Of a DNA stretch of 64,000 nt, positions 1 to 64,000 are shown piece after piece. Under the pieces are notes generated by a model. That model was not told the DNA's origin. It was given only the letters and a program-made list of their open reading frames with translations, and searched no databases. Origin of the DNA: Alphaproteobacteria bacterium (lineage in GTDB: Bacteria > Pseudomonadota > Alphaproteobacteria > JABAAW01 > JAHZMA01); NCBI GenBank assembly GCA_965206365.1, contig CBDBJL010000004.1:141144-205143 (forward strand), read 5' to 3'. The stretch's first letter is position 1. Each line of letters opens with the position of its first letter. Position numbers and translations under genes: made by a program.

Positions 1-19
1 AAATCCAGCTTTTAATAAT

Positions 20-697
20 GTGATCAAGGCTGTGCCATCATGTGGTTATCGAACAGATGGTGCTAGTCCTACGGGCCATGGATTAGTCCTGCTAGACGAT
101 GGATCGATCTGGACAGCAGGTTATAACGGCTATGGACAGCTAGGTCATGGTGATACGACCAACCGCACCAGTTTTACCCAAATCACGAGCTCAGAGAGCT
201 TCACCGATATTTTTGCAGGTGATGGGCGCTACCCATCCTCTGGTGGAATCACCGATCAGGGCGAAGTTTATCTTTGGGGCAATAATGGTTACGGCCAGCT
301 GGGTACTGGAAACACGACCAACCAGCTTTCCCCATTCAAACCAAATGGCAGTTTTCAAGGCAATGTATCCCGCGTCCGAATAGGCGGTGGGGCAAGCTAC
401 GAAGGCGTCATCGTTCAATCTGGTGATGAGCTCTGGGCCGCTGGTTATTCCGGTAATGCCAATATCGGCATTAATTCCACCGCAGGCACAAACAACACAT
501 TTCAGCGGGTTCTTGGGCAATCCGGGATTATCGAAGATTGGGATTGCTTTGGGCAAGGCACATCTGCATGGGGGCTTGGCGTTTTGTATGACGATGGTCG
601 TGTTGATGCCTGTGGGGAGAATAATTCCTACGGTGAGACCGGCACGCAAAGCAGCAACCTGCACGATGTCAAAACTCTCAAAAACGTAATTTTCTAG
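20..697 (+). CDS. RCC1-repeat protein (phage tail fibre-like), probably 5'-truncated by the window edge
   Basis: Repeated GYNGYGQLG(H/T)G motifs typical of RCC1 beta-propeller blades; the reading frame stays open back to base 2, so the gene likely starts upstream of the window. Confidence 0.6.
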   Translation: MIKAVPSCGYRTDGASPTGHGLVLLDDGSIWTAGYNGYGQLGHGDTTNRTSFTQITSSESFTDIFAGDGRYPSSGGITDQGEVYLWGNNGYGQLGTGNTTNQLSPFKPNGSFQGNVSRVRIGGGASYEGVIVQSGDELWAAGYSGNANIGINSTAGTNNTFQRVLGQSGIIEDWDCFGQGTSAWGLGVLYDDGRVDACGENNSYGETGTQSSNLHDVKTLKNVIF

Positions 698-706
698 GAG
701 GCTTTT

Positions 707-1159
707 ATGAAACTCAAATCCTATTTGCATGATCGTGCGCCACACTTTGATGAAAGTGAAATCGCGCCCATTCATCTGGCTGATCTGAACGGACGGCATT
801 ATTACGCTTTTGCCGAAGATATCACCCCGCCATCCGGTGGCAAGACTGTCAGCGATGAGGAACTGGATGATGTTCTTTCAAACAGTCAGCTTATTCGCCA
901 GATCAAAGAAGAAGCTGGACGCCGCATCACCCAGATTGCGCCTGTGTGGAAGCAGCAAAATGCATTGGCTGATTTATATCTGCTCGGCGGACGCTCTGAT
1001 CTCACGGACGATGAACAAGCAACGCTGACAAAAGCGCAAGCGTTATTGACAGAGATCTCACGGCTGCGCTCACGATCTGATGCCATCGAAGCTTCTTTCT
1101 TGGAAGGCATGGCCGTCGATTACATCACAGATAAAGCGTGGGAGGATGAAGATGCCTGA
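707..1159 (+). CDS. hypothetical protein in tail module
   Basis: AGGAGG ribosome-binding site 8 nt upstream of the ATG; coiled C-terminus; sits between the fibre-like gene and tail-tip genes. Confidence 0.45.
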   Translation: MKLKSYLHDRAPHFDESEIAPIHLADLNGRHYYAFAEDITPPSGGKTVSDEELDDVLSNSQLIRQIKEEAGRRITQIAPVWKQQNALADLYLLGGRSDLTDDEQATLTKAQALLTEISRLRSRSDAIEASFLEGMAVDYITDKAWEDEDA

Positions 1160-1695
1160 TCCTACCTTGAATGCGGCGATTGCCGAAGCCTATGCTTCTG
1201 CACCCAGTGACATCGTGATTTTAAACACGCTGGAGCTTCGCCATCCTGATTTCACGGATGATGAAGGCCAGCCCATTGCTGTGCGATTGGTGCGGGATCA
1301 TCAAGACTTATCAGCCAAGCTGGAGGATACCGCGCCCTTAAACCCTGACGAATATGTCACCTTTATTGCCATGGGCTTTGATCTGGAGCTGCCGCCTGTC
1401 GATACATCACCAGTGCCGGAAATCACCGTCACTATTGATAATGTCAGTCGTGAGCTGATCAAGCATCTGGATGCCGCTGTTGAGAGCGCAGAAAAAATTG
1501 AGATCACGTATCGCCCGTATTTAAGCAATGATCTGTCCGGACCACAAAATGGACCCGCCGATCACGCTAATCTTGAGCGAAGTCGAAGCCGATGTCAGCC
1601 GCGTTGTTGGCCGCGCCCGCATGCTGGATATTGGCAATAAGAGCTTTCCGTCAGAAACCTACACCGCCACGCGCTTTCCGGGGCTAACCCGCTAA
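1152..1695 (+). CDS. tail-module protein with apparent +1 frameshift near 1555-1562
   Basis: ORF 1080..1640 (best start ATG 1152 after GGAGG) ends in Arg/Cys/Trp-rich junk; the +1 frame (1528..1695) continues with protein-like sequence (...DVSRVVGRARMLDIGNKSFPSETYTATRFPGLTR). Confidence 0.4.
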
Positions 1696-1714
1696 ATAAA
1701 ACAAAGGAAATACT

Positions 1715-2158
1715 ATGAATGAATTGACCCAGCAGCCAGATGGGCTGCACTGGGCGTGTCGCTATATTGGCTTGCCATGGCAGGCTGGTGCGAAAGGCCC
1801 AGATGTTTTTGATTGCTGGAGCCTCGTGGTTTGGGTGCAAAAGCATCATTTTGGCCGAAACCTGCCCGACATTCCTGTCGCTGAGGGGAATTTAAAGCGG
1901 TTGGCTTTGACCTTTCGAGACCACCCTGAGCGCAAACGCTGGCAGCTCACTGATACGCCAGAACAAGGTGATGCGGTGTTGATGCGCCAATCCCGCCATC
2001 CCATCCATGTGGGCATATGGATCATCATCAACCCCAGCGAACAAGGCGTTCTGCACTGTGTGAAGGGCAATGGTGTGGTGTTTCAAAATATGGTCAGCCT
2101 CAAACTCGCAGGCTGGCAAATTGAAGGGTTCTATCGGTTTCAGGGGGATGCCCGCTAA
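1715..2158 (+). CDS. NlpC/P60-family phage cell-wall peptidase (lambda gpK / GTA g13-like)
   Basis: Catalytic Cys in FDCWSLVVW and His in HVGIWI; approx. 147 aa as in the phage NlpC/P60 family; sits immediately upstream of the I/J gene. Confidence 0.65.
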   Translation: MNELTQQPDGLHWACRYIGLPWQAGAKGPDVFDCWSLVVWVQKHHFGRNLPDIPVAEGNLKRLALTFRDHPERKRWQLTDTPEQGDAVLMRQSRHPIHVGIWIIINPSEQGVLHCVKGNGVVFQNMVSLKLAGWQIEGFYRFQGDAR

Positions 2159-2185
2159 ACCAGTTTAATAAATGACGAGGTTCTC

Positions 2186-4456
2186 ATGTTTGCTTGCGTC
2201 CACATGCTTCACAATCCATTTATGCCAGCACGCGGACGCGATATTTTTGCGGTCGATCATCCCATCACCATTCGTGAATGGCTGGATGAAGCGGGCATCA
2301 CAGAATTTGAACGTCCTACCATTTGCCTATTCAATGGCGAAGCGGTGCTTCGAGATCAATGGAACAAGATCACCATTGGTCTGTCTGACATCGTCACCTT
2401 TATCACGCTCCCCCAAGGTGGCGGCGGTGGGGGTGGCAAGATTTTACGATCCGTCCTGACCATTGCTGTCATGGTTGCGGCCCCTTATGCCGGAGCTGCG
2501 CTTGCGGGGGCGATTGGTGTCACCAGCACTGTTGGAGTGGCCTTGGTTACCGCTGGTGTAGCACTGGCCGGAAGTGCGCTGTTGAATGTCTTGGTACCGC
2601 CACCTGTGCCATCAACGAGTTTGAATAGTGGCTTTGGTAATACACCAGCAGCTAGTCCGACATATTCATTGCAGGCACAGGGAAATCAGGCACGCTTAAG
2701 TCAACCCATCCCAGTGGTTTACGGTCGGCACATTGTCTATCCCGACTTGGCCGCAACGCCATATTCGCTCTATCAGAATAACGAGCAATATTTGCATCAG
2801 CTGCACTGCATTGGTCAGGGCGAATACGATCTGGAGCAGATCCGCATTGAGGATACGCCGATCAGCTCCTTTGAAGAGATTGACTATGAAATCGTGCAAC
2901 CCGGAGATGCCGTCACGCTATTTGATACGGATGTCGTCACTGCACCCGAGGTGGCAGGACAGGAATTACTCAGCACAGGTGATGGCGGTGATTGGGTTGG
3001 GCCTTTTGTGGCCAATCCTGCACAAACCAACTGCCACCAGATCAGTGTCGATATTGTCATGCCGCGCGGGGTCTATTACGCCAATGACAGTGGCAGCCTG
3101 AACAACCGAACGATCACATGGAAATTTGAAGCGCGTCAGATCAATGATGACGGCACAGCCATTGGCGCATGGCAAACATTGGGAAGTGAAACCCTAACGG
3201 CAGCCACCAATACGCCACAACGCATGACGTTTGATTATGCGATGGCGACCGGACGCTATGAAGTGCGGGCTCTGAGAACCGATGCCAAAGACACATCTGC
3301 CAGAGCTGGGCATGAGCTTCGCTGGGGCGGCTTGAAAGCTGTCTTGGATCAAACACCCGATTTCGGGGATGTCACGCTCATCGCCATGAAAATGCGAGCA
3401 ACAGATAATTTGTCTCAACGCTCATCACGGATGGTGAACTGCCTTGTCACGCGCAAATTGCCTATATGGGATGAAGCCACCGGATGGTCAGCCCCACAAG
3501 TCACGCGATCTATCGCATGGGCTCTCGCTGATATTGCTCGCAGTCAATATGGCGGCAAACTGGATGATAGCCGGATTGATCTGATGCAGCTCAAGGCGCT
3601 GGATGCCAATTGGCAATCTCGCGGCGATTATTTCGATGCGGTGTTTGATCAAACAGTCACGGTCTGGGAAGCATTGAGCCGAACGGCACGTTGTGGCCGC
3701 GCCGTGAGCTTCATGCAAAGCGGCACTGTTCGCTTTGTCAGAGATGAGCAACGCTTCATCCCTGTGGCCTTGTTCAGTCCTCGTAATATCGTGAAGAACA
3801 GTCTCAAAATCCAGTATTTGCTGGCCAGTGATGACACAGCGGATAGCGTCACAGTGGAGTATTTCTCAAAAGAGACATGGCAAACGGCAGAAGAAACCGT
3901 CAGCCTGCCTGATAGCACCAGCGATCAACCTGCCCGGGTGCGATTGTTTGGCTGCACTGAAAAAGCCCAAGCCATCCGCGAAGGCAAATATATGGCCGCC
4001 GCCAATCGTTATCGCAGGCGCTTGGTGACCTTTCAAACAGAGCTGGAAGGTTTGATCCCTACTTACGGTGATCTGATCGCCATTGCCCATGATATGCCAA
4101 GCTGGGGCCAAGGTGCCGAGGTTATTGAGGTTGATGACAATGTTCTGAGCTTATCTGAGCCATTGGAATGGTCCGAGGAGCTTGGGGATCACTTTATCAG
4201 CCTGCGTAAAGCTGATGGCAGTGTTTCTGGTCCATGGTTTGTTCTACCCGGTGAGACGCCCAATCAGGTGGTTTTACAAGATGAGCTGGATTTTACGCCC
4301 TACACCGGAGAGCTGCAGGAGCGCACGCACATTGCCTTTGGCGCTGGTGAGAAATGGAGCACGCTGGCCCGCGTAACGGCTGTTAGGCCTCGGGGCGAGC
4401 TGGTTGAAATCAGCGCCGTTGCAGAAAACCCGGTTGTACATACCGCCGACCAATAA
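2186..4456 (+). CDS. fused tail assembly protein I (ubiquitin-like, Gly-rich tail) and host-specificity J-like protein
   Basis: N-terminal beta-grasp-like region ending in LPQGGGGGGGK, then a hydrophobic Ala/Gly segment as in lambda gpI; the rest is a long tail-tip J-like body. Confidence 0.55.
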   Translation: MFACVHMLHNPFMPARGRDIFAVDHPITIREWLDEAGITEFERPTICLFNGEAVLRDQWNKITIGLSDIVTFITLPQGGGGGGGKILRSVLTIAVMVAAPYAGAALAGAIGVTSTVGVALVTAGVALAGSALLNVLVPPPVPSTSLNSGFGNTPAASPTYSLQAQGNQARLSQPIPVVYGRHIVYPDLAATPYSLYQNNEQYLHQLHCIGQGEYDLEQIRIEDTPISSFEEIDYEIVQPGDAVTLFDTDVVTAPEVAGQELLSTGDGGDWVGPFVANPAQTNCHQISVDIVMPRGVYYANDSGSLNNRTITWKFEARQINDDGTAIGAWQTLGSETLTAATNTPQRMTFDYAMATGRYEVRALRTDAKDTSARAGHELRWGGLKAVLDQTPDFGDVTLIAMKMRATDNLSQRSSRMVNCLVTRKLPIWDEATGWSAPQVTRSIAWALADIARSQYGGKLDDSRIDLMQLKALDANWQSRGDYFDAVFDQTVTVWEALSRTARCGRAVSFMQSGTVRFVRDEQRFIPVALFSPRNIVKNSLKIQYLLASDDTADSVTVEYFSKETWQTAEETVSLPDSTSDQPARVRLFGCTEKAQAIREGKYMAAANRYRRRLVTFQTELEGLIPTYGDLIAIAHDMPSWGQGAEVIEVDDNVLSLSEPLEWSEELGDHFISLRKADGSVSGPWFVLPGETPNQVVLQDELDFTPYTGELQERTHIAFGAGEKWSTLARVTAVRPRGELVEISAVAENPVVHTADQ

Positions 4457-4480
4457 CCTTTAAAAACAGGAAGAATAATC

Positions 4481-4774
4481 ATGACCGCTGATAGCCATCA
4501 GCGGCAGGACGATATGGTGTGCCTGCCGCGTACAGAATTTGAGTCTCTGCTGGAGCAAGCTGCCTGCCGAGGGGCCAGAAAAGCCCTGAAGGAAGTTGGC
4601 TTGGCAGATGAAGAAGCCGCTCACGACATCCGTGATTTACGTGATCTGGCAGGCTCAATCAAAACCATGCAACGCACCTTTCTGCAAACCATCGTGCGCT
4701 GGATCACCATTGGTCTTCTGGCGCTCTTGGTCGCAGGTGTGGCTGCAAAAATTGGACCCTTCACCCCCAAATAA
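4481..4774 (+). CDS. small protein with C-terminal transmembrane helix
   Basis: GGA SD-like motif upstream; C-terminal hydrophobic helix (ITIGLLALLVAGVAA). Confidence 0.35.
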   Translation: MTADSHQRQDDMVCLPRTEFESLLEQAACRGARKALKEVGLADEEAAHDIRDLRDLAGSIKTMQRTFLQTIVRWITIGLLALLVAGVAAKIGPFTPK

Positions 4775-4788
4775 ATAGGAGAAAAACT

Positions 4789-5247
4789 ATGCTGACATTA
4801 CTTGGAAGCCTGCTGGGCTTTTTATCATCCGCATTCCCGGATTTTTTGAAACTCTGGCGCGATCATGCCGACCGCAAACATGAGCTGGCCATTCTGGATC
4901 GACAAATGGAGGCGCAACGCCAAGGCCACACACAACGCCTTGAAGAAATACATGTGCAGGCCGATGTGGCTGAAAGCAAGGCGCTCTATGCCCATGCCAG
5001 CCAGCCCAGCGGCGTAAAATGGGTGGAAGCGTTGCGGGCATCGGTACGTCCGATTATCACCTATGCATTCTTCATTCTGTTCGCCACCGTCAAAACCGCA
5101 GCGCTGTTCAAGCTACTGGATCAGGGTGTCGGTATTACCGACGGACTGATTGCCGTGTGGGATGGCGAAACGCAGGCATTATTTGCAGCGGTTATGTCCT
5201 TCTGGTTTGGGCAGCGCGCCTTAGCCAAATTCCGCTCAAACCCTTGA
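4789..5247 (+). CDS. membrane protein, holin-like candidate
   Basis: N-terminal transmembrane helix, coiled segment, then two C-terminal transmembrane helices; lies between the tail-tip genes and the endolysin. Confidence 0.35.
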   Translation: MLTLLGSLLGFLSSAFPDFLKLWRDHADRKHELAILDRQMEAQRQGHTQRLEEIHVQADVAESKALYAHASQPSGVKWVEALRASVRPIITYAFFILFATVKTAALFKLLDQGVGITDGLIAVWDGETQALFAAVMSFWFGQRALAKFRSNP

Positions 5248-5334
5248 AAAACATGATCTTATTCACTTGATAAGCGCTCGGAATGAAGCGTTACTGTAAG
5301 TGTAAAAAGCAATTGAAAACAAGGAGATAACACT

Positions 5335-5631
5335 ATGAGCAAACTATTTTACAAGGCCATGATTGAAGACATCCAAAACGAAAAATGCACCGACGCAGAG
5401 CTGGAAGCGCTGCTAAATGCCTTTGAGTACACAGTCAAGAAAATGGCCACCACGCTGGCCCGTAAAGCTTGGTACACGCTGGAAGATTACGCCACTGCCA
5501 AACAATACGGCATCGACCGCTTTACGCTGATGATTGAGCGCAAAGAAGTCCTTGGGCAAGAGCAATGGCATGGTGTTTTTGAATATGGCAGCAAGAACCT
5601 CAAAGTTATAGGAACACTGGAAAAGGATTAA
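5335..5631 (+). CDS. hypothetical protein
   Basis: AGGAGA RBS at 5321-5326; no recognised domain. Confidence 0.4.
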   Translation: MSKLFYKAMIEDIQNEKCTDAELEALLNAFEYTVKKMATTLARKAWYTLEDYATAKQYGIDRFTLMIERKEVLGQEQWHGVFEYGSKNLKVIGTLEKD

Positions 5632-6581
5632 TCCTGCTCTGTATTCATGTCCCAGTCAGACTGACGTATCTCGCCTGTTTGATAAAACTGACGGATTAAC
5701 TTGATATATTGCAAGAAGTCTTTGTTTTCTTCCGTCAACCTGTTCGCCGTATCCCAATCAATTTCGGTGCGTTCCTTGGCAGGAATCATGATTTGGCTTT
5801 CAGATGGGTTTTCAGCGTCCAGTCGAATAAAGCCAATGCCATGAAGGCTGGCAAGCATCCTAAGCTCTTTCAAGGTATCAGCACCTTCGATTTCGCTGGC
5901 AACTAAATAGCCGAAGTTTGCCCATGAAGAGTTGCTTACGGCTTGGAAAAAGACTTCGCGTACGTTTGAGCGATTGATTAATATCTTAACCTCAAACGAC
6001 CATAGTTTAGTTTTCTTATCAGCATATTGCTGCACGCAGTCTTTTATTTCACGGTGCCAATCGCAACTGAGGTCTTCCATGCCGACAAGATCAGGGTAAA
6101 GCCACTTATTACCACCTGCGCCTCTGGAATTGCGGGATCGCTTTTCATCAATTCTTTTGCTGTAAAGCTCAAGCTCTGACCAGAGAAACTCTGACAGGAT
6201 GGGGTAAAGGTCATGTTCTTTTACTACAGATCCGTTCGCTTTTGTGGCGGGTGAAGGCTCATGACTCTCAGCATGGTCAATCTCAGCACTGTCAGTTGAT
6301 TCAGTGAAATAGTACTTTCGAGGGCGGCCTTCTGTGGTTTTAACTTCGGGATGGCGCTTCTGCAGTCGTGGACGTTGTGAACCAATTTCAGCAACGATTT
6401 GCTGCAGCAATGCTGTTTCATTGTCGAGCGGATTAACGGTAGCTGTTGAGCGCTTTTGTTTTTGGCGGCATTCATCTGGATAGGTTTCAAATATCCAATT
6501 GGCAATTTCCCGAGCGGTAAATTTTTGCTCTGGGTTCTGCTGTAAAAATTCAGCGACAGTGTTCGCCAAGTTTAGCGCCAT
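5628..6581 (-). CDS. winged-HTH plus PD-(D/E)xK-like nuclease-fold protein (restriction-endonuclease-like cargo gene)
   Basis: N-terminal wHTH-like segment (FTAREIANWIFETYPDE); central YPDLVG...SFEVKI resembling a PD-(D/E)xK core; antisense to the flanking phage genes. Confidence 0.45.
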   Translation of the reverse strand: MALNLANTVAEFLQQNPEQKFTAREIANWIFETYPDECRQKQKRSTATVNPLDNETALLQQIVAEIGSQRPRLQKRHPEVKTTEGRPRKYYFTESTDSAEIDHAESHEPSPATKANGSVVKEHDLYPILSEFLWSELELYSKRIDEKRSRNSRGAGGNKWLYPDLVGMEDLSCDWHREIKDCVQQYADKKTKLWSFEVKILINRSNVREVFFQAVSNSSWANFGYLVASEIEGADTLKELRMLASLHGIGFIRLDAENPSESQIMIPAKERTEIDWDTANRLTEENKDFLQYIKLIRQFYQTGEIRQSDWDMNTEQD

Positions 6582-6655
6582 TATTCATTCTCTTTCATTT
6601 TCGTACTCACAGATATTACCAAGATTTACCAATTTCACAAGAAAAGAGGAGAAAA

Positions 6656-7102
6656 ATGAGACACATCACACAAAACGGATTGGACCTGATCAAACGGTTC
6701 GAGGGCTTCTCTCGGACCGTTTATTTTTGTCCGGCTGGTTATCCCACCATTGGCTATGGTCACGTTGTCAAAGATGATGAGGACTTTTCATCGGGTATTG
6801 ATGAAGCACAGGCTGAGGAGCTTTTGCGGCAAGATGCTCAGATTGCAGAGCGTGCCGTCCTGCGCCTGATTAACGTCCCGCTGACAGACGGTCAGTTCGA
6901 TGCACTGGTGTCTTTTACCTATAATCTGGGCGGTGGTGCGCTCCAGCGTTCCACACTGCGCCGTAAAATCAACCGCGAGGAACACGCCGAAGTGCCAGAA
7001 CAATTCATGCGCTGGGTCTGGGCTGGTGGCCGTAAGCTCAAAGGGCTGGTTCGACGACGGGCTGCTGAAAGCGATTTATATCAGTATTCCCAGTTTTCAT
7101 GA
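6656..7102 (+). CDS. GH24 lysozyme (phage endolysin)
   Basis: FEGF...TIGYGH signature of T4/P22-type lysozymes; AGGAG RBS. Confidence 0.8.
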   Translation: MRHITQNGLDLIKRFEGFSRTVYFCPAGYPTIGYGHVVKDDEDFSSGIDEAQAEELLRQDAQIAERAVLRLINVPLTDGQFDALVSFTYNLGGGALQRSTLRRKINREEHAEVPEQFMRWVWAGGRKLKGLVRRRAAESDLYQYSQFS

Positions 7103-7809
7103 GCTAAAGGAGATCTGTTCAAATCATCTCTGAAAGTTCTCCATTGGGGCATAATGCGATCCATATGAGCTATAAAGTTATCATTGTGTGTGCGCTCTAG
7201 AAAATGGACCATTTCATAAACGACAATATACTCAAGGCAGTTAATTGGTTTTTTGATAAGCTCCAAGTTAAGCCATATTCTTTTATGGCTGGGGTTACAG
7301 CTACCCCATTTTGTTTTCATCCTTTTAATGCCGAATGAATCCACCTGTAAACCAGACTTAATTTCCCATTTTCGAACAATGCCGGGGAGTATTCTTTTCA
7401 TTTCCTTACGGTACCAATCCGTAAGCAATTTTTCTCGATCCTCGAGTTCGGTGTCTCTATTGATATTTAACACCAGCGTTTTTTTATTTCGGATTTCAAT
7501 AAAGGGACGTTTTTCAGTCTCAGCAATATCTAATAAGTATCTACGGCCAAGATAGTAATGACTTTCCCCAGTAATGAGCTCTCTGGCACTCTGGCGGGGT
7601 TGATCTTCAAAAGATTTTATTTGGCGCTTAATCCACCCGAATTTCGATATGACGGCTAATCTAACAGCCTCATCGTCAACAATTTCTGGAACAGCAATTC
7701 TGACCCATCCATTAGGTGGGTAAACAGCCAAGTGAAGGTTTTTTATTTTCTTTCGGATAACCTTCACAGGCAGTTCATTTACAGTAATTGTGCTTTCATT
7801 AGTACTCAC
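7081..7809 (-). CDS. M48/DUF45-family zinc metallopeptidase (YgjP-like, type I R-M associated)
   Basis: HExxH motif in YEMVHFLERTHN; 242 aa; immediately downstream of hsdR. Confidence 0.75.
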   Translation of the reverse strand: MSTNESTITVNELPVKVIRKKIKNLHLAVYPPNGWVRIAVPEIVDDEAVRLAVISKFGWIKRQIKSFEDQPRQSARELITGESHYYLGRRYLLDIAETEKRPFIEIRNKKTLVLNINRDTELEDREKLLTDWYRKEMKRILPGIVRKWEIKSGLQVDSFGIKRMKTKWGSCNPSHKRIWLNLELIKKPINCLEYIVVYEMVHFLERTHNDNFIAHMDRIMPQWRTFRDDLNRSPLAHENWEY

Positions 7810-10800
7810 TTTGATTTTTCACCAGTTCAAGTATTTGTTTCGCGTCATAGTCAGTAACGCTCAGAACAGAACGAATAGCCAGTTCTATTTCGCGTTCTTT
7901 GAACCTATTTCCACGAAAGCCGTCCTTCTTGGTAGCTCTAACAATTTTATCCACTTCAATGGCAAGATTCTCATCCTTTCCTAAATTGTCGTAGAGTGCT
8001 CTTTTGGCCGCAGAGTTCAAGGATTTTGGATAAGAGCTGTTTGTTTCTGGTCTTGAAACCTTTCCAGACAAATCAATAATCTTTTTCAGATAATCCTTAT
8101 ATTTAAGTGCCTGATCTTTACGCTCTTGAATGAGTGCATCAAGAAGCTCGGACATCTTTTCGTAGTATTTTGGGTTAACAGGCTGTTCATCAATGATGAC
8201 TTTTCGAATGTTATTTTCGATGGTTTCGGCAATAGCTTCCTCGTTGTTACGAATTCCTTCGGGTAGTTCTTTGATTGCATCTTCTCCGCGCTCAACAATA
8301 AGCTGGATAAGGCTGAGATCATCGAAAGCTGATATCTTTTGGCTTTCTTCTGCTCGGATATATGAATCAATCAAATGACGCATTGAAGGCTCGTAGACCT
8401 TCATGTCGATATAATCACCACTGGCCATTTTGACTTCAGTTCGAACAGATTCATAATGCTGCACTTCCGCCTTAATCTCTTCAATTTCTTCAGGCGAGTA
8501 GCCAGCATCAGCCATTTCATTTGCCAGAGCGGCATATGCGCGAATGAATGAACCACTTTCCTTGTACAATGCTAATCTACGCGGTTCGTTGTCCTTCAAA
8601 GCATCTTTGTCAGATGTATCCAGTGCACAGAAATATTGAATATACGCAGCAGTGTCTTTTGGTGTGCCAACATTTTCACAAAGAGCTTTTACGGTTTCGC
8701 GTGTTTCATCCAAGCGTTCTCTGGCTTTGATAAGACGATCTTCAAGTAGGCCAGCAACGTCCTCTTTGTCGTATTTATCAAATGCACCGCAAGTATAGTC
8801 TTGAATAGAGCTTTCCAAGCTGTTGAACAAATCCTTGTAGTCAATAATGTATCCGTATTCTTTATCCTCACCATCCAAGCGGTTTACGCGACAAATAGCT
8901 TGGAAAAGGCCATGATCTTGCATCTTTTTATCGATATAGAGATAGGTGGCAGATGGCGCATCAAATCCCGTTAGCAATTTATCGACTACAATCAGCAGAC
9001 GCATTTGTCCGGGTTCATCTACGAATTTTTCTTTAACTTTCTTCTCGAACTCATCAGCACGATTTACGGCCTGATCAGCAGGCTCGTCAAAGAAGTTAGC
9101 CAGCATTTTACGGTAGATATCATACTGGTGCAGTCTTTCGGTATACCCTGCGCCACTTTCTTCATTTTTAATATCTTGTGGTGATGGTTTGTAGGAGGTC
9201 ACAATCGCGCATTTGCCAGAAAGGTCTGTCTTATCAAAAAGCTCAAAGAATTTGCATGCTTGATAAATACTGCCAGAAACCAGAATTGCGTTACCACGGC
9301 CATCTGCAAGCCGATCCCGCGTTTCCATATCCAGCAAAATATCCGCAACAATATTTTCCAGACGTGATTGAGAGCTGAGAACCTTTTGCATGGTTCCCCA
9401 TTTCTTTTTCAATTGTGCCCGGGCGAAATCATTGAGACCTTTTGTCTTTGCCTCAAACCACAGATCAATTTTGTCCTGAGAGGTAATGTTCTGGTCAATG
9501 TCACGCGCCTCATAGCGCAAGTCGAGTACAACGCCGTCCTTAACGGCCTCATCAAATTTGTATGTATGAATGTAAGGCCCGAAAACTTCGAGGCTGGTTT
9601 GCTTATCATCCTTGAGCAAAGGTGTACCTGTAAAACCGATAAATAAGGCATTCGGCAAGATCTTCTTCATGGCCGTATGTAGCTTGCCGGACTGCGTACG
9701 GTGACATTCATCTACAAACACATAGATGTCACCCTTTGCCTCAAAGTTGGACATCATATTCTTCTGAATTTCAGCCAAGAACTTGTCGACATCTTCATCA
9801 GACAATTCATCATTATCTGAGCCGCCAAATTTATGGACAAGCGAACACATCAGCCACTGATCGGTTCCATTCAGCGTATGAACAAGATCAGAGCCACTGG
9901 TGGTGCGATAAATATCCTCATCGACACCGCGATAAACTTTCTCTATTTGTTCGTCCAGTTCGGTACGATCGGTGATAATTAGAACGCGAGAGTCCTTCAC
10001 GTTCTCACGTATCCATTTTGTGAGCCACACCATGGTCAGGCTTTTGCCCGAACCTTGCGTATGCCAGATGATCCCGCCCTGGCGACGGCGAATATGATCC
10101 TGCGCTTCCTTGATCCCAAAATATTGGTTCTGGCGGCAAGTCTTTTTTACACCTGCATCAAAAACGATGAAGTCATGTATTAGCTCAAGTAAACGATGTT
10201 TCTCGCACATAATTGAGAGGTGCCGATCCAGTTTATAGTCACCAATGCCACCGTCTTCTTTCCATTCCAGATAATACTTCTCGCTGGTCTCAATGGTGCC
10301 GTACCGCAAGCCTTGCGTATCATTTCCAGCCATCACTAATTGCATGGTGGTGAAGAATGGACGGATGAAGTCTTTTCGCTGATTAAGCAGATTCTGGCGA
10401 ATGCCTTCAGTAAGGCCAATGATGGAGCGTTTTAGCTCAACCACACCAATGGCTATACCGTTAAGATACAGCACTACATCCGGACGTTTGGTGTTGTTAC
10501 CTTTGACGGTGACTTCCTCAGCAATTGCAAAATCATTCTTTTCTGGTTCAGTCCAGTTGATAAGCCAAACAGTTTGATTTTGCTCGCCAGCGCCTTCCTT
10601 AACCTTGATGCCATAACGCAGCAGACGGTAAACGTCTTTGTTGGCGTCATAGAGGCTACGCCCATCGCCCAGTGCTGCAGCCTGATCTAACTCATGTAAA
10701 GCACGTTCAATGAGTTTGTCGCTGTAGCCTTGCTTTTGCAGAAATGCCTTTAACAGGCTTGGCTCTATGTTCTTATTCTCGCGGTCCTTCCGATCCCCAA

Positions 10801-10885
10801 GATAATCATACCCAAGTTGATCTTTGAACAACTTAACGATGCGGTTTTGCGTAACGCGCTCTATGGCTCCAACTTTACTCATCAT
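7799..10885 (-). CDS. hsdR: type I restriction enzyme R subunit
   Basis: SF2 helicase motifs (GSGKSLTMVWL, DECHRTQSG) and HsdR N-terminal region; ORF is open to 11002 but the likely start is MMSKVG at about 10885, overlapping the dinD stop. Confidence 0.9.
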   Translation of the reverse strand: MMSKVGAIERVTQNRIVKLFKDQLGYDYLGDRKDRENKNIEPSLLKAFLQKQGYSDKLIERALHELDQAAALGDGRSLYDANKDVYRLLRYGIKVKEGAGEQNQTVWLINWTEPEKNDFAIAEEVTVKGNNTKRPDVVLYLNGIAIGVVELKRSIIGLTEGIRQNLLNQRKDFIRPFFTTMQLVMAGNDTQGLRYGTIETSEKYYLEWKEDGGIGDYKLDRHLSIMCEKHRLLELIHDFIVFDAGVKKTCRQNQYFGIKEAQDHIRRRQGGIIWHTQGSGKSLTMVWLTKWIRENVKDSRVLIITDRTELDEQIEKVYRGVDEDIYRTTSGSDLVHTLNGTDQWLMCSLVHKFGGSDNDELSDEDVDKFLAEIQKNMMSNFEAKGDIYVFVDECHRTQSGKLHTAMKKILPNALFIGFTGTPLLKDDKQTSLEVFGPYIHTYKFDEAVKDGVVLDLRYEARDIDQNITSQDKIDLWFEAKTKGLNDFARAQLKKKWGTMQKVLSSQSRLENIVADILLDMETRDRLADGRGNAILVSGSIYQACKFFELFDKTDLSGKCAIVTSYKPSPQDIKNEESGAGYTERLHQYDIYRKMLANFFDEPADQAVNRADEFEKKVKEKFVDEPGQMRLLIVVDKLLTGFDAPSATYLYIDKKMQDHGLFQAICRVNRLDGEDKEYGYIIDYKDLFNSLESSIQDYTCGAFDKYDKEDVAGLLEDRLIKARERLDETRETVKALCENVGTPKDTAAYIQYFCALDTSDKDALKDNEPRRLALYKESGSFIRAYAALANEMADAGYSPEEIEEIKAEVQHYESVRTEVKMASGDYIDMKVYEPSMRHLIDSYIRAEESQKISAFDDLSLIQLIVERGEDAIKELPEGIRNNEEAIAETIENNIRKVIIDEQPVNPKYYEKMSELLDALIQERKDQALKYKDYLKKIIDLSGKVSRPETNSSYPKSLNSAAKRALYDNLGKDENLAIEVDKIVRATKKDGFRGNRFKEREIELAIRSVLSVTDYDAKQILELVKNQSEY

Positions 10886-11726
10886 TACTGTCCAAACTGT
10901 CTGGTGATTTAAGTGCTTTCTTCTCCTGCGAGGCAATACGACGCTCAAGCTTCTTGATATCTTCTGCAGGTGGTAAGGATTCTGGCCGGATACCACGTTC
11001 AATCAAAGTCTTACGAACAGCCTGATTATTGGTGACATGCTCACCGGATATCTGTGCTTCGGTACTCATATTATTTTCACGGGCGTTATGGATGGTAATT
11101 TCCGTCGCAAAGTCTTTCGCTTTTAGGATAATGGTTGACGCAAAATCGGCCAGTGGGCGACTATTAGGCACTTTCCACTGCGCCTTCATCTGCTGGGTGC
11201 TTTTGCCACACAACGCTTGGTCCCCCTTGCTGCGAATAATACCGAAATTGCGATCTTGACCTGTTTGCTCGTATATCACCTCTGATAGCTCTTTTTCTGT
11301 TTGGGTCAGCTTTTTGCGCGCAGAAAGACGCTCTTGTTCCAGAATGCGCTGCTCAATCAGCTCAGCCCTGCGGGTTTGCATGGCAAAATAGGTCTGAGCA
11401 AAGGCTATCTGTTCTTTTCTTGGGTCGCCGTTCTGAGCAATGAGATAGCAAGCGTAACGGGTAAGCATAACATCATCTATCTCTCGCTTACCGCCGGAAC
11501 CAAGATCGACCATTTTGCCGACGTCAGCAAAATGGTCAGAGACCTCATGCCCGCTGACCTCACAGGCCACTTTGGCCTTCGAGATCACCTGAGCAAAGTT
11601 TCGCCACTGGTCATATCCCAGAAGATGCTGCAAATCACGGGCAAGCCAGTATTCCACTTCACCCTCAGTTTGCTGGGCATGAAGCTCAAAATTATCTGTT
11701 AGTGTGGTAATGAGCTCTTTTTTCAT
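10875..11726 (-). CDS. dinD: DNA-damage-inducible protein D-like (Bro-N domain)
   Basis: Matches DinD from recalled sequence (EYWLARDL..L.Y..WRNF..V..A...C..SGH..SDHF....KMV.LGSG..RE..DV.L.RYACYL..QNGDP); inserted between hsdS and hsdR. Confidence 0.7.
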   Translation of the reverse strand: MKKELITTLTDNFELHAQQTEGEVEYWLARDLQHLLGYDQWRNFAQVISKAKVACEVSGHEVSDHFADVGKMVDLGSGGKREIDDVMLTRYACYLIAQNGDPRKEQIAFAQTYFAMQTRRAELIEQRILEQERLSARKKLTQTEKELSEVIYEQTGQDRNFGIIRSKGDQALCGKSTQQMKAQWKVPNSRPLADFASTIILKAKDFATEITIHNARENNMSTEAQISGEHVTNNQAVRKTLIERGIRPESLPPAEDIKKLERRIASQEKKALKSPDSLDSNDE

Positions 11727-13034
11727 GCCGCCTCCTGCTTTTTGTCGGTTTTGGTTAATCGTGTTTTGCCTGTCAAAAGCTCCTGCATCATGCCTGTCTT
11801 GAGGCTGAGGGCCTTGGCAAGGCGCTGCTCAAGCGCGTCAATTTCAGCATCCATGTCAGACAAGATATTAGAAATCGCGGTTTGCTCATCTTTATCAGGA
11901 AACTTGAATTCCATTGATTCAACTGATTTTGGTGTCAAATTATTAATGCTGGAACCAGCTAAAAGGACATCAATTTGTTTTCTGCAATAATCTGAATTGA
12001 GAAGATAAAAAATAAATTTTGGAATGGATTTTTTAAGGTCGGTGCGAAAGCACCCCATAAAAGCGCCAAATGTAAATTTATTGCTCTTGTTGTCAGAAAA
12101 AATAGCGGATTTTCCAATTAATTTTTTACTTCCATTTGCCATACATATGACAATGTCATTTTCATTTAAATATTGCTCGGTTGATACACATCCCCTCTTT
12201 ACAAACTGAACATCTGAAAAGTTTACTCTTGCAAATTTAATATTGTTAGACCGCAATAAGTATGGCTGCGTCATTATTGTCAGATGCAAATAGATCTGTC
12301 GCTCCACTGTAACTCACACCGCGCAAACAACTGCCAAATTCACCTAATTGAAACTCTTTCCATTCTTCATCAAACCCCGGAAGGCGTTTTTTGCCTGTAA
12401 GGAGCTCTTGCATGGCGGCGGTTTTCATGTCGTGTTTTTTGACGATCAGCTTCTCAAGGCTTTTAATCAGTCCATCCACATCTGACAGTGCTGCCGCAAT
12501 CTGCTTTTGCTCTTCAGGCTTGGGAAGAGGCAATACTATGGATGAAAGCAGCCGTCCATTTGTTAACGCCCTAGTTGTATAGGTACTTTTGGAAGTTATC
12601 TGTTTTCTTACTTCATCAGAGGAAAAACAGTATTTGCAATAATCCTCTTCAATTGACTTGGATTTGGGGCGACCACGCAATACAAAGCCACTAAATACTG
12701 TTTCATTGCAATCGTCCAACATCACAGATGCAACACCAATATCTTCAACAGTTTCAGATGTCCGTGTAAAAAAAACATCTCCTTTTTTGACCGAAAAGTT
12801 TTGCTTTTCTTGAAACGTTACATCAACTTTTCCCTGAAGATTATTGAGCCTCAAGCCTGAAAAATTAAAAACGTCCATATAGTTAACAATAGGCGTTCCG
12901 TAACCAAAGAATTCTTTGGCTTTATTTAAACCATTCTTAAACTCAAAAAGATCACCAATTAGAGCTTCATCCCAATCCTCTGGGATAACGCCGATGTCTG
13001 TTTGTTTATATCCTGCCTTCATATCTGCCATCAC
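11723..13034 (-). pseudogene. hsdS: type I R-M specificity subunit, disrupted by a frameshift between 12246 and about 12330
   Basis: ORF 12246..13034 holds TRD1, the central conserved repeat and the start of TRD2; ORF 11723..12307 in another frame holds the rest of TRD2 and the C-terminal conserved region (LKTGMMQELLTGKTRL). Confidence 0.7.
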
Positions 13035-15514
13035 CAGCTTAACCCCATCTTTTTCAAATGCTCTTCCACGCGGTCGGAGTAATCTGAAACCTGCTTGGTC
13101 AGTTCCGGCATGGGGTGGGCATAGCGTTCTTCAAGCTCTTTCACGCGGTTCGCCAAAACTTGCGTTACACGTTCCACCTCTGCCGCTACATCTGCACTAA
13201 GGCGGTCAAACCATTTGTCGATGACAACCAATTCCTTAATCTCGTCAACATCAAGTTTGGCGTAATGCGATACGGTTTTCTTATCGAGTTCGAGCTGCTG
13301 CACCTTTATCTTCGAGGCCAGCGCACTTTCTTGATCCAGCAGTTTCTGCGCTTGTTTCAGGACGACCATTTCATCCTCAAGGTCTTCATCGCCTTTAATT
13401 TCTTTCATACGATCCTTGAGGCTGGTTTTCGTAAGCTTGCCTTTATCATTTTTCGCATCTTCCAGCAGACCTTCTTCGCCACTGTGCTCTTCGGTCAGCT
13501 CTTCAATTTCCCCTGCAACGGTCTCACGCTGTGCTTCAAGCCCATCAATGGCCTGCTTCTCATCCGCAAAATAGCGCTGCACAATTAAGGCAGGTGGGAT
13601 CAGCTCAGCTTTGAATTTTTGAGCCTTTTTGCCTGTGCCGACAACGATGTCTGGTGTTTCTTTGACTTTTTTGTCCTTGTCTTTTTCATCAATGATCAAG
13701 CGTATTTGCGCTGCGTCTTTCCAACCTTCACCGGAGATTTGATAAACATCATCCTGCATGACCTCAGACCAGTAATTCATTAAATGCTGGTACACATCGT
13801 ATTTATCGATCAGTGGAATATTTGAGAAAGTGGAAAGCAAGTCCTCTGAAATTTCCCAGATCACATCCTTTGGCTTGCAGTCTTGTTCGAGTGATTTTAG
13901 ATATGGCTCGTACTTATCTTTCCAACCTGTCAGGGTTTCTTCGGCCTTTTTGGCATATGCCTGATATTCAGCTGAATCCAGTATGGTGGATTTGACTTGA
14001 TCGCTTGGCACGCGGGCAATGAGATAATCTGGGCTGCCATTTTGTTTGAAGAGTGCTTCGCGGGTTGCTGTAAATACATTCCAGTAACGCTGGAGTTCAT
14101 CAACATCACGTTTTGGAATGCCACCCTTTAAATGCGCTGTTAGATCATGGATGTCCGCTTCATCACCGCTATCAATATAGCGCGGCAGATTAAGGTTATA
14201 GTCATTTTTCGGATCTGATATTTCGGAGACAGGTACCAAGCGGGAGAAGCCTTCGATTTCTAACCCCTTATTGAAAACATCAACAATTTTGTGAATGTCT
14301 TGGGAGCGAAGGCGGTTCTTATTACCATCTTTGATAAAGCCCTTACTCGCATCAATCATAAAGATGCCTTTGCGGGACGCGGCATGTTCTTTGTCTAGCA
14401 CAATAATACAGGCTGGAATGCCTGTGCCGTAAAACAAGTTTGCGGGCAGGCCTATCACACCTTTGATATAACCACGCTTCACCACTTCTTTACGGATGGT
14501 GGCTTCCGCGTTCCCACGGAACAATACGCCGTGTGGAAGAATGACAGCGCCTTTACCAGTGCTTTTCAACGAACGGACAATGTGCAGCAAAAAGGCATAA
14601 TCGCCATTCTTCGATGGGGGCACGCCATAATCAAAACGGCCATATAAGTCGGTGATGGTCTTTTTCTTCTCGTCCTTGGCAAAACCGTTTTGCCATGATT
14701 TGGTTGAGAATGGAGGGTTGGCGACCACAAAATCAAATGTTTTCAGCTCAGATGCAGATGGTGCAAATGCTGGGGCAGATAGAGTGCTGCTCCCACCCGC
14801 TTCAATTTCAGCGGTCGGGTTGTCATGCAAGATCATGTTCATTTTTGCCAGCGCGGTAGTGGCAACATCTTTTTCCTGACCGTAAATAGACATACCACTT
14901 GGCGATTCATCAGCTGCTTTCAACAACAATGAGCCAGAGCCACATGTGGGGTCGTAAACTGTTTGGTCTTGGCGCGTTTCTTTACCGATGCCGATGACTT
15001 TGGCCATGATACGGGAAACTTCGGCAGGCGTATAAAACTGCCCTTTGCTTTTACCGCTTTCCGTTGCGAAGTGGCGCATCAGATATTCATAGGCATCCCC
15101 GAGGAGGTCGTCGCCTTCTGCGCGATTGCTACGGAAATCCAGATCATTAAAAATCGATACCAGCTTTGACAGCCGGTCCTGCATTTCCTTACCTTTGCCA
15201 AGTTTGTCTTCGTCATTGAAATCGGCAACATCAATCACACCCTTGAGACCATTGGCTTCGGCAAGTTTGCCGATGGCTTTGTTAATTTTATCACCGATCT
15301 CTTTATCGCCTTTGAGGGCAACCAAATCAGCGAAGCCACCGCCTTCTGGAATTTCAATCAATGAGTTTGGCTTGCCTGCGTATTTGTCAGACACATATTT
15401 TACGAAGAGCAATGTCAGTACATAGTCTTTGTACTGTGAGGCATCCATCCCGCCACGCAGTTCGTCGCAACTTTTCCAGAGTGAGCTGTATAACGCTGAT
15501 TTTTTAATTGCCAT
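13031..15514 (-). CDS. hsdM: type I R-M N6-adenine methyltransferase subunit, long form with coiled-coil C-terminal extension
   Basis: HsdM N-terminal region, NPPF catalytic motif (VVANPPFS) and an approx. 300-aa charged coiled-coil C-terminus; probable start is the internal Met (ORF open to 15547); ATGA overlap with hsdS. Confidence 0.9.
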   Translation of the reverse strand: MAIKKSALYSSLWKSCDELRGGMDASQYKDYVLTLLFVKYVSDKYAGKPNSLIEIPEGGGFADLVALKGDKEIGDKINKAIGKLAEANGLKGVIDVADFNDEDKLGKGKEMQDRLSKLVSIFNDLDFRSNRAEGDDLLGDAYEYLMRHFATESGKSKGQFYTPAEVSRIMAKVIGIGKETRQDQTVYDPTCGSGSLLLKAADESPSGMSIYGQEKDVATTALAKMNMILHDNPTAEIEAGGSSTLSAPAFAPSASELKTFDFVVANPPFSTKSWQNGFAKDEKKKTITDLYGRFDYGVPPSKNGDYAFLLHIVRSLKSTGKGAVILPHGVLFRGNAEATIRKEVVKRGYIKGVIGLPANLFYGTGIPACIIVLDKEHAASRKGIFMIDASKGFIKDGNKNRLRSQDIHKIVDVFNKGLEIEGFSRLVPVSEISDPKNDYNLNLPRYIDSGDEADIHDLTAHLKGGIPKRDVDELQRYWNVFTATREALFKQNGSPDYLIARVPSDQVKSTILDSAEYQAYAKKAEETLTGWKDKYEPYLKSLEQDCKPKDVIWEISEDLLSTFSNIPLIDKYDVYQHLMNYWSEVMQDDVYQISGEGWKDAAQIRLIIDEKDKDKKVKETPDIVVGTGKKAQKFKAELIPPALIVQRYFADEKQAIDGLEAQRETVAGEIEELTEEHSGEEGLLEDAKNDKGKLTKTSLKDRMKEIKGDEDLEDEMVVLKQAQKLLDQESALASKIKVQQLELDKKTVSHYAKLDVDEIKELVVIDKWFDRLSADVAAEVERVTQVLANRVKELEERYAHPMPELTKQVSDYSDRVEEHLKKMGLSW

Positions 15515-15704
15515 CGTTTTTGTCCTCGCCTTTTTGTTCTTGCTCACTGATCCAGCGGTCTACCTCGCTTTTGCGAAACCGCCACGCGCTTCCCACTTTG
15601 AAGCCCGGAACCTTGCCCTCAGATGCAAATCGATAGGCCGTCTTCTCAGCAATCTTGAGGTAATCGGCGAGTTCCTTCACGGTCATAATGTCATCATTAG
15701 TCAT
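15504..15704 (-). CDS. AlpA/excisionase-family HTH DNA-binding protein
   Basis: 66 aa with MerR/AlpA-like HTH (TVKELADYLKIAEKTAYRFASEGKVPGFKVGSAWRF); heads the hsdM operon. Confidence 0.65.
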   Translation of the reverse strand: MTNDDIMTVKELADYLKIAEKTAYRFASEGKVPGFKVGSAWRFRKSEVDRWISEQEQKGEDKNDGN

Positions 15705-15802
15705 ATTTTTTTGTCCCTTGAGGTATCATAGGATTGAAAATAGTGGAAATTGAGTGAACAATCAAGTAAGTTATCGAGGAAATCAAATTATAAGACAGGG
15801 TT

Positions 15803-16834
15803 ATGCAGCAATACGGTAACGATAAGATTCTCTACTCACCATCGGACTTGGTCACCTTTTTAGGGTGTCACCATGCGAGCTTCCTTGATGTGAAGGCGCT
15901 GAGTGAGAGCATGGATAAGGCCGAGGCCAGCACCACAGGCCAACTATTGCAGCAAAAAGGCTTGGAGCATGAGGCGGCGTATCTCCAACAACTCAAAGAC
16001 GAAGGTAAGTCCGTCGTTGAAATCCCCAAAGACCGCAATTTGCAAGACCGCGCCCAGCTCACATTAGAGGCCATGCAGTCCGGTGCGGATGTCATTTATC
16101 AGGCCGTATTCTTTGCCCCGCCATGGCGAGGAGATGCCGATTTTCTGATTAAGTGCACTACGCCGTCCGACTTGGGTGATTTCAGCTATGAGGTGCTGGA
16201 TACCAAACTGGCACAAACAGCTGAGCCCAAGCATATCATGCAGCTTTGTGTCTATTCTGAGCTGCTGACTTACCTTCAGGGATTGCGCCCAGCTGATATG
16301 CATTTGTTTCTGGGCGATCATGAAAAACACAGCTTCCGCGTGGCAGACTTTTTCTATTACTACACCCGCGCTAAAGGCCGCTTTGAAACCTATCTGAAAA
16401 GCATGCCAGCAGACTCATATCCTGAGCCTTGCGGTCATTGTAATTTCTGTCCATGGCGCGAGGGCTGCAAAGCGCAGTGGGAACAAGATGATCATTTAAG
16501 CCTTGTGGCCAACATCCAACGCTCACAGATGGATAAGCTGCGGAAAGCTGGCATCTGCACCGTTGCGGAGCTTGCTGCCACAGCGCCTGACACCAAAATT
16601 CCTGATTTGAGCCGTGATGTGTTTTTACGCCTGCGTTCACAAGCCGTCCTGCAACATCACAAAGCCACCACGGGTGAAAATAAATGCGAGATCATTCCGT
16701 TCCCGCCGGGCAAAGGCTTTACCCGTATGCCAGTGCCTGATGATGGTGATCTGTTCTTTGATATGGAGGGCGATCCGCTTTACCCAAATGGTTTGGAATA
16801 TTTGTTTGGGGTCTATTATCGGAACGCGCCGTAA
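15803..16834 (+). pseudogene. N-terminal fragment of a RecB/Cas4-like (TM0106-family) nuclease-helicase gene, interrupted by an IS
   Basis: PD-(D/E)xK RecB-like region with Cys cluster (CGHCNFCPWREGC); reading frame terminated by IS605-family end sequence. Confidence 0.7.
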
Positions 16835-16874
16835 AACCTCGTCCTTCAGGGCGGGGATATAAGGCGCAACCGCG

Positions 16875-17297
16875 CTAGCGCGGTTTTTTGTTGGCTCGCT
16901 GCGTTTCGACATATTTGCGGATAATATCGAGCGGCGCACCACCACATGAAGCGGCAAAATAAGACGGCGACCAAAGGACACCTTTGCGATACCTACCCGT
17001 AATTTCAGGGCGAAAGCTTCGCAAACGGCGACTGGATACACCCTTGAGACTGTTGACCAGCTTAGAGAGGGATATTTTGGGCGGATAATTGATAAGCAGA
17101 TGCACATGGTCGTCTTCCCCGTCACACTCGACGAGTTGCGCCTCAAAGTCGTTGCAGACCTTGGCAAAGATGTGCCGCAAGTCCTGTATAGCCAGTTCTG
17201 ACAGCACATCTCTGCGGTATTTGGTAATAAATACCAAGTGTACGTGTAGCGCAAAAACACAATGTCTGCCTGTGCGATATTCATTTGAGTTGTCCAT
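16875..17297 (-). CDS. tnpA: IS200/IS605 Y1 (HuH) transposase
   Basis: HVHLLI (HuH) and catalytic Tyr region; track ORF extends to 17354 but the family-typical start is MDNSNEYRTGRH. Confidence 0.8.
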   Translation of the reverse strand: MDNSNEYRTGRHCVFALHVHLVFITKYRRDVLSELAIQDLRHIFAKVCNDFEAQLVECDGEDDHVHLLINYPPKISLSKLVNSLKGVSSRRLRSFRPEITGRYRKGVLWSPSYFAASCGGAPLDIIRKYVETQRANKKPR

Positions 17298-17319
17298 AGA
17301 CCAATGGTAGAGTCGAGAT

Positions 17320-18489
17320 ATGCTAAAGGCAACCAAAGTCCGATTGTATCCCACTGTTGACCAGAGGAAGGCGTTTGCCTTTCAATTTGGCGCGATGCGG
17401 TGGGCGTATAATTTTACTTTGGGCTGGCGTAGCTCCGCTTGGAAAGAGCGCGGCGAAAGCATCAGCAAGCGCCAGACCTTGGACAAGCTCGTTGAACTGA
17501 AAGCCACGGAAGAAACAGGCTGGCTAAAGGAAGCCGATAGCCAAGCCTTGCAACAATCGGTGATGCATTTGGATGATGCCTTTAAGCGATTTTTTAGAAA
17601 ACAGGGCCGCTATCCCCGCTTTAAGAGCAAACACGGCAAACAAGCCATGTCCTACCCGCAACGGGTCAAAATTGTAAATGGTGTCAGTCTGTACTTGCCC
17701 AAAGTCGGCACGGTCAAAGCAGTTCTGCACCGTGAGATTGTAGGTAAGATTAAGACCGTCACCATCTCGCGCACTCAAACAGGTAAGTACTATGCGTCAA
17801 TCTTGTGTGATGATGGGCTGGAGGTTCCAGCCCTCTTAAAAACGATTGAAGCGGACGCGGTGACGGGTATTGATTTGGGCATAACGCATTTAGCGATTGC
17901 CAGCACGGGTGAAAAACAAAAGAACCCCCGTATTTTGAAACGTGCGGCGGCCAATTTGCGCCGCAAGCAAAAAACACTGTCACGAAAGAAGAAAGGGTCG
18001 GCAAACCGCAACAAGGCGCGTGTACTTGTTGCCAAGGCTCACGAAAGAACTGCCAACACGCGCAATGACTTTCAACATAAATTGTCAAAACGACTGGTTG
18101 ACGAAAATCAAGCAATCTGCGTGGAGACGTTGAAAGTCAAAAACATGCTCAAGAATAGGAAGCTTGCCAAACATATCGCTGACGCGGCATGGGGCGAATT
18201 GCTCCGAAAGCTGACCTACAAAACAGCTTGGTCAGGTAAGCACCTCGTGCAAATTGACCAGTGGTTTGCATCCAGTAAGACCTGTTCTGATTGCGGCACT
18301 AAGGTTGATGCTATGCCGCTGTCGGTGCGGCAATGGACGTGCCAGACCTGCGACCAAGAGCATGACCGCGATATTAACGCTGCCATCAATATTCGGCAAC
18401 AAGGTATCCTGAAACTAAAGGCGGAAGGGCTATCCGTCTCTGCTTGTGGAGGCTCGCGTAATTCTGGCACACTGCCAGTTGCAGCCTGA
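17320..18489 (+). CDS. tnpB: IS605 OrfB/TnpB RuvC-like RNA-guided endonuclease
   Basis: RuvC-like motifs and C-terminal zinc finger CSDCG...CQTCD; 389 aa. Confidence 0.85.
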   Translation: MLKATKVRLYPTVDQRKAFAFQFGAMRWAYNFTLGWRSSAWKERGESISKRQTLDKLVELKATEETGWLKEADSQALQQSVMHLDDAFKRFFRKQGRYPRFKSKHGKQAMSYPQRVKIVNGVSLYLPKVGTVKAVLHREIVGKIKTVTISRTQTGKYYASILCDDGLEVPALLKTIEADAVTGIDLGITHLAIASTGEKQKNPRILKRAAANLRRKQKTLSRKKKGSANRNKARVLVAKAHERTANTRNDFQHKLSKRLVDENQAICVETLKVKNMLKNRKLAKHIADAAWGELLRKLTYKTAWSGKHLVQIDQWFASSKTCSDCGTKVDAMPLSVRQWTCQTCDQEHDRDINAAINIRQQGILKLKAEGLSVSACGGSRNSGTLPVAA

Positions 18490-20854
18490 GAAACAAGAAG
18501 CCTCGTCCTTTAGGGCGAGGAGTAGTCACTTCAAAGATGGTAAGGAGCTATTCCTTCCGTTCTGGGCGCATGATCATGAAGAAGAGAAAGAAACCTTTAA
18601 GCGCTTCATGGGTTTTTTAACCGATCATCTGGCTGAACACCCGCATGCCCATATCTATCATTACAACCATTATGAAACCACAGCCCTGAAACGCTTGGCC
18701 TGCCGTTATGCTGTGTGTGAGGAGCAGCTGGATAATCTGCTCCGCAATCAAAAATTCATTGATCTGTATCTGGTGGTACGTGAAAGCATCCGCACCTCTG
18801 AGCCCGGCTATTCCATCAAGAACATGGAAACATTCTATATGGATAAGCGAGCCAACGCTGTGGCGACTGCTGCTGATAGCATCATCGTCTATAACGAATG
18901 GCGCGAAACGGGCGCGGATGAATTGCTACAGGAAATTTCTGATTATAACGAGGTGGACTGCGTTTCCACGCATTTGCTGCGCGATTGGCTTCTCACGCTT
19001 AAGCCGGAAGATGCCCCTTGGTTTAAGGGCTTGCCTGAATATGCTGAGGAAGAAGAGCTACAACGCAAGGACTGGGAAATCGAATATGAGGATTACCAAA
19101 CCCGTCTTGGTGTGACCGAGGATAATCCACCGCCGATCAATGAGCGGCTATCCCATCTGCTGGAGTTTCATAACCGTGAAGCCAAACCACAATGGTGGAG
19201 CAGCTTTGAACGGCAGAACAAGTTTGAAGATGAACTAATTGACGATACGGAGTGCCTCGGAGGCTTGCAGCAGGTGGGCAGCCCAGAACCTGAAAAACGC
19301 TCCCTGATTTACAGCTACCGCTTCCCATCGCAGGAATACAAGCTGAAGGTTGGCGCACAGGCCGTTGATATTGCCGTCATGGAAAATGTAGGCACGATTG
19401 TCGAGATTGATGAAGATGCCTGCATCGTCAAAATCAAGCGCGGGGCCAACAAAGAGCCATTGCCGGAAAGCCTCTCCATTGGCCCACCGGGGCCGATTGA
19501 CAGCAAGATCATCCGCTCAGCCATTTACCGCTATGCCGATCATGTGTTGGAAGTGCCGGAAGGTACTCACGCCGCGACCGAATTGCTGGCACGCAATGTT
19601 CCGCGCATACAGGGCAAACAATCAGGTGAAGCGGTCATCACCTCTGATGATCTGCAAAGCGATGCGCTGGAAGCCATTGCTGCGTTAGATAACAGCTATC
19701 TCTTCATCCAAGGCCCGCCGGGCGCGGGTAAAACCTACACCAGCAGTCATATCATTGTGGACTTGATCAAGCGGGGCAAGAAAATCGGTGTAACCTCCAA
19801 CTCGCACAAAGCCATTCATAACTTGCTCGAAAAAGTGGAAAGCGTTGCCGCTGAAAAAGGCGTGAACTTCCATGGCATTAAAAAAGCCAGTGGCGGGAAT
19901 GATGAAACCATCTTCGATGGGCGATTCATCCGCTCAGAAACCAAGACCGACAATATGAGCCTTGGCGCTGATCTGTTTGCGGGTACCGCATGGACATTTG
20001 CCAGCCCACACTTTGATGGTCAGCTTGATTATCTGTTCATTGATGAGGCCGGACAAGTCGCCACGGCCAATGTGGTGGCGATGGCCACGGCAACCAAGAA
20101 CCTTATTCTGGTCGCTGACCAGATGCAATTGGGCCAGCCCATACAAGGCACTCACCCGGGTGAAGCCGGATTATCAGTGCTGGAATTCTTGCTGGGCGAT
20201 CATTCCACCATCCCGGCTGAGCGGGGTATTTTCCTTGGCCAGACACGCCGCATGCGCCCAACTATCTGCCAGTTTATCTCGGATGCCTTTTATGATGGCC
20301 GCCTGACAGCCCATGAGAGCACTGCTGAGCGCAGCTTGAACCTGCAAGGTGTTGATCTGCCCAATGAGGGGATTGTCATGATCCCGGCAGAGCATGAAGG
20401 CTGCTCACAAAAAAGCATCGAGGAAGGCGAAATCATCAAAGCTAAATATGATGCCTTGCTTGGCCAAGAATTTATCGACCGTGATGGAACCACACGCTCG
20501 ATCACCGAAGATGATATTCTGGTGGTCACCCCATACAATGTGCAGGTCAATTACCTACGTTCCATCCTGCCGGACAATGCTAAGGTCGGAACCGTTGATA
20601 AGTTTCAAGGCCAAGAAGCGCCCATTGTGCTGATTTCCATGGTGACATCCAGTGCCGAAGACCTGCCGCGCAATATTGAGTTCCTCTACAGCAAAAACCG
20701 TCTGAATGTTGCCGTTTCACGCGCACAATGTTTGGCCTTAGTGGTCGCCAATCCCAAACTGCTGGAAATCCCATGCGGCACTGTGGAGCAGATGAGATTG
20801 GTCAACACATTCTGCTGGCTGGATGAGTATGCTGAATCTGTTACAAGTAAATAA
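18446..20854 (+). pseudogene. C-terminal fragment of the same nuclease-helicase gene (RNase-H-like exonuclease domain plus SF1 Upf1-like helicase)
   Basis: First approx. 30 codons are IS right-end sequence; the genuine gene resumes near 18530 (DGKELFLPFWAHDHEEE); Walker A GPPGAGKTYT and AAA_11/AAA_12-type helicase motifs. Confidence 0.7.
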
Positions 20855-20859
20855 GAACT

Positions 20860-21350
20860 GAACAACTACCGACTTTCGTCGGTAGGTTCACGTTTTGAAT
20901 GTAATTCAAGATACTGACGAATAACGTCATCCGTCACATTTCCACTCGTCGTTGAAAAATAGCCTCTAGCCCAGAACCGTTGCCCCCAATAGCGTTTGCG
21001 TAATTCGGGGTACTCCCGCTGTATCTTGTATGAGGACCTCCCTTTTACGCGTTGCATCACCTTTGAAATTGGGACGTGCGGCGGGACTGACACAAACATA
21101 TGCACATGGTCGGTAGACAATACGCCTTTTTCAATGTGTACGCCCAATTCATTGCACGTTTGTCGTATCAATGTCCGAATACGCTCACGCATTTCACCAC
21201 GCAGCACCTTGTAACGATATTTTGTTACCCAAACGATATGGTATCTGTGATAATATCTGCTATGACTTCCAGTAGAATAGATCATAAGGTTTCCTTCCAT
21301 TTTAAGACCTTACCGCAACGCTGGGTCTTAAAATGGAAGGAAACCTTATG
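20860..21350 (-). mobile_element. solo IS200-like element
   Basis: tnpA flanked by a 26-bp perfect hairpin (21284-21309 / 21324-21349) on one side and a ctaccgac...gtcggtag hairpin (20868-20887) on the other. Confidence 0.7.
20866..21300 (-). CDS. tnpA: IS200 Y1 transposase
   Basis: HVHMFV HuH motif; typical IS200 TnpA length and sequence (YHIVWVTKYRYKVL). Confidence 0.85.
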   Translation of the reverse strand: MEGNLMIYSTGSHSRYYHRYHIVWVTKYRYKVLRGEMRERIRTLIRQTCNELGVHIEKGVLSTDHVHMFVSVPPHVPISKVMQRVKGRSSYKIQREYPELRKRYWGQRFWARGYFSTTSGNVTDDVIRQYLELHSKREPTDESR

Positions 21351-21400
21351 TAAATAACGCTAAAGCTGACCAGCTAAAAGCTGGTGGTTTTAACCAATTA

Positions 21401-23224
21401 TTGGAAAATAAATTTACGATAGATGAAGCATTCAGGGAGTGCTTTTATGTCGTGCCGGACTATCAACGCGAATATGTCTGGACAGAAAAGCAGATTACGC
21501 AGCTGCTTGAAGATATAAACGAGCAGATGGATAGCAGTTCGTCTGAATATTTTATCGGTACCATTCTCGTGTCCCCGCGAGATGGAGAAAAAGGCCATTA
21601 TGATGTTATAGACGGGCAGCAACGCCTAACTACAACCTTTTTGATTTTATGTGCCTTGAGAGTTCTTTTCAGTGGAATGCCGCAGGGGCAAATGATCAAT
21701 GGATTAACCGCCACCAGCTATACAGATGCACAAGGTGACATTAAAACCAATCTCAAACTTGAACCCAGATACGAAAATGCTGGGGAGGTTATAGAGAAGA
21801 TCGTTCAGGCCAACGGTGATCCGCAAGCCGTTCGTGCCAATATCCAAAGTTCCGGCATTCAGATTTATGGGTCTGTTGAGAATATATTGAACGCCTATGA
21901 TGTTATTTATCGCTTTTTGACCAATAACTATGACGACGAAGCCACGCTGAAAAAATATTGGGGCCATCTGGCCAATAACGTGGTTTTCATTCAAATCTCT
22001 ACGGACGTCAGCAGCGCATTAAAAATATTTGAAACAATTAATGAGCGCGGCGTTGGTCTGAATCCCATGGACCTTCTAAAGAATCTGTTGTTCACTCAGG
22101 TGTCACCAGAACGGTTCTCCCAGCTCAAAGATGAATGGAAAAAGATCACCAGCCCGCTCGAAAAAAACAAAGAAAAGCCACTTCGTTTCTTGCGTTACTT
22201 CCTCATGGCTAATTATGACATCAGGAACGAACGTAACGATGCGATTGTTCGCGAAGATGAGATTTATGATTGGTTCTCTAAGAAGGAAAATGCAGCCCTT
22301 ACAGGCTATCAGGAAAACCCCTTTGAATTTGTTCGGCAGATCACACGTAATGTAAATCGCTACATAGATTTCAGTAATGGGCTTGGCAATGACGGCAAAC
22401 CCAGTTTGGCGATGGACTCTCTTAAAAAACTAACAGGCGGCGCATTCAGTCTGCACTACGTCTTGCTGCTAGCGGCAGCGAATTTGCCAAAGCCACTATT
22501 TGATCAATTTGTGGCACAGCTCGAAAACTTCTTGTTCTTCTACATTTTCACCAAGACCCCAACCAAAGACCTTGAACGCAGCTTCTCGCTTTGGGCTGAT
22601 GAGGTCCGAGATATTGCTCAACTCGAAAATCCTGAAGAGCAGAGACAAAAACTCAATGATTTTGTGTCTGAACGTTTTGCTCAGAACATGGTCAAAAAGA
22701 CGCCAGAGCTTAAAGATGCATTGAAACGTTTGACGTTACACTCCATGCAGCAATACCGCACACGTTATTTGCTGGCACGCTTAACGCAGCATGTGGATAT
22801 GGCATTCAGTGGACAAAAGGTACGAGGAAGTCTTGACCCATATTTTAAATTAGAGATAGAGCACATCCTGCCTAACAACCCTGAAAATGATCTGCGAAAC
22901 ACATGGCAGGAAAAGCATCCAGAGCTGATTTATGATGAACACAAAAACCGCCTTGGCAATCTGACTCTGCTGGAGAAGCCCATCAATATTGTTGCTGGCA
23001 ATGACTTCTATGCAGGTAAAGTTTCTGAATATGCGAAGAGCGGCAATTACCTAACAAGAAGCCTTTCTGCTCTTGCTGAAGTTGGCCAAAACACATCTAT
23101 TTCCCGTATAAACGAAAAACTGTCCGTGTTTAAAAAATGGGATGCGGAGGACGTCGAAAGTCGGCAATTGCTACTGATCGCCTTAGCTCAAGAGATTTGG
23201 AAGACCACAGAAATTACAGCTTAA
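21401..23224 (+). CDS. GmrSD-like type IV restriction enzyme (DUF262 ParB-like N-domain plus DUF1524 His-Me C-domain)
   Basis: DGQQRLTT motif of DUF262; C-terminal EIEHILPNNP...HKNRLGNLTLLEK typical of DUF1524. Confidence 0.8.
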   Translation: MENKFTIDEAFRECFYVVPDYQREYVWTEKQITQLLEDINEQMDSSSSEYFIGTILVSPRDGEKGHYDVIDGQQRLTTTFLILCALRVLFSGMPQGQMINGLTATSYTDAQGDIKTNLKLEPRYENAGEVIEKIVQANGDPQAVRANIQSSGIQIYGSVENILNAYDVIYRFLTNNYDDEATLKKYWGHLANNVVFIQISTDVSSALKIFETINERGVGLNPMDLLKNLLFTQVSPERFSQLKDEWKKITSPLEKNKEKPLRFLRYFLMANYDIRNERNDAIVREDEIYDWFSKKENAALTGYQENPFEFVRQITRNVNRYIDFSNGLGNDGKPSLAMDSLKKLTGGAFSLHYVLLLAAANLPKPLFDQFVAQLENFLFFYIFTKTPTKDLERSFSLWADEVRDIAQLENPEEQRQKLNDFVSERFAQNMVKKTPELKDALKRLTLHSMQQYRTRYLLARLTQHVDMAFSGQKVRGSLDPYFKLEIEHILPNNPENDLRNTWQEKHPELIYDEHKNRLGNLTLLEKPINIVAGNDFYAGKVSEYAKSGNYLTRSLSALAEVGQNTSISRINEKLSVFKKWDAEDVESRQLLLIALAQEIWKTTEITA

Positions 23225-23430
23225 TGCGTTTCCTATGAATCCCAAACAGGGATTCGAACCCACGTTTGGTACGGTACTTTTGCCACGATGATTGAAGTCA
23301 TGCCAAGAGCAGAAATCAAAGCAGCATAAGGTGTTGCAACATAAAACTTGCTTTTCGTTGTTTTCAGGGCAATTATTTGTTGCAACACTATGGTAGGTGT
23401 AGAGGATTCGAACTCAAAGGGGTTCAATAC

Positions 23431-23480
23431 ACCGCCATTAGTTCTAATATATGCTCGCACTGAACCCAATGTGTATTTGA
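23431..23480. repeat. direct repeat copy 1 (approx. 46 bp, tRNA-like fragment context)
   Basis: ccgccattagttctaatatatgctcgcactgaacccaatgtgta is approx. 85% identical to 24187-24233; adjacent to T-arm-like ggattcgaac motifs at 23247-23260 and 23404-23415. Confidence 0.5.
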
Positions 23481-23545
23481 AATTTTTAACGGCTTATTTT
23501 AATTTTTCTTGCACACAATATTAAATTAGAAATAATTGCCCAAAA

Positions 23546-23800
23546 TTGCAAGGTGGCACGCGTGAATTACAAAAGATATTTTTTAAAAATATCCCTATTC
23601 CTAACATCACTGTAGATAATCAAAATATGGTTACCCAACTTGAAGATTTAACCAATCAAGCCTCAATCATCGACCCCGCAGATAAAATCCGCGATGACAC
23701 ACTTGGGCAAATTCAAATCCAAATCGACCAGCTGGTTTATCAGCTTTATGGGCTGAATGATGACGAAATTATCATCATCGAACAAAGCTTAAATATATAA
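23546..23800 (+). pseudogene. remnant resembling the C-terminus of a type IIG/BREX-type N6 methyltransferase or specificity protein
   Basis: C-terminal ...QIDQLVYQLYGLNDDEIIIIEQ matches the conserved LYGLT.EEI.IIE terminus of MmeI/PglX-like enzymes; no upstream catalytic domain present. Confidence 0.3.
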
Positions 23801-24186
23801 CCGTGCTGAATAAATCTATAAGCTTGTTATTAAAACCTTGTATGGCAAAGGAAATATAAAACATTGCTTATATTTCCCTGCATTAAATCTAAGCTATTCG
23901 CTTAAAACAATCCCTATTGGCCTTTTGGGGGATTATTGCCTCTACCACCACCAGAAGGTTTTCCAGTTGTAGAAGGACCATTAGGGGGAGGGGGGGTGCT
24001 CATAGTTTATATCCTTTTAAATGTTAAAATATATCGATAGCAATGCTATCAATGTTAGTATAACGCTAAATTTTATTTTTTTAAAATTATAAAAATCGTG
24101 GGTCCGATTCCCGTGCCAATCAACAAAGCTTGGGGGCTATTTGCTTATAATCGAATATCAACTATCAATGTGATAGTCGCTCTCTC

Positions 24187-24237
24187 CGCCATTAGCTCTT
24201 AATATCTGTTCGCACTGAACCCAGTATGTAGCATGCC
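24187..24237. repeat. direct repeat copy 2
   Basis: See copy 1. Confidence 0.5.
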
Positions 24238-24454
24238 ATACTTAAATTTTACAGATATTTATGAACTGGTCCGACAATTTTCTTGGCGCAATTTGTCTCA
24301 TCTCTCACAAATAATATTCTCGATCCTAGTACCCGACCTTGCAATATCGGAAACCTATCCACTGAAAGAGCAAAATCATACATAGCCTATCAGAAAATCT
24401 TTGCAAAACCGTAATTTTTTGATAAATTACCACTTATGCTTTAAGGCTTTGGAA

Positions 24455-24528
24455 GGTCTCGTAGCTCATCAGGATAGAGCGCCAGATTCCTAATCTGGAG
24501 GTAACAGGTTCGAGTCCTGTCGAGATCG
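24455..24528 (+). tRNA. tRNA-Arg (anticodon CCT)
   Basis: Hand-folded cloverleaf: acceptor ggtctcg/cgagatc, D-arm gctc/gagc, anticodon stem ccaga/tctgg with loop ttCCTaa, T-arm acagg-ttcgagt-cctgt, discriminator G; CCA not encoded. Confidence 0.85.
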
Positions 24529-24584
24529 CCCCTTTTATCTCATTCCCAAGAAAAACCCGCTTTTATGCCTAACGAATATTGCTC

Positions 24585-26990
24585 TTAAATATTTTCGCTA
24601 TAATTGCCACGTACCCTCTGTTTCGTCGGGTCAAAATGTGGAAATGGACAAATCGTTGCCGCAAGTTTTTTTTGCTTGCCATCTAACTGACCAACATCAA
24701 TTTCCGTACCGTGATTGGCATATGTAACATCCACCCGCGCCAAAGCAATGACCTTATCTAAGATTGGAGATCGGGTAGCTGACGTAATCTCTCCAACCTG
24801 AGCTTTCCCAACCCGTAAACAACTGCCTGCATCGGGTACCAAATTACCTGCAATATTCAACCCAACCAATTTTTTCTGCGGAGAAGCTTTACGCTTTGTT
24901 AACGCCTCACGGGAAATAAAATCACTCTTTTTAGATTTAAGTGGCACAGTAAAACCAATACCAGCTTCAAATGGATCCGTCTGATCACTAAATTCAGAGC
25001 CAGCAAAAATTAATCCCGCCTCAATTCGCAACATATCTAACGCTTCCAACCCTGCAGGCAACATCCCCAAAGGCTCGCCTTTAGCCCAAATCGCATCAAA
25101 AATTTGAACCGCATCACGCGGATGACAAAATACCTCATAGCCCAATTCGCCCGAATAACCCGTACGACTAACAATACATGCAACCCCTTGTTCATTACCC
25201 AATCGGGCAATAGAAAACCGAAACCAATCCAATTCACTCACATTCGATTGCGTAGATGCGCTCCAAAATAACTCTTGTAAAATATCCCGAGATCTCGGTC
25301 CTTGTACTGCAATATTACATAATTGTTCAGTAGAACATTTTACCCAAACATTCAAATTATGCTTGCTAGCTTGTTGTTGCAACCATAAACCACTATCATC
25401 TGTACCACCAACCCAACGAAAATTATTATCTCCCAACCGAAACACCGTACCATCATCAATCATACCACCATGTTCGTAACAGATCGCACTATAAACTACC
25501 TCGCCCACTGATATTTTCTGCACATCACGCGTGAGACAAAGTTGCATTAATTGCAATGCATCAGGACCTGTAATTTCATATTTACGCAAAGGTGATAAAT
25601 CCATCACGACAGCCTTTTCACGACAAGCCCAATATTCAGCAATTGCACCATGATTTGACATATTATTGGCAAGCCAATAACCATTATATTCACCAAAATT
25701 TTTCGTAAAGCGTGCAAAGCAACTATGAAAAGCACTTTCCTTAGTTTCAATCATTTCTTTCTCCACTGATTTCCGCCAACCAATAGACCGGCTAATCGGG
25801 TTATCTTTACGATAGGTTCGCACCTGAATATCGGTTGGATCCCAACCATTGGCTGGATCAATATCACACGGACAAGCAGTAGAAACACAAACCACATCAC
25901 TCATCGCTTGCAATAACACATAATCTCCGGCTCGTGACCAAGGATCATCCATACCAATCGCCTGACTACTATCCAATAAAGTATTAAAAAAAAAATTAAT
26001 ACTTACCCAGCCTTTGCGAGGTTTAATATCGTAGCGAGCCAATTTTAAATTTATATTATCGGTACAATTAACATGCCCCGGATAACCCATATCTTCATAA
26101 TAACGAGCAGTACAAGCCAAACCAAACGTATCATGTCGCCCACAAGTATCTTGAATAATCTCAATTAATGGTACCTGATGATACGAATAATATTTCGAAT
26201 AGATCCCAGGAGTTGGATACAAAGCTCCCATCAAGCTTCGCGTTGTGGTGGGATCAATTTCACAAACCTCTCCCCGATCCAAACCCGCTTTCGAAAAAGC
26301 CTGAAAATCAGAACATTCGCGCCCTTGCACATCCAAAATTTGAATATAATCACCTGCTGCAACTTCATAAGTCACGGCATTGCCAGGCTGAATATTAACA
26401 TCTATTATTGGATCATAAAGCGGTTCGGGTGGTAGTAACCGATCAGCCTTTTCGCCGGGAGCACTACGTGTAATATAAAGAATAATTTCACTGGCCACAT
26501 TCTGCTGATCAACCGCCATATCATAGGCTGGCACAACAACAATCAGCCAGCATGTCGCCTGAGCATAATATTCTTCCTGAGCTTCAGCGACACTCTGCAT
26601 ATCGAACGCAATCGAGGCACTTAATCCATTCACATCGATTCCGCATTGTTGCAAAACTGTTTTTAATCGCATCGATGCCATATCATTTTTTTGTGCCAAA
26701 ATTTGTTTCAAGCCAATGGCATCCCGACTGTTCTTAGCCCCGATCAACCCAGAATCAACGGTACCATCTTCACCAAAAGCAAGTAATTCGGCAATCTGCG
26801 CCCCATCAGAATTAATCAAAGTTACCTGATCTCCCGCTTCTAATTTTACAGTACGTGAGCAACCCGGCGCAACAACATAACGTTCTACCCCATGGGGTAA
26901 AATCGGCATAGCAGGTGTGAATATTCCATTTTTCACATTATTGTAATATCGAACATCAAACCCATTCATAGTCTCAATCCTTTCACTCAA
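24585..26990 (-). CDS. tdm: trimethylamine N-oxide demethylase-like (DUF1989 N-domain fused to GcvT aminomethyltransferase domain)
   Basis: 801 aa; C-terminal half has the glycine-cleavage T fold (SRTGYSGELGYEV); this domain pair matches Tdm. Confidence 0.75.
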   Translation of the reverse strand: MSERIETMNGFDVRYYNNVKNGIFTPAMPILPHGVERYVVAPGCSRTVKLEAGDQVTLINSDGAQIAELLAFGEDGTVDSGLIGAKNSRDAIGLKQILAQKNDMASMRLKTVLQQCGIDVNGLSASIAFDMQSVAEAQEEYYAQATCWLIVVVPAYDMAVDQQNVASEIILYITRSAPGEKADRLLPPEPLYDPIIDVNIQPGNAVTYEVAAGDYIQILDVQGRECSDFQAFSKAGLDRGEVCEIDPTTTRSLMGALYPTPGIYSKYYSYHQVPLIEIIQDTCGRHDTFGLACTARYYEDMGYPGHVNCTDNINLKLARYDIKPRKGWVSINFFFNTLLDSSQAIGMDDPWSRAGDYVLLQAMSDVVCVSTACPCDIDPANGWDPTDIQVRTYRKDNPISRSIGWRKSVEKEMIETKESAFHSCFARFTKNFGEYNGYWLANNMSNHGAIAEYWACREKAVVMDLSPLRKYEITGPDALQLMQLCLTRDVQKISVGEVVYSAICYEHGGMIDDGTVFRLGDNNFRWVGGTDDSGLWLQQQASKHNLNVWVKCSTEQLCNIAVQGPRSRDILQELFWSASTQSNVSELDWFRFSIARLGNEQGVACIVSRTGYSGELGYEVFCHPRDAVQIFDAIWAKGEPLGMLPAGLEALDMLRIEAGLIFAGSEFSDQTDPFEAGIGFTVPLKSKKSDFISREALTKRKASPQKKLVGLNIAGNLVPDAGSCLRVGKAQVGEITSATRSPILDKVIALARVDVTYANHGTEIDVGQLDGKQKKLAATICPFPHFDPTKQRVRGNYSENI

Positions 26991-28935
26991 TCCCCAATAA
27001 TCGTTTCCGTTTTTCCGACCAAAGCAAAATTAAATGATCCGCCATCAGCCCCATAAAGGCTACACATAATCCCAATACCATCCCTTTTCCGACATCGGTA
27101 GAGGATAGCGCACGTTGCATTTCTTGTCCTAAATCTTGCGTACCAATAAAAGCAGCAATAATCACCATAAAAAGCGAAAATAAAATACATTGATTCAACC
27201 CGACCATAATCGTGGGAATGGCAATTGGCATTTGTACCAATTTTAATTTCTGCCAACCGCTTGCCCCCGACATATCCGCCACTTCTACCATAGTGGTAGG
27301 AACAGTACGCAACCCTTCAATCGTATAGCGCGTCATTGGTGCCATGCCAAACGCCACCACTGCGCCAATGGCTGCAACATCATTAACACCAAATAGCATA
27401 ATAACAGGAATCAAATAAATAAAACTAGGGAAGGTTTGCGCAGTATCGCAAATCAATAAAACAATTTTTGCCCGTTTTTCTTTCCGCGCCGCCCATATTC
27501 CCAAAGGCAAACCCATAATCATCGCCAAAAACACTGCGATACTCACCATATAAGCCGTAATCATTGCCCGATCCCACCAACCAGAGGCGGCAATCGCTGC
27601 GAAAAATAAAAAACAAATAATGGCTGAACGCCTACCTCCAATTAACCAACCAATCCCGCCCAGAAAAAGCAATACTGTCGTGAAAGGTAACCAAAGATAG
27701 AAATTTCGATAAGGTATCAGGACAAATTTGATTAAAAATCCCCGAAGAGCATAAGTGAACGGACCCAGCTGAGTAACAATATAATCCACCACCAGGTCTA
27801 GATCTTTTGAAATCGTGAAACCACTAGTCCGTTTAATTTCATAAGCATAATCCCAAAATTGTGCCAGTATAAATAATATCGCAACACTCAAAACCCAAAT
27901 TACCCAATAAAAATTTCGTTGATGCCATGGCGTACCACGTGCAAAATGAATCGGTTGTTTGTAAGCCCAAGCCTTTGAGCACCGATCCAATACAATCGCA
28001 AGCAACACAATCGTGATCCCAATTTCAATCGAACGCCCAATTTTTAAACTTTGCAACAATTGTAACAATTTATATCCCAAACCTGGCATTCCAATGAAAC
28101 TTGCCAACACCACCATCGCCAAACATTGCATAATCACCTGATTAACACCAATAATCAGTTCAGTTCTTGCACTTGGGATCCAAACATGGCGTAACAACTG
28201 CCATTTATTGGTTCCACACATCCGACCATTTTCAACCAACTCTGCTGGAACTTTTTTCAAACCCAAAATAACCATTCGGATCATGGGTGGGGTGGCAAAA
28301 ATGATCGTAACAATTGCACCGGCTTTCGGCCCCACTCCAATAAATACTACTACCGGAATCATATAAGCAAAATGGGGTAGTGATTGCGCAATATTCAAAA
28401 TTGGATTGAGAATACGTTCAAATTTGTGATTTCTCCAAGCCAAAATACCAACAATCAACCCTAAAAATACACCAAATGGAACCACAACTACAAGCACCGA
28501 TAAGGTTTCCATTGCCAATTTCCATTGCCCTAAAAGAGCAATCCACACAAAAGTACCACCCGATAAAAGCGACAAACGCCAGCCCCTTAATGCGTGACCA
28601 AGGATAAAAAGCGAAGCAGCAACCACTGTCCAGGGAATCTGATCGAACCTTGGCCAGCGATTTTTACCATAAAGCAAATTCGAAACCACATCGATCAACC
28701 ATTCAATCACTGCAGCAAAGTCACGTGTGATATAGACAAGACCCAAATCATCCTTAATAAAGAAAAATAATCCGTTAATCCAATCGGCAAAAGGTAACAC
28801 CATCCAATCTAAAGGGCGTATTAAAAAGTCGGGGAGTATAATCTTAAATATAGCCAACACAACAGCCAAACCAATAACCCCATAAGCAACATTTTGCTGA
28901 TGAGTATTGGATTTTATATCAAATGGTACCTTCAT
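26983..28935 (-). CDS. tmoW: ABC transporter permease with duplicated permease domains (betaine/TMAO type)
   Basis: Two BPD-type permease modules each with an EAA-like loop; 650 aa; overlaps the tdm start. Confidence 0.75.
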   Translation of the reverse strand: MKVPFDIKSNTHQQNVAYGVIGLAVVLAIFKIILPDFLIRPLDWMVLPFADWINGLFFFIKDDLGLVYITRDFAAVIEWLIDVVSNLLYGKNRWPRFDQIPWTVVAASLFILGHALRGWRLSLLSGGTFVWIALLGQWKLAMETLSVLVVVVPFGVFLGLIVGILAWRNHKFERILNPILNIAQSLPHFAYMIPVVVFIGVGPKAGAIVTIIFATPPMIRMVILGLKKVPAELVENGRMCGTNKWQLLRHVWIPSARTELIIGVNQVIMQCLAMVVLASFIGMPGLGYKLLQLLQSLKIGRSIEIGITIVLLAIVLDRCSKAWAYKQPIHFARGTPWHQRNFYWVIWVLSVAILFILAQFWDYAYEIKRTSGFTISKDLDLVVDYIVTQLGPFTYALRGFLIKFVLIPYRNFYLWLPFTTVLLFLGGIGWLIGGRRSAIICFLFFAAIAASGWWDRAMITAYMVSIAVFLAMIMGLPLGIWAARKEKRAKIVLLICDTAQTFPSFIYLIPVIMLFGVNDVAAIGAVVAFGMAPMTRYTIEGLRTVPTTMVEVADMSGASGWQKLKLVQMPIAIPTIMVGLNQCILFSLFMVIIAAFIGTQDLGQEMQRALSSTDVGKGMVLGLCVAFMGLMADHLILLWSEKRKRLLGIE

Positions 28936-28940
28936 AATCT

Positions 28941-29987
28941 TTAACCTAATAAAATATCTAACATTTTTTCCCGCGAAACCGCACCAATAATTTTCTTCTT
29001 ATGATCACAAACTGGGATAATTTCACGGATATCATTCATAAGATCATGAGAAACATTATGAATAGGATCTGTCGCCTTAAATGGAGCTTCCTTATCCGTA
29101 CATTGTAATTTTTTATCTATAAGAGCACCAACAGTTACGATTCGTGCTTGATAAACTTCCTCAGTAAAACGCTTAACATAATCGTTGATCGGGTTCAGTA
29201 ATAGATTGGCTGGCAGGTCAATTTGTTGAATCGCACCATCTTTCATAATCGCAATCCGATCCGCTAGACGCAGTGCCTCATCAAAATCATGCGTAATAAA
29301 AACAATCGTTTTTTTAAGCATCTGTTGCAACCGGATAAATTCATCTTGCATATCACGCCGAATTAAAGGGTCTAAGGCGGAAAAAGGCTCATCTAAAAAC
29401 CAAATATCAGGTTCGATAGCCAATGAACGAGCAATCCCTACCCGCTGTTGTTGTCCACCCGACAACTCCCGCGGAAAATAATTTTCTCTACCCTCAAGCC
29501 CAACCAACTTAACCATCTCAATGGCACGGGCATAGCAATCATGTTTGTCTTGGCCACGCATCTCAAGTGGAAAGGAAACGTTTTCAAGCACATTACGATG
29601 CGGTAACAAAGCAAAATTCTGAAACACCATCCCCATTTTGCTACGCCGCAACTCAATCAGATCCTGTTCACTCAAAGCTCCTAAATCCTGCCCTTCTACC
29701 ATAATCGTACCTGAAGTAATATCAATCAATCGCGATAAACAACGCACCAAAGTTGATTTCCCTGAGCCCGACAAACCCATAATGACTAGAATTTCACCCT
29801 CAAAAATATCTAATGACACATCATGCACTGCAGCAATATAGCCATCATCTTGAATGCTCTGAAAATCAGTATTCGCATCGCATGACTGCATGTATCGGTC
29901 TGGATTTTCACCATAAAGCTTCCAGATACCCCGGCAGTTAATAACTGCTGTTGAGGATTCAGATGATGTTTTAACCATAGCGAGCAC
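28941..29987 (-). CDS. tmoV: ABC transporter ATP-binding protein with C-terminal CBS domains (ProV/OpuAA-like)
   Basis: Walker A GLSGSGKST, signature LSGGQQQRV, Walker B IWFLDEP; CBS pair at the C-terminus. Confidence 0.85.
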   Translation of the reverse strand: MLAMVKTSSESSTAVINCRGIWKLYGENPDRYMQSCDANTDFQSIQDDGYIAAVHDVSLDIFEGEILVIMGLSGSGKSTLVRCLSRLIDITSGTIMVEGQDLGALSEQDLIELRRSKMGMVFQNFALLPHRNVLENVSFPLEMRGQDKHDCYARAIEMVKLVGLEGRENYFPRELSGGQQQRVGIARSLAIEPDIWFLDEPFSALDPLIRRDMQDEFIRLQQMLKKTIVFITHDFDEALRLADRIAIMKDGAIQQIDLPANLLLNPINDYVKRFTEEVYQARIVTVGALIDKKLQCTDKEAPFKATDPIHNVSHDLMNDIREIIPVCDHKKKIIGAVSREKMLDILLG

Positions 29988-30047
29988 CCCTTCATTCTTA
30001 TTTTTCGATGATTAAGGTAATTTTTACTACCAAAATATTATTTTTAT

Positions 30048-30086
30048 ATTAATGCCACCCCACCTTAAAAATGAGGTGGCATTAAT
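30048..30086 (-). terminator. intercistronic stem-loop between tmoX and tmoV (attenuator or partial terminator)
   Basis: 12-bp stem attaatgccacc/ggtggcattaat with 15-nt loop, followed on the minus strand by an A/T-rich run. Confidence 0.35.
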
Positions 30087-30101
30087 GATTAGGTTAAGTT
30101 T

Positions 30102-31079
<978 letters not shown>

Positions 31080-31245
31080 TTAAGGAAACTATATATTTAA
31101 CACCTTAAGTTCCAATGATCCAGTGAATTCAAATTAAAACCACCATACAACAAAACCGTAATACTTAATATATATTCTCCAAGTTAATAATCAGGGTATA
31201 AAACCTTTGATGGTTTATTACCCCATTTCCACAAAACTTGCAATC

Positions 31246-31261
31246 GCAATATTTTGTAAAA
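31246..31261. promoter_or_regulatory. perfect CRP/FNR-type box TGTGA-N6-TCACA upstream of tmoX
   Basis: tgtgaccattgtcaca lies approx. 190 bp upstream of the tmoX start codon. Confidence 0.4.
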
Positions 31262-31286
31262 ATTCTTTAAAAATTTGTGACCATTG

Positions 31287-31886
31287 TCACACATTTTCCA
31301 GATCCTGCATAATTGGCTGATTCGTTGTTGAAGTAACCCAATCAGGACAAAAACTAATTATGACAACATCTTTGGATAAATTCGGATTAAACATATGATT
31401 ATGCCACCAGCTCGCCTGATAAAAAAAACTATCTGTCTGCAACTGCTTTGCCTGACAGCAAAGCGAATATTCCTGAGTATAGGCACTGAAATGAAGCCGA
31501 CAAGCTTGACTCGCCAAAATTTGCCTAGCCCCTACTGATTCAGGCGCGAAAACTGCCGTCAGCTGATCAGAAAATTCATCTATATGCTGATAATAATATT
31601 CACTAAAAAATTTCAAGGCCTTATCGCGTCGTTGCATCAAATCATGTGTATGCCTAACAATATGCCTGAGCTCAGGTAATTTGGAAAAATCATCTGTTTT
31701 ATTTAAAATCGTTATAATATGACCGAGCGATCTGCCTTGAGAAGCCTTATTAGGGTCTAAAGTCACAATTGGCATCATCCCATCGCTCGGTCGTCCATCT
31801 TTTTCACGCACAGATATTTGGCGCACTCGACATTGCCAACGTAAAAACGACTCTTTAAGCCTTTCACCATACACAACATCTTTCAT
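31287..31886 (-). CDS. hypothetical protein within the methylamine operon
   Basis: 199 aa; co-directional and tightly spaced with the mgs genes; no recognised domain. Confidence 0.4.
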   Translation of the reverse strand: MKDVVYGERLKESFLRWQCRVRQISVREKDGRPSDGMMPIVTLDPNKASQGRSLGHIITILNKTDDFSKLPELRHIVRHTHDLMQRRDKALKFFSEYYYQHIDEFSDQLTAVFAPESVGARQILASQACRLHFSAYTQEYSLCCQAKQLQTDSFFYQASWWHNHMFNPNLSKDVVIISFCPDWVTSTTNQPIMQDLENV

Positions 31887-31920
31887 ACATTAAACTCCGT
31901 AACCATGATATCGTAACTGC

Positions 31921-32334
31921 TCAACGCTTAATATAAGCATGACGCAATTTTACCAAAGGATGTTTCTTCGACATCTGAAATTTCACCAACAATTCCCGCG
32001 CAATCATATCACGATCTTGCTGATTATCCGGCAATGAAATTGTATCGGGCACACGCACCCAACCATTAATATTACGGTCAAAAACTGCGGCATTGCCATC
32101 CTCATACCCCATATGAATATCTTCTAGCCAATTTAGATCTACCCAACCCATCACTTCCAAATATTTTTTTAAGAAAGGGGTAAGACAATCATAATCTGGT
32201 ACCAAATTTACATCATAACGATAGCCAATATGTTGGCCAATTTCTTTTTCACGTTCGCTCTCCAAGCCTTCCTTATCTTCCAGGAATTGATCCACACCTT
32301 TCAACTCAGAGCCACGATATTCTTTTCCAGCCAT
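31921..32334 (-). CDS. hypothetical protein within the methylamine operon
   Basis: 137 aa; 16 bp downstream of mgsC. Confidence 0.4.
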   Translation of the reverse strand: MAGKEYRGSELKGVDQFLEDKEGLESEREKEIGQHIGYRYDVNLVPDYDCLTPFLKKYLEVMGWVDLNWLEDIHMGYEDGNAAVFDRNINGWVRVPDTISLPDNQQDRDMIARELLVKFQMSKKHPLVKLRHAYIKR

Positions 32335-32350
32335 TTGTTAATCTCCTCTT

Positions 32351-33718
32351 CTACAGATGATGATAATCTTCGATCCCGACCGTGTGATTTGTTCCTGCCA
32401 AAGGAACTCCTGCAATTGCCGAAGCTTCCATTGTCAGAGCTGCCAAATCTTCTGGTTCTAAGGAATGTAAATTAGTTTTTCCACAAGCACGGGCAAATAG
32501 TTGCGCCTCAATGGTAAGGGTATGCAAGAAATTATAAACCCGTTCGGCCGCTTCATCAGGATTAAGCCGTTTACGAAGTACTGGATCTTGCGTTGCCACA
32601 CCCACCGGACAACGTCCAGTATGGCAATGGTAACAATAGCCCGGTTCTACACCCATTTCTTCTTGAAAATTCGCTTCATCAATATCCTTATTGCAATTAA
32701 GTGCCATCATCATAGAATGCCCAAGTGCAATCGCATCGGCTCCCAACGCAATGGCCTTCGCCACATCGGCACCATTACGAATTCCACCAGCATAGACCAA
32801 ACTAACTTGGCCTCTTTTTCCAAGATCATCAATGGCTTTACGTGCCTGCCTAATTGCAGCCATCCCCGGAACACCCGTATCCTCTGTTGCCAAATGTGGC
32901 CCAGCACCAGTACTGCCTTCCATGCCATCAATATAGATACTATCTGGATCGCATTTCACTGCCATACGAACATCATCGTAAACGCGCGCCGCACCTAATT
33001 TAAGCTGAATAGGAATTTGCCAATCTGTAACTTCGCGAATTTCTTGAATTTTCAATGCTAGATCATCCGGACCCAACCAATCAGGATGCCGAGCCGGAGA
33101 ACGCTGATCGATACCAGCTGGCAAACTCCGCATCTCAGCTACCTGATCCGTAACCTTTTGCCCCATCAAATGGCCACCCAAACCTACTTTGCAACCTTGA
33201 CCGATGAAAAATTCACACCCATCTGCCAACATTAAATGATGTGGGTTAAAACCATACCGCGATTGAATACATTGGTAAAACCATTTTGAACTATACCGTC
33301 TCTCATCAGGAATCATCCCACCTTCACCCGAACAAGTAGCCGTACCAGCCATCGTGGCTCCACGCGCCAAAGCTGTTTTTGCCTCATAGGAAAGTGCCCC
33401 GAAACTCATTCCAGTTACATAAACTGGAATATCTAACTTCAAAGGGTGCTTGGCCCGAGGACCAATAACCGTTTTCGTTTCGCATTTTTCCCGATACCCC
33501 TCAATTACAAACCGAGTAAGTGTGCCGGGTAAAAAGGTTAAATCATCCCAATGCGGTATTTTCTTAAACAACGAAAAGCCCCGCATCCGATAGCGACCCA
33601 ATTCCGCTTTAATATGAATATCATCAATCACATGAGGTGGAAAAACAAAAGAATTTCCCAATCGATTGACATCTCTATTCAAGGTTTTTTTAACTTTGCT
33701 CATATCGTTTCCATCCAT
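32351..33718 (-). CDS. mgsC: N-methylglutamate synthase subunit C (glutamate-synthase FMN-binding domain)
   Basis: GltS FMN-binding TIM-barrel signature (GGTGA, Cys cluster CYHCHTGRCP). Confidence 0.7.
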   Translation of the reverse strand: MDGNDMSKVKKTLNRDVNRLGNSFVFPPHVIDDIHIKAELGRYRMRGFSLFKKIPHWDDLTFLPGTLTRFVIEGYREKCETKTVIGPRAKHPLKLDIPVYVTGMSFGALSYEAKTALARGATMAGTATCSGEGGMIPDERRYSSKWFYQCIQSRYGFNPHHLMLADGCEFFIGQGCKVGLGGHLMGQKVTDQVAEMRSLPAGIDQRSPARHPDWLGPDDLALKIQEIREVTDWQIPIQLKLGAARVYDDVRMAVKCDPDSIYIDGMEGSTGAGPHLATEDTGVPGMAAIRQARKAIDDLGKRGQVSLVYAGGIRNGADVAKAIALGADAIALGHSMMMALNCNKDIDEANFQEEMGVEPGYCYHCHTGRCPVGVATQDPVLRKRLNPDEAAERVYNFLHTLTIEAQLFARACGKTNLHSLEPEDLAALTMEASAIAGVPLAGTNHTVGIEDYHHL

Positions 33719-33719
33719 T

Positions 33720-34589
33720 CTACAAAATTATTTTCTTTTCACTAGGCTCAAGATTATCGTAATTCCACAATTGCCTACCGGCAACAATTTTTGTGAAATG
33801 CTTAACACCCTTACTCGGCAACAAATCATATTGCGTTAATTTACGCTCCAGCCACGCTTGATCCGAACTAGTCAATTCTTCTGGCACTGCATCAACCCCA
33901 CAAGATTTAATTTCACCGCCAACATAAATTGTTCCATCATACATGGAATCACCAAGATTCTTACCCGCATTCCCACATACAACCATTCTACCACGTTGCA
34001 TCATAAAACCCGAAAGTGCCCCAGTATCACCGCCAACGATAATCGTACCACCCTTCATGTCAATACCGGTACGCGAACCAACCGAACCTCTACACACCAG
34101 ATCACCACCACGAATGGCTGCACCAAAAGTAGAACCAGCATTTTTTTCGACCAAAATCGTACCAGACATCATATTTTCACCGCACGACCAACCAACACGA
34201 CCCTTAATGCGCACATTAGGACCATCAATAAGTCCAACACCAAAATAACCTAGCGAACCTTCAAAAGTAAGGTTAAGTCGACTAAGAATCCCCACACCCA
34301 AAGAATGCTTACCACGTGGATTTTTAATGACAATACTTCCATAACCTTGCGACATTAATTCGCGAATTTTGCCATTAACCTTTATGGTTGATAGATCCGT
34401 TGTATCCAATTCAGTGCGTTTATTGTAATCAACATCTGCCGCCCAAGGATAAAGATAATTCTCTTCCTCATCTGGATTAAATTCAATAAACAGCGAGCGA
34501 CCCGTTAATTGTTCGCTCATCATTCCCAACGCTTGAACCCGTTCTTCCTGGCTCATTGCATCAAGTTTAGCATCATTTACGCTTGCCAT
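33720..34589 (-). CDS. mgsB: N-methylglutamate synthase subunit B (GXGXG-motif domain of glutamate synthase)
   Basis: Repeated GxGxG beta-helix motifs (VCRGSVGSRTGIDMKGGTIIVGGDTGA). Confidence 0.7.
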   Translation of the reverse strand: MASVNDAKLDAMSQEERVQALGMMSEQLTGRSLFIEFNPDEEENYLYPWAADVDYNKRTELDTTDLSTIKVNGKIRELMSQGYGSIVIKNPRGKHSLGVGILSRLNLTFEGSLGYFGVGLIDGPNVRIKGRVGWSCGENMMSGTILVEKNAGSTFGAAIRGGDLVCRGSVGSRTGIDMKGGTIIVGGDTGALSGFMMQRGRMVVCGNAGKNLGDSMYDGTIYVGGEIKSCGVDAVPEELTSSDQAWLERKLTQYDLLPSKGVKHFTKIVAGRQLWNYDNLEPSEKKIIL

Positions 34590-35515
34590 ACACGTATCTC
34601 CTCATCATAAGGGTCACAAGTATCAATTTCTTCTGGTAAAATAGCACGAATTGCAACTTCTTCTGATGCCATCGCAACCAAATCGTCACTCTCATATAAC
34701 ACCAAAGGTTTCGCTGCCATACTATCTTTTGCCATGCCTAGCTGATTATGAGTTGCCACCAAATAAGTAAACACCCCATCAATTTCTTCTATCGAGCGAC
34801 GCAAACTATCTTCCAAAGTTTCACCCTGAGACAAGTTGCGGGCCGTATAAACCGCCAATAATTCAGAATCACAATTCGACATAAAACGATGTCCCTCGCG
34901 CTCTAATTCACGACGCTTCAACCAATAATTGGTGACTTGTCCATTGTGAACAATCGCAATATCATTATAAGGAAATGCCCAATAAGGATGCGCCGAACGA
35001 ATATCTACATCCGACTCTGTCGCCATTCTGGTATGACCAATCGCATGAGTCCCTTGGAAATCTTCCAAGCCATAAAGCCCACTTACCACAGCTGCATCAC
35101 CCAAATCTTTAATTAATTCAAGTGCGTTACCAAAAGAAAGAATTTCCACCCCTTCAATTTCCTCAACATGTTTTGCCATCGCATAATTATCACCCTTAAA
35201 GGTTAATAAATAGCGAAGCGCGCAAGAGGTGACGCGTTGCTTAGACTTTACAACCACCTTATGAGTTTTTAGCCGCTCTTCAATTTCTATAATGCGGGCA
35301 TCAATAATATCTTCGATCCCACGCCCTTTCGCAATATCTTCATTTTCTGCAACCTTAATTCGCATGATATATTGGTCGTTAGAACCATCACTACCATAAA
35401 CCGCAAAACCAGTAGAATCTGGCCCGCGATGCTTAAGAGATTGCAACATCGAAGTCATCTGATTCCCAACACCAGAAGCCTTACCGCGATGAATCAACCC
35501 AGCAATTCCACACAT
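34577..35515 (-). CDS. mgsA: N-methylglutamate synthase subunit A (class II glutamine amidotransferase)
   Basis: N-terminal MCGIAG with catalytic Cys at position 2. Confidence 0.7.
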   Translation of the reverse strand: MCGIAGLIHRGKASGVGNQMTSMLQSLKHRGPDSTGFAVYGSDGSNDQYIMRIKVAENEDIAKGRGIEDIIDARIIEIEERLKTHKVVVKSKQRVTSCALRYLLTFKGDNYAMAKHVEEIEGVEILSFGNALELIKDLGDAAVVSGLYGLEDFQGTHAIGHTRMATESDVDIRSAHPYWAFPYNDIAIVHNGQVTNYWLKRRELEREGHRFMSNCDSELLAVYTARNLSQGETLEDSLRRSIEEIDGVFTYLVATHNQLGMAKDSMAAKPLVLYESDDLVAMASEEVAIRAILPEEIDTCDPYDEEIRVWQA

Positions 35516-35567
35516 CCCCCATTACTCCTTTTCCAATTCATTGTTCAAAATTAATTACTCTAAAATC

Positions 35568-37040
35568 TTACGGAAGGCAATTAAGATAAGTATCCACATC
35601 CCATTCAGTAACGGTATGGTTAAATCTTTCCCACTCGTCTGTTTTATATTCATGGAATAAACGATACATATCTCCAGGCATACCCGATTGCACCACCTTA
35701 TCTTTCGCAAGGGCTTCTAATGCTGCCCCTAAAGTCATAGGTAATTTTTGAACTTCCTTACCGGATTCCATCGCCGCATAAATATTACGCTCTTCTGGTT
35801 TACCGCAATCAATCTTATTATCCAATCCATCATCCACCGCCACAAGTATGGTTGTGCCCATCAAATAAGGATTTACCATTGAATCCACCGAACGAAACTC
35901 AAAACGACCCGGTGCAGAAATACGCAGACCTGTCGTTCTATTTTGAAAACCCCAATCTTTAAAGATTGGTGCCCAAAATCCAGTATCCCACAACCGACGA
36001 TAACTATTGACCGTAGAACAACCAATCGCAGTTAAAGCGTCCAAATGCTTTACAATGCCACCAATAGCGTGCTGACCAATAATTCCCGGCATTTGCGGAT
36101 CATCACCCGATGGCATGAAAGTATTTTCACCACCAGAAGAATAAGTGAAAACAGCTTCGTTAGCTGGAAGACCCCCTGATTTATGACCGAGCATTTTAAT
36201 TTTATCTTCACCACCCTTCCATAAGGAAATATTATGGTGACAACCATTAGCGGAAACACCCATAAAGGGTTTCGTCATAAAGCAAGCAATTAAACCAAAT
36301 TCACGCGCAACCTGTGCACAAATTTGCCGATAAGTCGATAATCTATCCGCATTACGCAAACAATCATCATAAGTCCAATTTAATTCTAATTGACCCGGTG
36401 CATCCTCATGATCTCCTTGAATAATATCCAAGCCCATCGCACGAGAATATTTAATTACCTGCATATAAACTTCACGCAAACTTTCAAATTGATCAATATG
36501 GTAGCAATATGGTCGCGAAAATCCACCATTGGGATTGCCATTTTCATCTTGTTTCAGCCACATCATTTCTGGTTCAGTGCCACAGCGTAGATGCATGCCA
36601 TGCTTATCTTGAAACTGCTGATGCAACCGTCGCAAATTACCACGTCCGTCTGATGTTAAAAAAGCGCCAGGATCCTGGCGCTCTTCGCGATTTCTAAATA
36701 AAGTACACCATACACGTGCAACTCGCTTATCCCATGGTAGTTGGCAAAAACTATCTGCCTCTGGAATTCCAACCAGCTCAGCTGCCTCAGGGCCATAACC
36801 AATATATTCATCATGGCGATTTTGAAACAAATTCACCGTAGCCCCATACACTAGTTGAAAACCTTTTTGTGCAATCGATTCCCAATGATCAGCGGGAATA
36901 CCCTTCCCACAAATCCGACCCGTTATCGAAACAAACTGTAAATATAAATATTCAACACCAAGAGAATCAATCTGTTTTCGCACCTGCTTAATCATATCGG
37001 CACGCCCGGGTGCCTCCACAAAACTTTCAATATCCGTCAT
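35568..37040 (-). CDS. gmaS: gamma-glutamylmethylamide synthetase (glutamine-synthetase type III-like)
   Basis: Glutamine-synthetase catalytic-domain signatures; heads the gmaS-mgsABC arrangement. Confidence 0.65.
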   Translation of the reverse strand: MTDIESFVEAPGRADMIKQVRKQIDSLGVEYLYLQFVSITGRICGKGIPADHWESIAQKGFQLVYGATVNLFQNRHDEYIGYGPEAAELVGIPEADSFCQLPWDKRVARVWCTLFRNREERQDPGAFLTSDGRGNLRRLHQQFQDKHGMHLRCGTEPEMMWLKQDENGNPNGGFSRPYCYHIDQFESLREVYMQVIKYSRAMGLDIIQGDHEDAPGQLELNWTYDDCLRNADRLSTYRQICAQVAREFGLIACFMTKPFMGVSANGCHHNISLWKGGEDKIKMLGHKSGGLPANEAVFTYSSGGENTFMPSGDDPQMPGIIGQHAIGGIVKHLDALTAIGCSTVNSYRRLWDTGFWAPIFKDWGFQNRTTGLRISAPGRFEFRSVDSMVNPYLMGTTILVAVDDGLDNKIDCGKPEERNIYAAMESGKEVQKLPMTLGAALEALAKDKVVQSGMPGDMYRLFHEYKTDEWERFNHTVTEWDVDTYLNCLP

Positions 37041-37896
37041 ATTTACTCCTAATTTCCAAATAAAACAGCGATAAATAAGATACTACTGTAACCAAAATGC
37101 CCACCGCCAATCACAATCAGTACTAAGGCGAATCACACTTTAAAGGACACCCTAATGAAGAAAGTAGGATATGTCAATTAACTTATGAGAAAAATGTTTG
37201 GATCAATAAAATTTATAACCCAAAATTATATCCATCACCCCATGTGAGTCGCATGATAACTACGCTAATCTCCAACTGAAAAACGATACCCAGCTGGGTA
37301 AAATTTATAATCACTACAAAATAAACTCTATCATTTCCCCTACACATAACAGAATCTCCCTGCTAAAACCCCTCAGTTTATTTTCAAATAACCGTTTTTC
37401 AAAAAAATCAAACGCACTAAATTTTTTAATCGCTTCTGTGATTTCAAATAAAATCTCGCAAACATGATATCTTGCGAAAAAAATTTTATACAGCTTCTAT
37501 ATTTCACTTTTTTTAAAAATCTATCCAATTTTTACACTTACTAGTTGTAATTATAGTCCTAATATTGTTAATTTCTTGTCAAATCAAAATCTTACTATTT
37601 ATGCAGTATTTTGGTGTTTCATCTCCCAAAAAACCTATACATACCGCTTAATGTAACTTTCATATCAAATGAAATACCAACATGCTCGTATATTCTGGAT
37701 ATCACCCAATAATAACGAGCCAACTGTTCATTTTGATACCTTCCGTAGCAATGCTTGAAAAAAATCAAACTACTTAAGCAAACCATATTACTTTTGGGAA
37801 AATGATCAACAACAGCTTGTGGTAGCGGAGCGGTTTTGATTTGTGGTATTCTACAAAATGATGTTGCTCTTAGTTTTGAATCTGTTGAGATTACCA

Positions 37897-37963
37897 TCCC
37901 CCCCTTGAATAATAATATGCGGGGGGATTTTAAGGGGGGTGGCCATCGGCTGGGCCACCCTTG
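37897..37963. repeat. G6/C6-armed nested palindromic element (family copy outside the prophage)
   Basis: tcccccccttgaataataatatgcgggggga followed by aaggggggtggccatcggctgggccaccctt. Confidence 0.6.
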
Positions 37964-38064
37964 ATTATAAAAAAATAGCGTTTAACGAGCGGGATTTACC
38001 CCTTGATCATAGAGATATTGAGCGATTTCTTTGCAGAAATCAAAATTCTGCTTTTCGGTATTTT

Positions 38065-39400
38065 CTAGCTATTAAAGTAAAGAGCAAGAAAATCAGAACT
38101 ATTGCGCTCTAACCCATCTTTGGCATGATCATAATCGCGTGTAATTTTTTCGGGTAAATTATAAACATCCGCGCCATATTGCACCATAAGCTTAAAAGAA
38201 TTCAAAATATCACCGCTAGAATCCTCTTTATACTGGTAATGCCAAGCCAACAGTGAGGCAGAAGTATATTAATAAAAATCGTAATAATTGGCAGATAATC
38301 TGGTAGGGTAAAGATTAGGATCTGCACCATATTCCAGCAATATTTTGGTAGTGGCTAAATTTTCTGGAGTTGGCTCTTCGATCATCCGATGCAGTAAACT
38401 ATAGTTATCATAATCATCATTATTAATATCTTGCCCACGGTTAATAAAAATTCTATTACCGGAAAATTATGGGCTTGAAGAGCACGACGAAACGAAGCAG
38501 CTGCAGAATATTTCGTATGTTTTACTAGGAAATCAAAAATTTCCGGATTAGAATTATGGGCGGCAAAATATAACGGGGTATCGGGTGTCATTAAGCTCTA
38601 ACCCTTCTGCAACTGCCTGTTTCACTTGTGCTAAAGTTACGGTTGCCAAAAATTGATAATCACTCTCTTTTGTAAGAATGCCAATATTATACAGATATTT
38701 CGCAATTTTCTTACAAGCATCATAATGATAACCATTTTCGTTATTAGGATACAATTCAGCATTAATAAAATATCTTTTCAATAAAGAAGACCGCATCATT
38801 TTTATAATTTCTTTCACCATAAATTTGGCTTCCACCGCCACCATAACCTCCATAAAGATATTCATTAAATAACATTATCCAACCTGCCCCCATAGGCTAA
38901 TAATAATTCAAATAGGGCTAATAATCTTATTCGTTGCTACAATATGTTCATCTGGAGCATCATAACGGGTAGCAATGATTTGTGAGTAAAGTGGTAGGTG
39001 TTGCAACAATGTCAAAATTCTCGCCATAAGAGAATAAATACGTATAGAAATTAGGATCTGCACCATATTCCAGCAATAATTTAACTTTGTCTAAATCACG
39101 ATTCTCTACGGCTCGATGCAAAGTGGTGTAGTCTTCATCATCAATAATATTAATATCTGCGCCAGCTTCCAGCAATAATTCAATTACCGGGATATTTTTT
39201 CCATTGATGGCGATGGCCAAAAGATCGGGAGTGAGGTATCGTTTTGCATAAACATCATAATAGCTATTTGTACTGGGAGTTTGTTAGAGTAAAAATTTGG
39301 CAATTTCAGGGTTAGGATTTTCAGCAGCATAATGTAGCGGTAAGAAATGCCCCTTCATAAGATCTGTTCTTATATTCATACCCTTAGGCAAGGGCATCCT
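38065..39400 (-). pseudogene. decayed ankyrin-repeat gene(s)
   Basis: At least four short minus-strand ORFs in different frames each encode ankyrin-repeat fragments (e.g. LLLEAGADINIID...TLHRAV). Confidence 0.5.
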
Positions 39401-39825
39401 TGACCTGTTTTAGCGTGGCAGTTTTCAGAAAATGATAATCTGATTGCTGTTGATTGGCATGGGCAACTACCATGATAAGGGCAGAGATACCGAATATAAT
39501 TTTCAACCATCTATATTCCATCTTTGCCCTGTATCTTCATAAAAATTGTAATCCCTATTTAAAATTACCAACAATCTTAATCAAAATTAATGTTTGACCC
39601 TTTATGTTGTGCATTTAAGTCTTTTTTAATTTTTTTAAGTGTTTCTTCGGTATGATTAAGGACATTATTTAAAAGTCTGATGCTACTTTCTTCTTTAAGT
39701 TTTATCGAGATTTCTTTGCCAAAAATTAAAATCCCTTTAATTACCTTTAACTTTGCCATAAAGCATGGTCCTTTCTAAAAAAAATGCTAGCTTTGTATGA
39801 GGGAAAATTCGCATCATCAAGAACT

Positions 39826-40611
39826 TTAGTAGTTAGAGAGAACGCCGATTTTGATCAGATAATTATCAAAGAAATCAAAATTGGCAAAATTGCCTTTCTT
39901 ATTTTTTGCTTTCACATCAGCGCCGTATTCGATTAAAATATCAATCATAGCAATCGTTTCTTCATAAGTGACATTACTAGTGGGCTCATATTGTTCATCT
40001 TCACTACATCCGCCACCTTCACTACACTCAATATAATGTTTTTCCCTATCGTATATTTGGTGTACGTATTTTCCATGAACAGCCTTAAAAAATGGGGTTT
40101 CACCATCATCATCACGGGCATTTACATCCGCCCCGGCATCTAGCAAAAGCTTGGTGATTTCAGCATTTTCAGTGTTATGCAAAGGCGTTTCTCCGTTAAT
40201 ACGATTACGGGCATTCGCATCTGCCCCTGCACTTAGTAACAGCTTAACAATTTCAGCATCGCGAGCCCAATGCAAAGGCGTATATTCCCAATAACTTTTG
40301 ATATTCACATCTGCCCCCTCTTCAATTAAGAAAATCGCAATCTCACTCCTTCCAGCAAGAAGAGCCCCAGGTAATAAAGTTTCACCATTTTCATCTCTGC
40401 TATTAATATCAATGCCCATTGCCAGTAATTCTTGAATATCAGCAAGGGTAGCGGTTTTCACATCAAAATAATATCTTATAGGATCTTCAATATCTACAAT
40501 TTCTTCCGCTTGCGCTATAACAAAAAAAAAGATTCCACCCATAAGAACACCCGTTATGAGTATGTTTATTAGCAAATTTGCGTGTTTGCTTTTTACCTTT
40601 AATTTTGCCAT
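39826..40611 (-). CDS. ankyrin-repeat protein with N-terminal signal/anchor helix
   Basis: Hydrophobic N-terminal helix followed by at least four ankyrin repeats (TPLHWA..., ETPLHNT..., ETPFFKA...). Confidence 0.8.
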   Translation of the reverse strand: MAKLKVKSKHANLLINILITGVLMGGIFFFVIAQAEEIVDIEDPIRYYFDVKTATLADIQELLAMGIDINSRDENGETLLPGALLAGRSEIAIFLIEEGADVNIKSYWEYTPLHWARDAEIVKLLLSAGADANARNRINGETPLHNTENAEITKLLLDAGADVNARDDDGETPFFKAVHGKYVHQIYDREKHYIECSEGGGCSEDEQYEPTSNVTYEETIAMIDILIEYGADVKAKNKKGNFANFDFFDNYLIKIGVLSNY

Positions 40612-40633
40612 AAATTATTCTCGTTTTCTAAAA

Positions 40634-40668
40634 AGATGCTAGCTTTGTTCATACAAAACTAGCATAAG
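40634..40668. promoter_or_regulatory. near-perfect inverted repeat upstream of the ankyrin gene; part of a 5' region duplicated at 39760-39795
   Basis: atgctagctttgt-N-acaaaactagcat; a similar ctaaaaa..atgctagctttgt leader also precedes the MAKLKV start of ORF 39577..39759. Confidence 0.35.
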
Positions 40669-40702
40669 TTTGCTTACATAACAAATAATATTTATGAAAT
40701 AT

Positions 40703-40930
40703 TTACTTACTTAAAATGCTGTTAGTTGTTTCTAAGATTTTTTTATATTCTGCTTTATCTTTTTCTGCTATTTCTGCTTTTTCACTCGCAGTTTTATAAA
40801 ATGTAGAAATTGAACTTATTGCCTCGTTAATTTTTATCATTGCCTTATTCACATCAGCAATGTTTTTTACGCATGGATTATCATTATTCCGATTTTTTGC
40901 TTCTAAAATTGCCGAGCGCATCGCCACCAA
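40703..40930 (-). CDS. hypothetical small coiled-coil protein
   Basis: 75-aa ORF, Lys/Glu-rich. Confidence 0.3.
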   Translation of the reverse strand: MVAMRSAILEAKNRNNDNPCVKNIADVNKAMIKINEAISSISTFYKTASEKAEIAEKDKAEYKKILETTNSILSK

Positions 40931-41028
40931 GGCGGCAATATCGCGTACCTTATCAATATTATAAATATTAGGATATTTAGAATCTTCAGATTTCTTTTTT
41001 ACTGCATTGTTAAATGAAAGATGGTATG

Positions 41029-41340
41029 CTTTAAGGTGGCAGTGATGTGCGACTATCTGCGAAGTGCTACGATATGGTGCGATGAGGTTGATTCCTGAAT
41101 AGATATTAAACTGCTATAATTACCTATAAATGCTTATAAACAAGGCTTCTAAGCTGTAAGGCTTGGTTTAAGATTATTCATAAACTGCCATAAAACGTGC
41201 TTCAAGTGGCTTATTTTTTTGCTTTTGCAACATGGCAGTCTCGAAATTTAGAAAACTAAAAAAAAACTTTTAAACCCTATATTTTAGGGTTTTGATTTCT
41301 AACATGGCAGTCGAAATCATCTTAAGGTGGCAGTTTAATT
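41029..41340. repeat. cluster of short direct repeats with a CGAAA core (candidate Mu-type transposase-binding sites at the prophage terminus)
   Basis: Exact 13-mer ttaaggtggcagt at 41029 and 41321; exact 12-mer aacatggcagtc at 41229 and 41301, both followed by (t)cgaaat; inverted copy aactgccat at 41183. Confidence 0.4.
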
Positions 41341-41350
41341 CTGATTAATC

Positions 41351-42100
41351 CTAAACATTTTCGGGATATTCATCCCAAGTTTTTCCGCGCCATTTACGAC
41401 CTGTTTTTTTCTTATTAACACCGCCCCATTGCTTAAAGAAGAAGGCTGTGCCAGTTTTTCGGCATAATGCTTCAATTTCAGCTATCCATTCATCATCCAT
41501 ATTTCGTGCCGAAGGGCCGCTCTCGCCACCTATAATTGCCCAATCAATCGCCGTTAAATTAGCCTTAGATACCGAAGCTAATAAGGGCTCAAACGATACA
41601 AAGCGGATGGTTGCCGGCATAAGTCGTAATTCATCAAGCCTGTCAATATAAGCGTTGCTCTCAACACTTACGCCGATCCAGATATGCGCAGGCAATTGAT
41701 AATTATATTTCATCAAAAATTCTCTAGCGCGTTCCGGGCGTTTAGTTAAAATTTGAAATTCATGCCAATCGGCTTTCAGCATCGTATTAAATGCTTGTTT
41801 AATAAATTTATCGGGGACGGCTTCATAAAATAAATCCGACATAGAATTAACAAATATTTTCGCGGGTTTACGCCATTTTAGGGGTTGTGATAACAAATTT
41901 TCATCAAAACTGGCTTTTCCGGTCCAATTGGCTTTACCTTCACGTTTAACAGTGCCAATATAAAGTGGGTGTTGCATGGCTTGCAGGCGTTCTGCCATTC
42001 GAATTGCATAGCAATTTTTGCAACCTGGCGAAACCTTAAAGCAACCTTTCACTGGGTTCCATGTGCGGTCAGTCCATTCAATTTTGCTAATTTCACCCAT
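41351..42100 (-). CDS. phage Gp37/Gp68-family protein (DUF5131)
   Basis: N-terminal IEWTDRTWNPVKGC..SPGCKNCYA signature. Confidence 0.65.
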   Translation of the reverse strand: MGEISKIEWTDRTWNPVKGCFKVSPGCKNCYAIRMAERLQAMQHPLYIGTVKREGKANWTGKASFDENLLSQPLKWRKPAKIFVNSMSDLFYEAVPDKFIKQAFNTMLKADWHEFQILTKRPERAREFLMKYNYQLPAHIWIGVSVESNAYIDRLDELRLMPATIRFVSFEPLLASVSKANLTAIDWAIIGGESGPSARNMDDEWIAEIEALCRKTGTAFFFKQWGGVNKKKTGRKWRGKTWDEYPENV

Positions 42101-42103
42101 TTA

Positions 42104-42466
42104 TTACCTCTTATAATTATTTTTTAATTGATTAATTAACACTTTAATCGTTTGTTGATCATTATCAGAAAGTTTTTTTAAATCACGATACATTGCAACT
42201 AATCCAGAATCCTCATCAGAAGCATCAGGATTTTCACCAACCAAATCAGCTATTCCTACTTGAAAAAAGTCTGCCAATCTTTTGAGAAGGTCAAGTGACG
42301 GATTTTTTGCTTTGCCAGTCTCTAAATCCCAAATATGAGTTTTGGATGCACCTACCCTAGTCGCAACATCTTGAAGAGAAATAGATTTTTTAAGTCTTAA
42401 TTGTTTTAATCGCAATGCTAATGACACTTCTTTTAATTCGTAATCGGTATATTGTTCTCTATTCAT
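42104..42466 (-). CDS. XRE-family HTH transcriptional regulator
   Basis: LSLQDVATRVGASKTHIWDLETGK...PSLDLLKRLADFF, a classic HTH_3 pattern. Confidence 0.7.
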   Translation of the reverse strand: MNREQYTDYELKEVSLALRLKQLRLKKSISLQDVATRVGASKTHIWDLETGKAKNPSLDLLKRLADFFQVGIADLVGENPDASDEDSGLVAMYRDLKKLSDNDQQTIKVLINQLKNNYKR

Positions 42467-43076
42467 AATCGCTATCCTTTTCTAGCAATTTTCTACAAGG
42501 GGGAATCCATACAAGACTGGTATTTTTTTGTGGATTTTTCTCCCAAACAAACCACGCATAAGCTGTTGCGCTTTTAATTTTGCTATCAAGTCGCCCTTTT
42601 ACTAAAGGTACGCGTTCGGCAAATGGGGCAAAGATTGTGGGGGGTGTTTGAGAAAATAAACGGTTATATCGCCCTATAGATTCTGTAAAATTACCGCGAC
42701 AAAACATGGCAACGCCATCGGTGGCAAGCCCTAACGATTTTGAAATAAAACCCTCAGCTTTGTTAAAAGGGGGATTTGTAATTACCCATTGGGGCGGATG
42801 GCAATAAAAATCATCGCTTAAAAAATCTTTTACATTAGCTTTTTCATAGCCGTAATCGTGAATGTCGGCGGCATAGACATTTTCAAAATAATCCGCTAAG
42901 GTCTCCGCCATATACCCCCTGCCGCCAAGCACGCTTTTATTTGATAAAGTGCTATTTAATACATATTTAATCAGGGCGCGCGTTGCCCAGGGCGGGGTAG
43001 GAAAATCATCTAAGCCATCGCCAATTTCATGCCGTTGCGCCATTATTGCGTAGGATCCTTTGGGTATCATTTTCAA
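42459..43076 (-). CDS. phage Dam-type DNA N6-adenine methyltransferase (putative)
   Basis: NPPF motif (WVITNPPFNK) and N-terminal FPTPPWATRAL, resembling the phage Dam MTase family; adjacent to the C5 MTase gene. Confidence 0.5.
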   Translation of the reverse strand: MKMIPKGSYAIMAQRHEIGDGLDDFPTPPWATRALIKYVLNSTLSNKSVLGGRGYMAETLADYFENVYAADIHDYGYEKANVKDFLSDDFYCHPPQWVITNPPFNKAEGFISKSLGLATDGVAMFCRGNFTESIGRYNRLFSQTPPTIFAPFAERVPLVKGRLDSKIKSATAYAWFVWEKNPQKNTSLVWIPPCRKLLEKDSDYE

Positions 43077-43080
43077 ATCC

Positions 43081-43935
43081 TTAAATTAAAATTAATTGGT
43101 TGTTATTTTCGGTTTCATACTCAAGATTCTTGCAATGAATTTTCAAGAGTAAGCCACGCATATGCGCTTGCCAATGGCATAACGGAATTTCCGCAACTTC
43201 TAATTCTGTCCACCCTGTTGGCAAACCCATCATCCATTCGGTGAATTGAGGGTTTAAAATCATCTCTAACTTTTTGCCATTTTGGGGAGTCGAGTCTTGG
43301 CGCGAAAGGGGGCATCCATTCCACATGTGTGCGACTTGATCCCGCAAGGAGGCAGGCATTTTTCTTTCTAATCTCTTCTTGAAAGTTTCCTCGCTTAGCA
43401 CCCCCCCATCGCCTCTGTAGCTTTTATGGTGCGCCATAATAAATAATCGCTCTCTTTTGTGAGGCGCACCAAGCTCCTCCGCGCTGAACAAGCCAGCCGC
43501 AACTTTGTAACCCAAACATTGAAGATCTTTTGCGACATCGTAAAATCCATTAGATAAATGTTGGCGGACATTTTCAAAGAAGCAGATTTTTGGCTGAATT
43601 TCCCTGATAATTCTTGCGATTGCGTTCCACAAATAGGCGGGGTCGTTTTTGCCAAGTCGTCTACCTGCTGCGCTGAATGGCTGGCAGGGGTATCCGCCAG
43701 CAATGCAATCCACGATTCCACGCCATGGCTGGCAATCAAAGGTGGCAATATCCGCTCAAATAGGCGCGCAATCCAAGTTTCCTGCTTGCATTTGTTTTGC
43801 CAAAATTTCGCAGGCATATGTTTCCCTCTCCACGTAACATATAACGCGGCTGTTTGGCTTTGCCAATTTAATTCCGAGTTCGAGTCCGCCGATCCCGGAA
43901 CATATTGATAAAATTTTTGGGGAACAAAAATCCAC
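43081..43935 (-). pseudogene. DNA cytosine-5 methyltransferase with an in-frame TGA (complement 43756-43758) and a C7 tract (43391-43397)
   Basis: One frame carries motif I ICSGIGGLELG, motif III/IV DIATFDCQPW...GGYPCQPFSAAG, motif VI FFENV, motif VIII HKRERLF and a motif-IX-like EWMMGLPTGWT; the only interruption is a single TGA between motifs II and III; probable GTG start near 43935. Confidence 0.7.
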
Positions 43936-43938
43936 AAT

Positions 43939-44580
43939 TTAAATATCCTTTCGCAACCACTTTCCAAACCTGACGATTAATTTATCGAGGGTTTCATTAT
44001 CTAAATATCTATGGTTCATGCCGTAACCATTGCGGTCACACCAATTATCGAGTGCAAACCGGCTGGCATTGCTCTTCACTTTATCTTGCCAAAACAATTT
44101 TTCCCATTGCGCCCGCACGATGTAAATTCGTGGATTTTCATCGTCAATGAATTGCACTTTACCCTCGCGCGCCAGCATTGCTTTTAAGGCCTCAATGGCT
44201 TTATACGCCACTTGTGGGGTCATCCAATTTTCATGGTCAACCTTAATTTGCCTCTTTACAAAGGCGCGAATGGCATGATCGCTACGGTTTTCAACCACCC
44301 CTAACCAATATGCAGAAATCCAAAGCGCGCGCAATTTTTTCACAACCTCATTGTTTGGTAGGGTCGAGGTTGTTCCCCCCTTGCCAATAATCTCATCGAT
44401 AACCTTGTAAATTTGCCCTATTTGCATTTTGCCGGCAGAACTTGTATTTGTAATTCGTTTGTACAGTGCGCGCTTGCTGGCATCATCAATGCCATTATTG
44501 TTAATTTCGATGTGCAATTTAGCCAGGGCTTTGCGCTTTTCTGGGGAAGCTGGAGATTTTGCGGGTGTTTTAGCCATCAT
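43939..44580 (-). CDS. gemA: Mu gp16/GemA-like protein (DUF1018)
   Basis: LWISAYWLGVVENRSDHAIRAFVKRQ...IEALKAM aligns with the recalled Mu GemA pattern. Confidence 0.55.
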   Translation of the reverse strand: MMAKTPAKSPASPEKRKALAKLHIEINNNGIDDASKRALYKRITNTSSAGKMQIGQIYKVIDEIIGKGGTTSTLPNNEVVKKLRALWISAYWLGVVENRSDHAIRAFVKRQIKVDHENWMTPQVAYKAIEALKAMLAREGKVQFIDDENPRIYIVRAQWEKLFWQDKVKSNASRFALDNWCDRNGYGMNHRYLDNETLDKLIVRFGKWLRKDI

Positions 44581-45034
44581 TATTTCCTTTCAATATTGCG
44601 CCGATAGCAGAATAGCCGGCTTTATCGAGCCAGCTATCGCTGTGCGCGGGGTTGTTCATTAAACGCGCTGTTTTTAGCGCATCCAAACATAAAGCCACTT
44701 GTTGTGGCTTAATTTTTGCGCGTAAAATCACGCTCCACAGCTTGGCAATTTCGGCAAAATGCTGGTTAGGGTCGCCATAAATCGCCCGCGATTTCAGAGT
44801 TTCTGCTAAATCTTGGCAAAAATCCTTATCTAAGGGTTGCTTGGCGGGGGGCACAGAATGCTCCCTGCCTGTATTTAGTTGCTGGATTCTGGCTTTCGCC
44901 CATTTCGGGCAATCAATATTAACACCCGTATCATCAAGGGCATGTTGCCATTTATCATCTTCTTCCCGCTCATTAATAATTCGCGAGATTGCACGCGCCA
45001 AAAGATATTTTTTCAAATGAAATTCAGCTATCAT
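44570..45034 (-). CDS. hypothetical protein (possible helicase-associated)
   Basis: 154 aa, immediately downstream of dnaB in the same operon. Confidence 0.35.
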   Translation of the reverse strand: MIAEFHLKKYLLARAISRIINEREEDDKWQHALDDTGVNIDCPKWAKARIQQLNTGREHSVPPAKQPLDKDFCQDLAETLKSRAIYGDPNQHFAEIAKLWSVILRAKIKPQQVALCLDALKTARLMNNPAHSDSWLDKAGYSAIGAILKGNNDG

Positions 45035-46479
45035 TTTTTCTCTAAATTTTCAAAAAGGGTGTATTTTGGCTCAAAATATAACGCCACTTCGCCAATTGCG
45101 CCGTGGCGTTGTTTTTGCACCGATAGAACGGCTTTATTTTTTGAATTTATTAATAATTCATTATGTTTTTCCTGCCTAAGCGCAAATTTTGCATCACTTT
45201 CAACATCGCGTTGTTCGGGTGTTTTGCGTTCAAGATAATATTCAGCACGATACAAAAACATCACCACATCGGCATCTTGTTCAATTGCGCCAGAATCTCG
45301 CAAATCAGAAAGTTGGGGGATCGGCGGGTCGCGTTGCTCTACCGCGCGCGATAATTGCGATAATACCAAAACCGGAATATCTAATTCTTTAGCAAGGGCT
45401 TTTAAGCCTTGCGATATCGATGTAATTTCATTTACTCGTCCATCATATTTGCCGCCCGCTTTCATTAATTGCAAATAATCGATAACGATTAAATCTAAAC
45501 TTTGGCGGCGCATTAATCGCCTAGCCCGCTGCCTAATAATCGCCACATTTATGGCGGGTGTTTGGTCAATAAAAATGGGCATTTGGTCGATAATGGCGGC
45601 GGTTCTGGCCAGGGTAGAAAATCCACGCGCAGAGATATTGCCGCGGCGCATATCATCGCTGGCAATTTTACACGCGCCAGATAAAATTCGTGCCGTTAAT
45701 TGTTCGGCACTCATTTCCAGTGAAAACACGGCTACGCGTCCGCCTTCGATTTCTTCATTATCAATATTTTTAAATTTGCTAGCAACATTATAGGCAATAT
45801 TTAACGCTAGTGCGGTTTTGCCCATGCTGGGGCGGGCAGCTAAAATAATCAAATCGCTTTTATGCAGCCCGCCCAAAATTTTATCAATATCATAAAATCC
45901 GGTGCTAATGCCGCTAATACCACCTCCGCGTTTAATTGCTGCGCTAATATTTTGAATTGCTGAATGTAAATGGGTTTTAATATTAATTAATTTCGCGCCA
46001 TCTTCGCCTTTTTCCGCCAATTCGAACAGAGCAGTTTCTTGTTCCTCAAGAATTTCATTGCCGGTTTTAGTAACATCGCCAGATTGTGCAATTTCAACAT
46101 ATTGTTGATTTATTAAAATTAATTCGCGTTTTAAGGCAAGGCTGGCAAGCGTTTTGGCATATTGTCCAACAGAGATCATTGAAAATACATTATTCGCCAA
46201 AGTCTGCAAATAATTATCCCAATCAGCATCAAGATGTGGAATTTCTTTTAGCAAATAAGCCAATGTATCTTCGTTTGCAGTTAGCCCTTCAGTCACTAAT
46301 TTGGATATTTCCGTGAAAATAATACGATGAACGTCATGATAAAAATGGCTTGGCTGACTGATATCAACAATTTTTTCAAAAACCTTATTATTGCGCAAAA
46401 GCGCGCCTAGCAAAGCGGCTTCAATTTCGATGGAATAAGGCATGGCAGCAGGCGCAGGTTTTTTAAGATAATCAGCCAT
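45031..46479 (-). CDS. dnaB: DnaB-family replicative DNA helicase
   Basis: N-terminal DnaB domain and RecA-like core with Walker A ARPSMGKTALAL; 482 aa. Confidence 0.9.
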   Translation of the reverse strand: MADYLKKPAPAAMPYSIEIEAALLGALLRNNKVFEKIVDISQPSHFYHDVHRIIFTEISKLVTEGLTANEDTLAYLLKEIPHLDADWDNYLQTLANNVFSMISVGQYAKTLASLALKRELILINQQYVEIAQSGDVTKTGNEILEEQETALFELAEKGEDGAKLINIKTHLHSAIQNISAAIKRGGGISGISTGFYDIDKILGGLHKSDLIILAARPSMGKTALALNIAYNVASKFKNIDNEEIEGGRVAVFSLEMSAEQLTARILSGACKIASDDMRRGNISARGFSTLARTAAIIDQMPIFIDQTPAINVAIIRQRARRLMRRQSLDLIVIDYLQLMKAGGKYDGRVNEITSISQGLKALAKELDIPVLVLSQLSRAVEQRDPPIPQLSDLRDSGAIEQDADVVMFLYRAEYYLERKTPEQRDVESDAKFALRQEKHNELLINSKNKAVLSVQKQRHGAIGEVALYFEPKYTLFENLEKK

Positions 46480-46993
46480 TAATCAACGCATCTTCTTTTA
46501 CTTCGATGGCGAAAGTCTCACCAACTGATTTAATCGTAACCCCTGTAATTTCGCGGGCGCGTTCAGGGTTCGCCAGCATGGCATCTTTATCTATTTCTTG
46601 CTTGCTACGGATAAAATCTATATAGCCTGCACCCCTTAAAGCGGCGATAACTTTGGCAGCATTAGTTACCCTAACGCTTGGCGGTGCGGTCCGCCAGTAA
46701 ACCATGCCGGCAATCAAATCGGCATGTTTAACTTTGCCGCCACCGGTTAAATCATGGCGGTTGGTTTCGCACCAAGCCTGAATGGCTGACTCTAATTGCG
46801 CCATGCGTTCGCGGGCGTGGGTAGTTTTCTCGGCACTCTCTTCGCGCGCAGCGGCGATTAAATCATTCATGTGAGTTTCTTCACGTGTAACTTCGCGTTG
46901 GCAATTGCCAAGTTCAGTGATCATCGCAATGCACTCATCTTTTGATTGCGGCGCGGGAATCGCCAATGCTTTGGTTTTTTTAGGTTTAGCCAT
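46472..46993 (-). CDS. gam: Mu Gam-like DNA-end-binding protein
   Basis: Strong match to recalled Mu Gam (MAKP.K..., EMND, WCE.NR..LT.GGKVK, PPSV, FIR.KQEI.K.A.L, GVTIKSG.E.F.I). Confidence 0.85.
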   Translation of the reverse strand: MAKPKKTKALAIPAPQSKDECIAMITELGNCQREVTREETHMNDLIAAAREESAEKTTHARERMAQLESAIQAWCETNRHDLTGGGKVKHADLIAGMVYWRTAPPSVRVTNAAKVIAALRGAGYIDFIRSKQEIDKDAMLANPERAREITGVTIKSVGETFAIEVKEDALING

Positions 46994-47028
46994 TATTTTT
47001 CACTTTCTAAATAGTAGGTTATTTGGGG

Positions 47029-47232
47029 TTATTTTGCAGTATCCTGCATTTTGTTTAAAATTTGCATGAAGGTTTCTTCCTGCACCTTGGCAACCAAGGC
47101 TAAATTTCGTAAATCCATGGCAATATCTAAAGTTTCTTGTTTTGAAACAAAGCCATTTTCATGTGCAAGCTGGTCCATCAAATCGGCATATTTTGTTAAG
47201 GTTTTAAATAAAAGTTGCGGATCAGCCATCAC
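47029..47232 (-). CDS. small hypothetical protein
   Basis: 67-aa ORF in the early operon. Confidence 0.3.
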   Translation of the reverse strand: MMADPQLLFKTLTKYADLMDQLAHENGFVSKQETLDIAMDLRNLALVAKVQEETFMQILNKMQDTAK

Positions 47233-47537
47233 GCGTCCTCCCTATTTGGGCAGATTTTGCAAGCATTAAAAAGCTGAACGCGTTGCGGCGAGGCAACGCT
47301 AAAACGTAGCTTTTGATTTTTGTTACAAGCCTCTATGCCGATTTTTCCCAAAACGGGGCAATAATTTTCACCATCCATTAAAATTTCTTGAACGCGATTT
47401 TTAACAGCATTTAGGTCGCCCTTATAATGACCCCCAAGCACCAGTGATATAGTTGCGCTAGAATAGCCAAGTTTTTTTGCCACTTTATTTTGGCTACTCC
47501 CCTTACACGCAGAGCGCAATATTTCAAGCCAATTCAT
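47229..47537 (-). CDS. HTH DNA-binding protein with C-terminal Cys-rich segment
   Basis: HTH (QNKVAKKLGYSSATISLVL) plus CPVLG...CNKNQ...CKICP. Confidence 0.45.
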   Translation of the reverse strand: MNWLEILRSACKGSSQNKVAKKLGYSSATISLVLGGHYKGDLNAVKNRVQEILMDGENYCPVLGKIGIEACNKNQKLRFSVASPQRVQLFNACKICPNREDA

Positions 47538-48099
47538 TAGCTTTGCCTTTCGTTCGCACCGCGATCATGTCGTTATTGTTGGGGTCAAATAACATGCCAT
47601 CGCTTCTAATCTCGGGGGGGTCGCCCCCCGTATTTTTAATTAATTGAATATTTTTATCAGGGCAATTTAAATATTCGCCCGTTTTTAGATCACGCAAATA
47701 ACGCATCATTGTGGTGCGGGGAATCTTCTTTTTTCGCCCAATATTAATAAGGCTAAAAAGCTTATCAACAGTGCAATTATTTAACATGCGCAAGCTCCGC
47801 CAAATTACCGCTTGCGCGCTCTCTTCAATGGGCGTGCCGTTTTGATCAAGATGCGGTGCTTTCGCACTGGGCGCAGTTAATTTCCAAATCACCATCCCTT
47901 TATGGGGGTGGTTCGGTAATTTGCCCAAGCGTTTAACTTTGCGATTTTTAGCAAATATTTGCAAATGTTCGTCAATGCTACGCTTGCGAATGGGGGTGAT
48001 GGCACTGAGATCGGGGATGGTAAATAATAATTTACCACCCTGCGTTACCTCTTGTATTGCTTGCCAGATAGCTTGATAGCCTTTTTCGGTGATAGCCAT
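47524..48099 (-). CDS. hypothetical early-region protein
   Basis: 191 aa; contains an in-frame cgggggggtcgccccccg palindrome (47608-47627). Confidence 0.4.
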   Translation of the reverse strand: MAITEKGYQAIWQAIQEVTQGGKLLFTIPDLSAITPIRKRSIDEHLQIFAKNRKVKRLGKLPNHPHKGMVIWKLTAPSAKAPHLDQNGTPIEESAQAVIWRSLRMLNNCTVDKLFSLINIGRKKKIPRTTMMRYLRDLKTGEYLNCPDKNIQLIKNTGGDPPEIRSDGMLFDPNNNDMIAVRTKGKANELA

Positions 48100-48104
48100 T
48101 TTAA

Positions 48105-48947
48105 TTACCCTTTTAAACGCGCTTTTTCAAGCGCAACAGTGGTGGCAGATGGTTTTTTTACATTGCCATTTATATCAAGTTCTATTTTTTTACGCGCTAA
48201 GGGGGTGGTTACTTGTAAATCGATGGGTGATTTGCCATCAGCTGTTAAAGTAACTTTATTTAAGCCATTATTTTTGGCATGATTCCGCAAAAGTTCAATC
48301 GATGTTACTACGCGGCGTACTTGCCCGGTGGATTTTTCGTGGACGCGTTTCATTAATTCTGGGCAAATTGCAATATCTTTCGAGTATAATTTGGCTAATT
48401 CCTGGCAATCTTTTACAGTTACCCCTTGGGCAGGTTGAAATTTTAAAATCCTATTATGGAAACGCTCGCTTTCTTTTAGATTTTTTGGCAGATTTTCTTC
48501 ACCAATCAAAATAATCGGTGTTTTTGCGCCATCATGGATCTCACGAATGAGATCGCACATCTTTCTATTCACCAAATAATCAGCTTCATCAATTATTAAA
48601 ATTCGCTTTTCATAGCTTAAAGCCTTGATAATTTTTTTCACCAATTCGTGCAAAGTATCATTTTTTGGAAAATCGATATTTATGGCATCTAAAATTTGCT
48701 TGCACAAAACTTTAGGCGTCCAGCTCCAACCCACATGGATGTTGGCGGCACCATATTGATTTGCCCCGCAAGTTGCACTAAAGGTTTTGCCATAACCGCT
48801 AAAGCCGTGGAAAGTGGCAATTCCTGGCAGATGCGATGGGCGCGTTTTCAGCGTTTCAATCAATTGATTAAAGATTGTAATATTCCCCAAGGGTGCCATT
48901 CGCACCTCCTCGGGTGTTGTTAAAAATGTGGGGTTAATTTCAGTCAT
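48105..48947 (-). CDS. MuB-like AAA+ transposition ATPase
   Basis: Walker A GFSGYGKTFS, Walker B LIIDEAD; directly downstream of the MuA-like gene. Confidence 0.7.
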   Translation of the reverse strand: MTEINPTFLTTPEEVRMAPLGNITIFNQLIETLKTRPSHLPGIATFHGFSGYGKTFSATCGANQYGAANIHVGWSWTPKVLCKQILDAINIDFPKNDTLHELVKKIIKALSYEKRILIIDEADYLVNRKMCDLIREIHDGAKTPIILIGEENLPKNLKESERFHNRILKFQPAQGVTVKDCQELAKLYSKDIAICPELMKRVHEKSTGQVRRVVTSIELLRNHAKNNGLNKVTLTADGKSPIDLQVTTPLARKKIELDINGNVKKPSATTVALEKARLKG

Positions 48948-49026
48948 AATACGCCTTCTAATAATTTGGGTACTAGGTGCAAGCTTGGTACCCTGTTTTT
49001 TTTAAGTATATTTCTTGCCAAATATT

Positions 49027-51210
49027 TTATCCATGAGTCTCCAACAAATACTCCTGACCAAAAGTCTCTTCCATCATTTTGAAAGATCTATAGTTTGGCG
49101 ATTGCTGATAAATTTTTAACCATTGCGCATCCTCAATATTGATAAGCTCGCCATTTGCGATGGTTTTTTCCAAAGCTTTAGATCGTTGAAACAAAGTGGC
49201 AGGGGTTGGCGCAATTTGCACCACATTAGCGGTTGAATTTTCAGCTGATTTTTGTTCAGATGCTAGTTCTGGCGCAATTGTCCGGTTGCTGATTTTTTGT
49301 GATTTTCTAGGCAAAACATGCAAATTATTCGGCGGAATTTCGCCTTCAATAAAGCCATGCTTAATCGCATGTTCACGCCGTTGGGCATGTTTAAAATTTT
49401 CTAAAATTTTGTAAAAATCGTCATTATCAATCTGTTTTGCGGCATGGGCGATTTCGCGCTTGATCTCTTTGTTATGCGCGCGCTTGGTGGCTTTGGCAAT
49501 ATGTGCCACCGCCATGCGGTTAATACCTTCAAGCTCGGCATTATAAGCGGTGAATAAATATTCGCCATTTTCAACCCCAGATACGTAGATTTGCCCCATA
49601 TCTTCTAAATCCATCGCCACTTGTACAGTGTGTCCCATATAAAGATCTATCTCATGGGCTATAAAATAATGCCGATCCGCGCGAATACCTTTTTTGCCAA
49701 TAACGCGGGTGCCATCACCACCGGCTAATTTTGCAAACAAATAATGCATAATCGTGGGATCTTCCAAAGTTTTAATCTCACCGGTATAATTGGCTAATCT
49801 TTCAGCGGGCGAGCAACCAATCCCTTTGTGGAATCCCTGATAATAATCCTCTGCCACCCAATTGCTGGCGCGCCGCGCCAATTCATCGCGGGTTAATTTT
49901 ACTTTGCTAAACCGATCAATTTTTTCACCATTCGCCCGGGCGTTGCGATAGGCAAAGCTCTGCCTGTTTTCAATTTCAGTTTTTTCGGTAACATTATGCC
50001 CGGCATAACCGGGGTTCAGGCGCATAAAAGTGTCGTTAATAGTGCCGATAGCGCGTTCGATTCCGCCCTTTTCATGGGGTGAATAGGGGTTGGTTAAATC
50101 AATATTAATCCCGGTTTTAAACATAGCGTGCTTAAACCATTTGCTGGTGAAATCGCTACCATTATCGGTGCGCAAGCGTTCGGGCATGCCCCATTCGTTA
50201 ATTGCCCGCCGAATTAACCGTAAGGATCCGTGGGTGCTGGGTGAATCTGTAATTTCTACCAATAATCGCCGTGCATACATATCGGCGATCACATAAATAT
50301 TATATCTGCCATCATCGCAGATCACATCGGCGGGGCTAGCATCGATTTCCCATAATTCATTCGGGCGGGTAAGGTGGGCATACATTTCGCCCAAAGACAG
50401 CGCATATTTGCTGCGGGCTTTATCGGGGTTGCGTAATTTTAGCGCATCTGCGGGGTTTTTACGTGCCCAAGCATTAAACCAGTTGGCAATTTGGCGCGTT
50501 GAGGGAATTTCTTGAAACCCCTTTGCCAATAATAATTGATGGATTGTTTTGCCTGCCAAGCGAGTGCGCGTAAAATGCGCGATAATCTGGGTTTGTAGGT
50601 CGCGATTTGCATCAATAATGCTAGTGCCTTTGCGGTTGCCAAACTTGCCGGCAAGGCTTTTGAAATCGCCAATATTAACGGCTTTGCGCCACCGTAAAAC
50701 ACTGGCACGCGAAATATTAGTAAAGGCAAAATCGCCTGTAATTTTTCCCGAATTAAAATCATCTACAAAAGCGTCAATTCCTGCCATAACACCAATTTTA
50801 TGCGCTAATAAATAAGCGTTAAAAGCGTTGGCAATATCGGCGCGCGCGATACCGCGATCAATAGATTTAGGCAAGGTAGCAATGGTGGGCGAGGGGTTGC
50901 CCATATTGCTACCTCTATCAGCTGGTGGTAAGGCTTTGCCGGAACCACCCTCCTGATTCTGCACTCTTCCCTTTAGATGATAATTGGCGGGGGGGTTAAG
51001 GGGGGTGTCGCTCGGCGCGACATCGCACCCCCCTTTATAAATTGCAGGGATTTTATATTCGGCACCCCCGCCCTGATCGCGGCGAATTTGGCTTTGCCAG
51101 CCATCACGCTTGGCTTTATCGACAATAGCCCGCCGGGTTTTGGGCAGAGTGGCGATTTGCAATTTTGCAATTTCACCGGCAGATAGCCATATTTTGGCAC
51201 TATCTGGCAT
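49027..51210 (-). CDS. MuA-like DDE transposase
   Basis: N-terminal HTH and rve-type DDE core (WEIDASPADV, YVIADMYARRLL); carries an in-frame palindromic element at 50985-51034. Confidence 0.8.
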   Translation of the reverse strand: MPDSAKIWLSAGEIAKLQIATLPKTRRAIVDKAKRDGWQSQIRRDQGGGAEYKIPAIYKGGCDVAPSDTPLNPPANYHLKGRVQNQEGGSGKALPPADRGSNMGNPSPTIATLPKSIDRGIARADIANAFNAYLLAHKIGVMAGIDAFVDDFNSGKITGDFAFTNISRASVLRWRKAVNIGDFKSLAGKFGNRKGTSIIDANRDLQTQIIAHFTRTRLAGKTIHQLLLAKGFQEIPSTRQIANWFNAWARKNPADALKLRNPDKARSKYALSLGEMYAHLTRPNELWEIDASPADVICDDGRYNIYVIADMYARRLLVEITDSPSTHGSLRLIRRAINEWGMPERLRTDNGSDFTSKWFKHAMFKTGINIDLTNPYSPHEKGGIERAIGTINDTFMRLNPGYAGHNVTEKTEIENRQSFAYRNARANGEKIDRFSKVKLTRDELARRASNWVAEDYYQGFHKGIGCSPAERLANYTGEIKTLEDPTIMHYLFAKLAGGDGTRVIGKKGIRADRHYFIAHEIDLYMGHTVQVAMDLEDMGQIYVSGVENGEYLFTAYNAELEGINRMAVAHIAKATKRAHNKEIKREIAHAAKQIDNDDFYKILENFKHAQRREHAIKHGFIEGEIPPNNLHVLPRKSQKISNRTIAPELASEQKSAENSTANVVQIAPTPATLFQRSKALEKTIANGELINIEDAQWLKIYQQSPNYRSFKMMEETFGQEYLLETHG
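50985..51034. repeat. G6/C6 palindromic element inserted in frame in the transposase gene
   Basis: gggggggttaaggggggtgtcgctcggcgcgacatcgcaccccccttt encodes KGGCDVAPSDTPLNPP within MuA. Confidence 0.6.
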
Positions 51211-51505
51211 TTAACTTTGCCTGTAATTTAGCTTGTTTTTTAGCTTGCATTTCAAAATTATGTAATTGAGCTTTTACATATTGATCTAAAATTTTGCGAA
51301 TATCTCGGGCTTTAACCTCGGCAGAGGGTGAATTTTTAAGGGCATAAATCTCAAATAAAGGTATACGATTGCCAAATTTGTAGACACGCCCAAGCCAATA
51401 ATTGCCCTTATCTTCTATTTTTTGGCAGAAATTCATGAGGTTATGGCTTCCACAAAAATTAAAAGTCCCCAGAAAATACCCCACACTACGATGCTGAATA
51501 AGCAA
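51200..51505 (-). CDS. hypothetical protein
   Basis: 101-aa ORF; 5' end overlaps the next ORF in another frame. Confidence 0.3.
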   Translation of the reverse strand: MLIQHRSVGYFLGTFNFCGSHNLMNFCQKIEDKGNYWLGRVYKFGNRIPLFEIYALKNSPSAEVKARDIRKILDQYVKAQLHNFEMQAKKQAKLQAKLNAR

Positions 51506-51696
51506 TATATGAGAAGAAATGTAGCGATAATATCGCGTAGGCAGATCTCGCCAGCAACAATTTTTAGTCTGAAATATTTCTCTAAAAATTTTAAGGGTAT
51601 TTTTTGTGGTGTAAGGATATGAAACAAAAGCAATATGCCAAGATTAATCACGATAGTTGGTAGCATCACCGATATAAATGTATGGATTAGGTTCAT
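51433..51696 (-). CDS. small membrane protein (kil-like candidate)
   Basis: 87 aa with three predicted transmembrane helices. Confidence 0.4.
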   Translation of the reverse strand: MNLIHTFISVMLPTIVINLGILLLFHILTPQKIPLKFLEKYFRLKIVAGEICLRDIIATFLLIYCLFSIVVWGIFWGLLIFVEAITS

Positions 51697-51697
51697 T

Positions 51698-51916
51698 TCA
51701 ACCCCCTGCCAAGATGGTTAGCCACAGGGCTGAATTAAGTAACAAGGTGGCGGTGATGTAAAAAAATATAATAAGGTCAGCTAAATGATCTCGGCTGGTG
51801 GGCATAAAAAAAGCACAAATAATATTTGTTAAAATGCCAGAATGCAGCAGATAATAAAAAATGCAGGCAAACGCACCATTTAACGCAAGGGTGGCGATGA
51901 TGGTAATCGGCATCAT
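51698..51916 (-). CDS. small membrane protein
   Basis: 72 aa with two transmembrane helices. Confidence 0.4.
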   Translation of the reverse strand: MMPITIIATLALNGAFACIFYYLLHSGILTNIICAFFMPTSRDHLADLIIFFYITATLLLNSALWLTILAGG

Positions 51917-52863
51917 CTTTCACCCAACTCGATGCGCAAGCCAGCCCATTGCATAAATTCATTTCGTGATTTTTGGTTGGCGGGACTCCACGCTTTTCGT
52001 AAAGCTGTTAATTGCACTTCTACCGTTTTCTGCTGATGCCCCAATTGGGCGTTTCGTAGCCGATTTGCTTCAAACCCTTCCGGGTCGGCAACACACATCT
52101 CGGCAATGTAGGGTTGCGAAAATTCTTTCGGGTCATCAACCATCAGCCGCACAATCTCGGCTTGTTTGGTATAATCGCCACAATAATTAGCAATTTTGCG
52201 CAACGCGCCATTGCTAAAGGGTGTTTTGGCTTTTTGCAAAGCTGCTTTAGTTTCCGCACCCAAATTATTATACATCGCGATGTCGCGGTTGATTGTAGAG
52301 GGGGAAAGCCCAGTTAATTGTTGAGTGGTTTTGCTAAATTCGGCAAACATATCTAGCGTTTCGGAGCGTTTACCCCCCGTATGTTGATTACCTCTATCTC
52401 CGCCATGTGGCTTTCCGTTAATTTCAACCCAAATTTCTTTGCGCTCAGTTAAAAACGTTGCCCGATCAAGCGCATTTAATTCATGCCGAATTAAATTGGC
52501 GTCGATCTCGGCAAGTTTGGCTTGTTCAGGGGTAAATTCAACAATCTCGGCTTTAATTTCGGTAAAATCCAATAATTTGCAGGCTGCTAGCCGATGCGCC
52601 CCATCAATTAAAATATATTCAGGATTATGATGCGGGGGGTTAAGGGGGGTTATCGCAAGGTGCTCTATACCCTCTTCGAGGGGCGGGGCTCCGTCTTCAG
52701 CACCGAGAAGCGATACCGCACCCCCCTTATTATAATGCACCAAAACAGGCTGTAACACGCCGTTTAGCTTAATATTTTCAGCCAAAATTTCCACATACGG
52801 TTGGCTAGTTTCGCGCAACCGCGGCGGAATTTCAATATTGACAATTTTTATGGAATCAGACAT
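51913..52863 (-). CDS. ParB-like nuclease-domain protein
   Basis: ParB/Srx motif ILIDGAHRLAAC; carries an in-frame palindromic element at 52648-52750. Confidence 0.65.
   Translation of the reverse strand: MSDSIKIVNIEIPPRLRETSQPYVEILAENIKLNGVLQPVLVHYNKGGAVSLLGAEDGAPPLEEGIEHLAITPLNPPHHNPEYILIDGAHRLAACKLLDFTEIKAEIVEFTPEQAKLAEIDANLIRHELNALDRATFLTERKEIWVEINGKPHGGDRGNQHTGGKRSETLDMFAEFSKTTQQLTGLSPSTINRDIAMYNNLGAETKAALQKAKTPFSNGALRKIANYCGDYTKQAEIVRLMVDDPKEFSQPYIAEMCVADPEGFEANRLRNAQLGHQQKTVEVQLTALRKAWSPANQKSRNEFMQWAGLRIELGER
52648..52750. repeat. G6/C6 palindromic element inserted in frame in the ParB-like gene
   Basis: atgatgcggggggttaaggggggttatcgcaagg...gagaagcgataccgcacccccctt; same family as 62606-62715 and 62945-63165. 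Confidence 0.65.
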
Positions 52864-52871
52864 ATTTATTC

Positions 52872-53297
52872 CTATGGACGATGAATCATTTCAACTTTTA
52901 GAACGCGTGGAGATGTTGCGCGATCTTGAGGATAAAGAGAAAAACAGATAGGGTTTTTAGTCGGCTCTTTTTTAATTTTTAATCTCTCTTGCCGTTCCTC
53001 AAAGCTTACCTCGTAAGGGGCATAAGGTTTATTTCCCATCACATTTCGCCTTTTTTCATTACGAATTTTGATTTTCAAGAAGGGGTAGCTACGGTAAAAG
53101 TAACAGTGAAATTGAAACTTTAAGCCAGATTGTTTTTTTAGTTTTTTCTGGGCTTGCCGCTCAGCCTCCAAATCCTCTAGGCTTGATTTGCAAGGGTTAC
53201 GCAGCATGGTTTCAGATATTTTTTTTCGCTCTTGCCGTTCTTCGAAGCTTACCTCATGTGGGGCGTAGGGTTTATTTTTCATTAGATTTCCTTTCAA
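52872..53297 (-). CDS. hypothetical protein with internal tandem duplication
   Basis: MKNKPYAPHEVSFEERQERKKI and MGNKPYAPYEVSFEERQERLKI repeated about 250 bp apart (DNA repeats at 52975-53040 and 53222-53285). Confidence 0.3.
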   Translation of the reverse strand: MKGNLMKNKPYAPHEVSFEERQERKKISETMLRNPCKSSLEDLEAERQAQKKLKKQSGLKFQFHCYFYRSYPFLKIKIRNEKRRNVMGNKPYAPYEVSFEERQERLKIKKEPTKNPICFSLYPQDRATSPRVLKVEMIHRP

Positions 53298-53487
53298 AAT
53301 ATTCGTTTAAAGCCTCAACCACCAAATCACCAAATGCGTCTTGCAAGGTTTTGCTATTTTCTAAATATTGAATTCGTCCCCAGCCGCGAATATTTAAAGC
53401 CAAATTACCATCAGCATCATAAATATAATTGCCAATTGCGCGATAAAATGGCGGTTTATATAGCGATAATGCGGGGTTTTTCATCAC
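53272..53487 (-). CDS. hypothetical protein
   Basis: 71-aa ORF in the early operon. Confidence 0.3.
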   Translation of the reverse strand: MMKNPALSLYKPPFYRAIGNYIYDADGNLALNIRGWGRIQYLENSKTLQDAFGDLVVEALNEYFERKSNEK

Positions 53488-53864
53488 ACATTCTCTTTTT
53501 TATTACGGGGGAGTGCGCTGGCACCCCCCACAAGTTTTTGGGTGTTACCTGCCAGCGCAGGTTTTCGGGGAAGAAAATTATCAGAATTTTGTATGGTGGC
53601 AGGGCTAGAGGGTACGGAAAAACCAACCCCGCCAGAAACTTTTGGACGCTCAATATCTTTTGGCCATGCTAAATTTTCGGGCCAATTATCCGAAAACCAT
53701 TGAATGATTTTGTTGTAAGAATTTAACGTGATTCCTCGACCTGCTTTTAACCGAATAAAAAAACTTCTATCATTCATGACAATCGCGGCAACACTAGTTT
53801 TACCTATATTGCGGTGCAAACAAAAGAGATTTGCTAAAGTTGTAATATTTTTTGAAGTAATCAT
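53484..53864 (-). CDS. first gene of the leftward early operon (hypothetical)
   Basis: 126 aa; divergent from the repressor gene across a 130-bp control region. Confidence 0.4.
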   Translation of the reverse strand: MITSKNITTLANLFCLHRNIGKTSVAAIVMNDRSFFIRLKAGRGITLNSYNKIIQWFSDNWPENLAWPKDIERPKVSGGVGFSVPSSPATIQNSDNFLPRKPALAGNTQKLVGGASALPRNKKENV

Positions 53865-53952
53865 TCTCTTAATTTATAGGAAAAATCATACGCAGTCAAT
53901 ATGAAATATCCTATATTTTAATTTTTACTTTGTCTTTTTGTAGGATTTACCC

Positions 53953-53985
53953 TATAATGCCAAAAACGCACAATGCGTTTTTGGC
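53953..53985 (+). promoter_or_regulatory. TATAAT -10 element followed directly by a 12-bp-arm perfect palindrome (candidate autoregulatory operator)
   Basis: tataat 53953-53958; gccaaaaacgca-caa-tgcgtttttggc 53959-53985; the ATG of the S24 repressor is at 53995. Confidence 0.5.
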
Positions 53986-53994
53986 AAGAATAAG

Positions 53995-54663
53995 ATGCTA
54001 AAGAATATTTCAGAATTTATTGAAAATAGAATTAAAATTAATGGAACTAATCCGAGAGCACTTTCGCTTGCGGCAGGATTAACGCATTGCGCGGTTCATG
54101 AATTGATAAGTGGCAAAACTAAATCTCCATCATTTAAAAATATGAATTTAATACTAGAAGCTCTTAATTGCCGGTTAGAAATTATCACCCCCGAAAATGA
54201 TAGCATTGCACTTTCTGCGCCGAAAAAACAGATAACACCTTCACGCAATGTTGAATTACGGGGTTTAACCCCCTGCGGCGGTGGCGAATGGTTTGAATTT
54301 GATCATGGTAGAATTCAAGCCAAATGCCCACCAGATTTAGAAGATCCAGATGCTTTTGCCGTTATCACCAAAGGCGAATCATTGCAACCTTTTGGCATTT
54401 GGCCAGGGTTTCTATGTTTTTGTTCGCCAAACACAAAGCCAAATCCTGGCGATATTTGCATGATTGAACGAATCGATGGCTTAACTACGTTAAAAAAATT
54501 TGCTTCCGATGATGGGCTGGTTCAAATTTTTGTGGAATATTCGAATTCAACAGAAAATTACGCAGGTATCACCCAAAAGCTTTTTGAACTAAAAATGGAT
54601 AAAAACATGATTCACCGCCTATCAGTAGTAATGCACATTATTACCCGCCCCGTTTTCAGATAA
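53995..54663 (+). CDS. CI/LexA-like repressor (HTH plus S24 peptidase)
   Basis: N-terminal HTH; S24 catalytic Ser in GESLQP and Lys in TLKKF. Confidence 0.8.
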   Translation: MLKNISEFIENRIKINGTNPRALSLAAGLTHCAVHELISGKTKSPSFKNMNLILEALNCRLEIITPENDSIALSAPKKQITPSRNVELRGLTPCGGGEWFEFDHGRIQAKCPPDLEDPDAFAVITKGESLQPFGIWPGFLCFCSPNTKPNPGDICMIERIDGLTTLKKFASDDGLVQIFVEYSNSTENYAGITQKLFELKMDKNMIHRLSVVMHIITRPVFR

Positions 54664-54756
54664 TGCACTATTTTTTAGGAATCATCTTTCTTGCTTTTAG
54701 GGCTAAAAACCACTATTATTTCAAAAAATTAATTACAATTATAAAGGGAAAAAACT

Positions 54757-54987
54757 ATGCGTATCTTACTAATCATCATATCATTTTTAACGTTAGCAAA
54801 TTTTGCTAATGCGGTAATGTCGTTACCGTTTTCTAATCCATCCAAATTTCTACCAAAAGATGCTTTTGTGTGTTATACACTGGAAAATGCAAAAATTATT
54901 TATGCTGCATCTTCTGGGGGAAAAGAAGATTTAGAAAAATTTGCCGCGCTGTATGTGTCCCCAGAAGATTTTGATTTTTTTGATTAA
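54757..54987 (+). CDS. small secreted protein (moron candidate)
   Basis: Signal peptide MRILLIIISFLTLANFANA. Confidence 0.4.
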   Translation: MRILLIIISFLTLANFANAVMSLPFSNPSKFLPKDAFVCYTLENAKIIYAASSGGKEDLEKFAALYVSPEDFDFFD

Positions 54988-55047
54988 GATGCACCTGCGG
55001 AGATCATTTCCGCAGGAAGGTGAGCATGGAACTTATAGAGATTCAAA

Positions 55048-55575
55048 TTAATCATCTATATCTATATCTTTAAGTTCGCGGGCAAAAATGGCAGCATCTA
55101 TGTCATCAATATAAATTTGGCAAGCGATTGCCATTTTATCAAAAGCTATTTTTTGGGCAACATCACTGGCGATATCAAAACAATTAATAAATATTAAATA
55201 AATATCATCATTTATAAATTGCAAATTTTTCATATTCAAATGCAATTTTTCTAGCATTCCATCCGCCGCCACCAAATCGCTATCCACCATAATTGCCACG
55301 CAATGTGGGTAATAATTATGATACACACAGCTTATCATCATGGCAACATTTGGGTCATCGCCCATATTATACGGTTCGCTAATGGCTACTTCGGATAATA
55401 TAGGAAAAAGCGAGTTATTTTTGCCCTGCACGTTTATCTTTTTTAGCTTTTCTAACCCCAGCAAGCTGTTTTCAATTTTTTGATAAATCAACCTAACAGG
55501 GCCAGATGGTGCGACTTCGCCCCCCTCCCACCGCCGCACGATGCGATCATCTTTTAAACCTAAAAAATCAGCCAT
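55048..55575 (-). CDS. hypothetical protein with N-terminal partial HTH-like segment
   Basis: ADFLGLKDDRIVRRWEGGEVAPSGPVRLIY resembles the recognition-helix half of an XRE HTH; acidic C-terminus. Confidence 0.45.
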   Translation of the reverse strand: MADFLGLKDDRIVRRWEGGEVAPSGPVRLIYQKIENSLLGLEKLKKINVQGKNNSLFPILSEVAISEPYNMGDDPNVAMMISCVYHNYYPHCVAIMVDSDLVAADGMLEKLHLNMKNLQFINDDIYLIFINCFDIASDVAQKIAFDKMAIACQIYIDDIDAAIFARELKDIDIDD

Positions 55576-55654
55576 TTCACGTTGGCTAAACCCTAATGTT
55601 TTGCGTATTTTTTGATAATTTATTTTATTTTTCCTATGGTATCGTTAAAAATAA

Positions 55655-55690
55655 TATCCACTAAAAATAAAGGGGGATGCTACTACCCCC
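55655..55690. terminator. GC hairpin flanked by T/A runs (bidirectional terminator-like)
   Basis: aaagggggatgctactacccccctttttt between the two minus-strand hub genes. Confidence 0.4.
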
Positions 55691-55710
55691 CTTTTTTCGG
55701 ATGATGTAAA

Positions 55711-56640
55711 TTATTCGCGCGCTTCTTCAATAGCTTCTTGCAATTCGGCGTGAATAACGCGCAAAACATGGTTATTTGCCATTAGCGTGTGGATTTCGTC
55801 AAAATCAACGTTTTCGTTGCCAACCTCGCTTTCTTGCACCTCAATCGTAAAAGCATCGGTAATTATTCCGCGTTCAGATAAATCAAAACTTTGATATTTG
55901 CGATGGCTGTTTTCAAGCACAAAATCAATCGGATCAATAATTTGATCTTCTTCTTCTAAATCTTCTTCAATATCTAAATAACCATTTTCTTTATCAATTT
56001 CTACGATAGAATCAAACATCTCACCTACTTTTTGATTAATGAAAAAAACATGATTTTCTTGCAAAAACTTTAATGTTGAACGGGTGATTGATTCGCAATC
56101 AGCTGTAATCAACAGGCGATGCACCCACATGGCATTACCATTGGGAAAGCTGTATATTTTACCATGTTCAAAATTACTTTTGCCAAAGCTATCTTCCGCC
56201 GCTTCGGCTGTGGGGCATTTTTCCCAATCATTGTGCAAAATAACGCTAGATATTTCTATATTTAACTTTTCTGCAATTTCAAGTTTTAAAGCCGAAGCAT
56301 CTTTTTTGGCGAAATCATTGCGCGAACCGTTATAAATTTTACCATCTAAAATGCCTTGTAAAATTTCATTAGCGTCAGCTTTTGATAGTTGCACGCCCAT
56401 TTCAATGGGGAAATCATCATTTTCTTGAAATAGCGAAACCACCTCATCCACAGCGATTGCTTTTTCAGCCAATAATTTGGCTATAAACCAAATTTGTTTA
56501 CCGGTTGCTGGGCAACCCTCGGCAATATCGGAATAATTATTCAAGATATCTTGAATTTGTTTTTGCTCGGTGATGATAATATTTTTTAGAATTTTCATTT
56601 TAAATTTCCTTTTTATGTTAAAAGTGGGCAATTTGCCCAT
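55711..56640 (-). CDS. hypothetical 309-aa protein (hub accessory gene)
   Basis: No recognised domain; acidic; second in-frame Met at 56598; palindrome tgggcaatttgccca (56625-56639) overlaps the 5' end. Confidence 0.45.
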   Translation of the reverse strand: MGKLPTFNIKRKFKMKILKNIIITEQKQIQDILNNYSDIAEGCPATGKQIWFIAKLLAEKAIAVDEVVSLFQENDDFPIEMGVQLSKADANEILQGILDGKIYNGSRNDFAKKDASALKLEIAEKLNIEISSVILHNDWEKCPTAEAAEDSFGKSNFEHGKIYSFPNGNAMWVHRLLITADCESITRSTLKFLQENHVFFINQKVGEMFDSIVEIDKENGYLDIEEDLEEEDQIIDPIDFVLENSHRKYQSFDLSERGIITDAFTIEVQESEVGNENVDFDEIHTLMANNHVLRVIHAELQEAIEEARE

Positions 56641-56673
56641 CAGGTTCAGCTAGATGCCTTGCTGATGATTTTA

Positions 56674-56696
56674 ATATAGGGCATTATGCCCTATAT
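56674..56696. promoter_or_regulatory. 11-bp-arm perfect palindrome containing the ATATAGGG motif (candidate operator)
   Basis: atatagggcat-t-atgccctatat; related TATAGG motifs at 53875-53881, 53908-53916 and 41272-41291. Confidence 0.45.
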
Positions 56697-56755
56697 TGTC
56701 AACAGTAAAATTCAATAAAAATATCTTTTTTCAAAAAAAAGTGCTTTTAGATGAT

Positions 56756-56784
56756 TTGACAAGCCCGCAAGCCATTGCTAGAAT
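56756..56784 (+). promoter_or_regulatory. sigma-70-type promoter TTGACA-17-TAGAAT for the Mor/C-like gene
   Basis: ttgaca 56756-56761, 17-nt spacer, tagaat 56779-56784; predicted start site at or near the ATG (short or no leader). Confidence 0.5.
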
Positions 56785-56790
56785 CAAAAG

Positions 56791-57156
56791 ATGATTCCCC
56801 TATACACAGAAATGGCTAATTTGCTTGGCGAAAATGATGCGCGCCAGATTATTCAACGGTTGGGCGGGAATCGCTTTTATGTGCCGTTTCCAAAAAATCT
56901 AACGCGCAATCATAAATTATCGCAAAAGCTAGGGTTTCACCGTGCCAAGCGATTTTGCAAAGCCTTTGCTGGCGATATTTTAGATATTCCCAAAGCCCCC
57001 GGCATTAGAGCATCGCAATTAGTGGCGGTGTTGGATCGTGCAGGTTACGATTCTGCTGAAATCGCGTGGTTGGCAGGCATGGATCGCAAACATATCTGCC
57101 AAATCTTAGCGATGCCTCAGCGCAAATTTTCAAGTGATTTTTCCCCTAAAATTTGA
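56791..57156 (+). CDS. Mor/C-family late transcription activator
   Basis: IIQRLGGNRFYVPFP matches the Mor-family GG..YIP core. Confidence 0.6.
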   Translation: MIPLYTEMANLLGENDARQIIQRLGGNRFYVPFPKNLTRNHKLSQKLGFHRAKRFCKAFAGDILDIPKAPGIRASQLVAVLDRAGYDSAEIAWLAGMDRKHICQILAMPQRKFSSDFSPKI

Positions 57157-57207
57157 TTCAGATTTTTACCCATAAAATAGCCTAAGACACCCTGTATAAT
57201 TTAAGGC

Positions 57208-57729
57208 ATGATTCCACATGCTGACATCCTTAAAAAGAACCTGCCGGATGGGCAGATTTGGCAGGTCGAAACCGACCCTCTGCTAAGCCATATTATTGCC
57301 AATTTAGGTAGTACATTAGATGCTGCACAAACGCGAATTAATCAGCTAAAATTTGAAATGTCGCCCCTTACAGCGAACGATCTTTTAGCTGATTGGGAAG
57401 CCGATGCTGGCATACCCGATTATTGCTTTCCGCTAGCAAAAACAGATGATGAGCGCGGGTTTGTTTTACGGCGCAAAATTTTAGAACGGCAACCCACCAC
57501 CAAGGCTGGCATTGGGGCTGAACTTGCTAAAATCGATATTGCGCTAAGTGATGCGCGTGGGCAATGCACGGTTACTTTGCCTGCCACAAATAAAATCTAT
57601 GCGCGTTGCGCACGATCGCGTTGCGGCAATGATCGGTTGTTACAATATTCGTCAGGTGAGCATGTAAAATGTTGGTTAAAGCGCATATTACCAGCGCATA
57701 TTTTCATAAAATTTAAGGCAAAAATCTAA
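57208..57729 (+). CDS. hypothetical late protein
   Basis: 173 aa; first gene after the activator. Confidence 0.4.
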   Translation: MIPHADILKKNLPDGQIWQVETDPLLSHIIANLGSTLDAAQTRINQLKFEMSPLTANDLLADWEADAGIPDYCFPLAKTDDERGFVLRRKILERQPTTKAGIGAELAKIDIALSDARGQCTVTLPATNKIYARCARSRCGNDRLLQYSSGEHVKCWLKRILPAHIFIKFKAKI

Positions 57730-58181
57730 TGTATTTATCTGACCATTTTAATGTGTCTGAAGCTGAAAAAAGCCAAACAGCCATTCGCCAGGGCATCGAT
57801 AATTCTGTGCCTAAAGCATTGTATGAAAATTTGAAATTGGTGGCGAATAATATTTTAGAACCCATTCGCGATGAATATGGCGAGCCATTCTCACCACAAA
57901 GCTGGCATCGCTGCCTTGAATTAAATAATTTTATTGGCGGAGCAGAAAATAGTTTCCACCTGTTAGGGCTTGCCGTGGATATTGAGCTGTTAGGCTGGGA
58001 TAATGCTGATTTTGCCAAATGGGCAAGCGAAAATCTGTATTACGATAAAATAATTTTAGAATATTACCAAAAAAACCAACCAAAATCTGGCTGGGTGCAT
58101 ATTCAATTAATGCCCAATCTTGATGATAATCGGATGAAATTTTTAACCTTTAACGGAATAAATTACGAGAGGATAATGTGA
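57729..58181 (+). CDS. peptidase M15-family endolysin
   Basis: SFHLLGLAVDIE metal-binding His/Asp pattern. Confidence 0.65.
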   Translation: MYLSDHFNVSEAEKSQTAIRQGIDNSVPKALYENLKLVANNILEPIRDEYGEPFSPQSWHRCLELNNFIGGAENSFHLLGLAVDIELLGWDNADFAKWASENLYYDKIILEYYQKNQPKSGWVHIQLMPNLDDNRMKFLTFNGINYERIM

Positions 58182-58300
58182 TGATGCATAATTTAATATG
58201 TAAAGGGGGGCATTATAAACAAGGGGGCGCGGAATGCCTAATCGGCATAGCCCCCTTGACCCCCGCTCCTGTCTCTTACAACAAGGCGGCGCACCCCCCT
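58180..58300. repeat. G/C-armed palindromic element (intergenic copy)
   Basis: gtgatgatgcat...aaaggggggcattataaacaagggggcgcggaatgcctaatcggcatagccccctt...ggcggcgcaccccccttat. Confidence 0.5.
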
Positions 58301-58330
58301 TATAAATATAATCATGAAAGGATTATTTAA

Positions 58331-58702
58331 ATGTTTGCAAAAACCATTGCCAAAACTGCAGGTGAAATTGCAGGCAAATATTTTGATAGCAAAAGCAAGG
58401 GGGCTCAGCTTGCTAGCGAGATTGAAAACGCTTTAATTACGGCGCAAAGCCAGGTGATTATTGCCGAGGCTAAGGGGGGTTGGTTGCAACGCAGCTGGCG
58501 ACCATTATTAATGCTAACGGCAATAATCATCATCTTTAATAATTACGTTATCTTGCCTTATGCGCGCGCATTTGGGCTAGATTTACCGTTGCTAGAATTA
58601 CCGGCTGGGCTGTGGGCTTTGCTGACCACAGGGGTTGGTGGTTACGTAGTGGGGCGCAGTGCCGAGAAAATGCTGCCAAATATTCGTGGTGGTAATGAAT
58701 AA
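58331..58702 (+). CDS. membrane protein, holin-like
   Basis: Two hydrophobic helices after an amphipathic N-terminus; follows the endolysin. Confidence 0.4.
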   Translation: MFAKTIAKTAGEIAGKYFDSKSKGAQLASEIENALITAQSQVIIAEAKGGWLQRSWRPLLMLTAIIIIFNNYVILPYARAFGLDLPLLELPAGLWALLTTGVGGYVVGRSAEKMLPNIRGGNE

Positions 58703-59025
58703 TGGATAATTTTTTAGATTTGCTTCGCTATTTGTGGGCACCCTTGATGGCGTTTTTTGGGTGGGCTTTTTGGTCGTTCAAAAAAGCCACAATTTCGCGC
58801 GATGAGGTAAATGAAATGATGCGCGGCATGACAGAGCGCGATCGCCGCATCGCAAAGCTTGAAGCACAAGTTGCCACAAAAGAAGATGTTGCCGAACTTC
58901 GCAACGAAATTCATCAAAATCAATTAAAAATCACCGCATCCGATGTGCGCCAAGATACGCAATTAACAAGTATCGTTCACGCGCTTGCGCGTGTAGAAAA
59001 TTATCTATTGGAAAAAACAAAATGA
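58702..59025 (+). CDS. N-terminal transmembrane plus coiled-coil protein (spanin/DUF2730-like)
   Basis: TM helix LWAPLMAFFGWAFWSF then coiled-coil; ATGA overlap with the upstream gene. Confidence 0.4.
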   Translation: MDNFLDLLRYLWAPLMAFFGWAFWSFKKATISRDEVNEMMRGMTERDRRIAKLEAQVATKEDVAELRNEIHQNQLKITASDVRQDTQLTSIVHALARVENYLLEKTK

Positions 59026-59315
59026 ATTATCATGATTTTATCACCGAAGATTTGCGATTATGTTTTTTAAAAATGTTACAGCTCGCCCCCACCCAAACGC
59101 TAAATAATCAGGTGATGGCAACGGCTTTATTCAGGATGGGCTTTAATTTGCCCACGCCCAAAATCCATTCGGTGGCAAGCTGGCTTGCCGATGCCGATTG
59201 CATTCGCATCGAAACTTTATCGCCCTTATTTATCTATCACCTTACCGCGCAAGGGGGTGATATTGCCGATGGCAAAAGCCATATGCCCGGCATTGCCAAA
59301 ATCGTAAATTTTTAA
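59022..59315 (+). CDS. hypothetical protein (Mu gp26-like position)
   Basis: 97 aa, translationally coupled to neighbours. Confidence 0.35.
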   Translation: MNYHDFITEDLRLCFLKMLQLAPTQTLNNQVMATALFRMGFNLPTPKIHSVASWLADADCIRIETLSPLFIYHLTAQGGDIADGKSHMPGIAKIVNF

Positions 59316-59324
59316 AGTAAAATA

Positions 59325-59849
59325 ATGCCGAAATCTAGCATCGAAAAATTACCTGAAGAGATCCGCCAAGCCGGATTTGCGCTGTTAAGCCAAGGCAAAT
59401 CAATTAATGAGATAACCGCGCATCTTAACAAATTAGGCAGTGAAATCGGCACTGAAATTAGCAGATCTGCGGTTGGGCGGTGGACAAAATCTGCCCGCAA
59501 ATTAACTGAGGATTTGCGCAGATCGCGCGATATGGCGATTGGCATTGCCAATCAATTAGGCGAACAATCGGCAAATGATGCCACAACGCGCTTAATTAGT
59601 GAACAATTGCAAGATATAATGATGTGCATTTTATCTGATGCCGATGGCAATATGCCAACCAAAGATATCGAACGAATTGCCAAAGCCCAGCACAATATTA
59701 ATCTTGCGCTACGCGGTTCGCAGCAATTAATTACCGAAATCGAGGCACGATTAAAGAAAAAACAAGCTGATGCTTTAACCAAAGCCGAGAAATCTGGCGA
59801 TATGCAAGCCGATGCCACTATAATGGCAATGCAGATATTGGGAATTTAA
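59325..59849 (+). CDS. Mu gp27-like small terminase subunit (DUF3486)
   Basis: LPEEIRQAGFALLSQGKSINEI...SRSAVGRW pattern. Confidence 0.55.
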   Translation: MPKSSIEKLPEEIRQAGFALLSQGKSINEITAHLNKLGSEIGTEISRSAVGRWTKSARKLTEDLRRSRDMAIGIANQLGEQSANDATTRLISEQLQDIMMCILSDADGNMPTKDIERIAKAQHNINLALRGSQQLITEIEARLKKKQADALTKAEKSGDMQADATIMAMQILGI

Positions 59850-59850
59850 A

Positions 59851-61206
59851 ATGCCATCACCATTAATAAAATTTTTACCCTATCAACAAAAATGGCTAGA
59901 TGATGATTCTCGCTTCAAGATTGGTATGTTTGCCCGGCAAACCGGCAAAACATTCACAAATTCAGCGGCAATTGTTAAGGATTGTTTGCAACAGGAAACT
60001 GATGGTAAAACCGCGCGATGGGTGATTTTATCACGCGGTGAACGCCAAGCAAAAGAGATGATGGATACCGGAATTAAACCGATGGTGAAGGCGTTTTACG
60101 AACTTAAAAATGCCCAAATGCCTAAAATTTTGGAAAATAATTATAAAACTGAAAATGCCAATTATCGGGCTTTAGAAGTCGAGTTGCCCGGTGGCAGTAA
60201 AATCACCGCCTTGCCAGCAAATCCTGATACCGCCCGCGGTTTTTCGGCAAATGTATTTTTAGATGAATTTGCATTTCATCAAAATTCGCTGGCAATTTGG
60301 CAAGCGTTGTTTCCGGTAATTCCAAAGCCGGGGTTAAAAATTCGTATTGCTTCCACACCAAATGGCAAGGCAAATAAATTTTATGAATTAATGACTTCTA
60401 AAGATGATGAATGGTCGCGGCATATTGTTGATATTTATCAGGCGGTAAATATGGGATTAGATCGTGATTTAACCACGCTTAAAAAAGCTATTGGCGATGA
60501 AGATGCATGGGCGCAAGAATTTGAACTTGAATGGATGGATGAGGCGCATAGCTGGATTTCATTCGATTTAATCATGAGTTGCGAAACCAACACAATGCCT
60601 GCCATTACGCAAAAGCCATCGATATTTATGGGCATAGATGTTGCCATTCGTAAAGATTTATGGGTATTGGTTATTTTAGAAAAGCAAGGCGATGTTTTAT
60701 ATATGCGCGATATTATTGCAAAAAAAGGCATTAAATTTGCCCAGCAAGAACATATTTTAGCAACTGCCGTACAACAATATAAACCCACACACATTGCTAT
60801 TGATCAAACCGGCATGGGCGAACAAATCACCGAGCGCGCCAAGCAAGCTTACGGCGAAACCCGCGTTGAGGGCGTTTTATTTTCGGCACCCAAAAAATTA
60901 GATATGGCAAGCCTGATGAAGCAAAAATTTCAGGATCGGCGCATTCGCATTCCGGCGGGTGATCAAAAATTACGCGCAGATTTACATGCAATTAAAATGC
61001 AGCCTTCAATATCTGGCGCGCCGCGATTAGTGGCAGATGGCAAAACCGATGGGCATGCTGATCGGTTTTGGGCTATAGCCTTGGCAATCTCGGCAGCCGA
61101 AACCGCGCCATTTAACCCATATGGCTATCAAGGGGTGCGTGGAGCGGCATCTGATATTACCGGCAATACAGAATCCGTATGGCAACAAATGCAAGGATTT
61201 TGGTGA
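59851..61206 (+). CDS. Mu-type terminase large subunit
   Basis: N-terminal ATPase ARQTGKTF, 451 aa; position in the Mu-like head-gene order. Confidence 0.75.
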   Translation: MPSPLIKFLPYQQKWLDDDSRFKIGMFARQTGKTFTNSAAIVKDCLQQETDGKTARWVILSRGERQAKEMMDTGIKPMVKAFYELKNAQMPKILENNYKTENANYRALEVELPGGSKITALPANPDTARGFSANVFLDEFAFHQNSLAIWQALFPVIPKPGLKIRIASTPNGKANKFYELMTSKDDEWSRHIVDIYQAVNMGLDRDLTTLKKAIGDEDAWAQEFELEWMDEAHSWISFDLIMSCETNTMPAITQKPSIFMGIDVAIRKDLWVLVILEKQGDVLYMRDIIAKKGIKFAQQEHILATAVQQYKPTHIAIDQTGMGEQITERAKQAYGETRVEGVLFSAPKKLDMASLMKQKFQDRRIRIPAGDQKLRADLHAIKMQPSISGAPRLVADGKTDGHADRFWAIALAISAAETAPFNPYGYQGVRGAASDITGNTESVWQQMQGFW

Positions 61207-61348
61207 TGATGGCATCATTATTAGCATATTTTGCAAAACGCATTTTAAGCGGTTCTGGTAGCGATGGGCTATTTCTAGTTAAAATGCCAGCTTGCTTAAA
61301 AATACCCCGTTTAATTTTTTGCCTTTACCCGTTTAATGAAGGGCATGT

Positions 61349-62959
61349 TTGATGAAGAAACAAATCCAAAAACCCGAAATGCAAGAAATCGCCACCGCTG
61401 GCGGTTTAGACGATATTAGCCGGTATTATAGCGGTGCCCCGCACGATGCTGATTATCGGCAATCTGCGCTTGCCAACCAAGTTGGCAACGATGAGGCTTG
61501 GCACAAGGCTGCAGAATTTGCCCGTGCCGATGGGCAAGTAGCCGCCTGTATGGGGCAACGGCATCTTGCAGTTACCTCGTTCGCTTGGGAGGTGATACCG
61601 GGCGATGATAGTAAAATAGCGCAAGATGTGGCTGATTTTATTACCCAGCAATTTGAACGGATTCGCTTCAATGATATTTCAGAAAAATTATTATGGGCGC
61701 GTTTTTACGGGGCTTCAGTTGCCGAGGCATTATGGGGCATGGAAGGTAATAAAATAATTTTGCAAGATTTGCGGGTACGGAATCTAAAAAGATTTCATTT
61801 TACCCCCGGTGGCGATGCGCTTTTGCGCACCCATACAAACCCTAATGGGCAAATTGTGCCAGAAAATAAATTTATAATTTTGCGATCAGGCTCGCCTCAT
61901 TCTGATAATCCATTTGGCGAGGGGTTAGCAGATCACCTTTATTGGCCCGTGCGGTTGAAAAAGCTAGGGGTGGCAGAATGGACTTTGTTTTTAGAAAAAT
62001 TTGCCAGCCCCACCATCACCGGCAAATATCCGGCGAATGCCAGCCAAGATGAACGCGATATCTTGTTAAATATTGCCAAATCGGTACGCCGCGATACCGC
62101 TGCGGTGATGCCAGATTCTATGATGCTAGAGATTTTAGAAATCAGCAGGCGTGGCGATGGCGGCTATGTAACGTTTGCAGATTATATGGATAAAACTATC
62201 AGCAAAATTATTATTGGGCAAACAATGACCACCGACGATGGCGCATCGTTAAGCCAAGCCCAAGTGCATAAAGTGGTTGCGGATCGGATTATAAAAGCTG
62301 ATGCCGAATTAATTTGCGAAGGCTTAAATGATACCATTGTTAAATGGTTATGCGGGTGGAATTTTGCAAACGCGCCCCAGCCCACTTTGCGCCGCATTAT
62401 GCCCGAGCCATTTGATGAAAAGGCGCGCGCTGAAACTTTGGCAACGCTTTATAATATCGGCTTTAAGCCCGATTTAAACCGCATTCAAGAAGATTTTGGC
62501 GAAGGCTTTGCAGAGAGAGATTTAAGTGCAGGAGATTTTGGTAATAAAAACCCCCCGCCCACGCAATCTACAAAAAATAATTTTGCTGAAGCTAAAGAAA
62601 ATCCTGACCCCCCCTTAAAAGATAATGAGCGGGGGGATCTTAAGGGGGGGCATCGCAAGGGGTTGAGCTCGTCTTCAATCCCGAGAAGCGATGTCGCACC
62701 CCCCTTAATAAATAAGGATAATATCGATAATATTGTGGATTTGCTAGAAGAGGGGGATCGGCTAGCTTTTGCCGAAATGCTGAATCCCATGCGCAAAGCC
62801 TTAGCAAAAGCCAAAAGCTTTGATGATTTAAACCGGCGTTTAACGCGCCTTGAAGGCAAGGGCAAAATCAACAAATTAGGCAAATTGTTGCAAGCCGCCA
62901 CTGGCTTTGCCCATATTAAAGCCAGTGATGACATAAAGGATGATCCCCTTGAAAAGTAA
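61349..62959 (+). CDS. Mu gp29-like portal protein (DUF935), with an in-frame palindromic insertion near the C-terminus
   Basis: DUF935-like N-terminus; element 62606-62715 translates in frame (DPPLKDNERGDLKGGHRKGLSSSSIPRSDVAPPL). Confidence 0.75.
   Translation: MMKKQIQKPEMQEIATAGGLDDISRYYSGAPHDADYRQSALANQVGNDEAWHKAAEFARADGQVAACMGQRHLAVTSFAWEVIPGDDSKIAQDVADFITQQFERIRFNDISEKLLWARFYGASVAEALWGMEGNKIILQDLRVRNLKRFHFTPGGDALLRTHTNPNGQIVPENKFIILRSGSPHSDNPFGEGLADHLYWPVRLKKLGVAEWTLFLEKFASPTITGKYPANASQDERDILLNIAKSVRRDTAAVMPDSMMLEILEISRRGDGGYVTFADYMDKTISKIIIGQTMTTDDGASLSQAQVHKVVADRIIKADAELICEGLNDTIVKWLCGWNFANAPQPTLRRIMPEPFDEKARAETLATLYNIGFKPDLNRIQEDFGEGFAERDLSAGDFGNKNPPPTQSTKNNFAEAKENPDPPLKDNERGDLKGGHRKGLSSSSIPRSDVAPPLINKDNIDNIVDLLEEGDRLAFAEMLNPMRKALAKAKSFDDLNRRLTRLEGKGKINKLGKLLQAATGFAHIKASDDIKDDPLEK
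62606..62715. repeat. G6/C6 palindromic element inserted in frame in the portal gene
   Basis: ccccccccttaaaagataatgagcggggggatcttaagggggggcatcgcaagg...gagaagcgatgtcgcaccccccttaat. Confidence 0.65.
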
Positions 62960-63195
62960 TGATGCGGGGGGATCACAAGGGGGGATATCGCAAAGCATTG
63001 GGCGTACCGCCTCAATGTTGAGAAGCGATACCGCTCCCCCCTTGAAAAGTAATGATGCGGGGGGATCACAAGGGGGGATATCGCAAAGCATTGGGCGTAC
63101 CGCCTCAATGTTGAGAAGCGATACCGCTCCCCCCTTGAAAAGTAATGATGCGGGGGTCAAGGGGGTTATGCCGATTAGGCATTCCGCACCCCCTT
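62945..63195. repeat. tandem array (2 exact 93-bp units plus partial) of the same palindromic element between portal and F genes
   Basis: Unit gaaaagtaatgatgcggggggatcacaaggggggatatcgcaaagcattgggcgtaccgcctcaatgttgagaagcgataccgctccccccttg at 62951, 63044 and partially at 63137. Confidence 0.8.
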
Positions 63196-63202
63196 GTTAG
63201 AT

Positions 63203-64000
63203 ATGATGCGCACTTTCACCGATGCGGCTAACTTTCTAGCCCAAAAGCATAATATACCCTCGGGCGAATGGAGTGAAATTTGGCAACAACAGCACGATAC
63301 CGCCTTCACCGTTGCCGGGGTGATGAATGATGATCTGCTGGGTGATTTAAAAAATGCGGTAATTAAAGCCCAAGCAGCTGGCAAAACCTTAGAAGATTTC
63401 CGCGGCGAATTTGATGATATTATCGCCAAGCGGGGTTGGTTCACCGATAAATTAAAATCAGCGGGCTATAAAAGATGGCGGACTCGGGTTATCTACGATA
63501 CTAATTTGCGCCAAAGCTATAGCGCAGGCAAGCTTGCCCAAGCCAAAAGGCTAGATCGCAAATATGCGCGCTATGTGGCTATTCAAGATGATCGGGGGCG
63601 CAAAACCCACCAAGCTTGGCACGGCACAATTCTACCCATCGATGATCCGTGGTGGGATACCCACACCCCTATGAATGGTTGGGGGTGCCGCTGCTATGTA
63701 TCGTACCTTACCAAAGCGCAAGCGCAATTCTATTTGGGCGATCAGGATCCTGATGCCCAAATTGCCCCGCCGATCCAAATGCACAGCCAAAGCATCCGCC
63801 TGAAATCTGGCGAAGTAAAAATTGTTACAACCCCCAAAGGCATCTCGCCCGGTTTTAATTACAACCCCGGCGCATCCATTTATAATGCCAAAACTGGTGC
63901 GGTAACCAAGCTTGCCCCAAAAGTTGCCCCTGTAAAATCTACAGCCAATGTTGCGCAAAAAATTAAGCCGAAACCTAGTACAGCCTTACCGGCAGATAAG
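63203..64000 (+). CDS. Mu F-like head morphogenesis protein (3'-truncated by the window end)
   Basis: ORF open from ATG 63203 to the window end; sequence typical of the Phage_Mu_F family (NGWGCRCY); not in the ORF track because it has no stop codon in the window. Confidence 0.7.
   Translation, partial: MMRTFTDAANFLAQKHNIPSGEWSEIWQQQHDTAFTVAGVMNDDLLGDLKNAVIKAQAAGKTLEDFRGEFDDIIAKRGWFTDKLKSAGYKRWRTRVIYDTNLRQSYSAGKLAQAKRLDRKYARYVAIQDDRGRKTHQAWHGTILPIDDPWWDTHTPMNGWGCRCYVSYLTKAQAQFYLGDQDPDAQIAPPIQMHSQSIRLKSGEVKIVTTPKGISPGFNYNPGASIYNAKTGAVTKLAPKVAPVKSTANVAQKIKPKPSTALPADK

Follow-up and report, generated by a model that had tools for sequence, protein, structure and literature searches.

An HUH/Y1 enzyme is believed to process repeats of the REP, BIME and REPIN type in the form of single-strand hairpins, and IS200/IS605 elements move by a single-strand 'peel and paste' mechanism. 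Within its unit, MIRU holds an ORF coupled to the flanking gene, so that its insertion is little polar (PMC12548453). RPE are alphaproteobacterial palindromes that lie in-frame in unrelated genes and add a peptide to them, and MITEs are sometimes intragenic with in-frame fusions (PMC10969869). Here we describe a palindromic array between the portal and F genes of a Mu-like prophage, located in a 64,000-nt stretch of alphaproteobacterial DNA (the window), and compare its family with these systems.

As in MIRU, short direct tandem units lie between operon genes (46–101 bp by the MIRU criterion; here 93 bp × 2.3), and at all five junction insertions ORFs abut or overlap the flanking stop and start codons, which makes them candidates for coupling. 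However, the present family occurs in another phylum and shows no sign of sequence relatedness to MIRU, indicating functional resemblance rather than membership. It is also a strong palindrome whose stems covary and are clamped by G6/C6 runs, and is found inside coding sequence, in either orientation and in prophages. In-frame, peptide-adding insertions into the portal, ParB-like and MuA genes are reminiscent of RPE. Whereas RPE are about 150 bp and come from Rickettsia, the copies described here range from 45 to 110 nt, also form tandem arrays and reside in an alphaproteobacterium whose gene content is not rickettsial but of free-living type (TMAO demethylase, GTA-like genes). With REP, BIME and REPIN the family shares short imperfect palindromes, covarying stems, the retention of specific unpaired bases and clustering. 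In contrast, REPs are extragenic, alternate in orientation and have a conserved 5′ GTAG, whereas our copies are intragenic as well, run head-to-tail and show no GTAG in the alignment, their conserved 5′ part being GC-GGGGGG. Small size, non-autonomy, multiple copies and inverted-repeat ends recall the MITEs (Correia/NEMIS, ERIC, RUP and others). Their definition calls for TIRs that match those of a parent IS and for target-site duplications; here, however, the single filled/empty site, which belongs to a sister subfamily, has no duplication, and the sole IS of the window has unrelated ends. The IS200/IS605-derived PATEs resemble the family in their hairpin ends, and insertion without target duplication is compatible with 'peel and paste', but the hairpins of the IS200/IS605 element in the window differ and the sequences to the left of the copies share no evident target tetranucleotide. 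Compared with RPE at the level of published descriptions, the family appears previously undescribed; it is most likely selfish DNA resembling RPE and MIRU, with a recent local duplication.

The array at the portal–F junction

The portal and F genes are co-directional members of a late operon and, as the original prediction had placed it, the array lies between them (Table 1). Tandem Repeats Finder reported 2.3 copies of period 93 over 62945–63156, with 100% matches, 0 indels and a score of 424, and a repeat search of the window found 62945–63037 and 63038–63130 to be 100% identical (0/93 differences), bearing out the exact tandem duplication. A 28-nt core of the unit has exactly two occurrences in the window, against 0 expected from 100 shuffles. 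No third copy of the exact 93-bp variant is present in the window, where the closest other copy, that inside the portal gene, is only 70–78% identical to the units. Because the two units do not differ at a single base while the next copy is this divergent, the recent amplification proposed earlier is a reasonable reading. It is also plausible that the locus is prone to copy-number change.

Table 1. Genes, family copies and open reading frames of the window
Feature	Position	Strand	Remarks
Mu-type portal gene	61349/61352..62959	+	PF06074, E 2.8e-89
Mu F-like head morphogenesis gene	63203..64000, past window end	+	PF04233, E 3.2e-18; ATG at 63203
93-bp unit 1	62945..63037	+	model match 62958-63052; C-run, AT-rich tail with TAATGATG, GCGGGGGG-ATCACAA-GGGGGG, predicted three-tier hairpin
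93-bp unit 2	63038..63130	+	same sequence as unit 1; model match 63053-63145
26-nt module ('partial third unit')	63131..63156	+	C-run, tail, GCGGGGG
Short-type family member	63146..63209	+	model match 63146-63204, E 2e-4; GCGGGGG TCAA GGGGG - ATGCC/GGCAT hairpin - TCCGCA CCCCC
Long-type copy inside portal gene	62608..62715	+	in-frame; model match 62623-62715, 98 bits
Long-type copy inside ParB-like gene 51913-52863(-)	52626..52737	+	in-frame, antisense; model, 77 bits
Short-type copy inside MuA transposase gene 49027-51210(-)	50981..51044	+	in-frame, antisense; model, 42 bits
Composite of element pieces, endolysin-holin junction	58181..58330	+	includes short-type 58212-58272(-)
Short degenerate copy near left edge of prophage part	37898..37971	+	model match 37913-37971, 32 bits
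ORF, 86 aa	62940-63200	+	overlaps portal end in +1 frame
ORF, 94 aa	62876-63160	-	created by stop-free repeat
ORF, 207 aa	62485-63108	-	created by stop-free repeat
Candidate relay ORF 1, 20 aa	62959..63021	+	ATG overlaps portal stop (TAATG)
Candidate relay ORF 2, 61 aa	63015..63200	+	within the 86-aa ORF

Toward the F gene, the array differs from what had been predicted. The supposed partial third unit is indeed present as a 26-nt module, but this module doubles as the 5′ part of a neighboring, different element of the short type, which supplies the F start codon: its tail TTGTTAGATATGATGC contains a TAG stop followed by the ATGATG start of F. The nearest kin of this short-type copy is found at 58212–58272(-), with 2 mismatches in about 52 nt. 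The array is a composite of two identical long copies and one short-type copy of one dispersed family, all arranged head-to-tail. On the portal side, it lies between the genes as described, except that the repeat begins within the portal ORF. The final four codons and stop of the portal gene (CCC CTT GAA AAG TAA, 62945–62959; PLEK-stop) are repeat sequence, and alignment with eight homologs revealed that the portal homology ends at ...DDIKDD. The AT-rich tail that follows the C-run provides the stop codon of the portal gene as well as the start codon of F. The corresponding junction is tight in the two nearest related prophages. The portal gene (5728–7269) and F (from 7269) overlap by 1 nt in L006, and the portal ends at 11521 and F starts at 11527 in L007, leaving a 5-nt gap. 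Given these tight junctions, the 243-nt portal–F gap is the insertion itself, and the notion that the elements fill a short pre-existing gap was not borne out.

Two other origins of the identical pair were considered. An assembler might have expanded a single genomic unit, as mis-assembly from short reads is possible for exact tandem repeats of about 200 nt. However, the array is merely 212 nt, and a second, related array (L025:16324–16505; period 51, or 3 × 17; 3.5 copies; 90% matches) exists within a called gene of another prophage. Furthermore, the nearest relatives of the prophage proteins in the window come from ENA assembly ERZ26051151, whose contig names with coverage and topology tags (ctg168307_27x_l, a 1.93-Mb contig) suggest long reads; this is perhaps not the assembly that contains the window's own 220-kb contig. 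Such an artefact is quite improbable. Alternatively, the two long units might be independent neighboring insertions of one master copy that targets its own resident tail. Elements of different subfamilies are adjacent or nested at the short copy after unit 2, at 58181–58330, at L001:2500–2741 and at L002:2610–2813, which suggests a preference for landing beside resident copies. Nevertheless, not one base distinguishes the two units or their 17-nt tails, all other tails in the window differ, and the exact variant has no third copy there. Independent insertion is unlikely on these grounds, and the identical units most likely arose by recent local duplication.

Structure and dispersal of the family

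The family is predicted to form a three-tier hairpin closed by G6/C6 runs. Its outer stem, TTAAGGGGGG/CCCCCCTTAA, is followed by an AT-rich tail (consensus about CCCCCC-TTAAATAATGATGC) that holds stop codons and ATG codons. Pairing holds in 96.4% of cells across 12 long copies but in only about 48% once partners are slid, and 15 of the 24 stem pairs have changes on both sides, values that none of 500 shuffles reached. Outside the stems, an AA, a GAGAA, a bulged T and a CGC stay unpaired and are conserved in 11–12 of these 12 copies, a constancy that suggests recognition by a specific protein. The palindromic nature of the unit, correctly predicted, is reflected in its folding energy. The DNA fold of the 93-bp unit reaches –25.2 kcal/mol versus –13.4 ± 2.7 for shuffled sequences (z –4.3), and the RNA fold of the whole 271-nt stretch –127 versus –92 ± 5.6 (z –6.2). 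Covariation in a palindromic DNA repeat is compatible with either DNA or RNA as the selected structure and does not say which of them it is. G–T and A–C mismatches number 6 and 1, respectively, too few to serve as an indicator of strand or RNA.

Several known classes of structured sites were compared with the element. A permissive Rfam scan of 62400–63400 yielded chance-level matches only (E ≥ 0.9), and a gathering-level scan of the whole window yielded one tRNA only. The terminator/promoter scan found no terminator-like site or U tract at 62900–63210, and an intrinsic terminator was rejected, the tail after the GC-rich stem being TTGAAAAG or TTGTTAGA rather than a T/U run. By inspection only, we also rejected a kink-turn for the AA/GAGAA loop (the required GA is missing on the non-bulged strand), an integron attC site (no GTTRRRY ends) and a parS-like site for the ParB-like protein.

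A search with the family model R1 revealed eight copies in the window. All of them fall within the prophage part (26 kb), and the host part (37.9 kb) is free of copies. This distribution is unexplained by a simple spill of a host repeat into the prophage. Three of the eight copies lie inside genes. The portal-internal copy encodes approximately DPPLKDNERGDLKGGHRKGLSSSSIPRSDVAPPLIN, an insert missing from seven of eight aligned homologs; in the eighth, P0011, an unrelated insertion occupies this position. The ParB-like protein has about 35 extra residues compared with nine homologs, and the MuA insert YKGGCDVAPSDTPLNPPANYHLK is missing from the closest homolog P0156. At the endolysin–holin junction, where the two genes overlap by 1 nt in relatives, a 49-aa ORF spans 58181–58330 precisely: it starts at the stop codon of endolysin, and its last base directly precedes the holin ATG.

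Beyond the window, R1 gave 18 further matches at E ≤ 1e-5, namely 16 long and short copies in L001, L002, L006, L007 and L025, plus two in L026 that are missing from its near-duplicate L025. The eight window copies and these 16 give a minimum of 24 independent copies in the DNA examined, as the L026 copies mostly duplicate those of L025. Copies of the family pervade the related prophages of alphaproteobacterial MAGs, including several further intragenic ones in the MuA and terminase genes of L025 and L026. Near-identical cores are found at unrelated loci, both in the window (63146 and 58212(-)) and on one other contig (L025:433 and L001:197(-)). Comparison of the 98%-identical prophages L025 and L026 revealed a clean 45-nt filled/empty site with no target duplication, a single site that belongs to a sister subfamily rather than to the 93-bp unit. 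Copies also occur outside phage DNA, in L002 3′ of the aconitase gene and in L001 within an island.

Alternatively, the phage might retain the hairpins because they function in cis, as RNA or as DNA: they could stabilise mRNA or mark it for processing, regulate translation of the late operon, or be bound by the ParB-like protein. Strong covariation, invariant unpaired bases, enrichment in the prophage part and location at late-operon gene junctions would all suit such a role. However, the copies stand in both orientations to transcription and are embedded in the coding regions for MuA, the ParB-like protein, portal and terminase; non-phage DNA contains them as well; the portal–F junction is clean in the closest relatives; and neither a terminator-like U tract nor an Rfam family was found in the scans. 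A conserved cis-acting site is improbable given this pattern, and we favor a selfish dispersed repeat.

No transposase or nuclease able to move this repeat was found. The sole IS in the window, an IS200/IS605 tnpA/tnpB element at 16875–18489, was rejected as mobiliser, its end hairpins CCTCGTCCTTCAGGGCGGGG and CCTCGTCCTTTAGGGCGAGG being unrelated to the family. No Y1 gene adjoins the elements in the loci examined, and no RAYT gene was seen in the roughly 165 kb examined. Searching viral and metagenome collections with the array core, together with exact protein matching, revealed no second strain of the prophage; the exact core itself has no match in these collections. BLASTN of 62600–63210 gave no match among annotated phages or plasmids. 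The right-end pattern matched 0 viral contigs and only 2 of 185,579 species genomes, and a broader left-end pattern gave three weak or chance matches in metagenomes. Its 17 matches in viral contigs were rejected as G-rich stretches without a hairpin, about a dozen being expected by chance (rough estimate).

Open frames across the array

The array had been said to produce long artefactual ORFs on both strands. Such ORFs do exist on both strands, and those on the minus strand (Table 1) are most likely not genes; the 94-aa one follows the FKGGAVSLL...PP frame, as in the reverse-oriented element. The plus-strand ORFs, by contrast, may not be pure artefact, because the same frames lie in the coding sequence of element-bearing genes and because, at each of the five element-filled junctions examined, short ORFs connect the stop codon of the first gene with the start codon of the next. 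At the portal–F junction, two candidate relay ORFs make up this bridge. The ATG of the second lies 6 nt ahead of the last base of the first one's stop codon (ATGTTGA), and this ORF is open across unit 2 and the short element, with its stop 2 nt ahead of the F ATG. In dinucleotide shuffles of the five junctions, the chance of a bridging ORF was 0.047, 0.078, 0.515, 0.046 and 0.405 with any start codon, and 0.0085, 0.029, 0.0315, 0.005 and 0.364 with ATG only, under a criterion set post hoc and with two of the five cases not unlikely by chance.

Might the array encode a genuine repeat protein (the MIPLKSNDAGG... product), or might a frameshift extend the portal protein into it? The 86-aa ORF overlaps the portal end in the +1 frame, and the same frame is in coding use within the portal-internal copy. 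The stop-free repeat nevertheless fully explains this ORF; the opposite-strand ORFs are equally long, and relatives have nothing at the junction. A product of this kind is highly implausible. For annotation, this means that the long ORFs spanning the array do not deserve to be called genes. The element supplies the C-terminus of the portal protein and the start of F, and three prophage proteins have element-coded inserts.

Origin and significance of the array

We propose, with a probability of about 70%, that the array groups three head-to-tail copies of a dispersed repeat that is small, non-autonomous and able to form hairpins, with a recent duplication in a normally tight junction. The family would be at home in an uncultured alphaproteobacterial lineage and its Mu-like prophages, from which copies would have landed in the portal–F junction, normally overlapping and translationally coupled. 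Duplication probably occurred by slipped-strand mispairing or unequal recombination between the 26-nt direct repeats that bracket each body, slippage being the route we infer, and the short-type third copy would represent a separate event. Three features may render the insertion tolerable. The tail carries stop and ATG codons, so that the portal ends at PLEK-stop and F begins at the tail ATGATG, both in element sequence. The unit length of 93 nt equals 3 × 31 nt. One frame stays open, and short ORFs could therefore carry ribosomes over the structured spacer to F, a relay that may actually be in use. Movement of the repeat would presumably proceed via a strand-specific hairpin intermediate, handled by an HUH/Y1-type or similar enzyme.

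A broader reading is possible, although we hold it only tentatively and lean against it: the family might represent a new 'coupling-safe' type of mobile element for phage operons and genes, combining an enzyme-moved strand-specific hairpin, a portable stop–start tail and neutral arrays in multiples of three. The hairpin, with its AA/GAGAA loop, bulged T and CGC bulge, would possibly be moved by a putative phage- or island-borne enzyme, and the tail cassette would let the element sit in overlapping junctions or in-frame in essential genes.

In summary, the family unites traits known separately, namely RPE-like in-frame insertion, MIRU-like tandem arrays that would leave coupling intact, and REP-like conservation of structure. 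Its heavy colonisation of transposable, Mu-like prophages is a setting in which such elements have rarely been reported. If the relay ORFs work, the portal–F array would show how, in nature, a mobile element can insert and still maintain translational coupling.

An element cluster in a prophage gene junction

The array between the portal and F genes of a Mu-like prophage belongs to a palindromic repeat family not described before. It is a composite cluster of tandem elements and lies as an insertion in a junction where the two genes normally overlap. Across the window, Tandem Repeats Finder revealed a single strong array (62945-63156; period 93, 2.3 copies, 100% matches, no indels), and a repeat search of the window placed the full 93-bp units at 62945-63037 and 63038-63130; the exact tandem duplication of the original prediction is thus correct. 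A 28-nt core of the array occurs exactly twice in the window versus 0 times in 100 shuffles. The predicted palindrome also holds, as the unit folds into a long hairpin (DNA fold -25.2 kcal/mol, z -4.3) and the 271-nt stretch over the array folds as RNA with -127 kcal/mol (z -6.2). The long ORFs described on the plus and minus strands are real as ORFs. Given the anatomy read in the phase of the element, two identical long elements are followed by a short-type one, and the supposed partial third unit is the 26-nt module common to long and short elements. The first tail of the array holds the last four codons and the stop codon of the portal gene, and the last tail holds ATGATG, the start of F.

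Features of the array, its neighbouring genes and the host part of the window
Feature	Position	Strand	Detail
Mu-type portal gene	61349/61352-62959		PF06074
C-run and AT-rich first tail	62945-62965		CCCCTTGAAAAGTAATGATGC
Long body 1	after first tail		GCGGGGGG ATCACAA GGGGGG ... CCGCT CCCCCC
Second tail	between long bodies 1 and 2		same as first tail
Long body 2	after second tail		identical to body 1
Third tail	after long body 2		same as first tail
Short-type body	63150-63193		differs from long; GCGGGGG TCAA GGGGG TTATGCCGATTAGGCATTCCGCA CCCCC
Last tail	after short-type body		diverged; TTGTTAGATATGATGC
Candidate relay ORF 1	62959-63021	+	20 aa; ATG overlaps portal TAA (TAATG)
Candidate relay ORF 2	63015-63200	+	61 aa; ATG 6 nt before last base of ORF 1 stop (ATGTTGA)
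Mu F-like gene	from ATG 63203		PF04233
IS200/IS605 tnpA	16875-17354	-	host part
IS200/IS605 tnpB	17320-18489	+	host part
IS200/IS605 end hairpins	16836-16858, 18500-18522		host part
hsdR	7799-11002		type I restriction-modification, defence-island-like block
hsdM	13031-15547		type I restriction-modification, defence-island-like block
Nuclease-helicase gene	18446-20854		defence-island-like block
GmrSD	21401-23224		defence-island-like block

Judged from its genes, the setting is a Mu/B3-like prophage, because a gp27-like gene, the large terminase, an M15 endolysin and a holin precede portal and F, with MuA, a MuB-like ATPase, a ParB-like gene and an S24 repressor farther left; tblastn matches agree. 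An ankyrin-repeat protein gene (39826-40611) sits amid early or accessory genes of the prophage and hints at a host-associated lifestyle of the bacterium. Two ENA contigs, L006 and L007, carry the closest homologues of the portal (45% and 42% identity). In L006, portal (5728-7269) and F (7269-8510) overlap by one base, and in L007 (10001-11521 and 11527-12744) they are 5 nt apart. Comparison with these relatives indicates that the junction is normally tight; the repeats do lie between portal and F, but the "gap" they were said to fill (243 nt) is the inserted elements themselves. Likewise, endolysin and holin share 1 nt in each relative but stand 149 nt apart in the window, where the composite of element pieces between them (58181-58330) consists of a short copy on the minus strand, additional C-run/tail modules and a 3' end on the plus strand. 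The original prediction was right in outline but too narrow for a composite cluster of a dispersed family.

Structure and distribution of the family

Array-like sequences recur in the window at 37898, 50989, 52634, 58205 and 62608. On an alignment of 12 long copies we drew a three-tier hairpin, with an outer stem (TTAAGGGGGG/CCCCCCTTAA), a 3' bulge ((A/T)CCGC(A)), a middle stem (e.g. TATCGC/GCGATA), an internal loop (AA / GAGAA), an inner stem with a bulged T, and a variable loop at the end. In this alignment, 96.4% of cells pair, compared with 43-53% when the partners are slid; changes on both sides occur in 15 of 24 pairs, and none of 500 shuffles matches the observed values. Among the 12 copies, 11-12 retain the unpaired bases AA, GAGAA, bulged T and CGC.

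A covariance model built from the alignment, run on the window with filters off, found eight copies, all in the prophage part (37913-63204), and none in the 37.9-kb host part (1-37900); about two dozen more are present in related loci. Neither Rfam nor the annotated phage and plasmid records gave a match to the family. Among 185,579 species genomes, the right-end pattern was found at only two loci, L001 and L002, both in alphaproteobacterial MAGs and each with several family copies close by; in L002 these lie downstream of aconitase and in L001 in an island, both being non-phage DNA. Two related Mu-like prophages were reached through homologues of the window's ParB-like protein: L025, which shares a 1.93-Mb contig with L001, and L026, on a different contig. 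Both contain many copies, some inside terminase and MuA genes. The prophage-only spread in the window, set against the non-phage copies of L001 and L002, may reflect enrichment of the family in mobile DNA; alternatively, the phage may have gained its copies in a different host. The motif GCGGGGGG-N-TTAAGGGGGG also occurs, without the hairpin, in two unrelated IMG/VR viral contigs (L012 and L021), and a metagenome locus (L004 470-516) gives a weak model match (17 bits, E 0.03), all of them probably chance matches or very distant relatives.

Copies within genes and across junctions

The portal copy (62608-62715) lengthens a variable linker by about 36 residues (DPPLKDNERGDLKGGHRKGLSSSSIPRSDVAPPLIN). 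This segment is missing from seven of eight aligned homologues, the exception, P0011, having an unrelated insertion at the same place. The ParB-like protein has about 35 residues extra compared with nine homologues, and MuA about 23 compared with its closest homologue. The antisense copies in these two genes are both read in one element frame, KGG...PLNPP, which is open in most long copies. At residues ~45-65 the MuA homologue P0157 bears a different element-like peptide (YYMGGNRLTAMQSPTTPH) in the same linker spot as the window MuA insert, which suggests that insertions are tolerated or favoured after the GGGxEY motif. Retained copies have lengths divisible by three: 93 nt in the window, 45 nt in L026 and 51 nt × 3.5 in an L025 gene. 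The last of these is a tandem array of a sister subfamily (GGGGGGAAACCGCGATACCGCTATGCAATCCCCCCGCGCCCC...) at 16324-16505 (period 51 nt, 3.5 copies, 90% matches), lying within a called gene of 301 aa (DUF6378); about 790 nt in this region are absent from L026. Such in-frame behaviour inside genes resembles that of RPEs (PMC10969869).

At the portal–F junction, the second candidate relay ORF spans unit 2 and the short element and ends 2 nt before the F ATG. Between endolysin and holin, one 49-aa ORF starts on the base it shares with the endolysin stop and ends right before the holin ATG, and like chains are found at L006:2976-3103, L025:3410-3114(-) and L025:496-412(-). Dinucleotide shuffles of the five gaps gave chain rates of 0.047, 0.078, 0.515, 0.046 and 0.405 with any start codon, and 0.0085, 0.029, 0.0315, 0.005 and 0.364 with ATG only. 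Since the criterion was fixed after the data were seen and two of the five cases are weak, these ORFs are consistent with a pattern at element-filled junctions and are no proof of one. They are reminiscent of MIRUs, which according to a recent review (PMC12548453) integrate at start codons and couple an ORF of their own to the gene, so that expression is affected as little as possible.

Mobility and local duplication

Near-identical cores occupy unrelated window sites (63146-63204 and 58212-58272(-)) and, on one contig, L025:433-494 and L001:197-257(-). L025 and L026 are about 98% identical across long stretches, and at the 3' end of MuA the latter has a clean 45-nt (15-codon) sister-subfamily insertion (13586-13630, versus L025 13583/13584) with no target-site duplication and one differing flanking base (CTCAT versus CTAAT). 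The asymmetric conserved bulges, the covarying stems and this insertion without target duplication point to elements that may be handled as a strand-specific single-strand hairpin, as are IS200/IS605, REP/RAYT and attC sites. No mobilising enzyme for the elements was identified, and the IS200/IS605 copy of the host part was rejected as a candidate, its end hairpins differing from those of the family.

This insertion sequence appears to separate ORFs 15803-16834 and 18446-20854 (RecB-like nuclease and SF1 helicase), which may be the two parts of a single defence gene that it interrupted. The surrounding defence-island-like block (4789-24530) adjoins tRNA-Arg(CCT) (24455-24530), with GTA-type tail genes (TipJ-like, 2186-4456) on the side away from the tRNA. 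Besides GTA-type tail genes, the host part encodes methylamine utilisation and a TMAO demethylase whose best named homologues (Hoeflea, Coralliovum, Rhodobiaceae, Paracoccaceae) are only 63-64% identical. Both this gene content and the demethylase homologues point to an alphaproteobacterial host, with no named relative close to it.

Units 1 and 2 of the array are identical at 93/93 positions, tails included; the next closest copy shows 70-78% identity, all other tails differ, and an identical 26-nt direct repeat lies on either side of each long body. Given these features, local duplication of a unit by slippage or unequal exchange is the most economical explanation, and re-insertion of the same master copy as the second unit is unlikely. 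An assembly artefact is also unlikely. The contigs of the relatives, whose assembly may differ from that of the window's 220-kb contig, are labelled with coverage and topology and extend to 1.9 Mb, suggesting that they were assembled from long reads. After local duplication, gain or loss of whole units would leave the bridging frame intact, so copy number could drift without cost. The undescribed family, RPE-like and MIRU-like in behaviour, belongs to a known kind of element.
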